From contig OY730476.1 of the NCBI GenBank assembly GCA_963422735.1, forward strand, positions 4,889,053 through 4,953,052: 64,000 nt of DNA, written 5' to 3'. Positions 1 through 64,000 of this stretch are shown piece after piece. This stretch comes from Candidatus Latescibacterota bacterium (GTDB taxonomy: Bacteria > Latescibacterota > UBA2968 > UBA8231). The position numbers and the translations under genes were made by a program. Numbering within the stretch: the first letter of the stretch is position 1; each line of letters starts with the position of its first letter. Under the pieces are notes generated by a model, which did no database searches, had not been told where the DNA came from, and saw only the letters and a list, made by a program, of their open reading frames with translations.

Positions 1-769
1 CAAGATCGGTCCTAAGCCGAGGAGAAACGAGGAGCAGGAATGTCTGGTAGAGCTAAAAACCGTGCGCTTTACCTCGAGATCTCCGAGATCACCTACTTCT
101 TTTTTGATACCCTTGCTGGTATTGGCCCCTTGGGCAAAGGCTTGCACTACCTTCAAGTTTTGGTAAGTCTCCACGAAACAGGCTGTGAGGCGACTTCTGC
201 GCTCGGTGGCCATTTGGGTGTATTCTAAGAGCTTGGCTTGGGTAAATTTTGCTATTGCATAAAAAAAAGGGAGTCCAACCACGCAGATAAAGAACAGCTT
301 CAGATTCATCCATCCCAGAATGCCCACAATAATCGCCAATCGCAACCCATTTCTTACTACATTTAACAACGTTTGGGTCAGGACCTTCTGAACATTGCCG
401 CAGTCTGTCATCGTCCGGTACGAAAGGTCAGCGGCGTTAAAGTCGCGTAGATTGAAGTACGGTATCTCTATTTTTTTTTGCGAGTTCGCCGCGCAACTTC
501 AGCATGATGTTTCTGCCAATATGGGCACTCAGCAGGCGAGAGAGTACGGATAGCACCAACCGCACTACCATCAGACCGAACATGCAGAATACGATCCAGA
601 CCAGTAGCTCGCCATTGCGCTCTAGAAGTACCTTGTCAATCAGCGCCTTGGTTAATAGAGGCGAAACGAGTACCGCTGCTATAGACATGCAACTGAGGGT
701 CAAGGCCAAGAGCTGGAGCTGCCACTCCCAGCCGATGTACTTGAAGTACGGGGTTAGCACGCTGAGCAA
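1..769 (-). pseudogene. ABC exporter (type IV) transmembrane domain, frameshifted; continues off left edge
   Basis: ORF 437-769 (PLLTKALIDKVL...NIMLKLRGELAKK) continues in another frame after the T9 run at 471-479 as IEIPYF...GDL-like AADLSYRM...VETYQNLKVVQAF, typical of exporter TMDs. Removing one A restores the frame. Start codon uncertain. Confidence 0.8.
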
Positions 770-856
770 GTTCGCGTTTTTCTTAAACTTTATGGCATAG
801 CCCCGTGTGGTACTTCTTTCACCAATCGCACACTATTATCGTGCGGGTTGTAGCAG

Positions 857-1777
857 TCAGATCCGTTCTGAGGCGGGGCAGGATGAGATACCAGAGAAAG
901 TCTTATACGTAAAAAGCTCAAATAATATCCCACACAGCGCATAATGGTCCGTTTCTTGGGTGAATTGATCAAACCGCAAAATCTGCTCAACAGGCGCATA
1001 GGCAGGACTGAACTTCCCCGTTTTGTACTCTTTCTCCGCTGGGTGGGGATCTCCAGCCGTTACCGTCGTCTCGAAATCGACAAGCGTTACCCCTAGCTCG
1101 CTCAGACCAACAGAAAACGGATTTCGTGGACACACCATGACATTGCCGGGGTTAAGATCGAGAAAGACCTTGCCCTTAGCGTGTAACAAGCGGAGAGCCT
1201 CCGTCAGCTTGGCCGCTACCCACAACTTCATATCGAGGGTCAGTTCTTGCGGATACTGGTCTCTGCTAGGTATCAGATAGAACTTATGCAGGGACTTGCC
1301 TTCGACGAATTCGTACACGTAATACTGGATCTTGTAGCGAGTAGGGACTATGCCTTTGCAATAGTACTTAACCGCCACCCCCTTTTCGACGGGTTTCGCG
1401 AAACTTTCGTGTTCCAAGTCTCGGGCGACATTGAACTCATTGTCGCAAAAGGCCCTGTCGGCCAGCCGAGTCCGCGAACCTACTCTGTCCCCACTTTCTG
1501 TCTCTATATCGCCTAGGAGGCCGATATCTTGGCCCGGCAGGACGTATTTTACGAATACCTGCTTTCCCGTCAGGATATCTCGGGCCGCGAGGATATTAGA
1601 ACGGCTTGGAGAAGGCCGCTCGGGAGAGAGCCTGTATTTCCCGATCCGGCGAATTGGACGCCTCCTTGCTGGCACGACTCTCGGCTCGAGGACGCAGATA
1701 GGCATGCTGCGGAAAATCCACTTTGCACATTGGCGGATGTACCTGCTGATTTCCATGTTAGCCTCCTCTATGGGCAA
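857..1777 (-). CDS. Ser/Thr protein kinase-like protein with LanKC-like motifs
   Basis: VFVK, YEFVEG, HAKGKVFLDLNPGN, DFE, YAPVEQ and DHYAL kinase subdomain motifs. Confidence 0.75.
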   Translation of the reverse strand: MPIEEANMEISRYIRQCAKWIFRSMPICVLEPRVVPARRRPIRRIGKYRLSPERPSPSRSNILAARDILTGKQVFVKYVLPGQDIGLLGDIETESGDRVGSRTRLADRAFCDNEFNVARDLEHESFAKPVEKGVAVKYYCKGIVPTRYKIQYYVYEFVEGKSLHKFYLIPSRDQYPQELTLDMKLWVAAKLTEALRLLHAKGKVFLDLNPGNVMVCPRNPFSVGLSELGVTLVDFETTVTAGDPHPAEKEYKTGKFSPAYAPVEQILRFDQFTQETDHYALCGILFELFTYKTFSGISSCPASERI

Positions 1778-1803
1778 TCGCAGTAAGTTCTTGCGTGCAT
1801 CCG

Positions 1804-2484
1804 TTAGCGCGACGCATCAGCGACCACTCTTTTCGATGCACAGCCAGCCAAGAAACGGCGACGGCTCTCCTCTAGATCGTCGGCGTCTTGCTCGACCATC
1901 AAATCGCCGATGTACCCCGAACTATCGACGCAGAGCATGACACCATAGATTTCCCTCGATCCGAGCAATTGTAGTAACGATTCCGGCACGTGCTTCTTTT
2001 CTACCGTGACAGGTTTTCTTTTCGGAGCGTACGAGTTGCTTATTTCGAGCACCTTGATCAGGCTCTCTTCCCCTTCAAATGCGCCGATGTAGAGTGGCTC
2101 GTTCCCAATCCCCATATCGCTTTGCCCCGCGTACCAGTATCCAAACATATCGGCATAACAAGCACTGCATTTCGCCTTGTCGTCGAATAGCATAATTATA
2201 TCGCCGTCTCGCTGGATAAAATCTCCTAGGCGAACTACCTCTATTCCCTGTCGAATAGGCAACTCGCCCAAAGCTAGTCCCAGTACCTGCTCGCCCGCGA
2301 TTGCTAAGGCGACTTCCCTCTTTAACCCCTCAATCTCGTGCCGGCGCTCGTCCCTACCTTGGTTCTTGCCAACGAAGAAAGACATCCCTATGGCCAAGGT
2401 CGCTAGCAGCACAACGGCCAACCGTCTGATATGTCTCATAACTCGCTCCTTGTTGTTAGAATTAACCATTGTTCGCGATCCCAA
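1804..2484 (-). CDS. membrane-anchored protein, possible thioredoxin-like fold
   Basis: N-terminal hydrophobic helix; IIMLF..KCSAC CxxC motif after a beta strand. Confidence 0.5.
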   Translation of the reverse strand: MGSRTMVNSNNKERVMRHIRRLAVVLLATLAIGMSFFVGKNQGRDERRHEIEGLKREVALAIAGEQVLGLALGELPIRQGIEVVRLGDFIQRDGDIIMLFDDKAKCSACYADMFGYWYAGQSDMGIGNEPLYIGAFEGEESLIKVLEISNSYAPKRKPVTVEKKHVPESLLQLLGSREIYGVMLCVDSSGYIGDLMVEQDADDLEESRRRFLAGCASKRVVADASR

Positions 2485-2493
2485 ATCGCACTG

Positions 2494-2724
2494 TTAGGCA
2501 TCCGAGACTGCGATTCTGTACACCTTTACGACTGGATCGGCTAGGTTGCCAGAATCGTCGATGTAGGGCTTTTGCCGCATATAGAGCAGACCTTCGTCAG
2601 CAATGCCTACCAACCAGCCATAATCGGGATCAATGCGGCCGATTCGTCTGAATTGGTCGTCATATACCAGATAATAGCCGAATCCCTCACCTTCCTCCTT
2701 CATCTCTTCAGTCTCAGGAGCCAC
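2494..2724 (-). pseudogene. 3' remnant of a beta-propeller-like exported protein
   Basis: YYLVYD...GRI...GLLYM...PVVKVYRI C-terminus; in-frame TAA just upstream of the GTG. Confidence 0.35.
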
Positions 2725-2750
2725 GACGAGTACGAATTACCTTCCCGACA

Positions 2751-3044
2751 GGCCCGTCGCTACTGTCCGCTGATGATACAGAGGTGTCCGCTGGCGTACA
2801 CCGGAGAGCGGCTTCTGCGTCTGCTGAGGCTGTCCGCCATTATCGGTCGCGTACGCCCACAGCCGCGCGCCCTAGGCTCTATGGGATGTGTACGCCAACA
2901 CTCTGAACAGGAGACAACACCCTGCTAGATTTATTGACTTTAGGGTACGGACTGGTTATCAGTCTATCAGACAGAATGAGTCGAATTGCCATCCTCGCCG
3001 GCCCAGTGCTACTATCCGCTGGTGATACCCTACCGTCCGCTGGC
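2751..3044. repeat. two degenerate ~45-bp direct repeats (2751-2795, 3000-3044), each with two TCCGCTG units, plus an internal inverted repeat
   Basis: ggcccgtcgctactgtccgctgatgatacagaggtgtccgctggc vs ggcccagtgctactatccgctggtgataccctaccgtccgctggc; tggcgtacac (2792-2801) is the reverse complement of gtgtacgcca (2888-2897). Confidence 0.7.
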
Positions 3045-3129
3045 TTTGGAGGATGGTTAGCGAGAGCTAATGCCCGGATATGATGTTGCTAATGAACCGG
3101 AACTACTATATCGTATCAGGATATCGCGG

Positions 3130-3294
3130 GTGAGGCATCCAAAGAAGGAAATTGAGGAGGTGCTAGTAAGCGCAGAATCGGTAGGATGGACGGTCACGAC
3201 TACAAAATCTGGTCATCGGTGGGGTGTGATGCGATGTGCGGAATCCAGTCGTCCAGGATGTCAGTACTCTATCTGGTCCACACTTGGTGCGTAA
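3130..3294 (+). pseudogene. HicA-like toxin, truncated
   Basis: RHPKKEIEEVLVSAESVGWTV...SGHRWGVMRC...C.YSIWST followed by an early stop. Confidence 0.5.
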
Positions 3295-3331
3295 ATGCCC
3301 GCACAGGAGTAAGCCGTAAGGAGAACGCGAG

Positions 3332-3676
3332 ATGCAAATCTACCACTTTACGCCGATTGTCGAGGGGCCCGACATGCAGGATGAGGTCGTGATCGATGCG
3401 CTCTTCGAGAATGGCTGTGACGACGGAACGGTCGGCCGATCAGATGATGTTCAGTTTATCGTTTTCGACCGCGAAGCGGCGAGTCTTGTCGAGGCGGTGC
3501 GGTCGGCGATCGACGACATTGAGCTAAAGGTCGTTCAGACTGCCGGCACCGACTTGACTTCCAGTTGCGGCCTTACGGATCGCATCGAAGCAGAGCATTC
3601 CGAGATACATCGGTTCATAGCATCTACTAATGCGACCAGCGAAAAAAAGACGACCGGTGCCTCTGTGGAACACTAG
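3332..3676 (+). CDS. HicB-like antitoxin N-terminal domain, probably lacking the C-terminal HTH
   Basis: YHFT.IV...DALFENGCDDGTV...FDREAASLVEAVRSAIDDIE; follows the toxin-like ORF. Confidence 0.55.
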   Translation: MQIYHFTPIVEGPDMQDEVVIDALFENGCDDGTVGRSDDVQFIVFDREAASLVEAVRSAIDDIELKVVQTAGTDLTSSCGLTDRIEAEHSEIHRFIASTNATSEKKTTGASVEH

Positions 3677-3799
3677 GCCGAGTTCAAGCCTTCGACCGGG
3701 CCGATCTATTGTACAAATCTGTCAATCGCAGCGAACGAATCAACTCCTTAGCCGGCCCAGCACTACGGCCTGTCGGCGATATACCGGAGAGCAGCTCCC

Positions 3800-5175
3800 A
3801 TGTCTGCTGAGGCCGCCCGCATCCTCGTCGTGGACGACGACCAAGACATCCTCGTCGCCGTACGCTTGCTCCTCAAGCAGCAGGGCTACCAAGTCCGCAC
3901 CGAGACCGATCCCCAGGCCATTCCGAGTGCCCTCAAGCAGGAGTCGCCGGCAGTCGTCCTCCTCGACATGAACTTCACTCAAGAGGCAACCAGCGGCCGG
4001 GAGGGCTTCTACTGGCTCCAGCAAGTTCGCGAGCTGGACCCGACCGCCGTCGTCTTGCTGATCACCGCATACGGCGATGTCGAGATGGCCGTGCGCGCCA
4101 TCAAGGAGGGGGCCGTCGATTTTGTGCTCAAACCCTGGCAAAACGAGAAGCTGCTGGCCACGCTGTCCGCGGCCATGGAATTGCACCGCTCGCGCCGGGA
4201 AGCCCACCGCCTGCGCTCCCGCCAGCAGCGGCTGTCCGCGGACCTCGACCAGCCCTTTGGCGACCTCATCGGCGAGGCCCCAGTCCTACAGGAGGTTTTC
4301 CAGGCGACGGTCAAGGTGGCCGCCACCGACGCCAGCGTCCTCATCCTCGGCGAGAACGGCACGGGCAAAGAGCTGGTGGCGCGCGAGATACACCGCCGCT
4401 CGGCGCGCACCGGCGAAGTCTTCATCGCCGTCGATATGGGATCCCTGAGCGAGACCCTGTTTGAGAGCGAACTCTTCGGCCACGTCAAAGGGGCCTTCAC
4501 CGACGCCCGCAGCGACCGCGCTGGCCGCTTTGAAATTGCCTCCGGGGGCACCCTGTTCCTCGACGAGATTGGCAACCTGCCCCTAGCCTTGCAAGTCAAG
4601 CTGCTCGCGGCCCTGCAAAACCAGCAGGTCGTCCGCGTCGGTGCCAACCAACCCGTGCCCGTGGATGTGCGCCTTATATGCGCCACCAACCAACCCATCC
4701 ACGAAATGGCCACAGCCGGCACCTTCCGCCAAGACCTCCTCTACCGCATCAACACCGTGGAAATCCACCTGCCCCCCTGCGCGAGCGCCCCGAGGATATC
4801 GCGCTGTTGGCGCGTCACTTCCTCGACTTATACCGGACCAAGTACCGCAAGGCCCTGACCGGCCTGGCCGCCGAGACCCTCGCCCACTTGCGCGCATACG
4901 CTTGGCCGGGCAATGTGCGAGAATTGCAGCACGCAGTGGAGCGCGCCGTCATCATGAGCGAAGGGAACCGACTGACTGCCGACGATTTTCCCCTGACCGC
5001 GGCCCCAGCGTCTGGAGAAGCTATCGGCTTTGACAGCTATAACCTCGAAGACGTTGAGCGCGAGGTCATCGCTCGGGTGCTGCACAAGCGGCAAGGCAAC
5101 GTCAGCCAAACCGCACGGGAACTCGGACTGACTCGCACGGCCCCCTACCGCCGCATGGAGAAATATGGACTGTGA
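3800..5175 (+). pseudogene. sigma-54-dependent NtrC-family response regulator, single frameshift (may be a sequencing error)
   Basis: Receiver domain (VVDDD, LLDMN, KPW), AAA+ domain (GENGTGKE, GAFTDA, LFLDEIG). Frame shifts at the C6 run 4772-4777 (LPPLRER needs C7), then WPGNVREL and a Fis-type HTH. Confidence 0.9.
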
Positions 5176-5388
5176 GAAGCCTTCCCGGTGGGAAGCAACA
5201 GCCCTTGGAGGTAGAAATCGCACGTCCGAACTTTTTAGCGGAACTCGCCCTCTTTCTATTCGGCAGATCGGGGCATTGAGAGTACATTTGGGCATTCCAG
5301 CGGATTTACTGCTGGGCCTTTCAGCGTAATCAACGGCTGCAACTCGAAAATCCCGCACAGTCCTCTACCGCCGCATGGAGAAATATGG
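5145..5388 (+). repeat. 24-bp perfect direct repeat (5145-5168 and 5365-5388) duplicating the regulator 3' end around a ~196-bp insert
   Basis: ctaccgccgcatggagaaatatgg occurs twice; both copies are followed by a Leu codon and a stop. Confidence 0.9.
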
Positions 5389-6749
5389 CCTTTAAGGGCG
5401 TTCTACATCGCCTAATACAAGGCGCTCGCGCCTTCCGCACGCGGGTCGTGCTGCGCGTTGTTTTTCTTGGCATCACCTTGTGGCTGCTGCTTTACATCAT
5501 AATAGCAAAAGGAATAAACCATCCGGCTGTTCTCATCGTCGTCGGCCTCGTCCTGCTCTACCAACTCTACGCCCTCGTGCATTACGTCGAGCGCACCAAT
5601 CGCGATCTAGTGCGCTTTTTGAACGCCATCCGCTACGCCGATTTCTCGCAGACCTTTGTCTCCGGTGGCTTTGGCTCCTCTTTCGACGAACTCAAAACCG
5701 CGTTCAACGAGGTCCTTGACGCCTTTCGCCAAGCGCGGGCCGAAAAGGAAGAACAAGCGCGCTACCTGCAAACCGTGGTGCAGCACATTGGCGTCGGCTT
5801 GATCGCGTTCGACAACGCTGGCGAGGTGTCGCTGATCAACAACGCGGCTAAGCGCCTTTTTAGGGTGCCCCGCCTCGGCCACATCGCCGACCTCGACCGC
5901 GTCAATCCCATCCTAGCCACCACCCTACGAAGCCTCGGTCCCCGGGACCGCGATCTAGTGAGTTTGGAAGAGGTCCGACTCGCCCTGCACGCATCGGTGT
6001 TCCGTCTAGGCGACCGCAAGCACACCCTAGTAGCACTCTACGACATTGGCCCCGATCTCGACGAAAAGGAAATGGAGGCTTGGCAAAACCTGATCCGCGT
6101 ACTCACCCACGAGATCATGAATTCCATCACCCCCATCGCTTCGCTGGCTGCCACCGCGGATGGAATGCTAAAAGACGACGCCCTCGATGCCGAAACCACC
6201 GAAGACGTCCGCATCGCGGTGAGCACCATCCAGCGCCGCAGCGAGGGCCTGCTGCACTTTGTCGAGGCCTACCGCGACCTCACCCGCGTACCAGCGCCCT
6301 CCTTTGGGATTGTCTCGGTGGCCGGTCTGTTCGCCCGAGTGGAACAGCTACTGCGGCCCCAGTTCGCCGAGTCCGCGGTCGAGTTGTACATCCAAGTCGA
6401 TCCACCCAGCCTCGAACTGACCGCCGACCCCGAGCAAGTCGAGCAGATTCTCATCAATCTATTGAGTAATGCCCGCGAAGCCACCGCCGGCTGCGCCGGA
6501 GCCCGCGTTGATTTGACCGCTCATCTAGAGCACGACAAGGTCGTCGTCGAGGTCGCGGACAATGGGTCCGGCATCGTCGAAGAAGCACTCGGCAAGGTGT
6601 TCATTCCCTTTTTCACGACCAAGCGGGACGGCTCCGGCATTGGGCTGAGCCTGTGCCGCCAGATCATGCGGCTCCACCGAGGGTCCATCTCCGCTCGCTC
6701 GGAGCCGGGGGTGCGGACGGTATTTGCCTTGCGGTTTAGAAAGGATTAG
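5385..6749 (+). CDS. sensor histidine kinase (2 TM, PAS-like, HisKA, HATPase)
   Basis: LTHEIMNS H-box, NLLSNA N-box, DNGSG, FFTTK, GSGIGL. Confidence 0.92.
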   Translation: MAFKGVLHRLIQGARAFRTRVVLRVVFLGITLWLLLYIIIAKGINHPAVLIVVGLVLLYQLYALVHYVERTNRDLVRFLNAIRYADFSQTFVSGGFGSSFDELKTAFNEVLDAFRQARAEKEEQARYLQTVVQHIGVGLIAFDNAGEVSLINNAAKRLFRVPRLGHIADLDRVNPILATTLRSLGPRDRDLVSLEEVRLALHASVFRLGDRKHTLVALYDIGPDLDEKEMEAWQNLIRVLTHEIMNSITPIASLAATADGMLKDDALDAETTEDVRIAVSTIQRRSEGLLHFVEAYRDLTRVPAPSFGIVSVAGLFARVEQLLRPQFAESAVELYIQVDPPSLELTADPEQVEQILINLLSNAREATAGCAGARVDLTAHLEHDKVVVEVADNGSGIVEEALGKVFIPFFTTKRDGSGIGLSLCRQIMRLHRGSISARSEPGVRTVFALRFRKD

Positions 6750-6985
6750 CGAGTGTGGTCGTAGAGTATTGTAGTTCTACTTCGCTGCGAATTGACCGTT
6801 GGATTATGGGCGAGGATATCGGAGAGTATCAGTTAGTCTGGTTCTCGACCGTCGCCATTGGGTCCCTAGGCTGATAGCACTCGACCTTGATCCGGGATCC
6901 GGCATTCGCCTCTGCGCGCTTGCGCCAAATCGTACGAGATCTGCTAACGCAGCCAGAATTCGGCATTGGACCAGCTCGCCTTCTC

Positions 6986-7130
6986 CAGCCGCATGTCCAT
7001 TCAGTACGCGCGAAAGCGTGTGACGGGCCACGCCCAACCCCTTCGCCGCCTCGGTGACGTTCAGATAGAGCGGAGCCAAGCAATTCTCCTTGAGACTACG
7101 GCCAGGATGTGGTGGATTCTTCATAGCCAT
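6986..7130 (-). pseudogene. higA: HigA-family antitoxin fragment
   Basis: [45 protein letters not shown], after which similarity is lost. Confidence 0.75.
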
Positions 7131-7238
7131 GATTTCTGATTCCAAGTCGATGCCGTAAAGCGAAAGATGATCCACCGGTTGACGGAAGTTGCGCGAACGG
7201 TCATCGCCGTCAATCCCGTATCCGAATTCTCGATTCCT

Positions 7239-7390
7239 CCGCGATCCAAAGCTGGAACGCAGGTCTATCGCTATAAGCAACTCATCGGCGACAAGCGGAA
7301 GGCGCGTATCTGGGCTAACCAACAGGTCGAAAGTCAGTTGGACTGTGCGATCCTCAATCGAGTGATCCATCTGGGCTAACCCGAGTCCTA
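7239..7390 (+). mobile_element. IS5-family (IS903-like) transposase C-terminal remnant
   Basis: [22 protein letters not shown]...[19 protein letters not shown] matches the IS5/IS903 C-terminus; catalytic Glu replaced by Gly. Confidence 0.7.
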
Positions 7391-7600
7391 TGTGGGAGAA
7401 AAATCAACTGACAAATAAACAACATTCGAGAACGATACCTGTGATATTTTTTGATACGAAGAGATATATTAGTGTGACATCTGCAATCAACACTGTGGCG
7501 ACGGGTATCTTAGGTGATTCATTGCGACAATTTCGCAAGATCAACAGACGTTGCCACATTCACGGCGGACCGCTTCCAAGCCACGTCGTGCTATCGCTCA

Positions 7601-8776
7601 TCAATGGTGAAAGAGCCGCACCCCCGAATTAATCATCAGCATTCCGTATTTGTCTGCTGCCTCGATTACCAGATCATCCCGCGTTGACCCGCCAGTTTGG
7701 ACTAGATACTCCACACCTGAACGCTGCACTCGGTCGATATTGTCGCGGAAGGGAAAAAAGGCGTCTGAACTAAGCGCCACGCCCTTGAGCCGGTTCAACC
7801 ATGCTCGCTTCTCCTCGGCGCTGAGTCGTTGTGGAACCTCGCGGAAGTTGGCTTCCCAAGCCCTGAGTTCGGCCGGGGTGACATCGTCTTGCAGGTAGAT
7901 GTCGATGGCGTTGGTTTTTTCCGGGCGTTTGAGGCCCTTGGCGAATTTCATGTTTAAGACTTTGGGGTGCAGGCGCAGGTACCAGTTGTCGGCCTTGGCG
8001 CACGCCAAGCGCACGCAGTGGACGCGCGACTGCTGGCCGGCACCGGTGCCGATGACTTGGCCGTCGCAGGCTAGGCACACTGAGTTGGATTGGGTGTACT
8101 TGAGGGCGATAGTCGCTACTGTCAGGTCGCGGCGGGCGCTAGCCGACAAGTCTTTGCGGGCAGTGACGATGTTGTGGAAAAATGCGTCGTCGGGAATAAA
8201 ATCATTGCGTTGCTGTGCGAGTTGGACGCCGAATATCTGGCGCTGATCGGTCGCGTCAGGCGCGTAGTCTGGGTCAATTTGCAGGATGGGGTACTGACCT
8301 CCCTTTTTCTTTTTTAAGATCTCTAGGGCCTCTCGCTCGTAGCCGGGGGCGATGATTCCGTCGGAGACCTCGACGCGGATGAGATCGGCCGTGGAGAAAT
8401 CGACCACATCGCTTAGGGCGATCCAGTCGCCAAAGGAGGCGAGGCGGTCGGCACCACGGGCGCGGGCGTAAGCCGTGCCCAGCGGGCTGAGAACGCGGTC
8501 GGCGACGAAGTAGGATGCGCTCAGGGTTTCGTCGAGCGGTGCAGCAACGGCAGCACCCGCCGGGGAGACGTGTTTGAACGAGGCGGCAGCCGGCAGGCCG
8601 AGGGCGCGTTTGAGATCGCGGACGAGCTGCCAAGCGTTGAGTGCGTCCATGAGGTTGATGTAGCTAGGAGCGGCGTTGAGCGGCTCGATGGGCAGGTCGC
8701 GGCCATCGGCCATAAAACAGCGGGCTGCTGCTTGGTGGGGGTTGCATCCGTAGCGCATGTCGATTGTAGCGGGCAT
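7601..8776 (-). CDS. purH: AICAR transformylase (short PurH lacking the IMP cyclohydrolase domain)
   Basis: RYGCNPHQ, SFKHVSPAG, KYTQSNSV, GAGQQSR, SDAFFPF, RLFHH. Confidence 0.93.
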   Translation of the reverse strand: MPATIDMRYGCNPHQAAARCFMADGRDLPIEPLNAAPSYINLMDALNAWQLVRDLKRALGLPAAASFKHVSPAGAAVAAPLDETLSASYFVADRVLSPLGTAYARARGADRLASFGDWIALSDVVDFSTADLIRVEVSDGIIAPGYEREALEILKKKKGGQYPILQIDPDYAPDATDQRQIFGVQLAQQRNDFIPDDAFFHNIVTARKDLSASARRDLTVATIALKYTQSNSVCLACDGQVIGTGAGQQSRVHCVRLACAKADNWYLRLHPKVLNMKFAKGLKRPEKTNAIDIYLQDDVTPAELRAWEANFREVPQRLSAEEKRAWLNRLKGVALSSDAFFPFRDNIDRVQRSGVEYLVQTGGSTRDDLVIEAADKYGMLMINSGVRLFHH

Positions 8777-8896
8777 AGTTTCTCCTCGACGAAGCCATTT
8801 GACAAAAGTTGAGGTGGCATATTATGTTGGGCAATCGCGCAAAAAACAATCGCCAATCAACCCCTTTCTGACAAGCCAAGGCGAGGTAAAAGGACC

Positions 8897-9934
8897 ATGT
8901 TCAAAGGTTGTAGTACGGCCCTAGTGACGCCCATGAGCGCAGACGGCAGCATTGACTACGGCGGTTTGGAACAACTCGTGGAATTCCAAATTGCCAACAA
9001 TATCCAAGCCGTACTCGCGGTCGGAACGACAGGCGAAAGCCCGACCCTGCTATGGGAGGAGCACAACGGAGTCATAGATCGCACGGTCGCGCTGGCCAAG
9101 GGGCGCACCCTATCGATTGCTGGCACGGGCAGCAACTCCACCAAGGAAACCTTGGCGGGCAGCGAGCACGCCGCCCACATCGGCGCGGACGCCGTGCTTT
9201 TGGTCGATCCCTACTACAATGGGCCTAGCTCCTTGGAAATCCGCCGCGAATACGTCGAGCCGGTGGCGCGGGCTTATCCCGAGGTGCAGATCATCCCCTA
9301 TATCATTCCCGGGCGCACCGGCTGCATGATGCAGGTGGAAGATTTGGCCATCCTCGCCCACCAGTATCCCAACGTGGCCCAAGTCAAAGAGGCGACCGGC
9401 GACTTGGACAACATGGCCAAGACGCGCCGGCTCTGCGGCGACGATTTTACCATTCTCTCGGGCGATGACGACAAGACCGTGGCCATGATGAAGAGCAAGG
9501 ATATCCGGGCCGCTGGTGTCATCTCGGTGATGTCCAATGTCATTCCGGGTCCCATCCAGCGGCTCACCGAGCTGCTCAACGCGGGCGAGGAGGATGAGGC
9601 CGATAGTTTGGCTGAGAAGCTGGCACCGCTTTTTGGCATAGTCGGCGTTGCGACCACTGAACAGAGTACTTATGGCCCTGTCGAGTGCAAGGCGCGCAAC
9701 CCGGTGCCGATTAAGACGCTGATGAACATCCTCGGCATGCCGGCTGGGCCGGTGCGGCAGCCGTTGGGCAAGATGACGCACGCGGGCGCGCAAACGGTGC
9801 TGGGGGCCGCGCGCCAAGTACACGCCAATGACTCAACGGCTTTTGCGCCGGTCGCCGAGTTTTTCGGAGTGGATGTGGAAGCGCGTCTGCACGACGACTC
9901 GCTGGTCGAGTGCGCGGTGTATCCATCGTATTAA
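8897..9934 (+). CDS. dapA: 4-hydroxy-tetrahydrodipicolinate synthase
   Basis: TALVTP, GTTGES, PYYN, VKEATG, SGDD, NPVPIK; adjacent to dapB. Confidence 0.93.
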   Translation: MFKGCSTALVTPMSADGSIDYGGLEQLVEFQIANNIQAVLAVGTTGESPTLLWEEHNGVIDRTVALAKGRTLSIAGTGSNSTKETLAGSEHAAHIGADAVLLVDPYYNGPSSLEIRREYVEPVARAYPEVQIIPYIIPGRTGCMMQVEDLAILAHQYPNVAQVKEATGDLDNMAKTRRLCGDDFTILSGDDDKTVAMMKSKDIRAAGVISVMSNVIPGPIQRLTELLNAGEEDEADSLAEKLAPLFGIVGVATTEQSTYGPVECKARNPVPIKTLMNILGMPAGPVRQPLGKMTHAGAQTVLGAARQVHANDSTAFAPVAEFFGVDVEARLHDDSLVECAVYPSY

Positions 9935-9948
9935 TCGAGGATAGAGCG

Positions 9949-10752
9949 ATGACCAAAATCGTAATCTGCGGGGTGGCCGGGCGCATGGGGCAGCGGCTGG
10001 CCCACTTGGTTTTGACGGCTGCTGATTTGGAGTTGTGCGGTGGCAAGGAGCACCCGGCCCACGAGGCGGTGGGGCGCGACATCGGCGAGGTCATCGGCAC
10101 CCGGCGTCTCGACTTAACGGTCAGCGACACGCTGGCGGGCATCGTCGAGCCAGACCGGGTTGTCATCAGTTTCACGACCCCGGAAGCGACCCTCGAAGAC
10201 GCGGCCCTCTGCGCGGTGCGCGGAGGGCCCATGGTGGTGGGGACCACGGGTTTTAACCCGGAGCAGCTAGCGGAATTCAAGCGGACGGTAGCAGACATTA
10301 CGTGCGTGTTTGCGTCGAATTTTAGCACCGCCATGAACGTGCTCTTCAAACTGGTAGAAGAGACGGCGCGGATCTTGGGCGACGACTACGACGTGGAAGT
10401 CATTGAAGCGCATCACCGGCACAAGGTCGATGCGCCCTCTGGATCGGCACTGACACTGGCCGAGCGGGCCGCGGCCGGATTGGGCCGCAATTTGGGGGAG
10501 GTGGCCGTACATGGGCGGTCGGGTGTAGTCGGCGAGCGCTCTCGCCAGGAGATTGGCGTACATGCGATCCGCGCCGGCGACTTGGCGGGCGATCACTCGG
10601 TGCTCTACGCGGCCCCGGGCGAGTGCCTTGAACTGCAGCACCGCGCCACGAGCCGCGATTCCTTTGCTTTGGGTGCGCTGCGCGCCGCTCGCTTTGCAGC
10701 GCAGGCCGCGCCGGGGATGTACTCGATGGGAGACGTGCTGGGGCTGGGTTAA
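9949..10752 (+). CDS. dapB: 4-hydroxy-tetrahydrodipicolinate reductase
   Basis: GVAGRMG, GTTG, EAHHRHKVDAPSG. Confidence 0.96.
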   Translation: MTKIVICGVAGRMGQRLAHLVLTAADLELCGGKEHPAHEAVGRDIGEVIGTRRLDLTVSDTLAGIVEPDRVVISFTTPEATLEDAALCAVRGGPMVVGTTGFNPEQLAEFKRTVADITCVFASNFSTAMNVLFKLVEETARILGDDYDVEVIEAHHRHKVDAPSGSALTLAERAAAGLGRNLGEVAVHGRSGVVGERSRQEIGVHAIRAGDLAGDHSVLYAAPGECLELQHRATSRDSFALGALRAARFAAQAAPGMYSMGDVLGLG

Positions 10753-10756
10753 TAGC

Positions 10757-11524
10757 TCAGCGCTTGGGGCGGAGGAGGTGCTGCGGCCCTGGCCACAGGG
10801 TCTGGATCTTGTCGCGCAGCCGTGCAGCTTCCTCAAAGTTTTCCGCTTCCACGGCCACCTGTAGGTCGCGCTCTAATTGCTCGCGCTGGGACAGCGGGCG
10901 CTCCTGCTCCAATTCCTCGTACCATTCGCGCAAAAAGGAAATCTCGGGCAAATCCTCTTCTAGCTCGGATTCCCATTCTTCGACAAAACTCTCGATGTGG
11001 GCAATGCCCTCTTCCACAGCGCGCATGGCCGCTGGATAGTCGTCGTTGTGCAGGGCTAGCATGGCGTGCGCTCGGGTCTGCATCATAATCGCGTGTGGGT
11101 AGTACTGCTCAAAGTACCAGCGGATCTCGTCGTTGGGTGCGCACTGATTGATCAATTCAAAAATTTGTAGGGTGTGCTCGGTATCGGCGACGACCCCTTC
11201 GTAGTCCTCTAAGTTGAACAGACTCAAGTAGCGGTGGTAATACTGCCAGGCCTCTTGGAAGAGCTCCTCGCACTCGTCCTCCCCTAACACAAAGCCTTCC
11301 GGGGTGTCGCGCGATTCGATGAGGTCTTGATAGTAGTCGAGCAGCGAGGGGTAGCCGTGCGGTTGTTGGCCGTCGGGACGGCCGTCCAATTCGAGCTGAA
11401 GAAGCCCCATGTCGATGCGGATTTGAAGTTTTTCCTCGCCTTTGCTGGTGCGGATGCGCCGAGCGAGGAATTCGTCGGGCTTGAATTCCCAACCGTTGAG
11501 CAAGTCGCCGATATCGTAATTCAT
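10757..11524 (-). CDS. UvrB/UvrC motif-containing protein
   Basis: QIRIDMGLLQLELDGRPDG N-terminus; C-terminal AVEAENFEEAARLRDKI UVR motif. Confidence 0.85.
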   Translation of the reverse strand: MNYDIGDLLNGWEFKPDEFLARRIRTSKGEEKLQIRIDMGLLQLELDGRPDGQQPHGYPSLLDYYQDLIESRDTPEGFVLGEDECEELFQEAWQYYHRYLSLFNLEDYEGVVADTEHTLQIFELINQCAPNDEIRWYFEQYYPHAIMMQTRAHAMLALHNDDYPAAMRAVEEGIAHIESFVEEWESELEEDLPEISFLREWYEELEQERPLSQREQLERDLQVAVEAENFEEAARLRDKIQTLWPGPQHLLRPKR

Positions 11525-11552
11525 GGGCGCGCTCTCTGACAGAAGATAGAAT

Positions 11553-11590
11553 GAAAAACCCCGTCCCCAAGGAGGCTGGGGGAGCACAGG
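11553..11590 (-). terminator. terminator-like hairpin with U-tract just upstream of the UVR-motif gene
   Basis: minus strand ccctgtgctccccc-agcctcctt-ggggacggggttttt. Confidence 0.35.
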
Positions 11591-11666
11591 GACAATATAG
11601 GGCAGAACCTGGTACTGCGCTACTAATCGGCGTGTTTCTCGTCCAATCGCTTGCCCAGACAAAAGA

Positions 11667-11691
11667 AGCGCGGGGCTGCAAGCCCCGCGCT
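11667..11691 (-). terminator. perfect 11-bp hairpin, intrinsic terminator-like
   Basis: agcgcggggct-gca-agccccgcgct, followed by tctttt on the minus strand. Confidence 0.55.
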
Positions 11692-11855
11692 CATTGTGAT
11701 ATATAATATACGAAAAAGGAAAGAGGATGTCCAGTAAAAGGATTTAAGTAGAATATAAATAACATGTTATAGAAAATTTTATATTGACGCGATCCACCGC
11801 TTAATCTACCTTAAGACCGTCCCCAATTCCCAATTCATTCCACACAGGAGGACCG

Positions 11856-12620
11856 ATGTCCCAGCACGAGAACGATGCTCTGCAAGTGCAGGGTGGCCGG
11901 GTGGTGCTAGGGGAGTGGTCGGGCGATCTGGAAGAATTGATCGCCAAGAACGTCGCCTTGCGCCAGATGCTGTGCGAAGAGCGCGCCGACGAGGCCCGTG
12001 CGCTGCTCAAGGCACAGGCCGTTGAGGAACAAGCCGCGCTAGTAGCCATAGACGAAAACCCCGAGGAGGTGCTCTCGCTGACCGGCATGGACGCCCAAGG
12101 CCGCCCGGGGTATTTGCCCGCTGTCGTCGATAAGCTGCCGTCGGAGATCATCGCCGAGTTGGTTGCTCCCAGCGAGTACAAGCTGGCGAGATTCAACACC
12201 GCGCTTTTGCAAACCATGTCGGTGGAGTCGTTTGCCCGCGCCGTAGAAGATACGCTCGATCCGATTTACTATCACGGCAACCGCACTAAGGTGTCGTGGG
12301 AGTGGCTCGAAGCGGTCGCCGCGCTAGACGATCACAACAAGCGCGCTGCGCTCTTGTACAAGGTGGATCAGAACCTGCTAGAGGAAGCCTTCCTCGACAA
12401 GGTTGATGGCATTGATATGCACGCCGAGATCGATGCGGGCCGTTACGGTACTGTTTCGGCTTATCGCTTGCTTTCGGAGTCGGGCCAGGCGATGATGTTG
12501 CCGCCGGTCAGCGACCCGGAGGTCCGCGAGGTCATCCACGCTTTGCACCAAGCCGCGCCCGAGTTGCTCGCAAAGGTGCTGCGCGCTGCTTGGGAGCGGG
12601 CCGGTGGAGAGGCCTCGTGA
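11856..12620 (+). CDS. hypothetical alpha-helical protein
   Basis: 254-aa ORF with strong SD (aggagga) and host-like codon usage. Confidence 0.8.
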   Translation: MSQHENDALQVQGGRVVLGEWSGDLEELIAKNVALRQMLCEERADEARALLKAQAVEEQAALVAIDENPEEVLSLTGMDAQGRPGYLPAVVDKLPSEIIAELVAPSEYKLARFNTALLQTMSVESFARAVEDTLDPIYYHGNRTKVSWEWLEAVAALDDHNKRAALLYKVDQNLLEEAFLDKVDGIDMHAEIDAGRYGTVSAYRLLSESGQAMMLPPVSDPEVREVIHALHQAAPELLAKVLRAAWERAGGEAS

Positions 12621-13528
12621 GCCGGCTAGCGCGCGTCGATCTCAACCAAGTCTTGCTCGACCGCCATAGTTTCATCGGCCAAGTGGTGGCCGCGGGCCTC
12701 GAATACGGGCAGTTGCCGCCGCACTTTATGGATTCGCTGCGGGCTTATCTCCGGGTCCACGGGCTGGCCTTTGCCCAGCGCCAGCGCACTGGCATCGCCC
12801 TCGGCCGCGACCGGTTGCGCCAGGGTATGGAGCGAGGTTTGGCGTGCATGGACTTGGCGCTGGAGGAGGAAAGCGGCGGCGACCTCAACGCAGCCGTCGC
12901 CAAGCTGGCCAGCGACCCGTTTGACGCGCTCTACAAGCAGGGTTGGGAGCGCGCTTTCCAGCGCTTGGAAAAGATGCGCCAGCAGGCCTGCGCCTTGGTC
13001 GGCTGTCCCGAACTGGGTTTTTGGCCCGACCTGCGCCCCAAAGTCGCAGCTTGGGCCCAGATCGTGCCTGAGACATGGGCCGGACCCAGTGCCATTGACC
13101 TGCGCGCCGACGGCCAAACGCTGCAAGAGCTAACCGGCAAGGTGGCCTTTGTGCGCTCGTTGCCAAAGCCATCGATAGCCGCTTTGCTCGAGCAGGTCGA
13201 GGTGGATTTCGCCGGCGTACTGCATCGCGTCATTTTGGCGTTGGCGCTGGGGCGTGTCGAGCTAGAGGTCAACGAGGCGCACGTGTCGCGCTTTCGCGCC
13301 GAGTGCTTTGATGCAGGTGGGCTGCGCCCTCACGTGCGTCGGCAGGTGGTAGCCCAGTTCGTCGGGCACTTGGACGATGCCGTGGCGGATGCGGAAATCC
13401 GGGCGCAGATTGCCGATGAGTTGGGCGCGGAAATCGCGGTGCTAGAACGGGCCGCGGACCGGGGCGACCTAGCGGCGTTCTTTCTAGCGCATCCGGTGTC
13501 GCTTTTTCCGCTTGGGGAATTTGAGTAG
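12617..13528 (+). CDS. hypothetical protein (DUF6178/DUF6179-like helical segment)
   Basis: GTGA overlap with upstream gene; GLACMDLALEEESGGDLNAAVAKL...LYKQG segment. Confidence 0.7.
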   Translation: MSRLARVDLNQVLLDRHSFIGQVVAAGLEYGQLPPHFMDSLRAYLRVHGLAFAQRQRTGIALGRDRLRQGMERGLACMDLALEEESGGDLNAAVAKLASDPFDALYKQGWERAFQRLEKMRQQACALVGCPELGFWPDLRPKVAAWAQIVPETWAGPSAIDLRADGQTLQELTGKVAFVRSLPKPSIAALLEQVEVDFAGVLHRVILALALGRVELEVNEAHVSRFRAECFDAGGLRPHVRRQVVAQFVGHLDDAVADAEIRAQIADELGAEIAVLERAADRGDLAAFFLAHPVSLFPLGEFE

Positions 13529-13588
13529 CTTTGCAAGCCTCATTGACTAGCGGTTTTCCTATGCACTCTACACCTTCTGCGAGGTCTT

Positions 13589-14506
13589 ATGGCTCATCGC
13601 GAATTCACCCCCACCCACTACCACACGACTATCGGCTGGCACGAGCCCGTGCTGGCCATCGCCCCCGGCGATACGGTCTCTACCACGACAGTTGATGCTC
13701 GCGGCCAAGACCAGCACGGCGAGCGGGTCACTGAGCGCGGCAACCCGATGACTGGTCCTTTCTACATAGAGGGAGCCGATCCGGGCGACACCTTGGTCGT
13801 TCATTTCGACAAGCTCTACCCCAACCGCGACTGGGGCTGGACGGCCAAGGGAATCGCGCCCAATGTGCTGGACCCGGGTTTTACAACCGGGATTGAGCGC
13901 GACGACCAACCGCTCCGGTGGCCGATTGACCTAGCCGCAGGCACGACGACGCAGCCGGATGTTCTACCGGGCTTGGTGCTGCCCCTTAGCCCGATGCTGG
14001 GCTGTTTCGGAGTGGCTCCGCCGCGCGGTCAGGCCATTTCCACGGCGACCTCTTCGACCCACGGCGGCAACATGGACTACCGAGGCTTTGTCGCAGGCGC
14101 GACCGTCTATCTGCCGGTCGCGGCCCCGGGGGCACTCTTCCACCTAGGCGACGGGCACGCCATCCAAGGCGACGGCGAGATCGTCGGCACGGGCGTGGAA
14201 ATTTCCTTTGACGCGACATTTAGGGTCGAGGTGCTCAAAGGCCAGCCGATCGGCTGGCCCCGCGCCGAGAACGCCACGCACATTCTCGCGGTCGGCAATG
14301 CGCGTCCTTTGGACCAATGCGTGCAACACGCTACCAGCGAGATGGTCAACTGGCTCACCGAGGATTACGCGCTTACCGAGATGAGTGCCCACGCGCTTTT
14401 AGGGCAGTGCGTGGAATACGACATGGGGAACGTGTACGACCCGGCGTACACCATGGTTTGCAAGGTCGCGAAGTCGCTGCTAAAGGGCGTAGCCAGTGAT
14501 CAGTGA
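13589..14506 (+). CDS. acetamidase/formamidase family protein
   Basis: NPMTGPFYIEGADPGD, HGGNMD, GDGHAIQGDGE, GTGVE. Confidence 0.92.
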   Translation: MAHREFTPTHYHTTIGWHEPVLAIAPGDTVSTTTVDARGQDQHGERVTERGNPMTGPFYIEGADPGDTLVVHFDKLYPNRDWGWTAKGIAPNVLDPGFTTGIERDDQPLRWPIDLAAGTTTQPDVLPGLVLPLSPMLGCFGVAPPRGQAISTATSSTHGGNMDYRGFVAGATVYLPVAAPGALFHLGDGHAIQGDGEIVGTGVEISFDATFRVEVLKGQPIGWPRAENATHILAVGNARPLDQCVQHATSEMVNWLTEDYALTEMSAHALLGQCVEYDMGNVYDPAYTMVCKVAKSLLKGVASDQ

Positions 14507-14584
14507 TCAGTGATCAGTGGTTAGCCCCCGCACCGGGCCTTGGTGGAGAGGGGAAGGGGCTGACCACTAACCACTAACCACTAA
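14494..14584. repeat. inverted heptamer tandem repeats forming a hairpin between convergent genes
   Basis: (cagtgat)3 cagtggttag ... ctgacca(ctaacca)2ctaa. Confidence 0.8.
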
Positions 14585-16074
14585 TCGGCGATGGAGTCGA
14601 GGCCCTCGGGCTGAGGCAGGACGTAGCGGACGGGCTGGATGGTGCCGTCGCGGCGGCGCGCTTGTTCAACGCGCTTGCACTTGATGACCGAGTGCTCGAT
14701 GAGCAGGTCGTCGTCGATTTGGCAGCCGTAGAGGTAGCTGGTGCCCTTGATGGTCACGCGCTCGCCCACGCGCATGGGGTGCTCGTCGCTGCCGGTCATG
14801 AGCACTCCAGACTCGATGCGGCTGTGCGCTCCAACCCGCAGGTTCCCTTTGATGATATTGCGGCTGAGCACTTCGACTTCGTCGCTAAGAGCGAGGGTTT
14901 GCCCTGGGTACGCGCTCAGCTCGACGCCGACGCCAATTTGTACCCCCTCGCCTAGCACCACGTGGCCGCTTAGATGGCTGCGGTCCCCAATGGTGACTCG
15001 ACGGTCGAGCTGGATCTCGGGACCGATATAGGTGCCCTTGCCGATGACGATGTCCAAGGGGCCGCGCTCGGCGTCCATTTTGAGTATCTGCTCAATGACC
15101 TCGTCGGCGATGAAAAAGTCTTCCTCGTCGGCGATGGTGATGGTGTCCTTGAGTTTGTCGTAGGCCCAGCGGCGGGCTATGGCCTGCATCTGATACCAGA
15201 CGCTTTTGACGTTGAAGGCGAGGAGCTCCTCTTCGCTGTCGGCCGTGGCGGCCCGCACCACGAGCTGGTGCTGATTGAAAATTTGCACCAAGTCGGTCAG
15301 CAGCAATTCGCCTTGGACATTGTCGGTGTCGAGATGCTGGATGTAGGTCCGCAGCACCTTTTCTCTGAAGGCGACGACGCCGGTGTTGATCTCGCGCGTT
15401 TCCAACAGCTCTTGGCGCGTGAAGGTGTAGGTGCGGCCATTGTAAGCGGCCTCGTAGGGCGTTGCCGCATCGAGGCTGAGGATGTCCTTGTGCTCCCTGA
15501 TTTCAATGACCTTGTCGCGGTCTGCGCCCGCTGGTTGTCCCTCGGCGTCGGTGGCTGGTACGCGCACGATGCGGCCATAGGAGTTGGTCTCGGCCGCGCC
15601 ACTGTACAGGCCGGTGAGCACCATCATGTCGCAGTCGGCGTTGTCAAAGCTGGCGCGAAATTGGGCGACGACCTGCCCGGTCAACAAGCCCATGTCCCCT
15701 AAAAAGATGTACACGTCGCGGTCGGCAGCCGTCGCGGGGAAGGCTTGAAGGCCGACGTTCACGGCGTCGCCGGTTCCGGCCGGCCGGCCGAGGACCGGCT
15801 TTTCTTGGTACGCGAAAAGGCGTCCCGGTTGGGGGCCGACCGCGCGGGCGACGTCCGCGCCCTTGATGCCCACGACGATGACCTGATTGGGGCTGGCGAG
15901 TCCCTCTTGCACGGCGCGGGCCACGCGCACAGCCGTGGGCTGGCCCCAGATTTCGTGCAGCATCTTGGAGGTCTCCGAGCGGATGCGTTTGCCGTGGCCG
16001 GCGGCTAAAACGATGCCAATGCGGTGGATGTCGTCTAGGATTGGTGAATTGATCTCCGCGAGTAAGTCGTGCAT
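14581..16074 (-). CDS. GlmU-like nucleotidyltransferase with short left-handed beta-helix
   Basis: LAAGHGKRIRS...K, GTGDAV, YGRIVR, EINTG, NVQGELLLTD; hexapeptide repeats at C-terminus. Confidence 0.8.
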   Translation of the reverse strand: MHDLLAEINSPILDDIHRIGIVLAAGHGKRIRSETSKMLHEIWGQPTAVRVARAVQEGLASPNQVIVVGIKGADVARAVGPQPGRLFAYQEKPVLGRPAGTGDAVNVGLQAFPATAADRDVYIFLGDMGLLTGQVVAQFRASFDNADCDMMVLTGLYSGAAETNSYGRIVRVPATDAEGQPAGADRDKVIEIREHKDILSLDAATPYEAAYNGRTYTFTRQELLETREINTGVVAFREKVLRTYIQHLDTDNVQGELLLTDLVQIFNQHQLVVRAATADSEEELLAFNVKSVWYQMQAIARRWAYDKLKDTITIADEEDFFIADEVIEQILKMDAERGPLDIVIGKGTYIGPEIQLDRRVTIGDRSHLSGHVVLGEGVQIGVGVELSAYPGQTLALSDEVEVLSRNIIKGNLRVGAHSRIESGVLMTGSDEHPMRVGERVTIKGTSYLYGCQIDDDLLIEHSVIKCKRVEQARRRDGTIQPVRYVLPQPEGLDSIAD

Positions 16075-16128
16075 CGAGTCTCTTTCCTCATAGCGTTCTG
16101 GTTACAACTTCTCGTATGCTCAGGCACT

Positions 16129-18255
16129 TTAACGCAACGGTCGTGCCTCGGGTTCCTTCCCGCTAGCGCTCTTTAGGACGTCGATGTCCTCGCCGAGGGC
16201 CGTACGCATGAGTAGCTCCTGCATGCTGTGGCCCGGGGTGGCGCACTCGGGTTGGCGGCGGACGTACGTGCCGTCTGGGCTCATCTGCCGAGATTTGGCG
16301 CGATCGGCGAGCGCGAGCGCGAGCAACTCGCGATAGATGCGCTGCTTCAGACTTTGGTCCAAGATGGGGAAGACGACTTCGACCCGGCCGCGCAGGTTGC
16401 GATTCATCCAGTCCGCGCTGCCGAGCCAGACTTCCTCGTCGCCGCCGTTGGCAAAGTAAAAGACCCGGCTGTGCTCTAAGAAGCGGCCAATGATGCTGTA
16501 CACGCGGATGTTCTCGCTGATGCCGTTGAGGCCAGCGCGCAAACAGCAGATGCCGCGCACGATCAGATCGATCTCGACGCCGGCCTGCGAGGCCGCGTAC
16601 AGGGCCTTGATGATCGCCGGATCCATCAGGCCGTTCATCTTGGCGATGATGGCGGCCGGCCGGCCGGCGCGGGCGTGTTGGCTTTCGCGCTCAATGCGGT
16701 CGATCATGCCCTGCATCAGCCCAGAGGGGGCGACTAGCAGTTGCTCGAATTGGCTGGTTCGGTTGTGGGCTGTGAGCAGGTTGAAGACCTCGGCCACCTC
16801 TGCGGCGATCGTCGGCTCGGCGGTAATCAGCCCTAGATCTGTGTAGAGCCGTGCGGTGGTGTGGTTGTAATTGCCGGTACCCAAGTGGGCGTAGCGGCGT
16901 AGGCGGTCTTGATCGCGGCGCACTAGCATGGAGAGCTTGCAATGGGTCTTTAGGCCCATGATGCCATAGACCACGTGGATGCCGCTGTCTTCGAGGCGCT
17001 TGGCCCACTCGATATTGGCCGCTTCGTCGCCGCGGGCCTTTAGCTCGACGAGCACGGTTACTTCTTTGCGACGCGCGGCCGCGTCGATGAGTGCCTGTCC
17101 CACCTCTGAATCGTCGCCGGTGCGGTAGATGGTCTGTTTGATGGCCAGCACTTTGGGGTCGTTAGCCGCCATGCGGATGAAGTCGGTAACTGTGGAAAAC
17201 GACTCGTAGGGGTGGTGCAGGAGGATATCGCCGGCGCGGATGGACGCGAAGAAGGCCTCCGGGTCTTTGGGTAGGTCGCGCTCGACCGGCGCGAAGGGGG
17301 CGTCTTTGAGTGTGGGTCGCGGGACTAGATCGTACAGGGCCATGACGCGGTGGAGATTGACCGGTCCAGCCGCCCTAAACACGAGGCTGTCGTCGAGGTC
17401 GAACTCCTGTTGCAAAAGCGATACTAACCGGTCGGGCGCACCAGCGGCGATTTCCAGCCGCACGGCGTCGGCTTGACGCTGCTTGGTGACCTGCTCGGCA
17501 ATTTCTTCGAGCAGGTTGTCGGCGTCCTCCTCATTGACGTATAGCTCGCTGTTGCGGGTGATGCGGAACGGGGCCGAGCCGAAGACTTCATAGCCGCGGA
17601 ACAGTTCTCTGACTTGCAGTTCCATGATCCCGGCTAAGGTCACGAAGTGGCGGTCGTGGCCTTGGCCGGGCAGGCGCAGGATGCGCGGCAACACGCGCGG
17701 CACGGTCGCCACGCCCATCATTGATTGGCCCTGTCCTTCGAGCAGGGCCCCGATGCACAGGGCCTTGTTGAGTACGCGAGGGAAGGGATGGGCCGGATCG
17801 ACGACGATGGGCGTGAGGATCGGTTCGAGCTCTTCTTCCCAGTATTGATGCACGAAGTCGAGGTGCGCGCCTTTGATCTGGTGCGCCTCCCACAGGTAGA
17901 TTCCCTCGGCGGCTAGGGCCGGAATGAGGTCTTCGTTCCAGCAGCGATACTGTTCGGCGACCTGCTCGTGGGCTTGCTGGGCGATGCGCTCGAGCTGTTC
18001 GGCCGGGGTCAGGCCGTCGGGGCGACTGGGGTTGGTGCCCGACTCGTGCAATTGCAGCAAGCCGGCTACTCGGATTTCGTAAAACTCGTCGAGATTGCTG
18101 GCGACGATGGCCATGAATTTGACGCGCTCTAACAGAGGATTGCGCGGGTCTTGGGCTTCTTCGAGCACGCGGGCGTTGAAGTCGAGCCAAGAGAGTTCGC
18201 GGTTGATGTAGATCTCGGGGCGCTCGCACGTGGGCGGCGGGGCAGTTTCGTTCAT
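16129..18255 (-). CDS. ppk1: polyphosphate kinase 1
   Basis: NRELSWLDFNARVL, HPFP, LHHPYESF, LKTHCK, GTGNYN, GRFLEHSR, SADWM. Confidence 0.97.
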   Translation of the reverse strand: MNETAPPPTCERPEIYINRELSWLDFNARVLEEAQDPRNPLLERVKFMAIVASNLDEFYEIRVAGLLQLHESGTNPSRPDGLTPAEQLERIAQQAHEQVAEQYRCWNEDLIPALAAEGIYLWEAHQIKGAHLDFVHQYWEEELEPILTPIVVDPAHPFPRVLNKALCIGALLEGQGQSMMGVATVPRVLPRILRLPGQGHDRHFVTLAGIMELQVRELFRGYEVFGSAPFRITRNSELYVNEEDADNLLEEIAEQVTKQRQADAVRLEIAAGAPDRLVSLLQQEFDLDDSLVFRAAGPVNLHRVMALYDLVPRPTLKDAPFAPVERDLPKDPEAFFASIRAGDILLHHPYESFSTVTDFIRMAANDPKVLAIKQTIYRTGDDSEVGQALIDAAARRKEVTVLVELKARGDEAANIEWAKRLEDSGIHVVYGIMGLKTHCKLSMLVRRDQDRLRRYAHLGTGNYNHTTARLYTDLGLITAEPTIAAEVAEVFNLLTAHNRTSQFEQLLVAPSGLMQGMIDRIERESQHARAGRPAAIIAKMNGLMDPAIIKALYAASQAGVEIDLIVRGICCLRAGLNGISENIRVYSIIGRFLEHSRVFYFANGGDEEVWLGSADWMNRNLRGRVEVVFPILDQSLKQRIYRELLALALADRAKSRQMSPDGTYVRRQPECATPGHSMQELLMRTALGEDIDVLKSASGKEPEARPLR

Positions 18256-18256
18256 G

Positions 18257-19060
18257 TCAGTCGAGTTGGGAGATGGTTTCTCGCACAAACTGCACCGACT
18301 TTGTCAGCGCGTCTTTGGGGTCTCCTGCAAGCCCGCACTCGTAGGCCAGATACCCGTGAAAGCCGATGTCTTTGAGGGCCTGTAAGCCGGCGCGCCAATC
18401 GATGTCGCCGGTGCCCGGCTGCAGGCGCGTGTTGTCTGCCATGTGGACGTGGGCGACGTGGCGGCCTGCTTGGCGGAAGGCGGCCGGGGTGTCGGTCTCT
18501 TCGATGTGCATGTGGAAAAAGTCGCTGAGCAGGGCCACGCCTTGGGGGCTGCCGGCGCGCTCGATGATTTCGACGCCGTCGGCTTGGCGGCGCAAGAGGT
18601 GTTGCTCGTAGCGGTTGAGGGGTTCGAGTAGGAGCAGGGTGCCTTGGCTAGCAGCATAGGCGGCGAGGTCTTTGACCAGCTCGACGAGCAGGGCCTTCTC
18701 TAGGGAAATGGCGTCTTGGAGAGGCGAAAGGTCGGGAATGCGCGGCGGCCCAAAGATGGGGGGGACGATCTGGCCGACGGCTTGGAAGTGCCCGCAGGCT
18801 GCTAGTTGGCGGCGGGTTTCGGCGAGGCTGTTGGAGCGCTTGCGCGGGTCTGGGTCGAGCCAGTCAAAGGTCTGTTGGCCGCAGACAGAAGCGATCTTGA
18901 TGGAGCGGCCGGCGAGGGCCTTTTCGTACTGTTCGATGTGGTCGTACAGGCGTGCGCTGCCGCTGACCTCTAGACCTTCGATGGCGAGCGATTCGGCGAA
19001 GTCGAGCTTTTCTGCGAGGCTTTCGCCGGGCAGCAGCCCTTCCTGTAAGGCAATTTTCAT
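18257..19060 (-). CDS. sugar phosphate isomerase/epimerase (AP endonuclease 2 TIM barrel)
   Basis: LEPLNRYE, DFFHMHIEE, HVHMAD, PGTG. Confidence 0.88.
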   Translation of the reverse strand: MKIALQEGLLPGESLAEKLDFAESLAIEGLEVSGSARLYDHIEQYEKALAGRSIKIASVCGQQTFDWLDPDPRKRSNSLAETRRQLAACGHFQAVGQIVPPIFGPPRIPDLSPLQDAISLEKALLVELVKDLAAYAASQGTLLLLEPLNRYEQHLLRRQADGVEIIERAGSPQGVALLSDFFHMHIEETDTPAAFRQAGRHVAHVHMADNTRLQPGTGDIDWRAGLQALKDIGFHGYLAYECGLAGDPKDALTKSVQFVRETISQLD

Positions 19061-19087
19061 GGCGTCCTTCCTTCCGGCGGTCCAGCG

Positions 19088-20110
19088 TTAAAACTGGACG
19101 CCGAGCTTGATATTTGTTTCGGGTTGGGTGGCGATCTGGGGGTACGCCTCAAGCAGACCGTCAAAGGATACGATGGGCTGCACGATGGGCAGGCAATCGA
19201 CTTGGCCGGCAGCGAGCATGCGCCAGCAGACGTCGTAGATGCGGGCGTTGTCCCAATTGGGGTGGTCGGGGTTTGGCTCGCTATTGGCGCGCGAGAACGC
19301 GATGTGCGGCCGATTCATATGGGCTTCGGCGCCCAAGTCGAGGCCCGTCGTCCACGCCGCGGGATACGCGCCGGCCACGATGGTGCCCCGGTAGGCGACT
19401 CCGCGCAGAGCTTGCTGCATGGCTGCGGGATGCCCGCTGTAATCAATGATCACGTCTGCGCCGCGGCTGGCCGTGGCCTTCTTTATCTCCACGCCAGCAT
19501 CGCATTGGGTGGGGTCGAGGACGAGGTCGGCTCCGCAGGCACTGGCCACTTCGCGCCGGTTGGCCAGTGGGTCGAGGGCGATGATGGGATGGGCACCGGC
19601 CAACCGGCAGAATTGCACGGCGATCAGGCCGATGGCTCCGAGGCCCGAGACGGCTACGGCATCGCCGATGCGAACGTGCCCGTCGCGCACTGCGCCGAGA
19701 GCAAAATCCGCCGGGTCGAGGCAGACAGCCGCTTGCCAAGGTACGTCTGCGGGCAAGCGACGCGCGGTTTCGGGCCAGACGTGTTCCTCGCGGAATGGCC
19801 CGTAGTCGAAGATGCGGTCGCCTTCTTTGAGCTGCGTGACGCCCGGACCCAGCTCTACTACTTCGCCGACGCCCATGTTGCCCAGCGGCACCGGGTATTG
19901 GATGCCCTCGCCCCGATAGTCGAAGACGCGCTGCTCGGAGTCGAAGCGGCCGCGCGGGCCGGCGTACCCCTTAAACAGCGACATTTCAGTGCCGTGCTTG
20001 GCGGCCGCGTACAGGCTTTTGACGCGGACTTGGCCTCTGGCCAGTGGTGGAGATGCGTATTCCTGAAAGGACACTTGCTCAGCGGCTGGGGCGATGAGTG
20101 CTCGGGGCAT
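19088..20110 (-). CDS. zinc-binding alcohol dehydrogenase family protein
   Basis: KHGTE, GNMGVGEVVELG, GLGAIG NAD-binding motif. Confidence 0.85.
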   Translation of the reverse strand: MPRALIAPAAEQVSFQEYASPPLARGQVRVKSLYAAAKHGTEMSLFKGYAGPRGRFDSEQRVFDYRGEGIQYPVPLGNMGVGEVVELGPGVTQLKEGDRIFDYGPFREEHVWPETARRLPADVPWQAAVCLDPADFALGAVRDGHVRIGDAVAVSGLGAIGLIAVQFCRLAGAHPIIALDPLANRREVASACGADLVLDPTQCDAGVEIKKATASRGADVIIDYSGHPAAMQQALRGVAYRGTIVAGAYPAAWTTGLDLGAEAHMNRPHIAFSRANSEPNPDHPNWDNARIYDVCWRMLAAGQVDCLPIVQPIVSFDGLLEAYPQIATQPETNIKLGVQF

Positions 20111-20189
20111 GGGGCGACTTGCTTGACGTTGGGCGCGTTTTTGGGGTTTATTGCAGGCCAAAATATACACTTCAAAGTGAGGATATGCC

Positions 20190-21152
20190 ATGCCAGAACG
20201 CGTACAGATCGTAGTGCCCGGCGACAATCCAACTCAGATCGCTGGTTCGCCGCATTTGCAGCGGCTCGCTCCCTACGGGGATGTTTCTCTCTTCGAGGAT
20301 ACGCCGCAAAGTGCCGACGAGAAGATTGCGCGTACCGAGGGTGCGCAAATCATTATCAACACGCGCGGGGTCGTCACGTGGCGCGAGGAAATGCGTCGCT
20401 TGCCCGCGCTCAAAATGATTGCCACCTGCTCCATCGGCACGGACATGATCGACTTGGAGCTTGCCAAGGAACTCGGGGTCGTGGTGTCGAACCAGCCCGG
20501 CCGCACCGCGCCCGTGGTGGCCGAGCACATGTTCGGGCTGATGTTCGCCCTGTCCAAACGCGCCTATTTCCAGACCGCCGAGCTGAAGGCTGGCCGCTGG
20601 ACGCGCAAGATGAACACCATGCTGCAGGGCAAGGTGTTAGGCGTGGTCGGCACGGGTCCGATTGGCGCGGAGATGGCGCGATTGGGGCGGGCCCTCGGCA
20701 TGGAGGTCATCGCGTGGACCTTCCATCCGTCGCCTGAGCGCGCGGCCGAATATGGGGTGCGCTTCGTCGAGCTCGACGAGCTGTTGCAGGCAGCGGATGT
20801 GGTCAGCCTGCACGTGCGGTTGACCGAGGATACTCGGCACTTGCTCGGGACGCGCGAATTTGGCCTGATGAAGGAAGGGGCGCTGTTGTTGAACGGTGCA
20901 CGCGGCGATGTGCTGGACATCAACGCTTTGCGCGCTGCCTTGTTGGCCGGGCATTTGGGCGGGGCCGGGCTGGACGTGTTTCCCCAAGAGCCGCTGCCGA
21001 GCGACGATCCCATCCTCGATTGCGATCAGGTGGTGCTGACGCCGCATGCGGCGGATCAGACGCCCGAAGGGGTGAATTTGCTGAACGAGGGTGCGGTGGA
21101 TAATGTGATTGCGTTTTTGGAGGGGCGGCCGCGGAACAACGTGGCGGACTAG
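20190..21152 (+). CDS. D-isomer-specific 2-hydroxyacid dehydrogenase
   Basis: GTGPIG, SLHVRL, NGARG, LDVFPQEP, TPHAA. Confidence 0.9.
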   Translation: MPERVQIVVPGDNPTQIAGSPHLQRLAPYGDVSLFEDTPQSADEKIARTEGAQIIINTRGVVTWREEMRRLPALKMIATCSIGTDMIDLELAKELGVVVSNQPGRTAPVVAEHMFGLMFALSKRAYFQTAELKAGRWTRKMNTMLQGKVLGVVGTGPIGAEMARLGRALGMEVIAWTFHPSPERAAEYGVRFVELDELLQAADVVSLHVRLTEDTRHLLGTREFGLMKEGALLLNGARGDVLDINALRAALLAGHLGGAGLDVFPQEPLPSDDPILDCDQVVLTPHAADQTPEGVNLLNEGAVDNVIAFLEGRPRNNVAD

Positions 21153-21166
21153 TGCGAGGAGAGATT

Positions 21167-21877
21167 ATGGACGACGAGAAACAGCTAGAAAAAGAAAAAA
21201 AGGAATTTGCCGCGGCCATGGGGCACGATCCGTCCTTGACAACGGTGGATGATAAGGGGCGAACTGACCTGCACCATGCAGCAACATTGAACCTGCCCGC
21301 TCTGACTACATCCCTGCTGAAAAGCGGTATGGATGTCCACGCCAAGGACGAGGAAAAGATGACGCCGCTGCATATTGCGTCGATGCGGAATGCGGTTGCG
21401 GTTCCGAGGATTTTGCTGCACAGCGGGGCCGATGTCAACGCCAAGGACAAGGACGGCCTGACGCCGCTGCATATTGCGTCGATGCGGAATGCGATTGCGG
21501 GTGCGGAGTTTTTGCTCGACAAAGGGGCCTATATCAACGCGAAGAACTACTACAACGGCCTGACGCCGCTGCACATTGCGACGATGCGGAATGCGATTGC
21601 GGGTGCGAAGTTTTTGCTGCAGCACGGCGCAGATGTCGATGCGAAGAACTACCACGACGGCCTGACGCCGCTGCATATTGCGACGATGCGGAATATTTTT
21701 TACGTCGCCGAGCTTTTGCTGCAGCACGGGGCCGATGTCAACGCCAAGACCCGCGACGGCTGGACGCCGTTGTTTCTTGCCGTACACAAAAAAAATATGG
21801 TCAGTTCGTTGCTCCGTTTCCTTGGGCTGGAGACGAGGATGGTGCGTTTGTTGCGCCAGCATGGGGGCGAGGAATAA
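21167..21877 (+). CDS. ankyrin repeat protein (6 repeats)
   Basis: repeated TPLHIA...LL.HGADVNAK; SD gaggag before the ATG. Confidence 0.93.
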   Translation: MDDEKQLEKEKKEFAAAMGHDPSLTTVDDKGRTDLHHAATLNLPALTTSLLKSGMDVHAKDEEKMTPLHIASMRNAVAVPRILLHSGADVNAKDKDGLTPLHIASMRNAIAGAEFLLDKGAYINAKNYYNGLTPLHIATMRNAIAGAKFLLQHGADVDAKNYHDGLTPLHIATMRNIFYVAELLLQHGADVNAKTRDGWTPLFLAVHKKNMVSSLLRFLGLETRMVRLLRQHGGEE

Positions 21878-21893
21878 AACAGTTGGAGGACTT

Positions 21894-23684
21894 ATGAGTG
21901 AGGGACAACACCTCTTGGCGCTGCCGCAGGGGACGCGCATCCGGGACTTTGAGTTTCACCGCGTCCTCGGCCACGGCGGGTTTGGGCTTACCTATTTGGG
22001 GTGGAATGTCGCGCTGGATATTCCGGTGGCGATCAAGGAGTATCTGCCGGCGGACTTGGCTACCCGCAGAAGCGATCTGTCGGTGGTGCCGCAGTCGTCG
22101 CCGTCGTCATCGGATTTCCAATGGGGCTTGGAACGCTTCTTGGACGAAGCGCGCACGCTGGCGCGTTTCCAACATCCCCACATCGTCCGGGTCCATCACT
22201 TCTTTGAGGCGCATAGCACGGCGTATATCGCAATGGACTATGTGGAGGGGGAGGACTTGTCGGCGTATCTGGCGCGCAAAGGGACGCTGAGCGAAGCCGA
22301 ACTCAAGGGCATTCTGTATCCGTTGCTGAGTGCCTTAGCAGTGATCCATCGGGCTGATTTTCTGCATCGGGACATCAAGCCGGGCAATATCGTCCTTCGA
22401 GACGCAGACGGTTCGCCGGTGTTGCTGGACTTTGGTTCGGCGCGTCAGGCAGTCGGGGCTAAGAGCCGTTCGGTTACGTCGATAGTAACGCCGGGGTATG
22501 CGCCGATCGAGCAGTATTCGAGTCGGGGGCGTCAAGGGGCTTGGACAGACATTTATGCGTTGGGTGGGGTGTGTTATCGGGCGTTGACCGGGGATGTGCC
22601 CGACGATGCGACGGATAGGGTGCGGGAGGATCCGCTCGTTCCGGTATCTCGGCGGTGTGGGGGTCGGGTGAGTGGTTCGTTTTTGTCGGCGATTGATGCG
22701 GCGTTGTCGGTGGATGAGGGGGATCGTCCGCAGGGTGTTGAGGCTTGGCGGGAGGCGATGGAGTCGGATGGGGCGGCAGGGGAGGAACTGGCGGATGCTT
22801 CGGCGGAAACAGAGAAGGATGCTTCGGATGATGCGACACTCGTGGGGCGTAGTGATCAGGACGCGCCGCCACTGGATCGGCCGCAGAAGAAGACCCAACT
22901 CAAGCGGTTTGCCGTAGCCTTGGGGGTGGTTGCTTTCTTGGTTGGGGGCAAAATGTATGTTGATCATGCCGAGCAGGTGGCGTTGGATCGTCAGCGTGAG
23001 GAACAGGCGGCGTTAGAGCGTCAGCGTGAGGAACAGGCGGCATTGGATCGTCAGCGTGAGGAGCAGGCATTTGTCGCAGAGGTGGGGCGCACACCACATC
23101 CTAAGGGGATGAACAAGGGTAAGACTGACCTGCACATTGCAGCGGAATTGAACCTGCCCGTGCTGACTAGATCCCTGCTGGTACAGGGGGCGGATGTCCA
23201 CGCCAAAGACAACGTTGGCTTGACGCCGCTGCACTGGGCGGCGATGATGGATGCGTCTTTGACGGCGGAGTTGTTGCTGGCACAGGGGGCGGATATCCAC
23301 GCCAAAGACAACGATGGCCGGACGCCGCTGCACTATGCGGCGGATGCTTTTTCGACGGCGGAGTTGTTGCTGGCACAGGGGGCGGATGTCCACGCCAAAG
23401 ACAACGATGGCCGGACGCCGCTGCACTATGCGGCGATGATGGATGCGTCTTTGACGGCGGAGTTGTTGCTGGCTGAGGGGGCGGATATCCACGCCAAAAC
23501 CAACGTTGGCAGTACGCCGCTGCACTGGGCGGCGATGATGGATGCGTCTTTGACGGCGGAGTTGTTGCTGGCACAGGGGGCGGATGTCCACGCCAAAACC
23601 AACGTTGGCAGTACGCCGCTGCACTATGCGGCGGATGCTTTTTCGACGGCGGCGGTGTTGCGTCGTTATGGTGCCCGAAGGTGA
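21894..23684 (+). CDS. Hanks-type Ser/Thr kinase with TM helix, coiled-coil stalk and C-terminal ankyrin repeats
   Basis: LGHGGFGLTY, VAIKE, HRDIKPGN, DFG, TPGYAPIE; TM FAVALGVVAFLVGG; 6 ankyrin repeats. Confidence 0.95.
   Translation: MSEGQHLLALPQGTRIRDFEFHRVLGHGGFGLTYLGWNVALDIPVAIKEYLPADLATRRSDLSVVPQSSPSSSDFQWGLERFLDEARTLARFQHPHIVRVHHFFEAHSTAYIAMDYVEGEDLSAYLARKGTLSEAELKGILYPLLSALAVIHRADFLHRDIKPGNIVLRDADGSPVLLDFGSARQAVGAKSRSVTSIVTPGYAPIEQYSSRGRQGAWTDIYALGGVCYRALTGDVPDDATDRVREDPLVPVSRRCGGRVSGSFLSAIDAALSVDEGDRPQGVEAWREAMESDGAAGEELADASAETEKDASDDATLVGRSDQDAPPLDRPQKKTQLKRFAVALGVVAFLVGGKMYVDHAEQVALDRQREEQAALERQREEQAALDRQREEQAFVAEVGRTPHPKGMNKGKTDLHIAAELNLPVLTRSLLVQGADVHAKDNVGLTPLHWAAMMDASLTAELLLAQGADIHAKDNDGRTPLHYAADAFSTAELLLAQGADVHAKDNDGRTPLHYAAMMDASLTAELLLAEGADIHAKTNVGSTPLHWAAMMDASLTAELLLAQGADVHAKTNVGSTPLHYAADAFSTAAVLRRYGARR
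22974..23063 (+). repeat. 3 x 30-bp tandem repeat (QAALDRQREE)
   Basis: caggyggcgttrgakcgtcagcgtgaggar-like unit occurring three times. Confidence 0.9.
23190..23655 (+). repeat. near-identical 99-bp and 93-bp ankyrin-coding repeats
   Basis: recurrent ttgacggcggagttgttgctggcacagggggcggat...cacgccaaa blocks. Confidence 0.9.
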
Positions 23685-23699
23685 ACAATTGGAGATGCT

Positions 23700-23797
23700 G
23701 TGAGCGAAGAGCAATATCCTCTTCACGCCTTGCCCCAAGGAAGACGGCCGCGGTGGGTATGGGGGTCTTGGTTTTGATCGGCCTTCTTAGCTGTTGA
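23700..23797 (+). pseudogene. internally deleted relic of a paralogous receptor kinase gene
   Basis: GTG-SEEQYPLHALPQG resembles kinase start MSEGQHLLALPQG; upstream aacaattggag resembles aacagttggag; followed in another frame by TM-like AAVGMGVLVLIGLLSC*. Confidence 0.6.
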
Positions 23798-23825
23798 CGC
23801 CAGCCTGAACGTACACGGAGAGGTT

Positions 23826-25451
23826 ATGCTCAAACAATACCTATCTTTTATCGTGCATTTCGCCGTGGCTTGGTTCCTTTGCCCAAGTCCCGTCTCGGCG
23901 CAAATAGATGTGGATGTTGTTGCTGAAAGCATCGTGCGGGTTCGCGCTTATGACGATCACAAAGTCGTGGTTGAAGGGAGCGGTTTCGTCGTCAACGAAA
24001 AAGGATACGTGCTGACGAATGCCCATCTCCTAGCCAAGGCAGAGGGCTTGACCGTATGGTCCCTGAAGACTGGGGCCGAGGTTGTGGCGCAGCGGGTGTT
24101 TGCCAGCCGCGACATGAACTTGGCCCTGTTGCACGTACCGGGCTTGAACTTGCCGCCCCTCAGCTTATCCGAGCAAGGAGCCGATGTCGGCCGGGCCGTG
24201 CAGACGCTGCGATTCGGCGCAGCGGGGGATGTTCGGCTTTCTCGCGGGACGATAGGCACATACCAAGACGTCTTCGGCAAGAAATCAAGCCGTCCGGTGG
24301 CACACCTGCTCCAACACAATGCCTTGATAACGGCCCAAGCCTTCGGTATGCCCTTGTTCAACGAATGCGGGGATGTCGTCGCCATCAATCTGCCAGACCA
24401 AGGCAGCGGCTCGTGGCCGTTTCGGAAAGCGAAACCAAAAGGAGCCATTTTTGCCTTGCGCAGCGGCGACATCATAGCTGCACTCGAAGAGCGAGAAATC
24501 GCCCATACGGTGGTTGAGGCAGAATGCCTGAGTGCGGTTGAGCGCGCTGAACGCGATAGAAAAGCGGCCGCCGATAGCCTCAAGGTGGCTAAGGCGCAGG
24601 CCGACTCGGCAAGCAAAGCCGCAGAAAAGGCTAAGGCGCAAGCCGACTCGGCGAGCAAAGCCGCAGAAAAGACCAAGGCGCAGGCCGACTCGGCGAGCGA
24701 AGCCGCAGAAAAGGCCAAGGCCAAAGAGAAGGCCACGCGGCAGATGGCCGAACGGGAGAAAGCGCGGGCCGATTCCGCAAAGAAAGCAGTGGCCGACAGT
24801 CTCCAAGCGGCTAAGACCAAAGCCGATAGCCTGAAGATGGCCAAGGCACGAGCCGATTCCGCGAGTAAGGCGGCCGCCGACAGTCTCAAGGCGGCCAAGG
24901 CCAAAGCCGACAGCCTCCAAGCGGCCAAAGATCAGGCCGCGCAGCGGTTGAAGTGGGGTATTGCCGCAGGGGCGGGACTGGTGCTGCTCGCACTTTTCGG
25001 TTGGTGGCTTTCCTCGCGGCGGAAAAAGGAGCAATTACAGAGCGCCGAGTCCCGCTTGAGCGAAGCCGAACAAACGGCTGAAGCAGCGCGCCAAGCCGTG
25101 GCGAACGCACCGCAAGCCGCGCCTTTCAGATGTCTATTGGAAGGCCAAGACCGCACCGGCCGGCCATTCGCATTGACCATACCGGCATTGGTGTTGGGTG
25201 ATCGGGCCGGTGTGACGCTCGGGAGAAGCCCGGCCAGTGCCGAATTTATCATCGACCACGAAGAAGTCTCCCGCGAACACATCCGGCTTGCGTGTGCTGA
25301 CGGCGAACTCTACGCAGAGGATTTGAACGCCCTGAATAGCACAAAGTTGAATGGCCGCTTGCTCAACCCTCGCGAGCAGGTACTGTTGCAAAACAATGAT
25401 CGGCTTGAGATAGGGCCAGTCGTTTTTACTGTGCGTTTAGTTCAGGAGTGA
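23826..25451 (+). CDS. signal peptide + inactive trypsin-like domain + Ala/Lys coiled coil + TM + FHA domain
   Basis: GSGFVV...LTNAH retained; DLAL replaced by NLAL and GNSGGP by QAFGMP; ADS repeats; FHA LGR...VSREH...DLNALN. Confidence 0.88.
   Translation: MLKQYLSFIVHFAVAWFLCPSPVSAQIDVDVVAESIVRVRAYDDHKVVVEGSGFVVNEKGYVLTNAHLLAKAEGLTVWSLKTGAEVVAQRVFASRDMNLALLHVPGLNLPPLSLSEQGADVGRAVQTLRFGAAGDVRLSRGTIGTYQDVFGKKSSRPVAHLLQHNALITAQAFGMPLFNECGDVVAINLPDQGSGSWPFRKAKPKGAIFALRSGDIIAALEEREIAHTVVEAECLSAVERAERDRKAAADSLKVAKAQADSASKAAEKAKAQADSASKAAEKTKAQADSASEAAEKAKAKEKATRQMAEREKARADSAKKAVADSLQAAKTKADSLKMAKARADSASKAAADSLKAAKAKADSLQAAKDQAAQRLKWGIAAGAGLVLLALFGWWLSSRRKKEQLQSAESRLSEAEQTAEAARQAVANAPQAAPFRCLLEGQDRTGRPFALTIPALVLGDRAGVTLGRSPASAEFIIDHEEVSREHIRLACADGELYAEDLNALNSTKLNGRLLNPREQVLLQNNDRLEIGPVVFTVRLVQE
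24588..24725 (+). repeat. 3 x 42-bp tandem repeat (AKAQADSASKAAEK)
   Basis: aaggcgcargccgactcggcragcraagccgcagaaaag-like unit occurring three times. Confidence 0.85.
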
Positions 25452-25454
25452 ACA

Positions 25455-26720
25455 TTGCACAGCTTCAGGCGCTGGGGTCTCGTCTTTTTTCTTTTTGCGC
25501 TTCTGCTGCCGTGCCGCTCCGTTGCCGCGCCAGACTTTGACGCGCTTGAGAAGAGCGTGGTACGCATTGTAAGGCAAACCAACGAGGGGCTTGGTGCTGG
25601 CACTGGATTCGCCATAAATGACCAAGGCTATATTGCGACAAATGTCCACGTCATAGCCGACGCCAACTCGATCACAGCCATCCCAACAAACTCCAACGAG
25701 CTGTACGATGTGGAAGTAATCGCCACATCCCAAGAACTCGACCTCGCAATCGCCTATATCCCAGATATAACCCTGCCGCCCATCGCGTTTTCGCTCGCAC
25801 CAGCCATAAAAGGACAAAAGGTATGGTCCATAGGCTATCCTGGTGGGGCCGACCGCAACAGACCGGCTCACGACCCGACTGTGCAAGACGGCGTCATTGG
25901 AAGGGTTTTTTTGGGTGCGTGGCACGCGCAAGAACTCAGGATTATTCAGCACAATGCGCCGACCAATCCGGGCAACAGCGGCGGCCCTCTACTAGATGAT
26001 TGTAGCCGGGCAGTTGGCGTCAATACGCAGGCGTCTCTCGTCGTCATTAGCAGTCCATCCAGCGGGGTGACGCGGGTACCCCATGCGGCGGGCATTTACT
26101 GGTCTTCGCATATAGAGGAATTGGCAAACCTGTTGGACGGCCATGGCATTACTTTTCAATCAGAGCGCGACGATTGTGTGGCGGCTAGTGGCACGGGAAG
26201 TTCTGGCGAGGCCGAACAAGCGCGGGCGCAGGCAGAAGAAGCGAGCGATCAGTTTCTCTTCTGGCTGCTATTGTTGGGAGGTGTGGCCTTGGTCGCCTTG
26301 GTCGTTGCCTCGAAGAAGCCGCGCCAGCTCGTCCAGCAGATGAGTCGGCGCACAACCAAAAAGGAAGGGGTAGAAGTTGTTGCAAAAGGCCCAAACCACG
26401 GCCTCGTGCTGGCCGGTTTTGACGGTCGCGGCAACCGCATTTGCATTGAGTTGTCGCCGGCCCGATTTGCCGGTCAACGCTTGGGGCTTTCGCTCGGCAG
26501 GCATCCCGATTTGGTGGATGAAATTGTCGCGGATGAAAACGTATCGAGACGGCATCTGCGAATTGCAGCCGAGGGCGATCAACTTTACGTCGAAGATTTG
26601 AACTCCAGCAATGGGACATTTCTGAACGAGCAGCGCCTGTCGCCCTTTGAGCCGGCGCGGTTGGACTATGGTACCAAAGTCGCGCTGGGCGATTTGGTGC
26701 TCGTGGCGTCCAAACTTTAG
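25455..26720 (+). CDS. signal peptide + active trypsin-like serine protease + TM + FHA domain
   Basis: TNVHV, ELDLAI, NPGNSGGPL triad; TM; FHA LGRH...VSRRH...SSNGTFLN. Confidence 0.92.
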   Translation: MHSFRRWGLVFFLFALLLPCRSVAAPDFDALEKSVVRIVRQTNEGLGAGTGFAINDQGYIATNVHVIADANSITAIPTNSNELYDVEVIATSQELDLAIAYIPDITLPPIAFSLAPAIKGQKVWSIGYPGGADRNRPAHDPTVQDGVIGRVFLGAWHAQELRIIQHNAPTNPGNSGGPLLDDCSRAVGVNTQASLVVISSPSSGVTRVPHAAGIYWSSHIEELANLLDGHGITFQSERDDCVAASGTGSSGEAEQARAQAEEASDQFLFWLLLLGGVALVALVVASKKPRQLVQQMSRRTTKKEGVEVVAKGPNHGLVLAGFDGRGNRICIELSPARFAGQRLGLSLGRHPDLVDEIVADENVSRRHLRIAAEGDQLYVEDLNSSNGTFLNEQRLSPFEPARLDYGTKVALGDLVLVASKL

Positions 26721-26734
26721 ATGGGGTACTGGGC

Positions 26735-27571
26735 GTGAAAAAACGCAGCCGAGAGATCAACATCTTTAGCATGTCTGCGCTCGATCTGTTCGCATCGGCT
26801 CTCGGCGCGTTCATACTCATTACCATAGTGCTGCTGCCCTTTTTTCCAAATCTGAACATGTCGGGACAGGCAAAGGCTAAGCTGGCGCAGGCAAAGGCCG
26901 AATTGGCGCAGGCAAAGGCCGAATCAGAGCGGGTGAAGGCTAAGCTGGAGCGGGAGAAGGCCAAAGCTTCAAAAACAAAAGGTCAGCTTGAAAAACGGGT
27001 GAAGGCTTTGCAACAGGAGATAGACAACACAACCGTTTTATTGGGCATTGAGACGAAGGCGAAGAAGTTTGTGCTCGTCATAGATATGTCGGGCAGTATT
27101 TATCAGCCTCGACAGCAAGATTATCGTCAGTTCATAACATTGTCCATACAAGACATGCTCGCTGCTTTTAAGTCGGAAATAGAGGTCTGTCTCATTGGTT
27201 TTCAAGGCTCGAATCTGCTGCACTATTGGCCTCAAAATAGAGGTTACTTTCAAGTAGAAAGGAACACGCGAGATCGTGTTGTAGGACAGGTAAACGACTG
27301 GATGAGATTGGTGGATGGCGGCACGCCCACACGCGCCGCCTTGCTGGCGGCGATTGCACTGCACCCCGAAGAAATCATCCTGTTGAGCGATGGTGCGCCC
27401 TCAGAAGATTGGCGCATGGTCGTGCGGACTGTAACGGCTGAAAATAGGCGGAAAATACCCATACACGCCGTAGCTGTTGGCAATTACGTGGCAGACCGAA
27501 AATTTATTGACTTTCTAGTGCAGCTAACAGAGCGGAATAATGGGTCCGTTGTAGGAGCCAAACCAGGTTGA
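26735..27571 (+). CDS. ExbD/TolR/MotB-like N-terminal anchor + coiled coil + vWA domain
   Basis: REINIFSMSALDLFASALG TM with Asp; MIDAS motifs DMSGS, GGTPT, LSDG. Confidence 0.85.
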   Translation: MKKRSREINIFSMSALDLFASALGAFILITIVLLPFFPNLNMSGQAKAKLAQAKAELAQAKAESERVKAKLEREKAKASKTKGQLEKRVKALQQEIDNTTVLLGIETKAKKFVLVIDMSGSIYQPRQQDYRQFITLSIQDMLAAFKSEIEVCLIGFQGSNLLHYWPQNRGYFQVERNTRDRVVGQVNDWMRLVDGGTPTRAALLAAIALHPEEIILLSDGAPSEDWRMVVRTVTAENRRKIPIHAVAVGNYVADRKFIDFLVQLTERNNGSVVGAKPG

Positions 27572-27572
27572 T

Positions 27573-27941
27573 ATGAACAAGTCGAGATTTTCCGTGTACC
27601 GAATCGGTCGCGGCTCAGGTGTGGACATCCAGATTGACGATGATTCGGTCTCTCGCGCCCACGCCGAGTTAATTACAACGCACAGCGGCTCTTACTATCT
27701 CACCGACTGCGCCAGCAGCGGGGGTAGTTATGTGGCGAGGGACGGCGAGTGGAGATGCATCAGGCAAGAATTTATAAGCCCGACAGATGCGATTTTGCTC
27801 GGTCATTATCAGACGACCGCACCCGCACTTATCGCTATGGCCGCGCAAAGCAAGCGCCGTTTAGGAGGGGGGACATCCCTGCCCAAGGGACCAGTGCAGC
27901 GCAACATAGATACGGGCGAGATCATTGGCGAGGAGGATTGA
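27573..27941 (+). CDS. FHA domain protein
   Basis: IGRG...VSRAHA...DCASSGGSYV. Confidence 0.88.
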   Translation: MNKSRFSVYRIGRGSGVDIQIDDDSVSRAHAELITTHSGSYYLTDCASSGGSYVARDGEWRCIRQEFISPTDAILLGHYQTTAPALIAMAAQSKRRLGGGTSLPKGPVQRNIDTGEIIGEED

Positions 27942-27942
27942 C

Positions 27943-28728
27943 ATGGCAAAAGGGCAAGGGGTAGATATAGAGCAACGCCTAAAAGCAAGCGGCTTCAGCC
28001 TGTTAGGGGGCGTCATATCTATAGCGATTATGAGTTTTATTTTTGACCGTCCCGATTCTGCGGCGGGTGCTTTTCTGCTAGATCGCCACACGGATAATTT
28101 CCCCTACCCGTTTACGATCCAAAACGTCATGTGGCTTATGTTTTGGATCGGCTGCGGCGAGCTTTGGGTGCGATTCAACCAATCCAAGCTAGAAATGGAG
28201 CAGATGTCGAAACGCTATCTGCCGGAGGACGATGATGTTATGTTGCGGGCGCGGGATTTGGGTTCCTTTTATCAGAAGGTGCGGCCCATAGCGGAGGAGC
28301 GCACCTTCTTTTTACAGCGTCTGATCATGCGCTGTATTTTGCAGTTTCAGGGGAGCCACTCCGTCAATCAAGCCAACTCGCTATTGAATTCTTCTCTCGA
28401 ATTATTTCAGCACGAGCTCGAACTCAAATACGCGATGTTGCGCTATCTCGTATGGCTGATACCAACCTTGGGGTTTATCGGCACTGTGGTGGGCATTGCG
28501 TTCGCGTTGGACTATGCGGCCAACATTGAAGATCCACAGGATCCGACCTTGCTGGCCGAGATTACGGGTCGGCTGGGCGTCGCGTTTTACACGACCTTGC
28601 TCGCGTTGGTCCAATCGGCACTGCTGGTGTTTGCGCTGCACATTGTGCAAAGCCGGGAAGAGATGTCCCTAAACCAATCCGGCCAATACTGTTTGGACAA
28701 CTTAATCAACCGGCTTTACGAAAAATAA
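27943..28728 (+). CDS. MotA/TolQ/ExbB proton channel family protein
   Basis: IPTLGFIGTVVGI and LGVAFYTTLLAL helices. Confidence 0.92.
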   Translation: MAKGQGVDIEQRLKASGFSLLGGVISIAIMSFIFDRPDSAAGAFLLDRHTDNFPYPFTIQNVMWLMFWIGCGELWVRFNQSKLEMEQMSKRYLPEDDDVMLRARDLGSFYQKVRPIAEERTFFLQRLIMRCILQFQGSHSVNQANSLLNSSLELFQHELELKYAMLRYLVWLIPTLGFIGTVVGIAFALDYAANIEDPQDPTLLAEITGRLGVAFYTTLLALVQSALLVFALHIVQSREEMSLNQSGQYCLDNLINRLYEK

Positions 28729-28781
28729 GTTGCGGGCGAGACACCTGCGCTGCCGGAATAACTCAAAGATAGGAGGGCACC

Positions 28782-29429
28782 ATGCCTGTTTATCGCGGAC
28801 CCGATGGCAAAATCATTGAAGAGAAAACCGATAAGCGGAAAGAGGATACCAAACCAACGGACGTGGCCAACAGGCCGTTGCCGCCGGCACCACCGGGCGG
28901 CGAGCAACTCGCCGGGGAGGGGCGTTTAGATGCGCCCACGCAGCGGATGGGCGAAAGCCGGTCCAATGTCGGCGAGGAGGAAAGGACGCGCTTGGTAGGT
29001 GGGCGGCGGCGGCGAGAAGACGAGGAGCGTCGGCAGGAACGCGCCGAAGAGGATCGCGGCATGGATGATCCGGTTGTGGGGTGGTTGGTCGTTGTGGGGG
29101 GGCCGGGCAAAGGGCGGGCCGTGCAATTGGGTTATGGTTCCAATTCGGTTGGTCGCGGGGAGACCGATCGAATTAAGCTCGATTTTGGCGACGATCAGAT
29201 TTCGCGCAATAGCCATGCCGTTGTTACGTATGATCCGCGTGGCCGAAAATTTTACGTGCAACACGGCGGCGGCACCAATCTGACGTATCTCGCGGATCAG
29301 CCCGTGCTCGCACCGACTGAGTTGCCGGCGCTGACCCACATCGGTATCGGCAATACGATTCTCCGTTTCGTGCCCCTGTGCGGTGCCGAGTTTGATTGGC
29401 AGGATACAGAAGGAAGCGAAGCGCGATGA
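28782..29429 (+). CDS. FHA domain protein with disordered Thr-containing N-terminus
   Basis: PVVGWLVVVGGPGKG, VGRG, ISRNSH, GTNLTY. Confidence 0.9.
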   Translation: MPVYRGPDGKIIEEKTDKRKEDTKPTDVANRPLPPAPPGGEQLAGEGRLDAPTQRMGESRSNVGEEERTRLVGGRRRREDEERRQERAEEDRGMDDPVVGWLVVVGGPGKGRAVQLGYGSNSVGRGETDRIKLDFGDDQISRNSHAVVTYDPRGRKFYVQHGGGTNLTYLADQPVLAPTELPALTHIGIGNTILRFVPLCGAEFDWQDTEGSEAR

Positions 29430-30505
29430 ACGAATTAGACGGGCGCTTTGCCGCGCGGCAAATTCCCGGCAAACGGGAGTATCAAGAGGATGATTACGGC
29501 CTGCTGGATGGGCGCGATCTCGGCATAGATGGCAACGAGCACTCCATGTTGTTGGTCGCCGATGGCATGGGCGGCCACGTTGGCGGCGCGACTGCTAGCG
29601 GCCTTTTGATTAGGACCTTTGTCGAGGAGTATCCGCAGGCTTCCGGGCCAATCGTCGATCGGCTCCGAGACTGTCTCGAAGCGGCTAATAAAGCCATTGC
29701 CGATGCCATTGCCGAAAATCCCGCACTCGACGGCATGGGTTCGACCTTGGTCGCGGCGGTTGTTTCAAGCGAAGGGCTGAACTGGATCAGCGTGGGCGAC
29801 TCCCCGCTGTGGTTGTTCCGCGAGGGTAAATTGGAGCGTTTGAATGCAGACCACTCTATGGCTCCGGTTCTTGCGGATCTCGTGGCAATGGGGCGCATGA
29901 CCGCAGAGGAAGCCGCTCGGGATTCAAGTCGGCATTCGCTGCGCTCGGCGGTCATGGGCAATGACATACATCTGATTGACGCGTCGTCACAGCCGGTGGC
30001 GGTTGATAAGGGCGACCGGCTGCTATTGGCGAGCGATGGTTTGATGACCCTCAGCGATCAAGAGATCGCGGATATCCTCAAGAAAACGCAAGACGCGTCA
30101 TTGGAGGATAGCGCCGCGGCCCTTATCCAAGCTGTGGAAGCTGCCGAACATCTTCAACAGGACAATACGACCGTCTTGTTGTACACGCCGGAAGCTGGTG
30201 GGGATGCGGGATTAGCTGCGGCTGCTATTGGCGAGGGGGAAGATTTTCAGGATAAGCCGCGATTAAAACGAAAACGCAGGGGCAGACTGTTGAGGATGTT
30301 GCTATGCGTTGTCGTCTTATTGGGGGTGCTTTATTGGCTTAGGCAAGGCGAAAATGCGGCTGTTGAGCCGCCGGCGGCAGCTGCTGTGGGCACACTGGCT
30401 TCTCAGGAGGAGGCGACAGAGGACAGCATTCATGCGGGGGTAGAGGAAGCCGAGCTTAACGACCCGCGAGAAGAGGGTGTTGGGGTCGAGGGAGGGGAGA
30501 GGTGA
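29426..30505 (+). CDS. PP2C-family Ser/Thr phosphatase with C-terminal TM
   Basis: REYQED, VADGMGGH, GMGST, VGDS, DHS, ASDGL, QDNTT; TM LLCVVVLLGVLYWL. Confidence 0.94.
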   Translation: MNELDGRFAARQIPGKREYQEDDYGLLDGRDLGIDGNEHSMLLVADGMGGHVGGATASGLLIRTFVEEYPQASGPIVDRLRDCLEAANKAIADAIAENPALDGMGSTLVAAVVSSEGLNWISVGDSPLWLFREGKLERLNADHSMAPVLADLVAMGRMTAEEAARDSSRHSLRSAVMGNDIHLIDASSQPVAVDKGDRLLLASDGLMTLSDQEIADILKKTQDASLEDSAAALIQAVEAAEHLQQDNTTVLLYTPEAGGDAGLAAAAIGEGEDFQDKPRLKRKRRGRLLRMLLCVVVLLGVLYWLRQGENAAVEPPAAAAVGTLASQEEATEDSIHAGVEEAELNDPREEGVGVEGGER

Positions 30506-30523
30506 GAGCGCAGGGCGTCGTCG

Positions 30524-30733
30524 CTACGATATAAACGAGAGCGGCCATCCTGATGCCAGTAGGCTGGCCAGTAGCAAGCCAATCATCCAGCGGGTAGCTG
30601 CGCCGAGGCGGCGGCTCATTTCGTTAATGGCTCGCTCGATGCTTTCAAGGCGGCGGTCTAACTGCTCGACGACGCCTTCCAGCCGGCCAACGCGGCGGTC
30701 CAAGCTCTGTTCGTGGGACGTAGGGGAAGTTAT
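30524..30733 (-). CDS. small coiled-coil protein with C-terminal TM; ATA start or mutated start
   Basis: AGGAG-N6-ATA, then TSPTSHEQSLDRRVGRLEGVVEQLDRRLESIERAINEMSRRLGAATRWMIGLLLASLL...; absent from the ORF track. Confidence 0.6.
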   Translation of the reverse strand: MTSPTSHEQSLDRRVGRLEGVVEQLDRRLESIERAINEMSRRLGAATRWMIGLLLASLLASGWPLSFIS

Positions 30734-30841
30734 GATGCGCTCCTATAGATCGGGTTGGTCTCTAAATAGTATAATATAGGTATCTCGTATGGAGATACGA
30801 TGGCTTAGGCCCGCTACCAATCAACCAGATAAGGAGAAGCT

Positions 30842-31687
30842 ATGTTTCGCTCGCTATCACCGGGGGCTATCGGCGCAAGCGTAGAGAGCCTCGCAGACGG
30901 GCTTGATTTGGCCGCACGGCACGGATTCGCCGGGTATCACTTTAGCATTGGCGAAGTCGCGGCCATGGGCGCGGAAGAGGCCCTCGCATTGGCCGAGCGC
31001 AAGGGCGTACGCCTGTCGGCATGGGGATTTCCCGTTGATTTTCGCGGGGAGGAGGCCACATACCAAGCGAGCTTGGCGCAGTTGCCGGAGTTGGCAAAAG
31101 TGGCAGCGGTGTTGGGGGTGCAACGGACGGCGACTTGGATCATGCCGGCCTCGGACGAGTTGACGTACCAAGAGAATTTCGCCTTTCACGTCGAGCGGCT
31201 ACGGCCGGCCGCCGCGGTACTTGCCGAAGAAGGCGTGTGGTTAGGCTTGGAATACGTCGCGCCGAAAACGCTGTGGGCGAGCAAAAAGCACGAGTTTGTC
31301 CACACAATGGAGCAAATGGAGCAACTATGCCGAGCCGTAGGCGAGAACGCGGGCTTTCTGCTCGATAGCTGGCATTGGTACACGGCCCACGAAACCGCTG
31401 CGGATGTGCGTCGCTTGCGCCCCCAGCAAGTGGTGGATGTACACGTTAACGACGCACCGTCCGGCGTAGAGATTGACGAACAGCTCGACAACGTGCGCGA
31501 CTTGCCCGGGGCGACCGACGTAATCGACATCGAGGCATTCCTAAGCGCCTTGCAGCACATTGGCTACGACGGACCAGTCATGGTCGAGCCGTTCAGTCAG
31601 CGAGTGCGCGCCATGGAGCGGGAGGAGGCTGTGGCGGCTACGGCCGCCGCGCTGGGCCGCGTGTGGAAGCAAGCCGGACTTGCGTGA
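30842..31687 (+). CDS. sugar phosphate isomerase/epimerase
   Basis: LGLEYV, LDSWHW, VHVND, RDLPG, VEPF. Confidence 0.88.
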   Translation: MFRSLSPGAIGASVESLADGLDLAARHGFAGYHFSIGEVAAMGAEEALALAERKGVRLSAWGFPVDFRGEEATYQASLAQLPELAKVAAVLGVQRTATWIMPASDELTYQENFAFHVERLRPAAAVLAEEGVWLGLEYVAPKTLWASKKHEFVHTMEQMEQLCRAVGENAGFLLDSWHWYTAHETAADVRRLRPQQVVDVHVNDAPSGVEIDEQLDNVRDLPGATDVIDIEAFLSALQHIGYDGPVMVEPFSQRVRAMEREEAVAATAAALGRVWKQAGLA

Positions 31688-33443
31688 AGTGGAAATCCGC
31701 ACCATTGAATGCGACATCTTGGTCTTGGGCGGCGGCTTGGGCGGCGTGGCCGCGGCCGTGCGCGCCGCCCGCTTGGGCTATCGAGTCTGCCTGACCGAAG
31801 AAAACCCGTGGATCGGTGGCCAAGCCACTAGCCAAGGCGTTGCTGCCTTAGACGAACATCCGCACATAGAGCACTTTGGCGTCACGGCCCTCTACGGAGA
31901 ATTCCGCGCCGGCATCCGCGCGTACTATCGCCGCAAGTACAAACTGAAAAACCCAGACGACCCGCATTTCAACCCTGGGGCGGGTTGGGTTTCTGCCCTG
32001 TGCTTTGAGCCGCGAGCCGGCCTAACATCCCTGCTGTCCTTAGTCGTACCTCAAGTCGAGGCCGGCCGCCTGATGCTGTTTTACCATGCCCGCGTATCTG
32101 CCGCCCACGTCCAAGGCCAGTCCATCCGCAGCGTAGATGTCGTCCAAGACGGCGGCATGCACATCTTGCGCTTTGCCCCAGCCTATGTGCTCGACGCCAC
32201 CGAGCTGGGCGACTTGCTCCGCCTGCTGCCGGTACCCTACGTCTCAGGCGCTGAAAGCCGCGACCAAACCGGCGAGCCGCACGCCCGCGCCGCTGGCCCC
32301 GCCCGGCATCTGACCCAGTCTTTTACCTGCCCGTTTGCGGTCGATTTCTGCCCCGGTCAAGACCACACCATTCCCCGCCCGCCAAACTACGAGTGCCACC
32401 GCGACCAGCAGCCTTACACCTTGACCCTGCAGTACGCCCGCGGCCTGCGCACGTACCGGTTCTTCGAGACCGCCGCCGACTTGCCCGGTTCCTTTTGGGC
32501 CTACCGCCGCCTGTTGTGCGCCCATCAATTCGCCGAGGGGCAAGTGCCCGGGGATGTGGCCTTGATCAACTGGCCGGGCAACGACTACACCGGCGGCACC
32601 CTTATCGACGTGCCGCCCGCCGAGCGAGCGCAGCACATAGCGGCGGCCAAGGAACTGAGCTTGGGGTTGCTGTACTGGCTACAAACCGAGGTGCCGCGCG
32701 ACGACGGTCGCGGTCGCGGTTATCCCGAACTGCGGCTGCGCCCCGACATCATGGGGACCGCCGATGGCTTCTCCCAGCACCCCTACATCCGCGAATCTCG
32801 GCGCATCGAAGCGCGCAAAATTATTGTCGAGCAAGAGGTAGCCGCTCCGCACCAGCCCAATGCCCGCGCAGCCCCTTTTAGCGACAGCGTCGGTGTGGGC
32901 TGGTACGCCATTGACATCCACGGCCAAGCTACCGATGTGGTGTACGCCGCAGCCACCAAGCCGTTCCAGATTCCGTTGGAAGCACTCGTGTCGCGGCACT
33001 TGGACAACTTGCTGGCGGCCAGCAAGAATATCGGCACCACGCACATCACCAATGGCTGCTATCGCCTGCATCCGGTGGAGTGGAATATCGGCGAGGCCGC
33101 CGGTGCCTTGGCTGCTTTTTGCTTGAGCCAGCAACAGACCCCAGCGGGCGTGTGCAGCAGCGCGGCTCTGCGCCGCCAGTACCAGCAGACCTTGCTGGCG
33201 GCCGGCGTGCCGCTGTATTGGTATGAGGATGTGCCGCTTGGGCATCCGGCCTTTGCGGCCGTGCAGATGCTGGCCGTGGAGGGGATATGGCCGGGTTGCG
33301 CCAACCATTTGCGCTTTGATCCAGATGCCTTAGCCGATGCGCCCGCCGAGCGCCTACGGGCCGCGGGCCTGTCGCCGGACCTTGCGGGCCGCGATCCCAT
33401 AACGCGCGGGGACTTGGCACACCGAATGGACCAGCATTTGTAA
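31680..33443 (+). CDS. FAD-dependent oxidoreductase (FAD_oxidored family)
   Basis: GGGLGGVAAA, WIGGQATSQG, DATELGD, YIRESRR, GCYRLHPVEW. Confidence 0.9.
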   Translation: MREVEIRTIECDILVLGGGLGGVAAAVRAARLGYRVCLTEENPWIGGQATSQGVAALDEHPHIEHFGVTALYGEFRAGIRAYYRRKYKLKNPDDPHFNPGAGWVSALCFEPRAGLTSLLSLVVPQVEAGRLMLFYHARVSAAHVQGQSIRSVDVVQDGGMHILRFAPAYVLDATELGDLLRLLPVPYVSGAESRDQTGEPHARAAGPARHLTQSFTCPFAVDFCPGQDHTIPRPPNYECHRDQQPYTLTLQYARGLRTYRFFETAADLPGSFWAYRRLLCAHQFAEGQVPGDVALINWPGNDYTGGTLIDVPPAERAQHIAAAKELSLGLLYWLQTEVPRDDGRGRGYPELRLRPDIMGTADGFSQHPYIRESRRIEARKIIVEQEVAAPHQPNARAAPFSDSVGVGWYAIDIHGQATDVVYAAATKPFQIPLEALVSRHLDNLLAASKNIGTTHITNGCYRLHPVEWNIGEAAGALAAFCLSQQQTPAGVCSSAALRRQYQQTLLAAGVPLYWYEDVPLGHPAFAAVQMLAVEGIWPGCANHLRFDPDALADAPAERLRAAGLSPDLAGRDPITRGDLAHRMDQHL

Positions 33444-33477
33444 CGGGTGAGCCGATGGCGTATAATTTGAAGGGTGA

Positions 33478-33553
<76 letters not shown>

Positions 33554-33685
33554 ATTTTTTTATCCTTGCTCGAATTCTCTTCTATAGGGCAGCGTCAAAG
33601 AATAAAAAGTCGAATGAAACCTGAATGCCCAACCGTAAACTAGGAAATTCCGTTTCTTTTTTTTTGCTGACGTTCCAGCGCGGCC

Positions 33686-34774
33686 TTACTTGGCCAATCC
33701 CCGCTCGACCCTTCGCTCAAAATCGGCCATCTCATCCGCCCCATCTAACACGCCGATTTCCATGTTGAACTCGCGCACCTCGCCCGGCTCGATGTACTGC
33801 AAGGTGCCGTGCTTGCGGTTCCAAGCGCGGCCGAGCACCGAGCAGTTGCCCGGTTCAATGCCGGTGACATAGGTGCCCTTGTGGAAGTGCTGCCAGTGGT
33901 TGACGATGGGGATCTCGCTGTGCTTGAACTTCCAATACAATCCTAATCCCAGCTTGTCGTTGAGGAGGCCGATGTGGACGCGCCCTTGGCGGTCGGTGCG
34001 GGGCCGATGCACGTATACATCGTCGTGGGCGCACGGTTGTGGCCCTTTGGCCACGGCGTAGTCCTCCGGGCCGACGGGGCGGTCGGCGGTCCACTCGGTG
34101 CTCTTGCGGCTGTGGAGGACGAGGCGGGTCCCTGCGTCGAGGAGGGGGAAGCCGGGGTTGCAGTGATACACGAACATGAGCGGCGAGCGGTCGGCCGCGA
34201 GGTTTTCGATGCGGTCGCAGATGTGGATGCTCCGCTGGCCGAGCACGGTCGAAATCTCGCGCGACAGCTCTAAATTTTCGGCAAAGACCTCGGCTTGGCG
34301 CATTTGGCCGCGGATGCGCACAACGTAATCCGCGCCCTCCCAGCCGACCTCGATGCCGACGTTTTTCGCTGGTATGTACGAGAGGCGACCGTGCAGTGGC
34401 ATTTCGGCGTTTTCTTCTTCGGGATCGACTTCTGGGTGGCCGACAAAGTCGAGTCCGCAAGAGGTGACCAGCCCGCCAAACCAGCCGCGCCCCCATTTGA
34501 AGCCCTCTGGCTCGTAGAAGGCCGGCCCGACGTCTCCGGGGCCGGAGCGGAAGCACAACGACTGGCCCTTGTAGTGGGCCGAGGCAATGTCGAGGGCGCG
34601 GCCAGGCAAGACGGAAAATCCAAACCCCGAAGCGTTGAACACGTCTATGAGGTCGGCGCCGCGCTCAAAGCCTTCGCTGCGCTCGGCGCGGCGGGCGTAC
34701 ATGAGTTGGCTGATGTCTCCGACGCGGCTGAGAAGCTGGCGGCGGGTGAAGTTGCGGCCAAAGAGCTTGGGCAT
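33686..34774 (-). CDS. aldose 1-epimerase-like protein (DUF4432)
   Basis: GRALDI, GGLVTSCGL, PLHGR, YHCNPGFP, GIEPGN. Confidence 0.88.
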   Translation of the reverse strand: MPKLFGRNFTRRQLLSRVGDISQLMYARRAERSEGFERGADLIDVFNASGFGFSVLPGRALDIASAHYKGQSLCFRSGPGDVGPAFYEPEGFKWGRGWFGGLVTSCGLDFVGHPEVDPEEENAEMPLHGRLSYIPAKNVGIEVGWEGADYVVRIRGQMRQAEVFAENLELSREISTVLGQRSIHICDRIENLAADRSPLMFVYHCNPGFPLLDAGTRLVLHSRKSTEWTADRPVGPEDYAVAKGPQPCAHDDVYVHRPRTDRQGRVHIGLLNDKLGLGLYWKFKHSEIPIVNHWQHFHKGTYVTGIEPGNCSVLGRAWNRKHGTLQYIEPGEVREFNMEIGVLDGADEMADFERRVERGLAK

Positions 34775-34909
34775 GAGGAACCTCCTCGATAAAACGCTGA
34801 GATGCGGTTAAAAAAAGAAGCTATCGCAGGGATAGGCTTTGCATGGTAAAACAATGAATATAGGTTCTTCTTGCCAACCCGAATCCATTGCGGAAGGAGC
34901 GCAGAAGGC

Positions 34910-35821
34910 ATGGCTTTTTCAACGGCAGTGCAACTCGAAGATGTGTGGAAGCGCTTTGGCGCGGTTGAGGCCGTGCGCGGGGTGTCGCTGCGCGTACCCG
35001 CCGGATGTATCTACGGGCTGTTGGGTCCCAACGGCGCGGGTAAGACGACCCTTATCCGCATGATTATGAGCATCTTCTTCGCCGATTCCGGGCGCATCGG
35101 CCTGCTGGATGGGCAAACGGCCCTCGCGGTTAAGGACCAACTCGGCTATCTGCCCGAGGAAAAGGGCCTATATAAGAAGATGAAGGTCGCCGAGCTGATG
35201 ATCTATTTCGCGCGGCTCAAGGGGGTTGCCGCCGACGTGGCGCAGCAGCGGGCCGCCGAGTTGTTGCAGCACTATGGCCTCGGTGACTATCAGGATCGGC
35301 GCTGCGAGGTGCTTTCCAAGGGCATGGAGCAAAAGGTGCAATTGCTCGTGGCGCTGCTCCACGAGCCTGAATTGGTCATTCTCGACGAGCCTTTTTCCGG
35401 GCTGGACCCGGTCAACCGCGATCTGATGCGGGACGTCATCTTGCAGATGCGCCGCGACGGCAAAACGGTGATCTTCTCGACCCATCTCATGGATCAGGCC
35501 GAGCAGTTATGCGACTTTGTCGCGCTGATCAACAAGGGGCAGAAAGTCGTCGATGGCCCGTTGGGCCAAGTGCTCGCCAGCGGAGGGGGCGCCGCGGTGC
35601 TCGACTACGACGGCGACGGGCGTCTGCTGCGCGATCTGCCGGGCGTGGTGCGGGTCAACGACTCGGGCAAGCGGGCCGAGCTTTTTCTGGCCGAGGACGC
35701 GGACTCACAAGCAGTATTGGCCGCGCTCTTATACAAGGTGCAGATACGGGGCTTCGCTCTACGCACGGCCTCTTTGCACGAGATCTTCATCCGCGCTGTA
35801 GGGGAGGCCGATGATGCGTAA
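34910..35821 (+). CDS. ABC transporter ATP-binding protein (NatA/YhaQ-like)
   Basis: GPNGAGKTT, LSKGM, ILDEPFSGLD, STH. Confidence 0.95.
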   Translation: MAFSTAVQLEDVWKRFGAVEAVRGVSLRVPAGCIYGLLGPNGAGKTTLIRMIMSIFFADSGRIGLLDGQTALAVKDQLGYLPEEKGLYKKMKVAELMIYFARLKGVAADVAQQRAAELLQHYGLGDYQDRRCEVLSKGMEQKVQLLVALLHEPELVILDEPFSGLDPVNRDLMRDVILQMRRDGKTVIFSTHLMDQAEQLCDFVALINKGQKVVDGPLGQVLASGGGAAVLDYDGDGRLLRDLPGVVRVNDSGKRAELFLAEDADSQAVLAALLYKVQIRGFALRTASLHEIFIRAVGEADDA

Positions 35822-37337
35822 AATTGCTTTGGTTGCACGGCGCGAATACATGGAGCATGTCCGCACCAAGGGGTTTTGGATCGGCGTACTGGCCCTTCCG
35901 CTCCTGCTCGCTTTGAGCGTTGCGGTGCCCGTGCTATTGAGCGAGACCAAACAGGCGCGCACCTATGCTGTGATCGACCATTCGGGATTTGTACTAAGGG
36001 AAGTTGAGGAGGGCATTTTGGCCGAGGATCTGGGTATAGTGCTGCGGGCCGCGGCGACGCGCTATCGCGATGGCGGTCGGGCTTGGGAACGCCTGCCGGC
36101 TGCGGTCCGGGCAGCCGCGAAGGTCTATGTGAGTTTGGCGGAAGCAGAGCGGTCGGTGCTGGTCCAAGACCTCGCTGCGGGCAAAGGTGAGCGCGCGGCC
36201 AGTCTCGTCGAGTGGTGGCAGCAGATGTCGGCCGAAGAGTTGGAAGCCCTCGACTTGGAACTCTCGCGCAGCCGCTACATCCGGGTGGAGGTGCCCGGCG
36301 GCGACGATCCGCCAGCCGCGCTCAATCGCATGGTGAACGACGGCTCGCTCTTTGCCTACTTCGTCATCGCCCCGGATCCGGTCGCTAGCGACGAGGGGTG
36401 CAAATACATCTCTTTGAACCTGACCGACCGAGATTTGCGCCATTGGTTTGCAGACCGGGTGTTCCAAGTGGTGCGGGCGCGGCGCATTGAGCAGGCGGGC
36501 CTCGACGCGGAAACGAGCTACTGGTTACAGACCCCAGTGCATTTCGCCGAGCGCAAGGTCGATAAGCGCGGCGGAGAGGCCGAGGTTTCCACCGGCGACA
36601 GGGTTCGGCAGTGGGCCGTCATACCGTTCGTGTACCTATTGTGGATGGCGATATTTATTAACGCGCAGACGCTTATGACCAATACCGTGGAGGAGAAGTC
36701 GTCGCGCCTCATCGAAGTGCTGCTGTCCGCGCTGTCGCCCTTTGAGTTGATGGCCGGCAAGATCGCTGGCACGGCCGCGGTTGGGCTGACCTTGGTCTTT
36801 ACTTGGGTCGTGTGCGTTGTGGTGGGGGTGGTGGTCGCACCAGCCGCGTTAGGGGACGATGTGGCCTCCATCGTCGGCATTGCCAGCACCCCGCTTTACT
36901 TGTGGTCCTTTGTTTTTTACTTCTTGGCTGGCTTCCTGCTATACGCTTGTCTGTTGGTGGGGGCTGGCTCACTGTGCAACAGCTTAAAAGACGCGCAGAG
37001 CCTGATGCTGCCGCTCCTCCTCCCGCTGATCGTGCCGTTGCTTATGATGGTACCCATCACCATGGATCCCAACGGTACCTTGGCGCGAGTTGTGTCCTAC
37101 ATCCCGCTCTTTACTCCTTTTGTCATGATGAATCGGGCCGCTGGCTCCCCGCCGTTGTGGGAGTATTTGGCCACCACAGTGCTGCTTCTTTCGTCTATCT
37201 ACTTCGCGGTACAGGGGGCGGGCAAGATCTTCCGCATCGGCATCTTGATGACGGGCAAGCCGCCGCGTTTGGGAGAGGTCATGCGCTGGTTGACGGCCAA
37301 AGAAGACATCAGCCCGGCGGAGCGCGAAGCGGGCTGA
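35811..37337 (+). CDS. ABC-2 permease (NatB/YhaP-like)
   Basis: VARREY..VRTK, VEEKSSRLIEVLLS, multiple TM helices. Confidence 0.92.
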   Translation: MMRKIALVARREYMEHVRTKGFWIGVLALPLLLALSVAVPVLLSETKQARTYAVIDHSGFVLREVEEGILAEDLGIVLRAAATRYRDGGRAWERLPAAVRAAAKVYVSLAEAERSVLVQDLAAGKGERAASLVEWWQQMSAEELEALDLELSRSRYIRVEVPGGDDPPAALNRMVNDGSLFAYFVIAPDPVASDEGCKYISLNLTDRDLRHWFADRVFQVVRARRIEQAGLDAETSYWLQTPVHFAERKVDKRGGEAEVSTGDRVRQWAVIPFVYLLWMAIFINAQTLMTNTVEEKSSRLIEVLLSALSPFELMAGKIAGTAAVGLTLVFTWVVCVVVGVVVAPAALGDDVASIVGIASTPLYLWSFVFYFLAGFLLYACLLVGAGSLCNSLKDAQSLMLPLLLPLIVPLLMMVPITMDPNGTLARVVSYIPLFTPFVMMNRAAGSPPLWEYLATTVLLLSSIYFAVQGAGKIFRIGILMTGKPPRLGEVMRWLTAKEDISPAEREAG

Positions 37338-37338
37338 G

Positions 37339-38181
37339 TCAGTTGAGTGGGATCAGGCGATTGGCAAGAACGCGGATATTGTGCTCGATGGTGGGGGCGT
37401 CCGGGGCGTCGCCGGCCCAGCGGAGATACTCGCTAAAGGCCTCAATGGCCTTGAGGTACTCGCGGGTGTGGTGGTAGAGGAAGCCGAGATCGCGGTAGTT
37501 TTCGGCTTCGGCCGGCTGTAGGTACGCGATTTTCTCGGCCCAGCGGATGGCGGTGGGGAACTCGCGGGCTTGGGAGTGGAGGCGTTTGAGGTTGCGGAGC
37601 ATGCGCGTTAAGATGTGCAGCGACGAGGTTGGCTCGATGAACTCGGCGTCCAATTCGAGTCGGCGTCCCTCGATGACCGGCAGCCGCTCGCCTAATGACT
37701 TGCTATCGACAAAAGCGCCGTCGGCAAAGGGATCGACAAAGAGCGGCTCGTCGCCTTGGGTACTGCGCACGAGAAAGTGATGCGGAAAATTGACCCCTGC
37801 GAGGGGGAAGGACAGCCGCTTGCCCAGTTCTATATAGACGACCGCTAGCGTGATGGGAATGCCGAGGCGGCGGTCGAGAACCTCGTTGAGGTAGCTGTTG
37901 CGGGAGTCGTCGTAGTGGGCGCGGTTGCCGCGGAAGCCGAGGTCGCCGAACACGTATTGGCTCAGGTTGGCTAGAGAGGCCGACAGGGAATCGGCCGCGG
38001 CATAGCGCGAGCGAAAGTCCTCGCTCAGCGCGTCGAGTTGCCGTAGGTAGTGTTCGATATCGAGAGCGGGATACGCTTGCAGGGCGATGAGCAAGGCTCC
38101 GCGGGCGAGATCGATCCCGCCGGAGGGGTCGCGCGCCTTTTGGACGAGTGCGAAAAAAGGGTCGGAAGGCCGTGGACGCAT
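37339..38181 (-). CDS. SirB1-family transglutaminase-like/TPR protein
   Basis: NSYLNEVLDRRLGIPITL, GVNFPHHFL, RMLRNLK, TPR. Confidence 0.9.
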   Translation of the reverse strand: MRPRPSDPFFALVQKARDPSGGIDLARGALLIALQAYPALDIEHYLRQLDALSEDFRSRYAAADSLSASLANLSQYVFGDLGFRGNRAHYDDSRNSYLNEVLDRRLGIPITLAVVYIELGKRLSFPLAGVNFPHHFLVRSTQGDEPLFVDPFADGAFVDSKSLGERLPVIEGRRLELDAEFIEPTSSLHILTRMLRNLKRLHSQAREFPTAIRWAEKIAYLQPAEAENYRDLGFLYHHTREYLKAIEAFSEYLRWAGDAPDAPTIEHNIRVLANRLIPLN

Positions 38182-38198
38182 GCCGACTGCGGCCCCGG

Positions 38199-39188
38199 TT
38201 AGACGCTGCGGTTGTGGATCCAGCTAAACCGCAGCGGCGCGGTGTGAGTCTGCCGTCGCTCGTTGCGCTCGGCCAGCTTGGCGTAGCGCGGCCCGAGCTT
38301 GCACAAATAGTCTTGGGCGGCGGCCGCTTCGCCGGTGAGGCCGCCGAGCGAATCCAACTCCCACTGGCGGACTAGGTGCTGAGTGATTTCGGCGTAGTGC
38401 TTGGCCGTGTACACCCCGAGCCGCTGGGCCACGATAGAGAAGTGTTCAAAGAGGTCGGGATCCTGCCCATCGGTCATCAGGTGAGCGGGCATGACGACTT
38501 GGCGTTTCATCAGATCGCGGAAGGCCAATACCGCGCCGTTGGGATCTAGCTCGAAAATTTTCTTGATAAAGTTCGTGTACGCTTTTTCGTGGCGGGCTTC
38601 GTCGCCGGCCACGACGCCGCAGATAGTCTTGAGGTGCGAATCGCCGGCCTTTTGCGCCAAGCGGGCCATGTTGCTGTGGGAGATGCGGGTCGCCCGCTCT
38701 TGGAAAGACGTATAGACGAAGCCCTTATAGGGGTCTTGGGCGGCCTGCGGGTTGAAGCCATTGCTCAGCAGGTATTGGATCGTCGTCTCGATGGCGCGCA
38801 TATCGACTCGGCCCGTGAGGAAGAGGTATTTGTTGAGCAGGTCGCCGTGGCGATTTTCTTCGGCCGTCCAACCGCGAGACCACTGGGCCCACGGGCTGGG
38901 ATCCGTGCCGGTGGTGTCCGACACGCCTTCAAAGCTGTTGAGCAAAGTCTGATAGGTGGGTAGAGCTTCCTCGGTGATCATGTCGCCGACGAGCACGACG
39001 AGGACGTCGTCGGGAAGCGCTTGAGCGCGGGTGCGGAATTCGCGGATGGTGTCTTCCCAGTTTTCCGCGCCCACATTGGGGAGAAAATCGTCGGGCTGCC
39101 AACTGTCTTCTACGGATTTGAGCAACTGGAGCTGGCCCCTGACAAAATCCTCCATGCTCGCAATGACTTCTCTCTTGTGCGGATTCAA
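38199..39188 (-). CDS. soluble acyl-ACP desaturase (diiron)
   Basis: WQPDDFLP, GDMITEEALPTY, WTAEENRHG, YTSFQERAT, DEARHE. Confidence 0.95.
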   Translation of the reverse strand: MNPHKREVIASMEDFVRGQLQLLKSVEDSWQPDDFLPNVGAENWEDTIREFRTRAQALPDDVLVVLVGDMITEEALPTYQTLLNSFEGVSDTTGTDPSPWAQWSRGWTAEENRHGDLLNKYLFLTGRVDMRAIETTIQYLLSNGFNPQAAQDPYKGFVYTSFQERATRISHSNMARLAQKAGDSHLKTICGVVAGDEARHEKAYTNFIKKIFELDPNGAVLAFRDLMKRQVVMPAHLMTDGQDPDLFEHFSIVAQRLGVYTAKHYAEITQHLVRQWELDSLGGLTGEAAAAQDYLCKLGPRYAKLAERNERRQTHTAPLRFSWIHNRSV

Positions 39189-39624
39189 CTGAGTTTCTCC
39201 ATCACTGAGTGGTTGAAAGATACCCTAACCAGGTACGCGGGCGGCATGGGTTTATAAATATAAATATTGAATATAAGACAAAATGGACAAATTGAGCTAT
39301 CGATTCAAGCAGGTTTTTCCTCGGCAAGCCTTTGTTGATTAATAACAACATATGAGCATATAGTAAAACACTTGTTTTATATGTAAAACAAGCGAAATGT
39401 AGTATAAACATGCTCTTGTAGCCCGTCAACGCGCCGCGATGTGCATGCGAGTGGCTGGCGGTTCTCGCCAAAAGTGGTGAATGCCGCCATAAACACGGGT
39501 GGTACCCACGCTCCTTCTAAAATCCTATCCGATTGTTTACAAATGAGTTGTACACAGAGCAAAACAGCGGTACGCGCTTTGCTAATAAACGGGGTGAATC
39601 CCTTACCCCAACAAGGAGAATACC

Positions 39625-39822
39625 TTGGTGAACAAAGGATTTAGCAGGGAGCAGATCGAGCGCGTAGCGCGGATGTACAAATGCAATCAGGACGCCAGCC
39701 GGGCACTGGGGATCACGATACGCAGCTTTAGCCGGCTCTGCCGCAAATACGACATTGAATCGCCTTTTGCGCGTCGGCAGCGGCAGCGCTGTCGGGCGGC
39801 CAAAAGCACCAACCCCGCTTAA
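39625..39822 (+). CDS. small Fis-like HTH protein
   Basis: SD aaggag; NQDASRALGITIRSFSRLCRKYDI HTH-like pattern. Confidence 0.7.
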   Translation: MVNKGFSREQIERVARMYKCNQDASRALGITIRSFSRLCRKYDIESPFARRQRQRCRAAKSTNPA

Positions 39823-39855
39823 CCACGCCTTTAGGCGTGACATAGGAGGCATATC

Positions 39856-40524
39856 ATGGGAGCAATAGAGCGGATCGCCGCCATCTGGAAGGCGAACCTC
39901 AACGAGGCGCTGGACCGGATCGAGGATCCGGCAAAGATGGTAGATCAGATCGCCCGCGACATAGAGCGCGCCGTTGACCAAGCCGTAGCCGCGCTGGTCA
40001 AGGCGCGGGCCACCAAGCGGCGTCTAGAGCGCGATCTCCAGCGCAACGCCGAGCAGATGCAGATGTGGCAAGCGAAGGCCGCTGCCGCAGTGGAGGCCGG
40101 AAACGACGAGGGTGCGCGACTCGCCCTTATACAGAAGACGGAGCTAGACCAGGCACACGTGCGGTTGGAACCGGCCCTCGCAGAAAGCTGCGACACCCTA
40201 GTCCAGCTAGAGGAGCAGGTCGAGACCCTGCGCCAAAAGCTGCGCGATATCCGCGTCCGGCGGGGCAAGCTGATCGCCCGCTGTTGCGCCGAGCGCGAGC
40301 GCGGTGTAGCATTCGGCGAAGACGCGCCCGCGCTCCGCTTTACCGCAATCGAGCAGCGAGTGCAGCAAAGCGAGCGCGAACTGACGCGCTTTGAGGAACA
40401 GGTGGATCAGGCAGTCGCTGAGGCCGAAGTGCTGCGCGAACTAGCCGCCGAGCGCCGCAACGAGCGCGACCGCAAAGTTGCGGAGGAACTGGCCGCTCTG
40501 AAAGCGGCTTCACCTCGCCTTTAG
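39856..40524 (+). CDS. pspA: PspA/IM30 family protein
   Basis: KANLNEALDRIEDPAKMVDQ, WQAKAAAAVEAGNDEGARLAL, VAEELAALK. Confidence 0.9.
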   Translation: MGAIERIAAIWKANLNEALDRIEDPAKMVDQIARDIERAVDQAVAALVKARATKRRLERDLQRNAEQMQMWQAKAAAAVEAGNDEGARLALIQKTELDQAHVRLEPALAESCDTLVQLEEQVETLRQKLRDIRVRRGKLIARCCAERERGVAFGEDAPALRFTAIEQRVQQSERELTRFEEQVDQAVAEAEVLRELAAERRNERDRKVAEELAALKAASPRL

Positions 40525-40557
40525 GCGAGACCAAAGGTATCGTAAAGGAGGCCGGTC

Positions 40558-40926
40558 ATGTTGGCCAGAATACTGGGTGTGATATTGCTAATTGGGGGTG
40601 TTGCGCTGGGGGTCGAGCTAATTTGGCCCGTGTTCGGCAGCCTCTTTGGTTTGCTCGGCGCGATCGCGGTTGGCCTCTTGGCTGCCGGGGCGCTCTATAT
40701 AGGCCTGCGCTGGCTGCGCGGCGAGAGCATCTTGGGCCGAGTCGTCGGGGCCTTGGTCCTGCTCGCCGGGGTCTGGCTGGCCTTTGGGTCAGCGTTGAGC
40801 TTAGTAGCCGGCGTCTTTGGCGCTGCGTTCTTGCTGCTGAAAGTTGCCTTGGTGCTGGCGATGCTCTACGTGGGCTGGAGGTGGCTGGACAATGGCGAGT
40901 TTAGCCTGCGGAGATGGAGGGTTTGA
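40558..40926 (+). CDS. 4-TM membrane protein with internal duplication
   Basis: two similar halves ending LYIGLRWL and LYVGWRWL; SD aggagg. Confidence 0.8.
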   Translation: MLARILGVILLIGGVALGVELIWPVFGSLFGLLGAIAVGLLAAGALYIGLRWLRGESILGRVVGALVLLAGVWLAFGSALSLVAGVFGAAFLLLKVALVLAMLYVGWRWLDNGEFSLRRWRV

Positions 40927-40960
40927 GGGCAAAAAAACGCGCTGCAAGGGGTTAAATTGC

Positions 40961-41013
40961 TTGACAACTGCACTTGTGTTCAGTATATTTTAACTACTGA
41001 ACACAAGTGCAGT
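40961..41013 (+). promoter_or_regulatory. sigma70 promoter overlapped by a perfect 19-bp inverted repeat (probable operator)
   Basis: TTGACA(40961)-17 bp-TATATT(40984); arms actgcacttgtgttcagta (40967-40985) and tactgaacacaagtgcagt (40995-41013). Confidence 0.85.
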
Positions 41014-41079
41014 AAAGCGATTCCCCCACGTCCTCTCTGGCGCATCCCTAAGTGCCAGTACTCCCTTAGGAGGTTTCCA

Positions 41080-41376
41080 ATGCACAGGCAGCACGTATCC
41101 TCTCCCATGTCTCCATCTGTATCTCGTCTGGGCGGCGAGCTCAGCACGGTCATCAATCGAGTGCGGAGTGCTTTCGGCCCCATTCCCATGCGTGGCTCGG
41201 CCGTCCGTCCCCAAGTTCAGCGAGCCGAGAAAGTCGTGGATCAAACCGCCCGCCAGCTCCTCCGCGGCGAAGCGGATCTGAGCGCGTGGTATCGGGTGCT
41301 GCGTCAGTACGAAGATGCTTGGATGCTAGAGCTGGAAAAGCTGCGCAGCGCCCGGGCCGAGCGCTGTGCAGCTTGA
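41080..41376 (+). CDS. hypothetical protein (98 aa)
   Basis: SD aggaggt before the ATG; helical ORF downstream of the promoter. Confidence 0.75.
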   Translation: MHRQHVSSPMSPSVSRLGGELSTVINRVRSAFGPIPMRGSAVRPQVQRAEKVVDQTARQLLRGEADLSAWYRVLRQYEDAWMLELEKLRSARAERCAA

Positions 41377-41378
41377 GG

Positions 41379-41642
41379 CTAACCGAGTTGTATCTCGTCC
41401 ACCTTGCCGACGATGGCCGCGTCCGTAGGTAGTGGAGGGGCGAAGGCATTGCAGGCTTCGCGTGCGACCTCGACGATCACTGCGTCTCCCTCGCGCAGGG
41501 CCGCCCAAGTCGCGCAGACCTCGGCCTCGCCCATAGGCTCTAGGCGCTCGTCGATGTCTTGGGTCAGGTGCAATATCTGGCCGCGGAATGGTTCAATGCA
41601 CTGCGAGAGCACTACGGTGCCCACTACCTTGGCTAGCTTCAC
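41379..41642 (-). CDS. EutN/CcmL microcompartment vertex protein (BMC-P)
   Basis: MKLAKVVGTVVLS...TDAAIVGKVD. Confidence 0.85.
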   Translation of the reverse strand: MKLAKVVGTVVLSQCIEPFRGQILHLTQDIDERLEPMGEAEVCATWAALREGDAVIVEVAREACNAFAPPLPTDAAIVGKVDEIQLG

Positions 41643-41899
41643 GCGGCGGCCCCTTCGTCGATAATTCCCACGATTACGCTCCTGCACGGCGGTCGCTCGG
41701 CTCCGGTCACCTCGGCCCCGGCGGCCCCTGACTGAACGACCAGCACTTTGCTGCCGATCCCCGCTTGGACCCCATCCACCGCCACCTGCAAAGCGCCACC
41801 CTCCTCGCCTTCGGGGTACACGACCATGATCTTCTGCCCGGCGAGCAAGGGATGTTTGCTGCTGGCGACTACGTGGCCAATGACGCGGCAGACCCTCAT
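41639..41899 (-). CDS. EutN/CcmL microcompartment vertex protein (BMC-P)
   Basis: RVIGHVVASSKH...VAVDGVQAGIG...IVGIID. Confidence 0.9.
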   Translation of the reverse strand: MRVCRVIGHVVASSKHPLLAGQKIMVVYPEGEEGGALQVAVDGVQAGIGSKVLVVQSGAAGAEVTGAERPPCRSVIVGIIDEGAAA

Positions 41900-42198
41900 G
41901 CGACTTGCTTTTCTAAGGGGTGCCCAAACGCCTGTAGCGAATCCACGAGGCCGATGATCAGCGCATCTACGGGCATCTGATCCATGCCCGGTGCCTGCCC
42001 CGCCGAACTGCCCTGCACGACGACGACGAGTTCACCCTCGCCTGCTTGTACGGCGTCGATGCAGACGAGGTGCTTCTGGGTGTGCTTCAAGCCCTCAGGA
42101 GTGGCGGCGAGAATTTCGACTATCAAGAGTTTCTCGCCCTCGAGAGCATCTACCTTGGCGCTGGAGACCACATGCCCTTTGACGAGGCCGAGTATCAC
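41896..42198 (-). CDS. EutN/CcmL microcompartment vertex protein (BMC-P)
   Basis: GLVKGHVVSSAK...DAVQAGEGE...GSSA...PVDALIIGLVD. Confidence 0.92.
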   Translation of the reverse strand: MILGLVKGHVVSSAKVDALEGEKLLIVEILAATPEGLKHTQKHLVCIDAVQAGEGELVVVVQGSSAGQAPGMDQMPVDALIIGLVDSLQAFGHPLEKQVA

Positions 42199-43451
42199 AG
42201 GCTTTCTTCAAAGAGCCGCAAGCGGGCGTCGTCGATTTCTTGTGCGCCGTACCCGTACAAGCCAGCGACCTTTTCCAACACTTGGTTTATGAGGATATCG
42301 GGGCAGGACGCGCCCGAGGTAATAATTAGCCGCACGGGCAGGGGCCGCGGCAGCCAGCCCTCGCTCTCGATCATTTTTTTGGCGTGGACATCGAAATGGC
42401 GGATGCGCTGGTCCGATAGGATCTCGTCGCTGTTGGCGATGAGAAAGCTCGGCATAGATTGGAGGCACAGCTCGACTAAATGTGAGGTGTTCGAGCTATT
42501 GTAGCCGCCGACGATCAGGGCCAAATCGGCACCAGAGCTTAGCAGCGTGCGCGTGGCGTTCTGGTTTTGGTGGGTGGCGTAGCACAGGGTGTCGTTGGTG
42601 TCGGCGCAGTGGTAGTCGAGGTCTTCCTCGCCATAGCGCTGGCGCATGGCGCGGCGCAAAATTGCGGTCACTTCCTGCGTTTCCTCGGCGAGCATGGTCG
42701 TCTGGTTGACCACGGCCACCCGCTCTAGGTCCCTTTGCGGGTCGAAACCCTCTGAGCTTTTGCCGGCAAAGGTGCGCTCGAAGTCGGCGAGCGGCAACGC
42801 GCCGGTGATGTACGCGGCTACCTTCTCGGCTTCGGCGGAGTCGAATACCACTAGGGTCTTGGTGTGTTCCTCGGTGCGCGAATGAGTCGCTTGGGTCTCG
42901 GCGTGGTTGTACTTGCCGTGGAGGATGACGGTATAGCCTTGGCGGCCTAGCTCCTCGCCGCGCTTCCACACTTTGGACACAAAGGGGCAGGTGGTATCGT
43001 AGTTTTCCCGGTATTCCTCGGACTCGATGTCGATGCCACTTTGGCGGAGCGATTCTTCGATCTGTATGGTGGTGCCAAAGGCCGGGATGAGCGTAATGTC
43101 GTCGCTGCTCAGTTCCTCCTCGGAGACTTGGCGGTCCCCTTCGGAGTCGTAGATAAAGCGGACGCCTTGCTTTTTGAGATCGTTGTTGACCAAGGGGTTG
43201 TGGATGATCTCGCTGACGAGGTACGCGTTGCGATCCGGGTTCTGCTTTAGGGCGGAAAAGGCCATGTGAATGGCCCGCTCGACCCCGAAGCAAAAGCCAA
43301 AGTGCCGGGGGATTAGGGTCTGTAGCTGGCCGATTTGCAGGAGCGTCGGACACAGCGAACGCTTGCCGTTTTTCAGGCGGTAGTCCTTGACGCGCTGGAT
43401 GATGGGGCCGGCGTAGTGATTGGGGACCCGGTCGAATTGCCGATACGCCAT
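42195..43451 (-). CDS. ispH: 4-hydroxy-3-methylbut-2-enyl diphosphate reductase
   Basis: FGFCFGVERA, IIHNP, DTTCP, NQTT, DTLCYAT, NSSNT, TSGASCP. Confidence 0.96.
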   Translation of the reverse strand: MAYRQFDRVPNHYAGPIIQRVKDYRLKNGKRSLCPTLLQIGQLQTLIPRHFGFCFGVERAIHMAFSALKQNPDRNAYLVSEIIHNPLVNNDLKKQGVRFIYDSEGDRQVSEEELSSDDITLIPAFGTTIQIEESLRQSGIDIESEEYRENYDTTCPFVSKVWKRGEELGRQGYTVILHGKYNHAETQATHSRTEEHTKTLVVFDSAEAEKVAAYITGALPLADFERTFAGKSSEGFDPQRDLERVAVVNQTTMLAEETQEVTAILRRAMRQRYGEEDLDYHCADTNDTLCYATHQNQNATRTLLSSGADLALIVGGYNSSNTSHLVELCLQSMPSFLIANSDEILSDQRIRHFDVHAKKMIESEGWLPRPLPVRLIITSGASCPDILINQVLEKVAGLYGYGAQEIDDARLRLFEESL

Positions 43452-43587
43452 GCGAAGCTCCTTGTAGAATCTCTTATAGAAGTACATAGTACAGTATCAG
43501 GCTAAACTGTCAATAGCACCCTGCTAGGGGCCGAGCGATTGGTTATATTGCCCGGCGCTGAATTCATCTGTAAGGGAGTGTCAACCA

Positions 43588-44664
43588 ATGAAATTTGTCA
43601 TTCGCGCCGGAGGGGTCGGTACGCGGCTGTGGCCCTATAGCCGAGCGTGCAAGCCCAAGCAGTTCCACTGCATGACCGGCGAGCAGACCATGCTCCAAGA
43701 TGCGGTCGCCCGCATTGGTGCGCTTGCCGCGCCGGCCGATGTGTACGTATCGACCGGACGCCCGTTGCGGTCGCTGGTGAACGAGCAGGTGCCGGCACTG
43801 CCGCCCGAGCAGCTAATCGTCGAGCCGGTGCTGCGCAATACCGGGGCAGCCATCGGCTTGGAATGCGTGCTGTTAGAGGCCCGCCATCCGGGCTGCACGG
43901 TCGCCAGCTTGGGATCGGACCACTACATAGGCCGGTCCGAGGAGTTCTGCCGCTTGTTACAGATCGCCGACCAAGCCCTAACCGACCGGCCCGATTACTT
44001 GTTCACGCTCGGGGTCAAGCCGACGCGCGCTGAGACCGGTTATGGCTACATCCGCCGCGGCTCCATGCTGGCACAGGTGCGCGGGACGCCGGTGTACGCA
44101 GTCGCCGAGTTTACTGAAAAGCCCGCCGCACAACAGGCGGCCGAATACGCGGCCAGCGGCCACTATTGGTGGAACAGCAACACGTTTGTCTGGAAGGCGG
44201 CGACCGTGCTGGAGCTTTTCGCCCGCTTTGAGCCGGAAATGCACGCCGGCTTGCGGCGCATCCAAGCGGCCGTTGGTACGCCGGAAGAGGAAATGGTCAT
44301 CGCCCGTGAGTATCCAAAGCTCAAGCCGATTTCCATTGACCACGCCTTAGTCGAGCGCGCCCCCAAGGTGGCCACGCTAGAGGCGGATATCGACTGGGGA
44401 GACATCGGCTCTTGGTCAGCCCTGACGGATGTATTGCCGACGGATGCAGCGGGCAATTTGCTGGCGGGCGAGGTGGTGGCGTTGGACGCGGCCCGTTCGA
44501 CGGTGTACGGGCAGGCCGACAAAATCGTGCTGCTACTGGGGGTAGAGGACTTGATCGTGGTGGATACCGAAGACGCGCTGCTGGTGTGCGGGAAGGGGGC
44601 GGCTCAGCAGGTGAAAGACGCGGTGGACTTGCTTAAAGAAAAGCAGCGTGAGAAATACCTCTAG
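43588..44664 (+). CDS. manC: mannose-1-phosphate guanylyltransferase
   Basis: AGGVGTRLWPYSR..KPKQF, EP..RNT, SDH, ETGYGYI, FTEKP, WGDIGSW. Confidence 0.92.
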   Translation: MKFVIRAGGVGTRLWPYSRACKPKQFHCMTGEQTMLQDAVARIGALAAPADVYVSTGRPLRSLVNEQVPALPPEQLIVEPVLRNTGAAIGLECVLLEARHPGCTVASLGSDHYIGRSEEFCRLLQIADQALTDRPDYLFTLGVKPTRAETGYGYIRRGSMLAQVRGTPVYAVAEFTEKPAAQQAAEYAASGHYWWNSNTFVWKAATVLELFARFEPEMHAGLRRIQAAVGTPEEEMVIAREYPKLKPISIDHALVERAPKVATLEADIDWGDIGSWSALTDVLPTDAAGNLLAGEVVALDAARSTVYGQADKIVLLLGVEDLIVVDTEDALLVCGKGAAQQVKDAVDLLKEKQREKYL

Positions 44665-44666
44665 GC

Positions 44667-45425
44667 TCATTCTACGTCGAGGATGTAGCGCGCTAGCGGC
44701 GAGAGCCGCTGGGCAGTTGCGGTCCGCAAGTACTCGCGCTGGTTGGTCTGCTGTGGGTGCTCGCGGGCGATAAAGGCGCAGTGCAGGGTGCGGCGGGGGC
44801 TGCTACTGTGGTTGCGATACGAACTGTGCCAGAGGCTGCCGTTGAACACGGCGACCGAGCCGGCACGGCCCGTGAGATGCACTTGGTCAGGGTGGTCGGC
44901 CAAGGGGTCGGCCACGTGGTCGGCGACCTTGCCGGGTTTGCGGTGGCTGCCCGGGACGCAGCGAGTCGCGCCGTTGTCTTGGGTGAAATCGTCGAGCATC
45001 CACATGGAGTTGACGACGTGATACGGCCCGCTGGGCACGGTGGGCTGTCCCCAATCCGCGTGCAGAGCCTGTAAACCGCTGCCGGGCAGTGGATCGTGCC
45101 CGTTGAGCGAGTGCAGCTTAAACGGCCGCTGCAAGACGTGGAAGACTGCCGTCAGCAGTGTCGGCAGTAGGTACACAGCGTCGAAGACAGTCCCCTTGTT
45201 GACCAAATCGGCGAGGCGGCGCACGCCCTCCACTTGGGAGACCTCAGCGCCGGCTTGGTCGCCCTCGCGGGCAAAAATCGCGTCAAAAGCGTGGCGCAAC
45301 TCGGCCAGCCAGTCGGGCGCGATGACCTCTGCCAAGATAGTGAAGCCGTTGGTGTCCAGCGCGCTGCATTGCGCGGGCGTCAGTGGGTGGGGGGCGAATC
45401 CCCGTTGCAACAATTCGATGTCCAA
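44667..45425 (-). CDS. phytanoyl-CoA dioxygenase (PhyH) family protein
   Basis: LHAD, WMLDDFT..NGATRCVPGSH, GSLWH, R. Confidence 0.9.
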   Translation of the reverse strand: MDIELLQRGFAPHPLTPAQCSALDTNGFTILAEVIAPDWLAELRHAFDAIFAREGDQAGAEVSQVEGVRRLADLVNKGTVFDAVYLLPTLLTAVFHVLQRPFKLHSLNGHDPLPGSGLQALHADWGQPTVPSGPYHVVNSMWMLDDFTQDNGATRCVPGSHRKPGKVADHVADPLADHPDQVHLTGRAGSVAVFNGSLWHSSYRNHSSSPRRTLHCAFIAREHPQQTNQREYLRTATAQRLSPLARYILDVE

Positions 45426-45442
45426 AGCGGATGTCCCTTCGC

Positions 45443-46609
45443 TTAGTTGTCGGCTTGTTGTCGTGCGAATTCGCAAATAGTGGTCACGCCGCGGCGGATG
45501 TGCTCTTCGGAGGCGGCGATGGAGATGCGCACGTGGTCGCGGCACATCTGGCCGAAGGTGCTGCCCGGGGCCACGGCCACGCGCTGCTGTTTGAGCAGTC
45601 GGATGGCGAATTCGCCGGAGTCCACACCAGCCGCCGAGATGTCGATCATCAGGTAGATCGCGCCGCCAGGGGTGTATTGGTAGAGGCCGTACTGGCGCAG
45701 GACATCGAGGGCGATGTCGCGGCGGCGCGCATAGGCGCGGCACATGGCTTGTACTTCGTCTTGCGGGCCGTCGAGCGCGTCGGCGGAGGCCAACTGCGAA
45801 AAGCCCGTGCCGCAGGAGATAAAAGGCTCTTGGAGCTTGGTGGCTAGTTCGATGTACTCGGGATTGGCGCGGGTGAAGCCTACTCGATAGCCGGTCATGG
45901 CGTAGCTTTTGGACATGCCGGAGACGACGATGGCGCGTCCGTCGGCGTCGTGCGGCAGGGCGCTCTGATGCGGTTGGTCGAAGACGATCTGGCCATATAT
46001 CTCGTCGGACAGCACCCACAAGTTGTGGCGTTGGGCCAAGTCCATGAACTGGCGCATCAAGCCCTCGTCGTACACTTGGCCGGTGGGGTTGGAGGGTGTG
46101 CAGAGGAGGAGGAGCTTAGTGCGGAGGCTGACTAGGCGGTCGATCTCGTCGAGGTCGGGCAGAAAGTGATTTTCCGCCCGCAGATTGTAAAAGACGGGTT
46201 GGCCGTGGGCGATGGAGACGGCCATCTCGTAGTTGGGCCAGCCTGGGTCGGGCAACAGGACCTCGTCGCCCGGTTCGAGTAGGGCGAGGAAAGCGGTCGC
46301 CACACTCATAACCGCCCCGGGGGTGACGAGGATGTTTTCGCTGGTGGTCGGCACGCCGGTGCGGCGCTCGAAGTAGCGAGCTGCGGCTGCGCGCAAAGCA
46401 TCGACTCCGGCGTTGGGCACGTACTTGGTGTGGCCGGCGCGCGCGTAGCGGCAGGTGGCTTCGACGATGGGTGCTGGCGTGGCAAAATCGGGTTGGCCGA
46501 CTTCGAGGTGGATGACCTCGCCCGTCTTCTCGACGTCCCAGGCCAAGTCCATGATCTCGCGGATGCCCGAGCGGGGAATAGACGCGGGGATACGGGCGAA
46601 AGGCTTCAT
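45443..46609 (-). CDS. class I/II PLP-dependent aminotransferase
   Basis: PSNPTG, SDEIY, SKSYAMTGYRVG. Confidence 0.93.
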   Translation of the reverse strand: MKPFARIPASIPRSGIREIMDLAWDVEKTGEVIHLEVGQPDFATPAPIVEATCRYARAGHTKYVPNAGVDALRAAAARYFERRTGVPTTSENILVTPGAVMSVATAFLALLEPGDEVLLPDPGWPNYEMAVSIAHGQPVFYNLRAENHFLPDLDEIDRLVSLRTKLLLLCTPSNPTGQVYDEGLMRQFMDLAQRHNLWVLSDEIYGQIVFDQPHQSALPHDADGRAIVVSGMSKSYAMTGYRVGFTRANPEYIELATKLQEPFISCGTGFSQLASADALDGPQDEVQAMCRAYARRRDIALDVLRQYGLYQYTPGGAIYLMIDISAAGVDSGEFAIRLLKQQRVAVAPGSTFGQMCRDHVRISIAASEEHIRRGVTTICEFARQQADN

Positions 46610-47403
46610 CGGATGTGGATGCCCGGGCCGGTCGCGCCGATCATCTGCACAGTGTTGTAGATGGAGACCGGCGTCGAGGCTCCGGTGACCCCGGTGATCC
46701 CCTCGCTGCGTGCGACCTTGAGGTCAAGGCCCGGACCTTGGGCGTGAATTTCGACGATGGCTTCGCTCCACTGTGGGCTTACCAGCAGCAGTGAGTGCGT
46801 GCGGTCGAAGCCGAGGCCGGCGTACGCGATGGCCGCGTGGGTATTGACGTTGCGCGGGAAGAGCGGGCAGATGCCGCGCGTCGGGCCGTCGTAAAGGACC
46901 GTTTCTTCTTTGATATCGTCGGGGTCGAGGCCAGCGGCCGCGCAATCGACGTTGTGCGGGGGCTTTTTCATCACCACATCTACCGACTCCCACACGTCTC
47001 GATTTTCCAAGAGTGCGTCCATGCCGACCACGCCTCCGTGTGGGACGAAGGCGCGGGTGCCGGCGCGGCGGGTCGTCTCCTCAATGGTGGTTTCGATGGC
47101 TGGGTCGGCGAGGGCAGTTACCGAAATGAACATGTAGTTGGTTTTTTCGAGGATCGTCTGTCCCCACTGGCGGGTAACGTCCGGGTGGGCCATCTCGACG
47201 ACGAGGTCGGGCTGCCGCGACTCAAAGTCGCCTAAATCCGCTAGGCAGCAGTCGCCGGGGAGGTTTTGGACAGCAGCGGCCATTTGGTCGTGGACGAAGA
47301 CGACCTCCATGCCGTTGTCTGCGTCAGCCTCTATCATCTTGTGGACGGCTTGGCCGATCTGGCCGTAGCCGATCAGGCCGATGCGGGTCGATTTTTGGCG
47401 CAT
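46606..47403 (-). CDS. aspartate dehydrogenase-like protein (NadX/DUF108)
   Basis: IGYGQIG, VVEMA, GGVVGMDAL, KKPP, FPRNVN. Confidence 0.8.
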   Translation of the reverse strand: MRQKSTRIGLIGYGQIGQAVHKMIEADADNGMEVVFVHDQMAAAVQNLPGDCCLADLGDFESRQPDLVVEMAHPDVTRQWGQTILEKTNYMFISVTALADPAIETTIEETTRRAGTRAFVPHGGVVGMDALLENRDVWESVDVVMKKPPHNVDCAAAGLDPDDIKEETVLYDGPTRGICPLFPRNVNTHAAIAYAGLGFDRTHSLLLVSPQWSEAIVEIHAQGPGLDLKVARSEGITGVTGASTPVSIYNTVQMIGATGPGIHIR

Positions 47404-47594
47404 GGTCTGGCTCCTCAAAGGGGGTGAAATCGGCAGTAGCGAATATATGCACTCGCCGTGGATATGGCGAACAAACGGCGCGTCGAATCAGAGCTATTTT
47501 GTCCACCTAGACCGGCTGCGGCGGTTGATTGCTATTGACCGTTCTTTCCGATTAATTATACGTAAATACGTATATTAATTAGAGCAAGGGAAAC

Positions 47595-47830
47595 GTGAAA
47601 ACGCACTGGTACTTTGAGACGGTCACTCCAAAAAAGCATCCCGAAGCACATCGGAACCGGGCGTGGTGCCAGCGGGCGATTGAGAATCCGATCCGCAAGA
47701 CCGTGCAGAGCGACGGCAAGATTCAGCCCTATATATGGCTACCACGCAAAAAGCGGTACCCGCGGGTCGTCCACTAGAGGACGGCGAGACTATTTTCAAC
47801 GCCCACTGCGATCGTAGATTCAAGCCCTAG
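47595..47830 (+). pseudogene. small toxin-like gene, frameshifted
   Basis: WCQRAIENPIRKTVQSDGKI...RYPRVV, then frame change to LEDGETIFNAHCDRRFKP*. Confidence 0.6.
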
Positions 47831-47859
47831 ATGACTTTAGCTCGAAAGGACGCCACATC

Positions 47860-48010
47860 ATGCAGGTCAAATACTACCCAGAGGTCGATATGCTCAACAT
47901 CGACTTTTCCACCGAGCGAGGAGCCGATGCGGAAGAGGTGGCGGAGGGGTTAAGGATGCGTCATAGGCATTGAAGTTGATCAGGCGTCTAAACACGTGTG
48001 CTTAAAAGAG
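47860..48010 (+). pseudogene. DUF2283-family antitoxin-like remnant
   Basis: MQVKYYPEVDMLNIDF...AEEVAEG, then out of frame VIGIEVDQASK. Confidence 0.65.
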
Positions 48011-48321
48011 AGCGAAAAGAACGATGCGTACGTCGTCACCATGGGCAAGGTTTCCACCGTTTCCACGTTGGCCGCCGAACTAAGTGTAGGGGAGTGCTCA
48101 ATTCAGAAAACGATTCAGGCGAGGCGCGCAGCCAGCATAGAGATCGGTCAGCAAGAAAGTTCTGCCCATCCGATTCTATTGACAGAAGCGGATGCACTGG
48201 CCGTCAAGCAATGGCGCGAGCAACATCCTCGGGGTCGGCCACGAGTGGCTGCTGAAGGATGAGGGAATTCCCTCGCCGCACCGTTCAGAAGCGCAGTGTG
48301 GCGACGTCGGACAAGCGACCC

Positions 48322-49338
48322 CTAATCCCGCCAATTGACGACTACCCCGACGATATCCCCATCCCGCTCCCGCTTAATGCGCTCGTACATCGCCGGCATC
48401 TCGGCGCATCCTATCCGATGGGTAATGCAGTGTTCCCACTTGAGCACTCCCATCGCCATGTTCTTGATCACAGCGCGGCGGCAGGGCTGCCAGCCGTCGT
48501 CGCAGGGAAAAAACATCTGTAGCCGCTTGCCGTGCGGCGCAGGAAAGTCCAGGGCGACCGGCTCGTCCCCGTAGTGGCCCTGCCAGACGAAAGATCCAAA
48601 CCGCCGGCAGAGGGCAATCGCCGGATCGATGCACTGCGGATGCCCGGTGCATTCGAATACCACATCAGCACCTTCGGGCGCGATCTCCCTTACTACAGCG
48701 GCCACGTCCTGCTTTTTGCCATTGATTGCATAATCCGCTCCTAGTGCCTTGGCGACCCCCAGCGGTTTTGCATCAATATCCACCGCCACCACCATGCACC
48801 CCCGCTGTGCACAAGCCGCCACCACCCCTAAGCCAATCATCCCCACCCCATGTACCACCACCGTATCCCCCATCCGCGGATTGGCCATATCGACTCCATA
48901 GAGCCCGACTGCCGGCATCACAAACAAACTCGCCACATTCATCCCCGCCCCGGGCACCATCTTCGCCACGCCATGCGTGGTATTGGGTCGAGTCACGACG
49001 CGACTGCAATGCCCTCCAGAAATGCACCCGACCTCCGTCCCGTCGGCCAGCCTCATCGCGTCATTGCCGCGAAAGTACACTTCATCGCCGACCGCAAAAT
49101 TGTCGATATCGGCTCCGACAGCTTCTATTGTGCCCGTGCCCTGATAGCCGGTGCACAAGGGAAAGGGGTTGCGGTCCATCTTGCCGATCTTGCCGCTGAT
49201 TAGTCCGAACTCGGTGCCGATACTGACCCCGGTGAAATGGGTGCGGATCGCGACTTGGTCGGGGGCGGGATCGTTCAGTACGACCGCAGTCAGCGCGAAA
49301 TTTTGCTGTTCGTCGCAGATGAGCGCTTTGGCATCCAT
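48322..49338 (-). CDS. zinc-binding alcohol dehydrogenase family protein
   Basis: SIGTE, TGYQGTG, GVGMIG, FECTG. Confidence 0.88.
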   Translation of the reverse strand: MDAKALICDEQQNFALTAVVLNDPAPDQVAIRTHFTGVSIGTEFGLISGKIGKMDRNPFPLCTGYQGTGTIEAVGADIDNFAVGDEVYFRGNDAMRLADGTEVGCISGGHCSRVVTRPNTTHGVAKMVPGAGMNVASLFVMPAVGLYGVDMANPRMGDTVVVHGVGMIGLGVVAACAQRGCMVVAVDIDAKPLGVAKALGADYAINGKKQDVAAVVREIAPEGADVVFECTGHPQCIDPAIALCRRFGSFVWQGHYGDEPVALDFPAPHGKRLQMFFPCDDGWQPCRRAVIKNMAMGVLKWEHCITHRIGCAEMPAMYERIKRERDGDIVGVVVNWRD

Positions 49339-49578
49339 AAAAAATCCTTTCGGGTCGGGTGTCTTGTAGATCGGACTTCGGCTATTTTGAGGGCATAAAA
49401 TAGTCGAGTTTGCTGTTATATGCCCAGTGATAAATCCCCAAACTAGAGAAGGTTCGCCGGATGGCTGAGGGTATTTATTTGGTGATAGCTAATGTCAACA
49501 GGGTCTTCCCCCCATCTCCATCGACTTAACCTATATAGACAACGCTGGTAGCCGCCCGCCGAGGTGGATGAAGACAAT

Positions 49579-51993
49579 TTATTTGCGCTCGGAGATTTTG
49601 CAGACCCAGATGCTGATTTCGTAGAGCAGGAGCAAGGGCAGGGCCATCAGGATTTGGGAGACCGGGTCAGGCGGCGTGAAAATTGCGCCGAGGACAAAGA
49701 TGCCGATGATGGCATAGCGGCGAATATGTCGCATCCGCACGGCGGTCATCACCCCGACTTTAGCCAAAAAGAGCGACAGCACCGGCATCTCAAAGACAAT
49801 GCCAAAACCGGCTATGAGCCGCAGCACAAAGCCGATGTACTCGTCAGCCGCCCATTGCGAGGTCATGTCGGGCGGCTCTAGCGCGAGGAAAAAGCGCAGT
49901 CCGAGCGGGAGGACGATGTAATAGGCGATCAGCGCACCGACCGAGAAGCAGAGGACGCTCAGCGAGATAATGGGTACCATGAGCCGTTTCTCGCGCTGCA
50001 AAAGCCCCGGAGCCACAAAGCGCCAAGCTTGATAGAAGATGGCGGGTAGCGCGAGTAGCAGCCCGCCGACAAAGGCGATTTGTAGGCTGATGAAGAAGTA
50101 GGTCATGGGCCGCAGGGCTTGTAGCCGGCGCGTCGGGGGCAGGTCGGCGATTGGCGCGTCCAGCTCGAGCGCCGCATCGGGCCGGCCCAACCACTGGCGC
50201 ACCAGCTTTTCGACCGCTCGCACCGCGCCCGAGGATTGCTGGCTATCCAAGCTGAGGACGGCTTCTTCGTACGGCCGGGTCAAAAGCTGCACGATCGAGT
50301 CGGATAGGGCAAAGCAGATCGCCGCGCCCACGGCGAGTGCGCCTAGGGCCTTGAGAATGCGCCAGCGAAGTTCTTCGAGGTGGTCGAGAAAGGGCATGTT
50401 GTCTGCTCGGGGTGGGTCTGGTTCGTGGTCCGCTTCTAGTTTGTGGTGAGTTACTTCTGGATCGCGGGCGGGTCGCGGCTTGCGAAAACGGGCGGTGAGG
50501 GCACCTAGGGCGATTAGCAGGCAACTCCAGGCGAAGAGGTCGCCGTGCCGGGTGTAGAAGGTCGCGGGCTGGCCGACCGGTGCAGTGGCGACCGCGACCG
50601 CAGGCGTGAAGAGGTCGGTCGCCTCGTAGGTGCGGCCAAACGGGTCGATGAACAGGGAAATGCCGGTGGTAGCGGCGCGGGCGATGGCCGTGCGGTTTTC
50701 AATGGCGCGCATGGCGTTGATGAGCGCGTGTTGGTAGGGCCCCGCGCTGCGGCCAAACCATGAATCATTGGTGATGTTGACCAGTACGCGCGCCCCAGCC
50801 GCCACGTGCTGGCGCACCAGAGCGGGAAAGATGGACTCAAAGCAGATGAGCACGGCAAAGGGATGCCGGGGATGGGCAAAGATCGCGTGCTTCGTGCCGC
50901 GTGCGAATTCCGCCGGGCCGAGGTCGCCGGTCAGGCGGGACCAGTCAATGTCGCGCAGCAGGGGGATGGCGTCGCGGTAGGGCGTCCGCTCGCCAAAGGG
51001 CACTAGGTGCATCTTGGCGTACGAGGGCAAGGTTACGGCTCCGGGCTGGACGAAGAAGGCCGCGTTGTAGTTCGCGTGCGGTGCGCCGGTCAGCACGGGA
51101 ATATCTAGTTCCTCGACGAGTGCTTGGACGCGGCCTCGGCAACCGGCCCGGTGCACGGGATCGCACGGCAAGGCGGTTTCGGGCCAGACCAGCAACTCTG
51201 GATCGCGCTTGGCCGCTTGGCGCGAGAGTGTGGCAAGGGCTGCGAAACTGCGCTCCAGCCCATTGGGCCCCCACTTGTCAGCATACGTGGTGTTCGGTTG
51301 AATCAGGCCGATGCGCAGGCCCTCGGCCGGGACGGGCGCGGCCAGTGTGCTCTGAGCGTGGAGCCAAGGCAAGAGATAGCCCAAGGCAATGCCCACGAGG
51401 AAGACGCGCCGCTCAACGAGCACCAAGTAGAACAGCGCGTTGAGGCCAACGACCCAGCAAGAAACGCCAAAGACGCCAGTCCAGGTGGCGTACTGGATGA
51501 AGTGGGGCAGGGCTGCTTGGCTGTGCCCCAGCAAGAGCCAGGGAAACCCCAACTCCCCGAGAGAGAGCAGATATTCCTGCCCGGTCCACAACAAAGGTAG
51601 CAACGCGAGCGCCTTCGTTCCCCACCGCGCGGCGAGCACGTTGAACAGCCCGATACAGAGGCCGGTAAAGAGGCCCAGATAAGCGGCCATCAGCCCGGTG
51701 CCCCCGACGACAGCGGCCCCCCCGCCTTGGGTATAGCCCACCCAATACAAGGACAGCAGGCTCCAGACCAAGCCGCTGATCCAGCCTGCGGCAAAGCCGA
51801 CTTTGAAGCCGCGGCTCTGCAGCGCGAGCAGCAAGGGCACCAGCGCACAATGGGCCCAAAGTGGATGATAGAGAAAGGCGAGGGGGTGATCGGGGTGGCT
51901 GGGAAAGGCCAGCGAGAGTAAAGCCCCGCTCAGTGAGGCGAGCAGCAGGCGGTAAAGCGGGGTTGGGGCCAAGATAAAGCGCGGTTTAGACAT
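49579..51993 (-). CDS. fusion of apolipoprotein N-acyltransferase (Lnt) and TatC
   Basis: Lnt motifs GFPW, WPE, YAKMHLVPFGE, ICFES, TNDSWF; TatC motifs MPFLDHLEELR, FVAPGL, FEMP, TPPDP, LYE; one uninterrupted 804-aa ORF. Confidence 0.92.
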   Translation of the reverse strand: MSKPRFILAPTPLYRLLLASLSGALLSLAFPSHPDHPLAFLYHPLWAHCALVPLLLALQSRGFKVGFAAGWISGLVWSLLSLYWVGYTQGGGAAVVGGTGLMAAYLGLFTGLCIGLFNVLAARWGTKALALLPLLWTGQEYLLSLGELGFPWLLLGHSQAALPHFIQYATWTGVFGVSCWVVGLNALFYLVLVERRVFLVGIALGYLLPWLHAQSTLAAPVPAEGLRIGLIQPNTTYADKWGPNGLERSFAALATLSRQAAKRDPELLVWPETALPCDPVHRAGCRGRVQALVEELDIPVLTGAPHANYNAAFFVQPGAVTLPSYAKMHLVPFGERTPYRDAIPLLRDIDWSRLTGDLGPAEFARGTKHAIFAHPRHPFAVLICFESIFPALVRQHVAAGARVLVNITNDSWFGRSAGPYQHALINAMRAIENRTAIARAATTGISLFIDPFGRTYEATDLFTPAVAVATAPVGQPATFYTRHGDLFAWSCLLIALGALTARFRKPRPARDPEVTHHKLEADHEPDPPRADNMPFLDHLEELRWRILKALGALAVGAAICFALSDSIVQLLTRPYEEAVLSLDSQQSSGAVRAVEKLVRQWLGRPDAALELDAPIADLPPTRRLQALRPMTYFFISLQIAFVGGLLLALPAIFYQAWRFVAPGLLQREKRLMVPIISLSVLCFSVGALIAYYIVLPLGLRFFLALEPPDMTSQWAADEYIGFVLRLIAGFGIVFEMPVLSLFLAKVGVMTAVRMRHIRRYAIIGIFVLGAIFTPPDPVSQILMALPLLLLYEISIWVCKISERK

Positions 51994-52167
51994 CGGCAGT
52001 GGGGGGTAATGTGTAAAAATATAGGAGGGGGCCCGGGGCGGAACAAGGTGCTGGTACAGATTCTGCTTATATACGTCGGTTGCGTCTAGTGCCCGGTGGC
52101 TCGTGGGGGCTAGACGCTACATTCGCGTGGTTTTTTTGCTACAGCTTTGCCCAAGGAGGAACGCGCC

Positions 52168-52887
52168 GTGCCAACGCAAGCTCAACCCATTGACTACGGC
52201 TTTGCCGCCCGCACTGTGGGCGAGGGGCCGCCTTTCCACCGCGACGAACTGCCACGGGAGCGGCTCGTGCGCTTGGGGCCACAGGCGCTCAAGGACCAAG
52301 AGCTGTTGGCCGTGGCCTTGGGGACGGGGTATCGCGGTCGGCACGTGATGGACTTGGCCGAGGACATCCTCGCTGATTACCCCAAGGAATCGCTGGTGGA
52401 TATGGATATAGGACAATTGAGTCGGATCAAGGGGTTGGGCAAGGCCAAGGCTGGGGTCTTGGTCGCGGCGTTTGAACTGGCGCGCCGCGGGTTGCACAAG
52501 GGCTTGGGGGTGCGGCCGGTGATTAGTGCGCCCGGCGATGCGCTGTCGATGCTTTCCGACATCAAGGATCAGCAGCGCGAGCACTTTCTCTGCCTGTATC
52601 TCAACGCCCGCAATCAGGTGATCCACAAGGAGGTCGTGTCCATCGGCAGTCTATCTTCGGCCATCGTGCATCCGCGCGAGGTCTTTCGCACGGCCGTATC
52701 GCAGGCTGCGGCCAGCGTGATCTTGGCGCACAACCATCCGTCCGGCGATGTGTCGCCGAGTCAGGACGACATCAACCTGACGCGGCGCTTGGTGCAGGCC
52801 GGCGAAATCATGGGCATTGACGTGCTCGACCACCTCATCATTGGCAGCGACGACTTTCTTAGCTTGAAGGAGCGCGGCTTGATCTAA
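52168..52887 (+). CDS. radC: RadC/JAB-domain protein
   Basis: PRERL, VHPREVF, HNHPSG..PS..D, LDHLII. Confidence 0.95.
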   Translation: MPTQAQPIDYGFAARTVGEGPPFHRDELPRERLVRLGPQALKDQELLAVALGTGYRGRHVMDLAEDILADYPKESLVDMDIGQLSRIKGLGKAKAGVLVAAFELARRGLHKGLGVRPVISAPGDALSMLSDIKDQQREHFLCLYLNARNQVIHKEVVSIGSLSSAIVHPREVFRTAVSQAAASVILAHNHPSGDVSPSQDDINLTRRLVQAGEIMGIDVLDHLIIGSDDFLSLKERGLI

Positions 52888-52981
52888 GAAGCGGACCGCT
52901 TCTAAAGAAATTGTATTTGCCCGGCAAAAGCCTATATTACTGACGAGCACTGCACTCTATCTATACGAGGGTACGCGATCG

Positions 52982-53677
52982 ATGAAAGACGAAGAAAGTC
53001 ATCTAATTCCGGTGAACATTTTCGACATGTACCCCTATCCAGACGCGGAGCAGGGCTTGGGCATACCGCAGAAATTCTTGGTCTTGCTCAAGGGCACGGA
53101 AAACAGCGTAGTACCCATTACGATCGGCCACTTCGAGGGCCAAGCCCTCGCCATGGCTCTCCGCAAAATCGCCTTGCCGCGGCCCCTGCCGCACGATCTG
53201 TTGTGCAACCTGCTCAAGCGAATTGACGCCGTGGTCCACAAGCTGGTGGTCCACACACTCAAAGAGGACGTTTTCCACGCGTACCTGCTAGTCCAGGCCC
53301 AGGGCCAGTCCTTCTACCTCGACTGCCGTCCCAGCGATGGTATGATCTTGGCCACGCTCTTGGGTGTGCCGCTCTTTATGACTCCAGAGGTAATGGAGGC
53401 GGCCGGCCGGCTACTGGAGCACTCCGACCAGCGCGCGGCCCAAGGCGAACAAGCCGCTGCGGCCGAGGTGGCCCCGGATGCGCCCGCAGAGGACGAAGCG
53501 GCCGAGCGCAAAGGTGCTGAGAAGAAGTCGGAGGCGTTTGTGGATCCGCAGACGGGCGAGCCGATAAGCCAGTTGGAGCAGCTCAAGGCGCACCTCGACT
53601 GGCTCATTGCCCAAGAGGCCTACGAGCAGGCAGCCAAGGTCCGCGACCGCATCAGCGAGCTAGAAGCCGAAGACTGA
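52982..53677 (+). CDS. bifunctional nuclease family (DUF151) protein with UVR motif
   Basis: PITIGHFEG, RPLPHDL, DCRPSD, EAYEQAAKVRD. Confidence 0.9.
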   Translation: MKDEESHLIPVNIFDMYPYPDAEQGLGIPQKFLVLLKGTENSVVPITIGHFEGQALAMALRKIALPRPLPHDLLCNLLKRIDAVVHKLVVHTLKEDVFHAYLLVQAQGQSFYLDCRPSDGMILATLLGVPLFMTPEVMEAAGRLLEHSDQRAAQGEQAAAAEVAPDAPAEDEAAERKGAEKKSEAFVDPQTGEPISQLEQLKAHLDWLIAQEAYEQAAKVRDRISELEAED

Positions 53678-53700
53678 GGGGTGCTCTCGCCGCGCTTGGA

Positions 53701-53738
53701 CGCTCTTGCACTGTGTTGCCGTGCAGGGGCGTTTTTTT
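53701..53738 (+). terminator. intrinsic terminator
   Basis: cgctcttgcac...gtgcaggggcg followed by T7. Confidence 0.7.
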
Positions 53739-53743
53739 GTGCG

Positions 53744-55627
53744 CTAGTTGGCGGATTGGGTGCGGGCGTGCAAGAAGACCATGAGCGAAGCGAGGTCCGC
53801 GGGTGAGACCCCGGAAATGCGCGACGCCTGTCCTAGAGTCTGCGGGCGGATCGCCGCGAGCTTTTGGCGCGCCTCGGTCGAAATGTTCAGTCGAGGAGCG
53901 GCAAAGTCAAAATCGGTTGGCAAGCGCAGGGATTCGAGGCGCTTGAGCTTTTGCGCTTGGGTCTGTTGGCGCTTGATGTACCCCGCGTATTTGATCTCGG
54001 CCTCGATGTGTTCGGCCGCGTCTGGGGAGAGGGGCTGTGGAGGTGGGGCGAATTCGCAGAGATGGTCATAGTTGAGTTGGGGGCGGCGCAGCAACTCGGC
54101 CAGCGAGGTCGATTCGGCGATGGGAGCAGTGCCCTGCCGCGCCAAGACCTCCCGCACCTTTTCGGTCGGTTTGACGCGCTCGTGCTGTAGGCGTTCGCGC
54201 TCAGCGGCGACCTGTTGTTGCTTGGTTTGAAACCGACGCCACAGGTCGTCGCCGATCAATCCCAGCGCCCGGCCCTTGGCCATCAGTCGGTCGTCGGCGT
54301 TGTCCTCGCGCAAGAGCAGGCGGTGCTCGGCGCGCGAGGTGAAGATGCGGTACGGTTCGAGCGTACCTTTGGTCACGAGGTCGTCGATGAGGACGCCGAT
54401 GTAGGCATCGGCGCGCGTGAGGACGAGTGGGTCGTCGCCGCGAGCCTTGAGCACGGAGTTGATGCCAGCCATGATTCCTTGGGCCGCGGCTTCTTCGTAG
54501 CCAGTGGTACCGTTGATCTGGCCGGCGAAGAAGAGATTGGCCACGCGCTTGGTCTCTAGGTGGGGGTAGAGCTGGGTCGGCGGGGCGTAATCGTATTCGA
54601 CCGCGTACGCCGGGCGCATGATCTCAGCCCGTTCGAGGCCAGGCAGGGAGCGCACGATCTGGGGTTGCAGGGCCTCCGGCAGGCTCATCGACAGGCCGTT
54701 GAGATAAAACTCGAGGGTGCGACGTCCCTCTGGCTCGACGAAAACTTGATGCCGCTCCTTGTCGGCAAAGCGCGCGATTTTGTCCTCTATGGAGGGGCAG
54801 TAGCGCGGGCCGGTGCCCTTGATGCGCCCGCTGTACATGGCCGAGTGCGACAGGTTGTCTTGGACGATTTCGCGGGTGTGGGCGTTGGTGTAGGTGATCC
54901 AGCAGGGCACTTGCGGCTGGGTGATTTTTTGTACCGCATAGGAAAAGGGGCGCGGTGGGTCGTCGCCGGGCTGTTCGTCGAACGCGGCAAAGTCGAGGGT
55001 GCGGCCGTTGACGCGCGGCGGGGTGCCGGTTTTGAGACGGCCGGTTTCAAAACCGAGTGCCACCAAGCCCTCGGCGGCCTTTTCGGCGGCGGTCTCGCCA
55101 GCGCGGCCCGCGCTGTAGGAGAAATCGCCGACGTGTATCTTGCCTCGGAGGAAGGTGCCGGTCGTGAGGATGACGGTGCGCCCGCGGTAGGCGATGCCTC
55201 CCTTGACGCCGATGCCTTGGACGGCTCCGTCCTCTATAAGCAAGCGCTCCATGAGGCCTTGGCGAATGTCGAGATGCTCTTGCTGTTCACAGGTGTACTT
55301 CAGCTCAAATTGGTAGTCCTTTTTGTCGGCTTGGGCCCGCGAGGCGCGCACCGCTGGCCCGCGCGAGGTGTTGAGGCGGCGGAATTGGATGCCGGTGCGG
55401 TCGATGTTGATGGCCATCTGGCCACCGAGCGCGTCGATTTCCTTGACGATATGCCCCTTGCCGATCCCGCCAATAGCCGGGTTGCAGGATAGCTGGCCAA
55501 TGGTGTCCAAGTTCATGGTCAGGAGCAGGGTCTCGGCCCCCATGCGCGCCGCGGCGAGCGCGGCCTCAGTGCCAGCGTGGCCGCCGCCAACAACGATGAC
55601 TTGGTACGCTTTCTCGTAGAAAATCAC
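53744..55627 (-). CDS. mnmG: tRNA uridine-5-carboxymethylaminomethyl modification enzyme
   Basis: [44 protein letters not shown]. Confidence 0.98.
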
Positions 55628-55905
55628 GATCGTTTATACTCGGCGAGGATGCGGTCGCCTTCCTCTTGGGTTTCGCGCAAGAGCGTTTGTAACACGTCTT
55701 CGGGTGTGCCGGTGTGCGCTTGCTTTTCCGACCAATGCCACTGCTCCAAATAGGCGTCGGAGCCCACCAGCCCCTCCCTCATGGCGATGCGATCGATCGC
55801 GAGTTGGAAGCGGGCGGGCAGGATATGCGAGCTCGGCCGACGGCCGGCAAAGAGCTTGATTTGCACGGGAATGTCGCGCCAGTAGAGGACTTGGTACTGA
55901 ATCAT
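55624..55905 (-). CDS. Virulence_fact family small protein (folate/B12-associated)
   Basis: YWRDIPVQI...[14 protein letters not shown]...DAYLEQW. Confidence 0.8.
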
Positions 55906-56915
55906 GAGTCGAGGTCTCGCCTAAAGGCGAGGTGAAGCGCTTGGCGAAAAGCGCGGATGTGGTCCGGCGTGGTGCCGCAGCAGCCGCCGATGATCTGGAC
56001 GCCGGCAGCCGCTAGGTTGGAGATGTACGCGGCCATTTCCTCGGGGCTTTGCGAGTAGATGGTGCGGAGGGCACTGTTGAGCCGAGGCATGCCGGCGTTG
56101 GGATACGTCATCAGCTTCTTGTCGAGGCCGCGCTCCTGTAGGGCGGCCTTAAACTGCTCAATACCGTGGAGAGCGTACGGCATGCCAGTGTGCTCGCTGC
56201 GCCGGGTTTCGGCGCCGCAGTTGACCCCGACGAGGTGGACATAGTCGAGGAGGTTGTCGCCGCCGGAGTATTGGCCTGATGCGAGTATGTCCAAAAGGTC
56301 GGCGACCGAGTGCCCCCAATCGGTGCGATAGACGACCTGCTTGCTTTTGCGGTCCCGCGTGTATTTGAGCGCGAGGTTGACGGCAATGGGCAAGCCGGTC
56401 TGGCGGGCGATGTCGCAGATCATGGCCGCTTCGACGGCTGAAAACTGGGTTTCAACAGAAAAAAAATCGACCCCGCCTTCGCAGAGGGCGTCGATGATGC
56501 GCTGATGCGCAGCGCGGACTTTGTCGTTGGCAATGCCGAAATCCGTACTGCCGGCGTCGGCCTCGATGGCCCCGGGGGAAGGGCCGATGGACCCGGCGAT
56601 GAAGACGTCACGCTCGCCGAGTTCCCGGGCGCGCTGCACCAACTCGGCCCCGCGCCGGGCTAACGCACCGGCTTGGGCTGGATCTTTGCCAGCCATGGCG
56701 AGGTGCAGCTCAGAGGCGACAAAAGTGTTGGTGCCAATGCAGTCGGCACCCGCGGCGATGTAGTCGGCGTGAATAGCGACGACCGCCTCTGGATGGCTTT
56801 CGTTGGCGAGAGTGGAGTTGGTCAGCTCGACTTGGCGGGCGAAAAGCTGGGAGCCAAAGCCACCGTCGTACAAGAGGGGGCGCGAGTCGTTGAGGCGCTG
56901 GAGGAAAGGGGACAC
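55902..56915 (-). CDS. homocysteine S-methyltransferase domain protein
   Basis: YDGGFG, TNTF, AGSIGP, GVNC, YPNAG, IGGCCGTTPDHI. Confidence 0.92.
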   Translation of the reverse strand: MSPFLQRLNDSRPLLYDGGFGSQLFARQVELTNSTLANESHPEAVVAIHADYIAAGADCIGTNTFVASELHLAMAGKDPAQAGALARRGAELVQRARELGERDVFIAGSIGPSPGAIEADAGSTDFGIANDKVRAAHQRIIDALCEGGVDFFSVETQFSAVEAAMICDIARQTGLPIAVNLALKYTRDRKSKQVVYRTDWGHSVADLLDILASGQYSGGDNLLDYVHLVGVNCGAETRRSEHTGMPYALHGIEQFKAALQERGLDKKLMTYPNAGMPRLNSALRTIYSQSPEEMAAYISNLAAAGVQIIGGCCGTTPDHIRAFRQALHLAFRRDLDS

Positions 56916-56919
56916 GGGG

Positions 56920-57834
56920 CTAGGACAGGGTGTCGGCGCGGGAGTCGCTGAACAGCCATTCGAGCAAGCGTTGGCCAAAGCCCGGCGCAAAGTGCGGTAC
57001 GTGCGAGCCTTGCTCCATGGTCCACAGCTCGATGGTGACGTCGTTGCGGCAGCCCGTGCGATAGCGGGTGCGGACGGTCTCGGGGCCGTCGAGGTTTTGG
57101 TCGAGGTCGAGCGGGGGAAGGGTTTCTGGATCGGTGAGGTCGCAGCGGGCGAGCGCGGCCCAACGCAGCGCGGCTTCTTCTGCGCCCGCGTACTCCTGCT
57201 CGCCTGTGCTCCCGTCGTAGGCCACGACCTCGTCGCCCGTGCCGTGGATTTGCAGCACCGAGACCGGGGACGCGGAGGCACAACGAGAGGGATCGCTAAA
57301 GGAAGTGCCAGCGAGGCTGGCAATGGCAACTAGTCCTCGGATGCCTTCGCAGGCGAGTCGGTAGGACATGAAGCCGCCGTTGGAGTGCCCAAGGATGAAG
57401 ATGCGCTCTACGGCGATATGCGCGGAGGCCTCTTTGAGCAGTCCGGAAAGGTATTGCACGTCATCGACTTGGGCATTGTGGAGGTCACAGCAGAAATCCG
57501 TGGCGTTCCAGAAGCGATGGCCATCGGGGTCGCGCGTACCATTGGCCATAATGAGGGCGAAACGCTCGATGTTCACTCGCTGCGAGAGGCCAAAATAGCG
57601 GTCGTGATCAGCCGAGTGGCTGGTGAAGCCGTGCAAGCTGAGCACGAGCGGAGTAAGCGTCTCGGGGTTGTGATCGGCTGGGAGGACCAAGAGGGCTGGG
57701 CGTTGACCGCCCAACGTGTGGACGATGTGATCCTTGCTTAGGTCGGCGACCAACTCGGTATGAGATATTTCGCTGCAGGCGACGAGGGTCAACGACAGCA
57801 GAGCAGCAAAGGTACAGATTTTATTGTTCTGCAT
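56920..57834 (-). CDS. lipoprotein esterase (PHB depolymerase/LpqC family)
   Basis: lipobox LVAC; LSLHG, WNATDFCC, GHSNGG, IHGTGD, GSH. Confidence 0.88.
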   Translation of the reverse strand: MQNNKICTFAALLSLTLVACSEISHTELVADLSKDHIVHTLGGQRPALLVLPADHNPETLTPLVLSLHGFTSHSADHDRYFGLSQRVNIERFALIMANGTRDPDGHRFWNATDFCCDLHNAQVDDVQYLSGLLKEASAHIAVERIFILGHSNGGFMSYRLACEGIRGLVAIASLAGTSFSDPSRCASASPVSVLQIHGTGDEVVAYDGSTGEQEYAGAEEAALRWAALARCDLTDPETLPPLDLDQNLDGPETVRTRYRTGCRNDVTIELWTMEQGSHVPHFAPGFGQRLLEWLFSDSRADTLS

Positions 57835-57935
57835 ATCAACCCTCCTTTCTGTTGGCACTCTACGGACCAACGGCAACAAACCGGCTCTAAACTCAGTTTT
57901 TAATCTACGGGCCAAGGCCAACAATGACCAACGCG

Positions 57936-58964
57936 CTAGGCGGTGAGTTCGCCCTTGCGATAGGCGCGGAGGAAGGCGGCGCAGTACTCGTCCCGGCCCA
58001 GTAGCATATCTGCGGCTAATTGGTGGGGACGGGCTTGGCGGTCGGTGGCAAAGAGCTCGGTCAGTGAGGTAGTAGTCGGGTCCACGATCGCGCTGTCGGC
58101 ACCGGCTTCGACGGCCAGCAGCAGGAAGACGTCGTTGATCAAGTGGCGGCAAGGTAGGCCGAAGGAGACGTTGGAGAAGCCACCGGTGATGTGAATTTCG
58201 GCACCCAACGCGCCGCGCAGTTGGCGGATGGCGTCAAAAGCGTGGTGGCCGAATTGTGCATCAACCGAGATGGGGAAGATCAGGGGGTCGATGTACAAGT
58301 CGGCGAGTGGTAGCCCCAAGGCGAGGGCCTTATCAACCATTTGTCGGGCGTGATCGATTCGCTCTTGTGCGCTTTGTGGCATGCCGGACTTGCCCGCCGC
58401 GGTGATGATGACTTGGGCGTTGTACCGTTTGGCCAGATCTAGGGCTTCGGGCCGCTCTAAAGACGCGGAGTTGAGCAGCAGGCGCTGGGGGTGGTCGGCA
58501 CCGGCTTCAAGGCCGACGGCGAGGGTGTCTAGCTGGGAGGAGTCGATGGCCAGTGGCGTCTGCGACATAGCCGATACCGTCTGCACCAGCCAACGCATGG
58601 CCTTTTGCCGCTCTGCGGGCTTGAGGGATATCTCATCGACATTGAGGTCGAGGAAATCGGTGCCGGCCGCTTCTTGGCGCTGTACTTGGCGGCAGAGGTA
58701 GTCGAGGGCATCCGCGTTGTCGAGCATGGCCTGTTGCACGGCGATCTTGAGATGTTTGACGCGGCCTTCCTCGTAGTCTTGGGTTGTTTTGACTGCCTCG
58801 GGAATCTGGAGGAAACGGCGCTTGTTGTTGGCATCGCGGAAGCGCACCGATTCGACGCCTTGGGGATCTGCGCCGATGAGCTTGCCCTTGCGCAAGACGA
58901 CGCGGGTGGTGTGGATGTTTTCGCCAATGACGACGAAGGGACGGTCCGTACCGGGGATGTTCAT
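57936..58964 (-). CDS. pterin-binding methyltetrahydrofolate:corrinoid methyltransferase (AcsE/MetH folate domain)
   Basis: IGENI, LDLNV, AIDSS, LNSAS, IDPL, GGFSNVSFGLP. Confidence 0.88.
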   Translation of the reverse strand: MNIPGTDRPFVVIGENIHTTRVVLRKGKLIGADPQGVESVRFRDANNKRRFLQIPEAVKTTQDYEEGRVKHLKIAVQQAMLDNADALDYLCRQVQRQEAAGTDFLDLNVDEISLKPAERQKAMRWLVQTVSAMSQTPLAIDSSQLDTLAVGLEAGADHPQRLLLNSASLERPEALDLAKRYNAQVIITAAGKSGMPQSAQERIDHARQMVDKALALGLPLADLYIDPLIFPISVDAQFGHHAFDAIRQLRGALGAEIHITGGFSNVSFGLPCRHLINDVFLLLAVEAGADSAIVDPTTTSLTELFATDRQARPHQLAADMLLGRDEYCAAFLRAYRKGELTA

Positions 58965-59366
58965 TGGAATTCCATATTGGGGTGAATTGACGATTAGGAT
59001 GGGCGTTGTTGGATGAAGTTGAATAATTGAATAATAAAGATAGGCTTCTTCAATAAATTAAATGGGGGAGCGATTCACTACTAAGAAAATCACTGCCATC
59101 TCGTCCAAGAAACCAACCTTTTATACTATTGCCTCCCCCTTCCTTGGTCAACCCCTGTCGTCCATCGTCGAGGAGACCTCAGAATCCGAGTCAATCTGAT
59201 TGTCAGAAAAAGAAAGATCGAGATGTAGCTTGACGAGGGTGCCCCTTTTTGTGTTACTTACTGCGCCGGTGCCGCATTGCGCCGCGACCGCGCCTATTTG
59301 TCGGCGCGGTTAGGCTTTTGTTTTGACCACGCTCCCTCCCTTCTAATTCACCACGAGGTCTTACCC

Positions 59367-61205
59367 ATGAAAACCGCACTGATGTACGTATCGCTGCTTG
59401 CTCTCTTAGTGGTCTACTTCATTCCGAGTCCCATGCATGCCCAGATAGCAGATACGCTTGACATCCAAGTGCTTCCTGCCGGCAACATCAATGCCGTGAT
59501 TAACGGAGACACGCTAGCCAACGGTTTGCGAGCCCATCCCGATCGTGCCTACCGACTCAAGCGAGGCGCGGTGTACCAGTTTACGGAAACGATGAAGATC
59601 AATGGTGACCTAAATCTGATTGCTACCGAAGTAAACGGTGATCCGGATGAATCGGCTAACAGGCCACCCGTAATTGTTCCCGGAATCTTGCCGGATGACT
59701 CATCTCCAACCCAGTTTTTTGACTTGATTGGGAAGAGTGGGAAGATCAGTATGAATGATCTCTACTTGCTGTCCCGGAGAGCCGATAACGTTGTTGCAGG
59801 CTGGGATAACTATATGACGCTAACTGCCGATTCGATATCGCTGAAACTCCGTGACATTGTATTTGATAGCGGTGGCGGATTTGGCATACTCATAGCTGGC
59901 CACTGGAGCAAAATCGATATGCAGGATTGCGTATTTCGCAATAATCATCACAGTCTAGCGTGGATTGCGGGCGGTTCACCCATGATTGCGCTCCCGGGGG
60001 TCCATATGGATACGCTGAAAGTGATTAACAACACTTTCTTTGCCGTTAATGGGTATATCTGGTCGGTGAGAGGCTACGCCCATCATGCGGTATTCGAGCA
60101 CAATACCCTAGTTTACACCCATGTTAATCCCTTCCTAGCCCACCATGGCTCCAATGTTCACATCAAGAACAACCTGTTCTACTCGGTACATTCCTTGGGT
60201 TGGTGGACTAAGTTTGTCCTGGAAGACCCCGGTTTCTCCAATTGGCCAGATACTACATCCACTAGCCTGATCCATTTTACGGCACGGGATTCTGTCAGCA
60301 AGTGGAGCACGGATATTTGGAACCAGACTATCCCTGGGCCGGAGGTATATATCGATCCGGATCGAGGGGTCACCGCTGAAATGCTGGATCCAACGAGGCG
60401 CGTAATAGATGTCCAGAACAACGCGTATTTCTGGCCCGGGAAACTGTTTGATTATTACGATACCTATAACGCTAACATCACGCTTACTGATAGCGTCAAG
60501 GTCCCCGATGGCTCGATACAGGTACTCCCCAGAAGATTGCATAAGCCGAGGTGGATTACGGAATACACGCAATGGACGTTCGACAATCTGTTCCCAGCAA
60601 TCGGCGTTCAGTCAACGCTAGCGGGCAACATGGAGGCCGATCCTGGATTTGATCCGGATATCGAAGGACACGTGGACGCCTTGGTCGAGTATATGGACAA
60701 GACCATACATGAACGGCTTGATCTGAATTCGCGATGGTCCTACGATCCGGGAGGCGAAGGTATCCACTATCCACCTCCGTGGCCTCTGCCGGAGAACTTG
60801 GCGTTTTCGAATCCGGCATTGCAGAATGCCGGTACAGATGGATTCGCGGTGGGGGATTTGAACTGGTTCCCTGAACAGAAAGAGCAGTGGCTGAATCAGA
60901 ATACGGCAACCGCTATCGAACACTTGGAAGGGCAGGTACCAACCGGCTATCGACTTGCGGAAAACTATCCCAATCCGTTTAACCCGTCTACCACCATCGA
61001 ATTCGAGGTGCCTAAAGCGGAGTTGGTTACGCTCAAAGTTTACAATACCTTGGGCCAATTGGTGAATACGTTGGTTGATCAGCATCTTACCGCCGGTGCG
61101 TACAAATTCCGTTTCGATGCTTCTAACTTAAGCAGTGGCATATACTTTTACGCATTAGATGCAGGAGACGTTACGCTGTGGAGGAAAATGATATTTCTCA
61201 AGTAG
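59367..61205 (+). CDS. secreted beta-helix-like protein with C-terminal T9SS type A/FlgD-like Ig sorting domain
   Basis: signal peptide ending MHA-Q; NNTF/HNT/NNLF repeats; NYPNPFNPSTTIEF...LSSGIYFY...KMIFLK. Confidence 0.88.
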   Translation: MKTALMYVSLLALLVVYFIPSPMHAQIADTLDIQVLPAGNINAVINGDTLANGLRAHPDRAYRLKRGAVYQFTETMKINGDLNLIATEVNGDPDESANRPPVIVPGILPDDSSPTQFFDLIGKSGKISMNDLYLLSRRADNVVAGWDNYMTLTADSISLKLRDIVFDSGGGFGILIAGHWSKIDMQDCVFRNNHHSLAWIAGGSPMIALPGVHMDTLKVINNTFFAVNGYIWSVRGYAHHAVFEHNTLVYTHVNPFLAHHGSNVHIKNNLFYSVHSLGWWTKFVLEDPGFSNWPDTTSTSLIHFTARDSVSKWSTDIWNQTIPGPEVYIDPDRGVTAEMLDPTRRVIDVQNNAYFWPGKLFDYYDTYNANITLTDSVKVPDGSIQVLPRRLHKPRWITEYTQWTFDNLFPAIGVQSTLAGNMEADPGFDPDIEGHVDALVEYMDKTIHERLDLNSRWSYDPGGEGIHYPPPWPLPENLAFSNPALQNAGTDGFAVGDLNWFPEQKEQWLNQNTATAIEHLEGQVPTGYRLAENYPNPFNPSTTIEFEVPKAELVTLKVYNTLGQLVNTLVDQHLTAGAYKFRFDASNLSSGIYFYALDAGDVTLWRKMIFLK

Positions 61206-61249
61206 TCAGTGTAACTTCTTGGTGGCATGGGAGGACTTTAGAAGCCTAT

Positions 61250-64000
61250 ATGCGTAAGAACAGATGTAGGCATGTTGGCTTGCTGGCGGCGTGGCTAGCC
61301 GTACTTATCACAAGTACGGCTAGCGCGCAGTCGGCAATGGTACGTGGGACCACATTGGATGCGGTTACCAGTGAGCCATTGCCGTGGACAAATGTAATCA
61401 TAGTTGGCACGAGTATTGGGGGCGCAAGTGATATAGAGGGCAAATTTGCAATCAGGAACGTCCCGGTTGGATCCTACACTATAAGAGCGACCTATATTGG
61501 CTACGAGACACGTGAGCTTGAAGTAGTGCTGACGGTTGACCAAGTGCTGGAATTAGAGCTGCTGTTAGATCCGGTGAGCCTTATCGGAGAAGAAATTACT
61601 GTTACGGCACAGGCAAGTGGCCAAACGGAGGCGATAAATCGGCAACTGTCGTCGTTGGCGATTACGAATGTTGTATCTGGTGCACGAATACAGGAGCTCC
61701 CCGATGCAAATGCAGCTGAATCAGTAGCAAGACTTCCCGGTGTGTCGATTATCCGGGAAGGAGGCGAAGGTGCCAAAGTCGTTGTTCGTGGCCTATCGCC
61801 GCAGTATAACCAGATTGCGATAGACGGTGTTCAACTTCCAGGTAACGTCGTATCTAATGATCCCAATGAGCAAGCGTCATTAGTCGGGGACCGGGCTACC
61901 GATCTCAGCATGATATCTTCAAGCATCCTTGGGGGTATTGATGTGGTAAAGGCGATTACTCCGGATATGGATGCTGCGGTTATCGGCGGCGTAGTAAATT
62001 TCGGCTTACGGAAAGCGAAGGCCAGCGACACTGGCCCTGTATTTGGCCTTACCTCACAAGGAAGTTATAACGATCTAAAAGGAACGTATGCCGACTATAG
62101 ATTGGTTGGTTCATTTGAACATAGAGTCTTCAATCAGCGCCTGGGTCTGTTCTTACAGGGCACCACTGAAAAGCGCAATCGGAGTGCTAATCGATTGGGG
62201 GCTCATTATGTGCTAAACGACAAGTCGAACGGGGATGACGGTATTCCCGATTTAACGAGTGTCGACCTAGGTGACGTCTTCAGCGAAAAACAGCGTCACG
62301 GTGCGACGCTTGTGTCAGATTATAATCATGATTTGGGCGAAGTGGGGATTCTCAATTTTTTTAGTACATCGGCGACGGAGTCTTTGCATCGAGGACAGTC
62401 ATTCGTACATGCCATTGACGATATTACTTACTCGGGCGGGTGGTCCAATAATGATTTAATGTCTATCATTAATCTACTCAGTGTACGGCAGGAAGTACCG
62501 CTGTTTGATATTGACCTGAAGCTCTCCCATACCTATTCGAGGAGCCAGAATCCGGAAGATTTCACACTCATGTTTCTGCAAGAAGACAGGGCAGGGTATT
62601 CTGGCCAAGGAGACTTATCTAAAGCACATCCTTCAGCTATAGCCGCTTTAGGAACACCTGACGCGACAGGCGCTAAGCTGAAAACGATTAATAGCTCGGA
62701 AAACATTGCTAGAGACAGGTCGCTGGCGGGATCTGTGGGTCTGGAAAGAAGTCTTGTGATCGCTGATGTTCTTACATCTAGGCTCAAGCTTGGCGGCTCT
62801 TATCAGTATCGCAAGCGATCCTACGACATCGATGACAGAGCGGGAGTACATTTCGACCTGGGTGGTAGACAACTATACGCAAGAATATTCGAACAGTATC
62901 CCGAATTGGACATGTACAATGGCGATGTCGTCTTAGCTCTATTCACGAATGATCCATATTCATATCGAAATTTTCTCGCGGGTGACTATTCACTGTCATA
63001 CCCGATGAATATTGATTTCATGGAAGAGATTATAGGAATTGCCATAGCAAGAGATGTAGGCTTCATCGAGAATGAGTATAGGTCTCTCGGCTTTGATTAC
63101 GATGGATCAGAGGCCAGGAGCGCAGCCTATGGGATGCTCACGGTTAATGTAGGAGAGAGGATTACTCTATTACCCGGGGTACGTTTCCAGAACCTTAGAA
63201 CAAGCTATACGGGTAATCGCGGTGTGCAATTGCCAGATGCTGGCGGTGGGATAGCATTCATTGGTAGGGATACGACCGCAATTAATTCTCAGGGCTTTCT
63301 ACTTCCTATGGTACATGCGCGATACAAGCCGCTGCGGTGGCTGCAAATTCATTTTGCGTATACCAATACATTAAACTACCCAGACTATAGCGCAATTGTC
63401 CCACGGTATGACGTGTCACTGGCGACGATCATTTACAATAATTATTCGCTAAGGACGGCTTCGTCGGAGAATATCGATCTCGCTGTGTCGATCTATGGAA
63501 ATGCAGTAGGATTGTTTACTGTCAATGCTTTTCAAAAACGTATAGAGGACTTGATCTTCCCGTCAACAACATTCCTTAGCGATCTCAGTGCGTATCCGGA
63601 TCTGCCACAAGACGGCCAGCAGAATACGCAACTGTATAATTTCAGTACGTTTATTAACAATCCGAACCCGACCGACGTTCGAGGTATTGAAATCGACTGG
63701 CAAACGCATCCATGGTATCTACCTGGTCTCCTGTCTAATCTGGTCTTTAATATCAACTATACGCGAGTGTTTTCGGAAGCAAATTATCCGCGAACGGAAT
63801 TGGATATATCGTATGATGAACTCGGAACGCTGTACAGAACGGTGGTGGATACGTTTTATACGAGCCGCTTATTGCACCAGCCCAATGACATCTTTAATCT
63901 AGCAGTCGGATTCGATTATCGTGGATTCTCAGCCAGAGTGTCTGCCTTGTACCAAGATAATATTTTCAAGAAACCCGACTTCTGGTTGCAACAGCGAATT
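61250..64000 (+). CDS. TonB-dependent receptor with N-terminal carboxypeptidase-like regulatory domain (partial, runs off right edge)
   Basis: translated by hand: signal peptide ASA-Q, DAVTSEPLP..NV, TYIGYE, ELPDANAAESVARLPGVS, GEG, VRGL, KAITPDMDA..IGG; absent from the ORF track, consistent with no stop in the window. Confidence 0.92.
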   Translation, partial: MRKNRCRHVGLLAAWLAVLITSTASAQSAMVRGTTLDAVTSEPLPWTNVIIVGTSIGGASDIEGKFAIRNVPVGSYTIRATYIGYETRELEVVLTVDQVLELELLLDPVSLIGEEITVTAQASGQTEAINRQLSSLAITNVVSGARIQELPDANAAESVARLPGVSIIREGGEGAKVVVRGLSPQYNQIAIDGVQLPGNVVSNDPNEQASLVGDRATDLSMISSSILGGIDVVKAITPDMDAAVIGGVVNFGLRKAKASDTGPVFGLTSQGSYNDLKGTYADYRLVGSFEHRVFNQRLGLFLQGTTEKRNRSANRLGAHYVLNDKSNGDDGIPDLTSVDLGDVFSEKQRHGATLVSDYNHDLGEVGILNFFSTSATESLHRGQSFVHAIDDITYSGGWSNNDLMSIINLLSVRQEVPLFDIDLKLSHTYSRSQNPEDFTLMFLQEDRAGYSGQGDLSKAHPSAIAALGTPDATGAKLKTINSSENIARDRSLAGSVGLERSLVIADVLTSRLKLGGSYQYRKRSYDIDDRAGVHFDLGGRQLYARIFEQYPELDMYNGDVVLALFTNDPYSYRNFLAGDYSLSYPMNIDFMEEIIGIAIARDVGFIENEYRSLGFDYDGSEARSAAYGMLTVNVGERITLLPGVRFQNLRTSYTGNRGVQLPDAGGGIAFIGRDTTAINSQGFLLPMVHARYKPLRWLQIHFAYTNTLNYPDYSAIVPRYDVSLATIIYNNYSLRTASSENIDLAVSIYGNAVGLFTVNAFQKRIEDLIFPSTTFLSDLSAYPDLPQDGQQNTQLYNFSTFINNPNPTDVRGIEIDWQTHPWYLPGLLSNLVFNINYTRVFSEANYPRTELDISYDELGTLYRTVVDTFYTSRLLHQPNDIFNLAVGFDYRGFSARVSALYQDNIFKKPDFWLQQRI

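Follow-up and report, generated by a model that had tools for sequence, protein, structure and literature searches.

The closest described motor is itself a prediction. A TolQ-like gene together with a transpore-helix-vWA ('TPH-vWA') protein was predicted as a motor in section 8 of PMC12204202 (Mol Biol Evol 2025). As that section describes them, these motors consist of a MotA/TolQ gene without a tolR or exbD neighbour and an adjoining tethered vWA protein with an Asp helix, and the operon presented here has the same arrangement. The 'heterologous pairs' of that section resemble the two tandem anchors found in some loci of the operon family (L048, L049, and L081). The operon differs in that its vWA head is replaceable within the family and that one anchor is present in the window, the 64-kb stretch of DNA that was analyzed. 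In the main text, the word 'kinase' is absent, 'FHA' appears only as FhaC, and no FHA, PP2C, or protease partners are given.

The Agl-Glt machinery of Myxococcus (AglRQS, GltG) combines a TolQ/TolR-type motor with single-pass FHA proteins that have the cytoplasmic FHA beside the TM and a long periplasmic extension, and so does the operon (PMC11761067, available text). Compared with the machinery in that text, the operon lacks the Glt components of the outer membrane and periplasm as well as a TonB-C-like domain, and it has a dedicated kinase and PP2C. Its periplasmic heads are protease-like, and the topology is reversed relative to GltG, with an N-terminal ectodomain and a C-terminal FHA. In the PpkA/PppA/Fha1/TagR threonine-phosphorylation pathway of type VI secretion systems (T6SS), a Hanks kinase in the membrane, which has a periplasmic domain, controls the assembly of a membrane machine post-translationally together with a PP2C eraser and an FHA adaptor, and an FGE-sulfatase domain is the upstream sensor (PMC13713981, available text). 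The set of kinase, eraser, and FHA is found in the operon too, and FGE-sulfatase domains are also found on some kinases of the operon family. However, the operon has no T6SS genes, a MotA-like motor would be gated, and four FHA domains are present instead of the one in that text. The vWA-STK-FHA-PP2C operons of Deinococcus (DRA0331-0334; bioRxiv 10.64898/2026.01.23.701218) cluster the same four domain families. The available part of the preprint describes no motor, whereas the vWA of the operon is fused to a transpore helix and extracytoplasmic by topology, which rules this vWA out as a direct FHA partner.

Zorya ZorAB is likewise a non-flagellar MotAB-like pair, and weak PADLOC matches to the ZorA/ZorB membrane cores were obtained in two distant orthologues. 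However, the A protein of the operon has 261 aa and no long cytoplasmic tail, while ZorA profiles have 505-631 positions; ZorC/D/E are absent, and the B protein has no peptidoglycan-binding domain by Pfam. ExbBD-TonB and TolQRA share the PF01618 A subunit and the Asp-bearing B-type helix with the operon, but the operon A protein has four hydrophobic segments instead of three, no ExbD domain, TonB, or TolA is present, and the ExbB paralogues of the same genome match at E 0.002 at best. The HtrA/DegS/MarP proteases are membrane-tethered, periplasmic, and related in domain to the operon protease (E 1e-17 to 3e-13), which differs by having no PDZ, a cytoplasmic FHA, and an obligate-looking dead paralogue. 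The first-pass annotation had put forward a candidate undescribed system. Motors of TolQ-like and TPH-vWA type had already been predicted, as cited above, while coupling of FHA, kinase, PP2C, and protease to a MotA-like motor was not found in the literature searched, nor was a description of the function of the conserved gene set.

The operon contains nine closely spaced ORFs, all on the + strand, with intergenic gaps of -4 to 141 nt. The domains named in the first-pass annotation were all confirmed via Pfam:

21152..21877, +: ankyrin-only ORF (ATG at 21167; Ank_2 E about 3.4e-47)
21894..23684, +: receptor Ser/Thr kinase with kinase domain, one TM, short coiled coil, and extracytoplasmic ankyrin repeats (Pkinase E 1.5e-35, Ank_2 E 2.7e-48)
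23826..25451, +: dead HtrA-like domain, long Ala/Lys-rich helical stalk, TM, and cytoplasmic FHA (Trypsin_2 E 1.9e-16, FHA E 1.6e-13)
25455..26720, +: active HtrA/DegS/MarP-like protease domain (H-D-S), TM, and cytoplasmic FHA (Trypsin_2 E 1.4e-26, FHA E 7.4e-16)
26735..27571, +: candidate motor B subunit (anchor) with N-terminal helix bearing Asp17, coiled coil, and periplasmic vWA (helix motif; vWA 23.5 bits)
27573..27941, +: small FHA protein with conserved C-terminal tail LPxGPVRRNPxTGEII (FHA E 9.8e-12)
27943..28728, +: MotA/TolQ/ExbB-family protein, candidate motor A subunit, 261 aa (PF01618 41.5 bits, cut-off 22.9)
28782..29429, +: long FHA protein (FHA E 3.1e-6)
29426..30505, +: PP2C phosphatase with C-terminal TM (PP2C_2 E 3e-9; Stp1/IreP-type PP2C E 3.2e-41)

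A single c separates the TGA stop of the small FHA gene from the ATG with which the MotA-like gene starts. The stop of the long FHA gene and the ATG of PP2C at 29426 overlap as ATGA, and the PP2C ORF opens at 29396. Eight of the nine ORFs are members of a conserved multi-gene membrane system, the ankyrin-only ORF being an apparent remnant. As had been noted, no TonB/TolA, flagellar, or T6SS genes were found in the operon by Pfam.

The A protein keeps 57-86% identity across phyla, with 64 invariant columns, and its C-terminal sequence is GQYCLDNLINRLYEK. Its last two helices align with PomA over P-x-x-G-x-x-GT and TT, and PomA is the best match of the A profile to solved motors, at E 0.38 only. 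Three of the four hydrophobic segments are strong, and a weaker one is read at about residues 66-84. The genome contains six MotA_ExbB genes; four have adjacent ExbD genes, and the copy in the operon does not. ExbD-like genes were searched in 80 loci with seven ExbD paralogues of this genome, and none were found.

In MotB, ExbD, and TolR, an Asp in the N-terminal helix is used for ion coupling. An ExbD/MotB-like helix motif with this Asp is present in 72 of 72 anchor ORFs (Asp17 here). The helix weakly matches ZorB (E 0.003 and 2.8e-4), and no ExbD or MotB domain was found in the anchor by Pfam. The MotA-like protein is accompanied by an ExbD-like anchor, as first annotated, rather than by a canonical ExbD/MotB partner. 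The invariant Asp and the lack of an ExbD-like gene point to a motor of the 5:2 type with a B protein ending in a vWA or beta-rich domain. Judged by sequence, A and B most likely form such an ion-driven motor, the A:B pairing and the stoichiometry being predicted.

The vWA arm named in the first annotation is supported in this locus. The domain falls just under the Pfam threshold (23.5 vs 23.8 bits), its profile matches solved vWA domains (SpaC E 6e-5, 4rck 1e-4, BatB 0.0066), a MIDAS-like DMSGS...T...D (DxSxS...T...D pattern) is read in the sequence, and close homologues carry precomputed PF00092/PF13768 matches. However, the arm is not universal, and a beta-rich domain replaces the vWA head in about one third of the anchors. 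The two anchor types are homologous only over the helix and the coiled coil (hhalign probability 99.9, columns 1-122).

In the protease pair, the aligned triad columns read H-N-F in the first paralogue (23826..25451) and H-D-S in the second (25455..26720), and BLASTP places AQAFGMP of the first opposite PGNSGGP of the second. The 'pseudo-trypsin' call for the first paralogue was right. Its TM lies at residues 378-396, while the active protease has a signal-like segment at 7-25 and a TM at 267-285. The PDB relatives of the active domain are Deg1 (1.3e-17), DegP, and the MarP-type 3k6z (3.3e-13), and no PDZ domain was detected in this protein by Pfam. Both paralogues are found repeatedly: H-D-S stands in 40 of the 98 rows aligned, and the Ser-less paralogue is found across phyla. 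The active protease, usually with the dead paralogue, is present in only 31 of the 60 loci with full flanks and is therefore an accessory output rather than core, and this part of the first annotation does not hold as worded. The active protease was never found without the small FHA gene (0/16 loci without it vs 31/44 with it), a correlation that includes tblastn false negatives and related, non-independent loci.

The kinase translation contains VAIK, HRD, and DFG, and its one hydrophobic segment is the TM at residues 339-357. The ankyrin-only ORF is collinear with residues 387-592 of this kinase, the gene of which lies next to it (E 2e-51, 48% identical over 211 aa), hydrophobic segments were sought in it and none were found, and a similar kinase-less STK-Ank remnant stands at the same site in genome G143. 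The ORF is probably the kinase-less remnant of a second receptor kinase. Ankyrin repeats were found in 25 of the 60 full loci; elsewhere the kinase ectodomains are FGE-sulfatase plus PG_binding_1, Sel1, TM2, PEGA, or PDZ/PAN. The ectodomains are interchangeable, and the ankyrin ectodomain, not being universal, does not stand as the defining sensor that it was first taken to be.

Up to four FHA domains are present, two on soluble proteins and two on the HtrA-like protease and its dead paralogue, and the Gly-Arg, Ser, and His positions are kept in the alignments. In 22 sequences of the small FHA protein, G12, R13, S27, and H30 are invariant, T114 is nearly invariant, and the TGEII tail is conserved. 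The long FHA protein starts with the conserved peptide MPVYRxPDGxIIEExT, continues through a disordered region with two further conserved Thr (three in total; 22-sequence alignment) to the FHA domain, and ends with FVPLCGxxFDW; it has an FhaB/FipA-type match (E 5.7e-13). Conserved Thr-x-x-hydrophobic motifs were likewise seen on both of the soluble FHA proteins. The only fusions were P0241, a read-through of the long FHA and MotA-like proteins, and P0018, a frameshifted product. The TM of PP2C lies at residues 297-315 of the long ORF.

Co-occurrence was then counted. A scan of one genome per species confirmed 543 relatives of the A protein, and 60 loci with full 10-kb flanks among the best 80 were used as the sample. 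Beside the A protein, the long FHA protein and a Ser/Thr kinase were each found in 59 of 60 loci, the single-pass anchor in 57, PP2C in 56, the FHA part of the ectodomain-TM-FHA proteins in 53-54, and the small FHA gene in 44; every component was present in 33. These counts are lower bounds, because tblastn with the proteins of the window overlooks diverged components, and the loci are related rather than independent. In most loci, a phospho-threonine switch of kinase, PP2C, and FHA (56-59/60) accompanies the motor genes. Of the 60 loci, 16 are without the small FHA gene and 29 without the active protease; the full circuit is therefore not obligatory. The genes are arranged in two syntenic blocks, [protease-like, protease, anchor] and [small FHA, A, long FHA, PP2C]. 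In different phyla either block may come first, and the families stay together across at least six phylum labels. This conservation shows that the cluster is more than chance, and the genes form one unit, as first proposed. For the whole, we favor with about evenly balanced confidence a conserved system in which a MotA-like motor is gated by a kinase/PP2C/FHA switch and accompanied by a tethered periplasmic protease pair.

A Zorya-like anti-phage or abortive-infection system, whose motor and ectodomains sense an envelope breach and then trigger proteolysis or dissipate the membrane potential, is unlikely. The patchy presence would suit it: 35 of 168 genomes from the phylum and 16 of 30 further genomes from the genus carry the system, with up to 3 copies per genome, and phylum labels are mixed on a quick tree (12 changes vs a minimum of 6). 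In congeners, the site is empty or retains nothing but a remnant of PP2C, a presence/absence polymorphism at one chromosomal site. The system is dispensable, as these congeners and the 14 of 30 other genus genomes without it show. The variable sensor ectodomains, the weak ZorA/ZorB matches, and PADLOC matches of the kinase to mad6/PD-T4-6 kinases and of the protease to that of RT-Protease_XI point the same way. However, the kinase and protease matches are generic domain matches, and no PADLOC system was matched. The site is common to 7 congeners, and around the operon the window contains housekeeping or metabolic genes. The system was not found in 50,697 phage records or in viral contigs, and among 72,556 plasmids one carried it, a Rhizobium replicon of 1.33 Mb. 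Furthermore, the A protein is unusually conserved, and a nuclease, NADase, or other usual effector is absent.

A machine of the Agl-Glt/Tol type that serves adhesion, surface motility, or host contact also seems doubtful. Here the vWA head would pull an outer-membrane or surface ligand, the TM-FHA proteins would be TolA/GltG-like transducers, and the proteases would only trim or release an adhesin. The precedent is GltG, with FHA and TM helix on a TolQ-like pentamer (PMC11761067, available text), and vWA adhesins and vWA force transducers are treated in the available part of PMC12204202. The vWA profile match to the pilus tip adhesin SpaC, the richness of kinase ectodomains and neighbouring genes in eukaryote-like repeats (Ank, Sel1, and collagen-LRR arrays in 15 loci), and the diderm origin of all reliably labelled loci are consistent with it. 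Against it, the core is not joined by any conserved gene of outer-membrane or Glt-like type, and, kinases and anchors aside, no non-core neighbour cluster is present in more than 15 of 80 loci; a vWA head is not found on every anchor, and TonB/TolA-type C-terminal domains are absent by Pfam.

That signalling and transport genes without a functional relation merely lie side by side here is very improbable; kinases, FHA proteins, and PP2C are common and the full set is limited to 33/60 loci, but two permuted blocks kept across phyla and stops and starts that overlap or nearly abut contradict this reading. That the genes are a threonine-phosphorylation accessory to type VI (or type III) secretion is barely credible and, for this genome, contradicted: STK, PP2C, and FHA form the T6SS post-translational switch, FGE-sulfatase occurs in TagR (PMC13713981, available text), and weak TagH-type and YscD-type FHA matches exist, but the 95%-complete single-contig source genome gives no match to the sheath protein VipB/TssC, and secretion genes are absent from the operon and from the conserved neighbours in 80 loci, and no match to T6SS was obtained.

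Under the favored reading of a phospho-gated motor, the A protein would work in a 5:2-type complex with the single-pass B, the Asp of which would couple ion flow, and the periplasmic end of B would carry a coiled coil and a ligand-binding head (vWA here, beta-rich in other lineages). The cytoplasmic switch would comprise one or more receptor Ser/Thr kinases, the membrane PP2C eraser, and up to four FHA domains. A kinase would be activated by a cue from the periplasm or the surface and would phosphorylate the conserved Thr motifs as its putative substrates. Contacts of FHA domains with their predicted phospho-Thr sites may then drive motor assembly or unlocking and let the TM-FHA protease pair dock there. 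A parallel is given in the available text of PMC11761067, where docking on the AglR pentamer is predicted for the TM helix and FHA of GltG. The chain first proposed, from kinase through FHA adaptors to a protease that is switched on, is likewise putative. Ion-driven movement would be delivered to the periplasm via the B head and the protease stalks, and PP2C would reset the system.

The operon consists of nine ORFs, as read from the window. The first-pass annotation had proposed an ion-motive-force motor with a vWA arm, coupled to a kinase/PP2C/FHA circuit and membrane proteases, and its nine domain calls were borne out by Pfam: ankyrin; kinase with ankyrin; Trypsin_2 with FHA, twice; a weak vWA; FHA; MotA_ExbB; FHA; and PP2C.

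ORFs of the operon (21152-30505, + strand)
21152 (or 21167)-21877, +, ankyrin-only ORF
21894-23684, +, kinase with membrane segment and ankyrin repeats
23826-25451, +, dead protease-like paralogue with membrane segment and FHA
25455-26720, +, active protease with membrane segment and FHA
26735-27571, +, B or anchor, membrane segment, coiled coil and vWA
27573-27941, +, small FHA protein
27943-28728, +, A, MotA/TolQ/ExbB-family protein of 261 aa
28782-29429, +, long FHA protein
29426-30505, +, PP2C with membrane segment

The gaps across the protease-like, protease, anchor and small FHA genes are 3, 14 and 1 nt. One base lies between the TGA of the small FHA gene and the ATG of the A gene, and the long FHA gene is joined to the PP2C gene by an ATGA overlap. 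The catalytic motifs of the kinase (VAIK, HRD, DFG) and of the PP2C (DGMGG, SDG, DN) are legible in the translations. Single membrane segments were identified by hydropathy scan in the kinase (339-357), both protease-like proteins, the vWA protein (18-36) and the PP2C (297-315). Three strong segments were found in A, and a weaker fourth at about 66-84 was added from reading of the sequence. The same scan found no segment in the ankyrin-only ORF or in the two FHA-only proteins. The positive-inside rule and the analogy with ExbD/MotB are guides to membrane topology. By these guides, the kinase, the PP2C and all four FHA domains are predicted to be cytoplasmic, and the kinase ankyrin repeats, both protease-like domains and the vWA domain are predicted to be extracytoplasmic.

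The ankyrin-only ORF, which lacks an export signal, aligns collinearly with the adjacent kinase's ectodomain (48% identity, E 2e-51) and is probably what remains of a second receptor kinase. Within the kinase itself, the ankyrin part (23040-23640) contains near-identical internal repeats, with the same stem-loop-like 19-mer at 23325 and 23616. Public DNA contigs break and vary in this region, and the number of ankyrin repeats may differ among strains. A promoter/terminator scan was uninformative, with 5 promoter-like sites observed in the operon versus 4.6 expected and with terminator-like sites falling mostly within repeats. An 8,654-nt contig from a public DNA run is identical to the window over 24999-30505, which confirms the assembly only. 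A run with a guessed RNA label gave contigs of about 200 nt in 17 of 30 bins of the operon stretch, and among the public run contigs no RNA dataset was listed as containing the 9.35-kb stretch.

Protein A belongs to the MotA/TolQ/ExbB family (PF01618, 41.5 bits versus a cut-off of 22.9; 43 bits in the genome search, also over the cut-off). Residues P174, G177, G180, T181, T217 and T218 are invariant in 35 A sequences. The invariant residues of the last two helices align with PAMGMIGT and LLTT of PomA, whose Pro, Gly and Thr residues at these positions we take to be pore-lining. When the A profile was compared with solved structures, PomA was the only one reached (E 0.38), and the A homologue P0042 matched only MotA/ExbB clusters in the Protein Atlas.

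The putative partner B adjoins A in several gene orders. Its first 40 residues are the most conserved stretch of the entire locus, and all 72 anchor ORFs, drawn from 69 loci, carry the Asp17 motif (...ALDLFASALG...). A search restricted to this region returned 1,176 cluster representatives, all unnamed or 'hypothetical'. The PADLOC ZorB profile, which is MotB-like, matched the anchor helix weakly (E 0.003 in the window and E 2.8e-4 in a distant orthologue). No Pfam ExbD or MotB domain was found in the anchor, and neither a peptidoglycan-binding (OmpA-like) nor an ExbD-type periplasmic domain was found by Pfam, which returned a sub-threshold vWA and a coiled coil. The genome encodes six MotA_ExbB genes, four of which have one or two adjacent ExbD genes; the A gene of the operon has none. 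The genome's seven ExbD paralogues match nothing in 80 homologous loci at E <= 1e-3, a test of limited sensitivity. On sequence-level tests, the A/B pair is a predicted 5:2 motor in every respect except the usual periplasmic domain of B.

The vWA call of the anchor is just under threshold in Pfam (23.5 versus 23.8 bits), and the single anchor sequence had no meaningful match among solved structures. A profile of 21 anchors matched solved vWA domains (SpaC, 6e-5; 4rck, 1e-4; ITIH4, 3e-4; BatB, 0.0066), and the domain holds DMSGS...GGT...SDG in the order of a MIDAS site. Beyond the coiled coil, 41 anchors were vWA-like by motif, as were 5 of 6 'other' anchors on reading; 21 anchors, and 1 more, were beta-rich with a D[VI]DLH[VI] motif. 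Homology between the two types is confined to the helix and the coiled coil (columns 1-122 in hhalign). Neither Pfam nor the PDB yielded a relative of the beta-rich head; the sole matches to the profile of beta-rich anchors were coiled-coil proteins, for example ATP synthase subunit b.

Of 4,388 candidates, 2,953 cluster representatives belong to the A family at E <= 1e-5, and a search of 1.84 billion representatives without a filter gave 196 clusters at the 50% level with E <= 1e-30. Identity among 35 A sequences of different phyla is 57-86%, with 64 invariant columns including the C-terminal GQYCLDNLINRLYEK. A pattern scan of one genome per species gave 584 matches, 543 of them encoding an A relative. 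The best 80 of these 543 relatives, with up to 10 kb on each side, formed the neighbourhood sample and were queried by tblastn with the nine window proteins; 60 of these loci had full flanks.

Components detected by tblastn in the 60 loci with full flanks
Long FHA protein, 59/60
Kinase, 59/60
Anchor helix, within 10 kb of A, 57/60
PP2C, 56/60
C-terminal FHA of the protease-like proteins, 53-54/60
Small FHA protein, 44/60
vWA domain, as recognisable with the window query, 27/60
Ankyrin, 25/60
All seven component classes together, 33/60

The cluster had been put forward as one candidate system, and the genes are indeed conserved together, with the same families found around A relatives in the 80 loci. 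Clustering of all other ORFs revealed no further family common to more than 15 of the 80 loci, which indicates that the eight families are the system. The gene order consists of two blocks, one of protease-like gene, protease gene and anchor, and the other of small FHA gene, A, long FHA gene and PP2C. The kinases vary in number and in position relative to the blocks. The block order in loci labelled Latescibacterota is opposite to that in loci labelled Gammaproteobacteria and Binatia. Gene fusions give weak evidence for links between the components: three A relatives longer than usual passed E 1e-20 in the fusion search, namely P0241, in which A reads through into the long FHA gene on one contig; P0018, a frameshifted product; and P0242, an ambiguous case.

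Other proteins accompany the system in some loci. Arrays of collagen-repeat and leucine-rich-repeat proteins (81 ORFs) lie upstream of the system in 15 loci (L031, L035, L037, L038, L041, L043, L057 and 8 more; for example L038:5104-6327), where they adjoin a reduced variant without the small FHA gene and the active protease. In a genome labelled Vicinamibacteria, a 1,875-aa kinase with dozens of ankyrin-repeat matches in its C-terminal part is encoded beside the system (L069:14940-20567, +); locus L082 is similar.

In the phospho-threonine layer, the kinase domain is conserved and the ectodomain is variable. The ectodomain is ankyrin in the window, PDZ and PAN in Rhizobium, and elsewhere two FGE-sulfatase domains with PG_binding_1, Sel1 repeats, TM2 or PEGA. 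Many loci carry several paralogous kinases each. The Gly-Arg and Ser-x-x-His positions are kept in all four FHA domains of the operon. At the N-terminus of the long FHA protein lies a conserved peptide, MPVYRxPDGxIIEExT; within an otherwise variable region, two more Thr are kept in at least 90% of 22 sequences, and each of these two is followed in most sequences by a hydrophobic residue at +3. A conserved LPxGPVRRNPxTGEII forms the C-terminus of the small FHA protein. Since FHA domains favour pThr with a hydrophobic residue at +3, the four conserved Thr motifs are natural candidate FHA ligands, as inferred from these patterns.

The tail of the small FHA protein, GPVRRNPxTGEII (27870-27941), resembles the head of the long FHA protein, MPVYRxPDGxII (28782-28830); a position that is Thr in one of them is Asp in the other. 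A strict shared pattern was found in 5 of 58 tails and 40 of 77 heads. A looser one was found in 24 of 58 tails and 57 of 77 heads, versus 8 matches in 538,076 background residues. This likeness is no more than suggestive. One may speculate that the tail and the head are two ligands of one site, one of them depending on phosphorylation.

The protease pair was compared by its triad columns, which read H-D-S in the second protease and H-N-F in the first paralogue. Among 98 aligned ectodomain-TM-FHA proteins (96 from the loci and 2 from the window), 40 read H-D-S; the remainder have lost the Ser, and often more. The Ser-less paralogue usually lies upstream of the active one. Both forms were present in 27 of the 60 full loci, the dead form only in 19, the active form only in 4, and neither in 10. 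The active protease was found in 31 of 44 loci with a small FHA gene and in 0 of 16 without one, a correlation weakened by kinship and missed detections. The protease domain is HtrA/DegS/MarP-like. Pfam found no PDZ domain beside Trypsin_2, and NCBIfam HtrA-type scores were far under their cut-offs. HtrA proper was rejected on this absence of PDZ. A long Ala/Lys-rich helix is visible in the translation of the dead paralogue. The Rhizobium locus has, in the corresponding position, a 500-aa protein with a C-terminal FHA and an ectodomain without assignment, which indicates that the head of the TM-FHA proteins is also exchangeable.

The motor half has a published counterpart. Section 8 of PMC12204202 describes 'TPH-vWA' proteins paired with tolQ-like genes as a predicted motor. 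As in those motors, a tolQ-like gene stands here with a TPH-vWA gene and without a tolR/exbD neighbour. The heterologous TPH-vWA pairs of that study are absent from the window and present in L048, L049 and L081; its Idiomarina-seeded family was compared by description only. On this comparison, the putative motor half matches the prediction published in 2025 (PMC12204202). In the main text of openly accessible papers, no case was found of A and B coupled to receptor kinases, PP2C, four FHA domains and a protease with its pseudoprotease; kinase or FHA neighbours may be shown in the neighbourhood figure or supplements of PMC12204202. The gene set was likewise absent from the accessible parts of PMC12505986, PMC7159879 and the Deinococcus preprint.

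Among the known motor systems, Agl-Glt offers a partial likeness. In the accessible part of PMC11761067, the FHA domain and TM helix of GltG are predicted to bind the AglR pentamer. Here the NCBIfam GltG match covers the FHA domain only, at 16.5-20.7 bits versus a cut-off of 650. An Agl-Glt identity was rejected, with no GltG/GltJ TonB-C-like domain, no Glt outer-membrane proteins and no conserved extra neighbours. In the available part of PMC13713981, a T6SS switch consists of a membrane kinase, a PP2C and an FHA adaptor, with the FGE-sulfatase protein TagR upstream, and triggers local assembly after envelope damage. The first-pass annotation had named a T6SS phosphorylation accessory locus as a possible match; none was found, as PF05943 (VipB/TssC) has no match in the operon or elsewhere in the 95%-complete genome, and a T6SS accessory role was rejected. 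Zorya was rejected because A has only 261 aa without a long C-terminal tail and ZorC/ZorD and ZorE are absent; the sole PADLOC Zor matches are weak core matches (E 1e-5 to 3e-3).

Bacteria with the system are labelled Latescibacterota, Pseudomonadota, Acidobacteriota, Binatota, Rhodothermota and others. Of 168 genomes of the phylum, 35 carry the system, all within three families of a single class; among 30 other genomes of the genus, 16 carry it. Copy number reaches three in one genome. The system is accessory. In the genus it occupies a fixed chromosomal site, with two downstream genes common to 7 congeners carrying the system. Five single-contig congeners without the A gene keep the flanks (window 21148-30830 compared with L092-L096).

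State of the site in congeners without the A gene
G008, empty site with flanks about 50 bp apart
G144, G009 and G021, only the PP2C catalytic domain left
G143, PP2C and a kinase-less STK-Ank piece left

These states suggest loss by deletion, not mobile insertion. The PP2C catalytic domain is the longest-surviving piece at the congener sites. The operon is surrounded by housekeeping genes, including those for polyphosphate kinase, IspH and MnmG. No A relative was found in the phage records or viral contigs searched, and a plasmid search gave one relative, on a 1.33-Mb conjugative Rhizobium leguminosarum replicon. With no phage or viral relatives, a site common to congeners and housekeeping surroundings, an origin as mobile element or prophage was rejected. 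The only RNA family match in the window is a tRNA-Thr (TGT) at 33478-33553 (+), 3 kb downstream of the operon; conservation of the flanks in congeners argues against it as an island boundary. In a quick tree, phylum labels cluster yet need 12 changes versus a minimum of 6, so some transfer between phyla is likely. On the Rhizobium replicon (pRlBT01d), a 1,610-aa ORF without Pfam match (L091:14063-18895, +) sits between the anchor and the ectodomain-TM-FHA gene.

Three further observations concern the rest of the window. An 804-aa ORF (49579-51993, -) joins LNT_N and CN_hydrolase (apolipoprotein N-acyltransferase) to a complete TatC domain, and is either a Lnt-TatC fusion or two genes read through in one frame. 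The protein encoded at 59277-61205 (+) has the C-terminal sorting domain of type IX secretion (Por_Secre_tail, E 1.8e-11); a T9SS is probable in this organism, and with it a further non-flagellar motor. The G+C content is 0.51-0.54 at 1-4000 and 0.46-0.50 at 60001-64000, versus about 0.60 across the rest.

The best-supported and most likely reading is that Thr phosphorylation gates a motor, in which A and B would form a MotAB/ExbBD-like ion-driven unit. Phospho-Thr would be written by the kinases and erased by the PP2C, with both soluble FHA proteins as substrates and the kinases themselves as probable further ones. By reading phospho-Thr, the FHA domains would cause the motor to assemble or to be released, and would let the TM-FHA proteins dock there. 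The predicted docking of GltG on the AglR pentamer and the T6SS phospho-switch are published precedents for such an arrangement. The work would be delivered in the periplasm via the B head and the stalked protease pair, and may serve to process a periplasmic or surface target, or in adhesion, envelope repair or defence. A more far-reaching proposal, which we consider unlikely, is an undescribed class of 5:2 motor beside flagellar stators, Ton/Tol, Agl-Glt, GldLM and Zorya: a phospho-threonine-gated, ion-powered 'mechano-protease'. Such a motor would work in the ATP-free periplasm, where the vWA or beta-rich head would grip a target and the HtrA-like protease and its dead partner would process it; receptor kinases with swappable ectodomains would set the time and place of assembly.

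To our knowledge, ion-driven 5:2 motors power only a handful of processes, and each newly found coupling (Zorya, GldLM, Agl-Glt) altered the view of envelope energetics. The system is of interest as widespread, sharply conserved, mechanistically suggestive and testable. A homologous locus lies on a replicon of a cultured Rhizobium leguminosarum strain, so it can be tested directly, and the sequence points to precise targets for mutation: Asp in B, Lys in the kinase, Ser in the protease, Arg/Ser in the FHA domains, and the conserved Thr motifs. In this system the genes of a motor-like pair are locked to those of a phospho-threonine switch of eukaryote-like type, frequently with a protease and a pseudoprotease as well. 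If the gated-motor reading is true, reversible Thr phosphorylation would control the assembly or activity of the motor, and the system would offer a route to regulated mechanical or proteolytic work beyond the cytoplasm.
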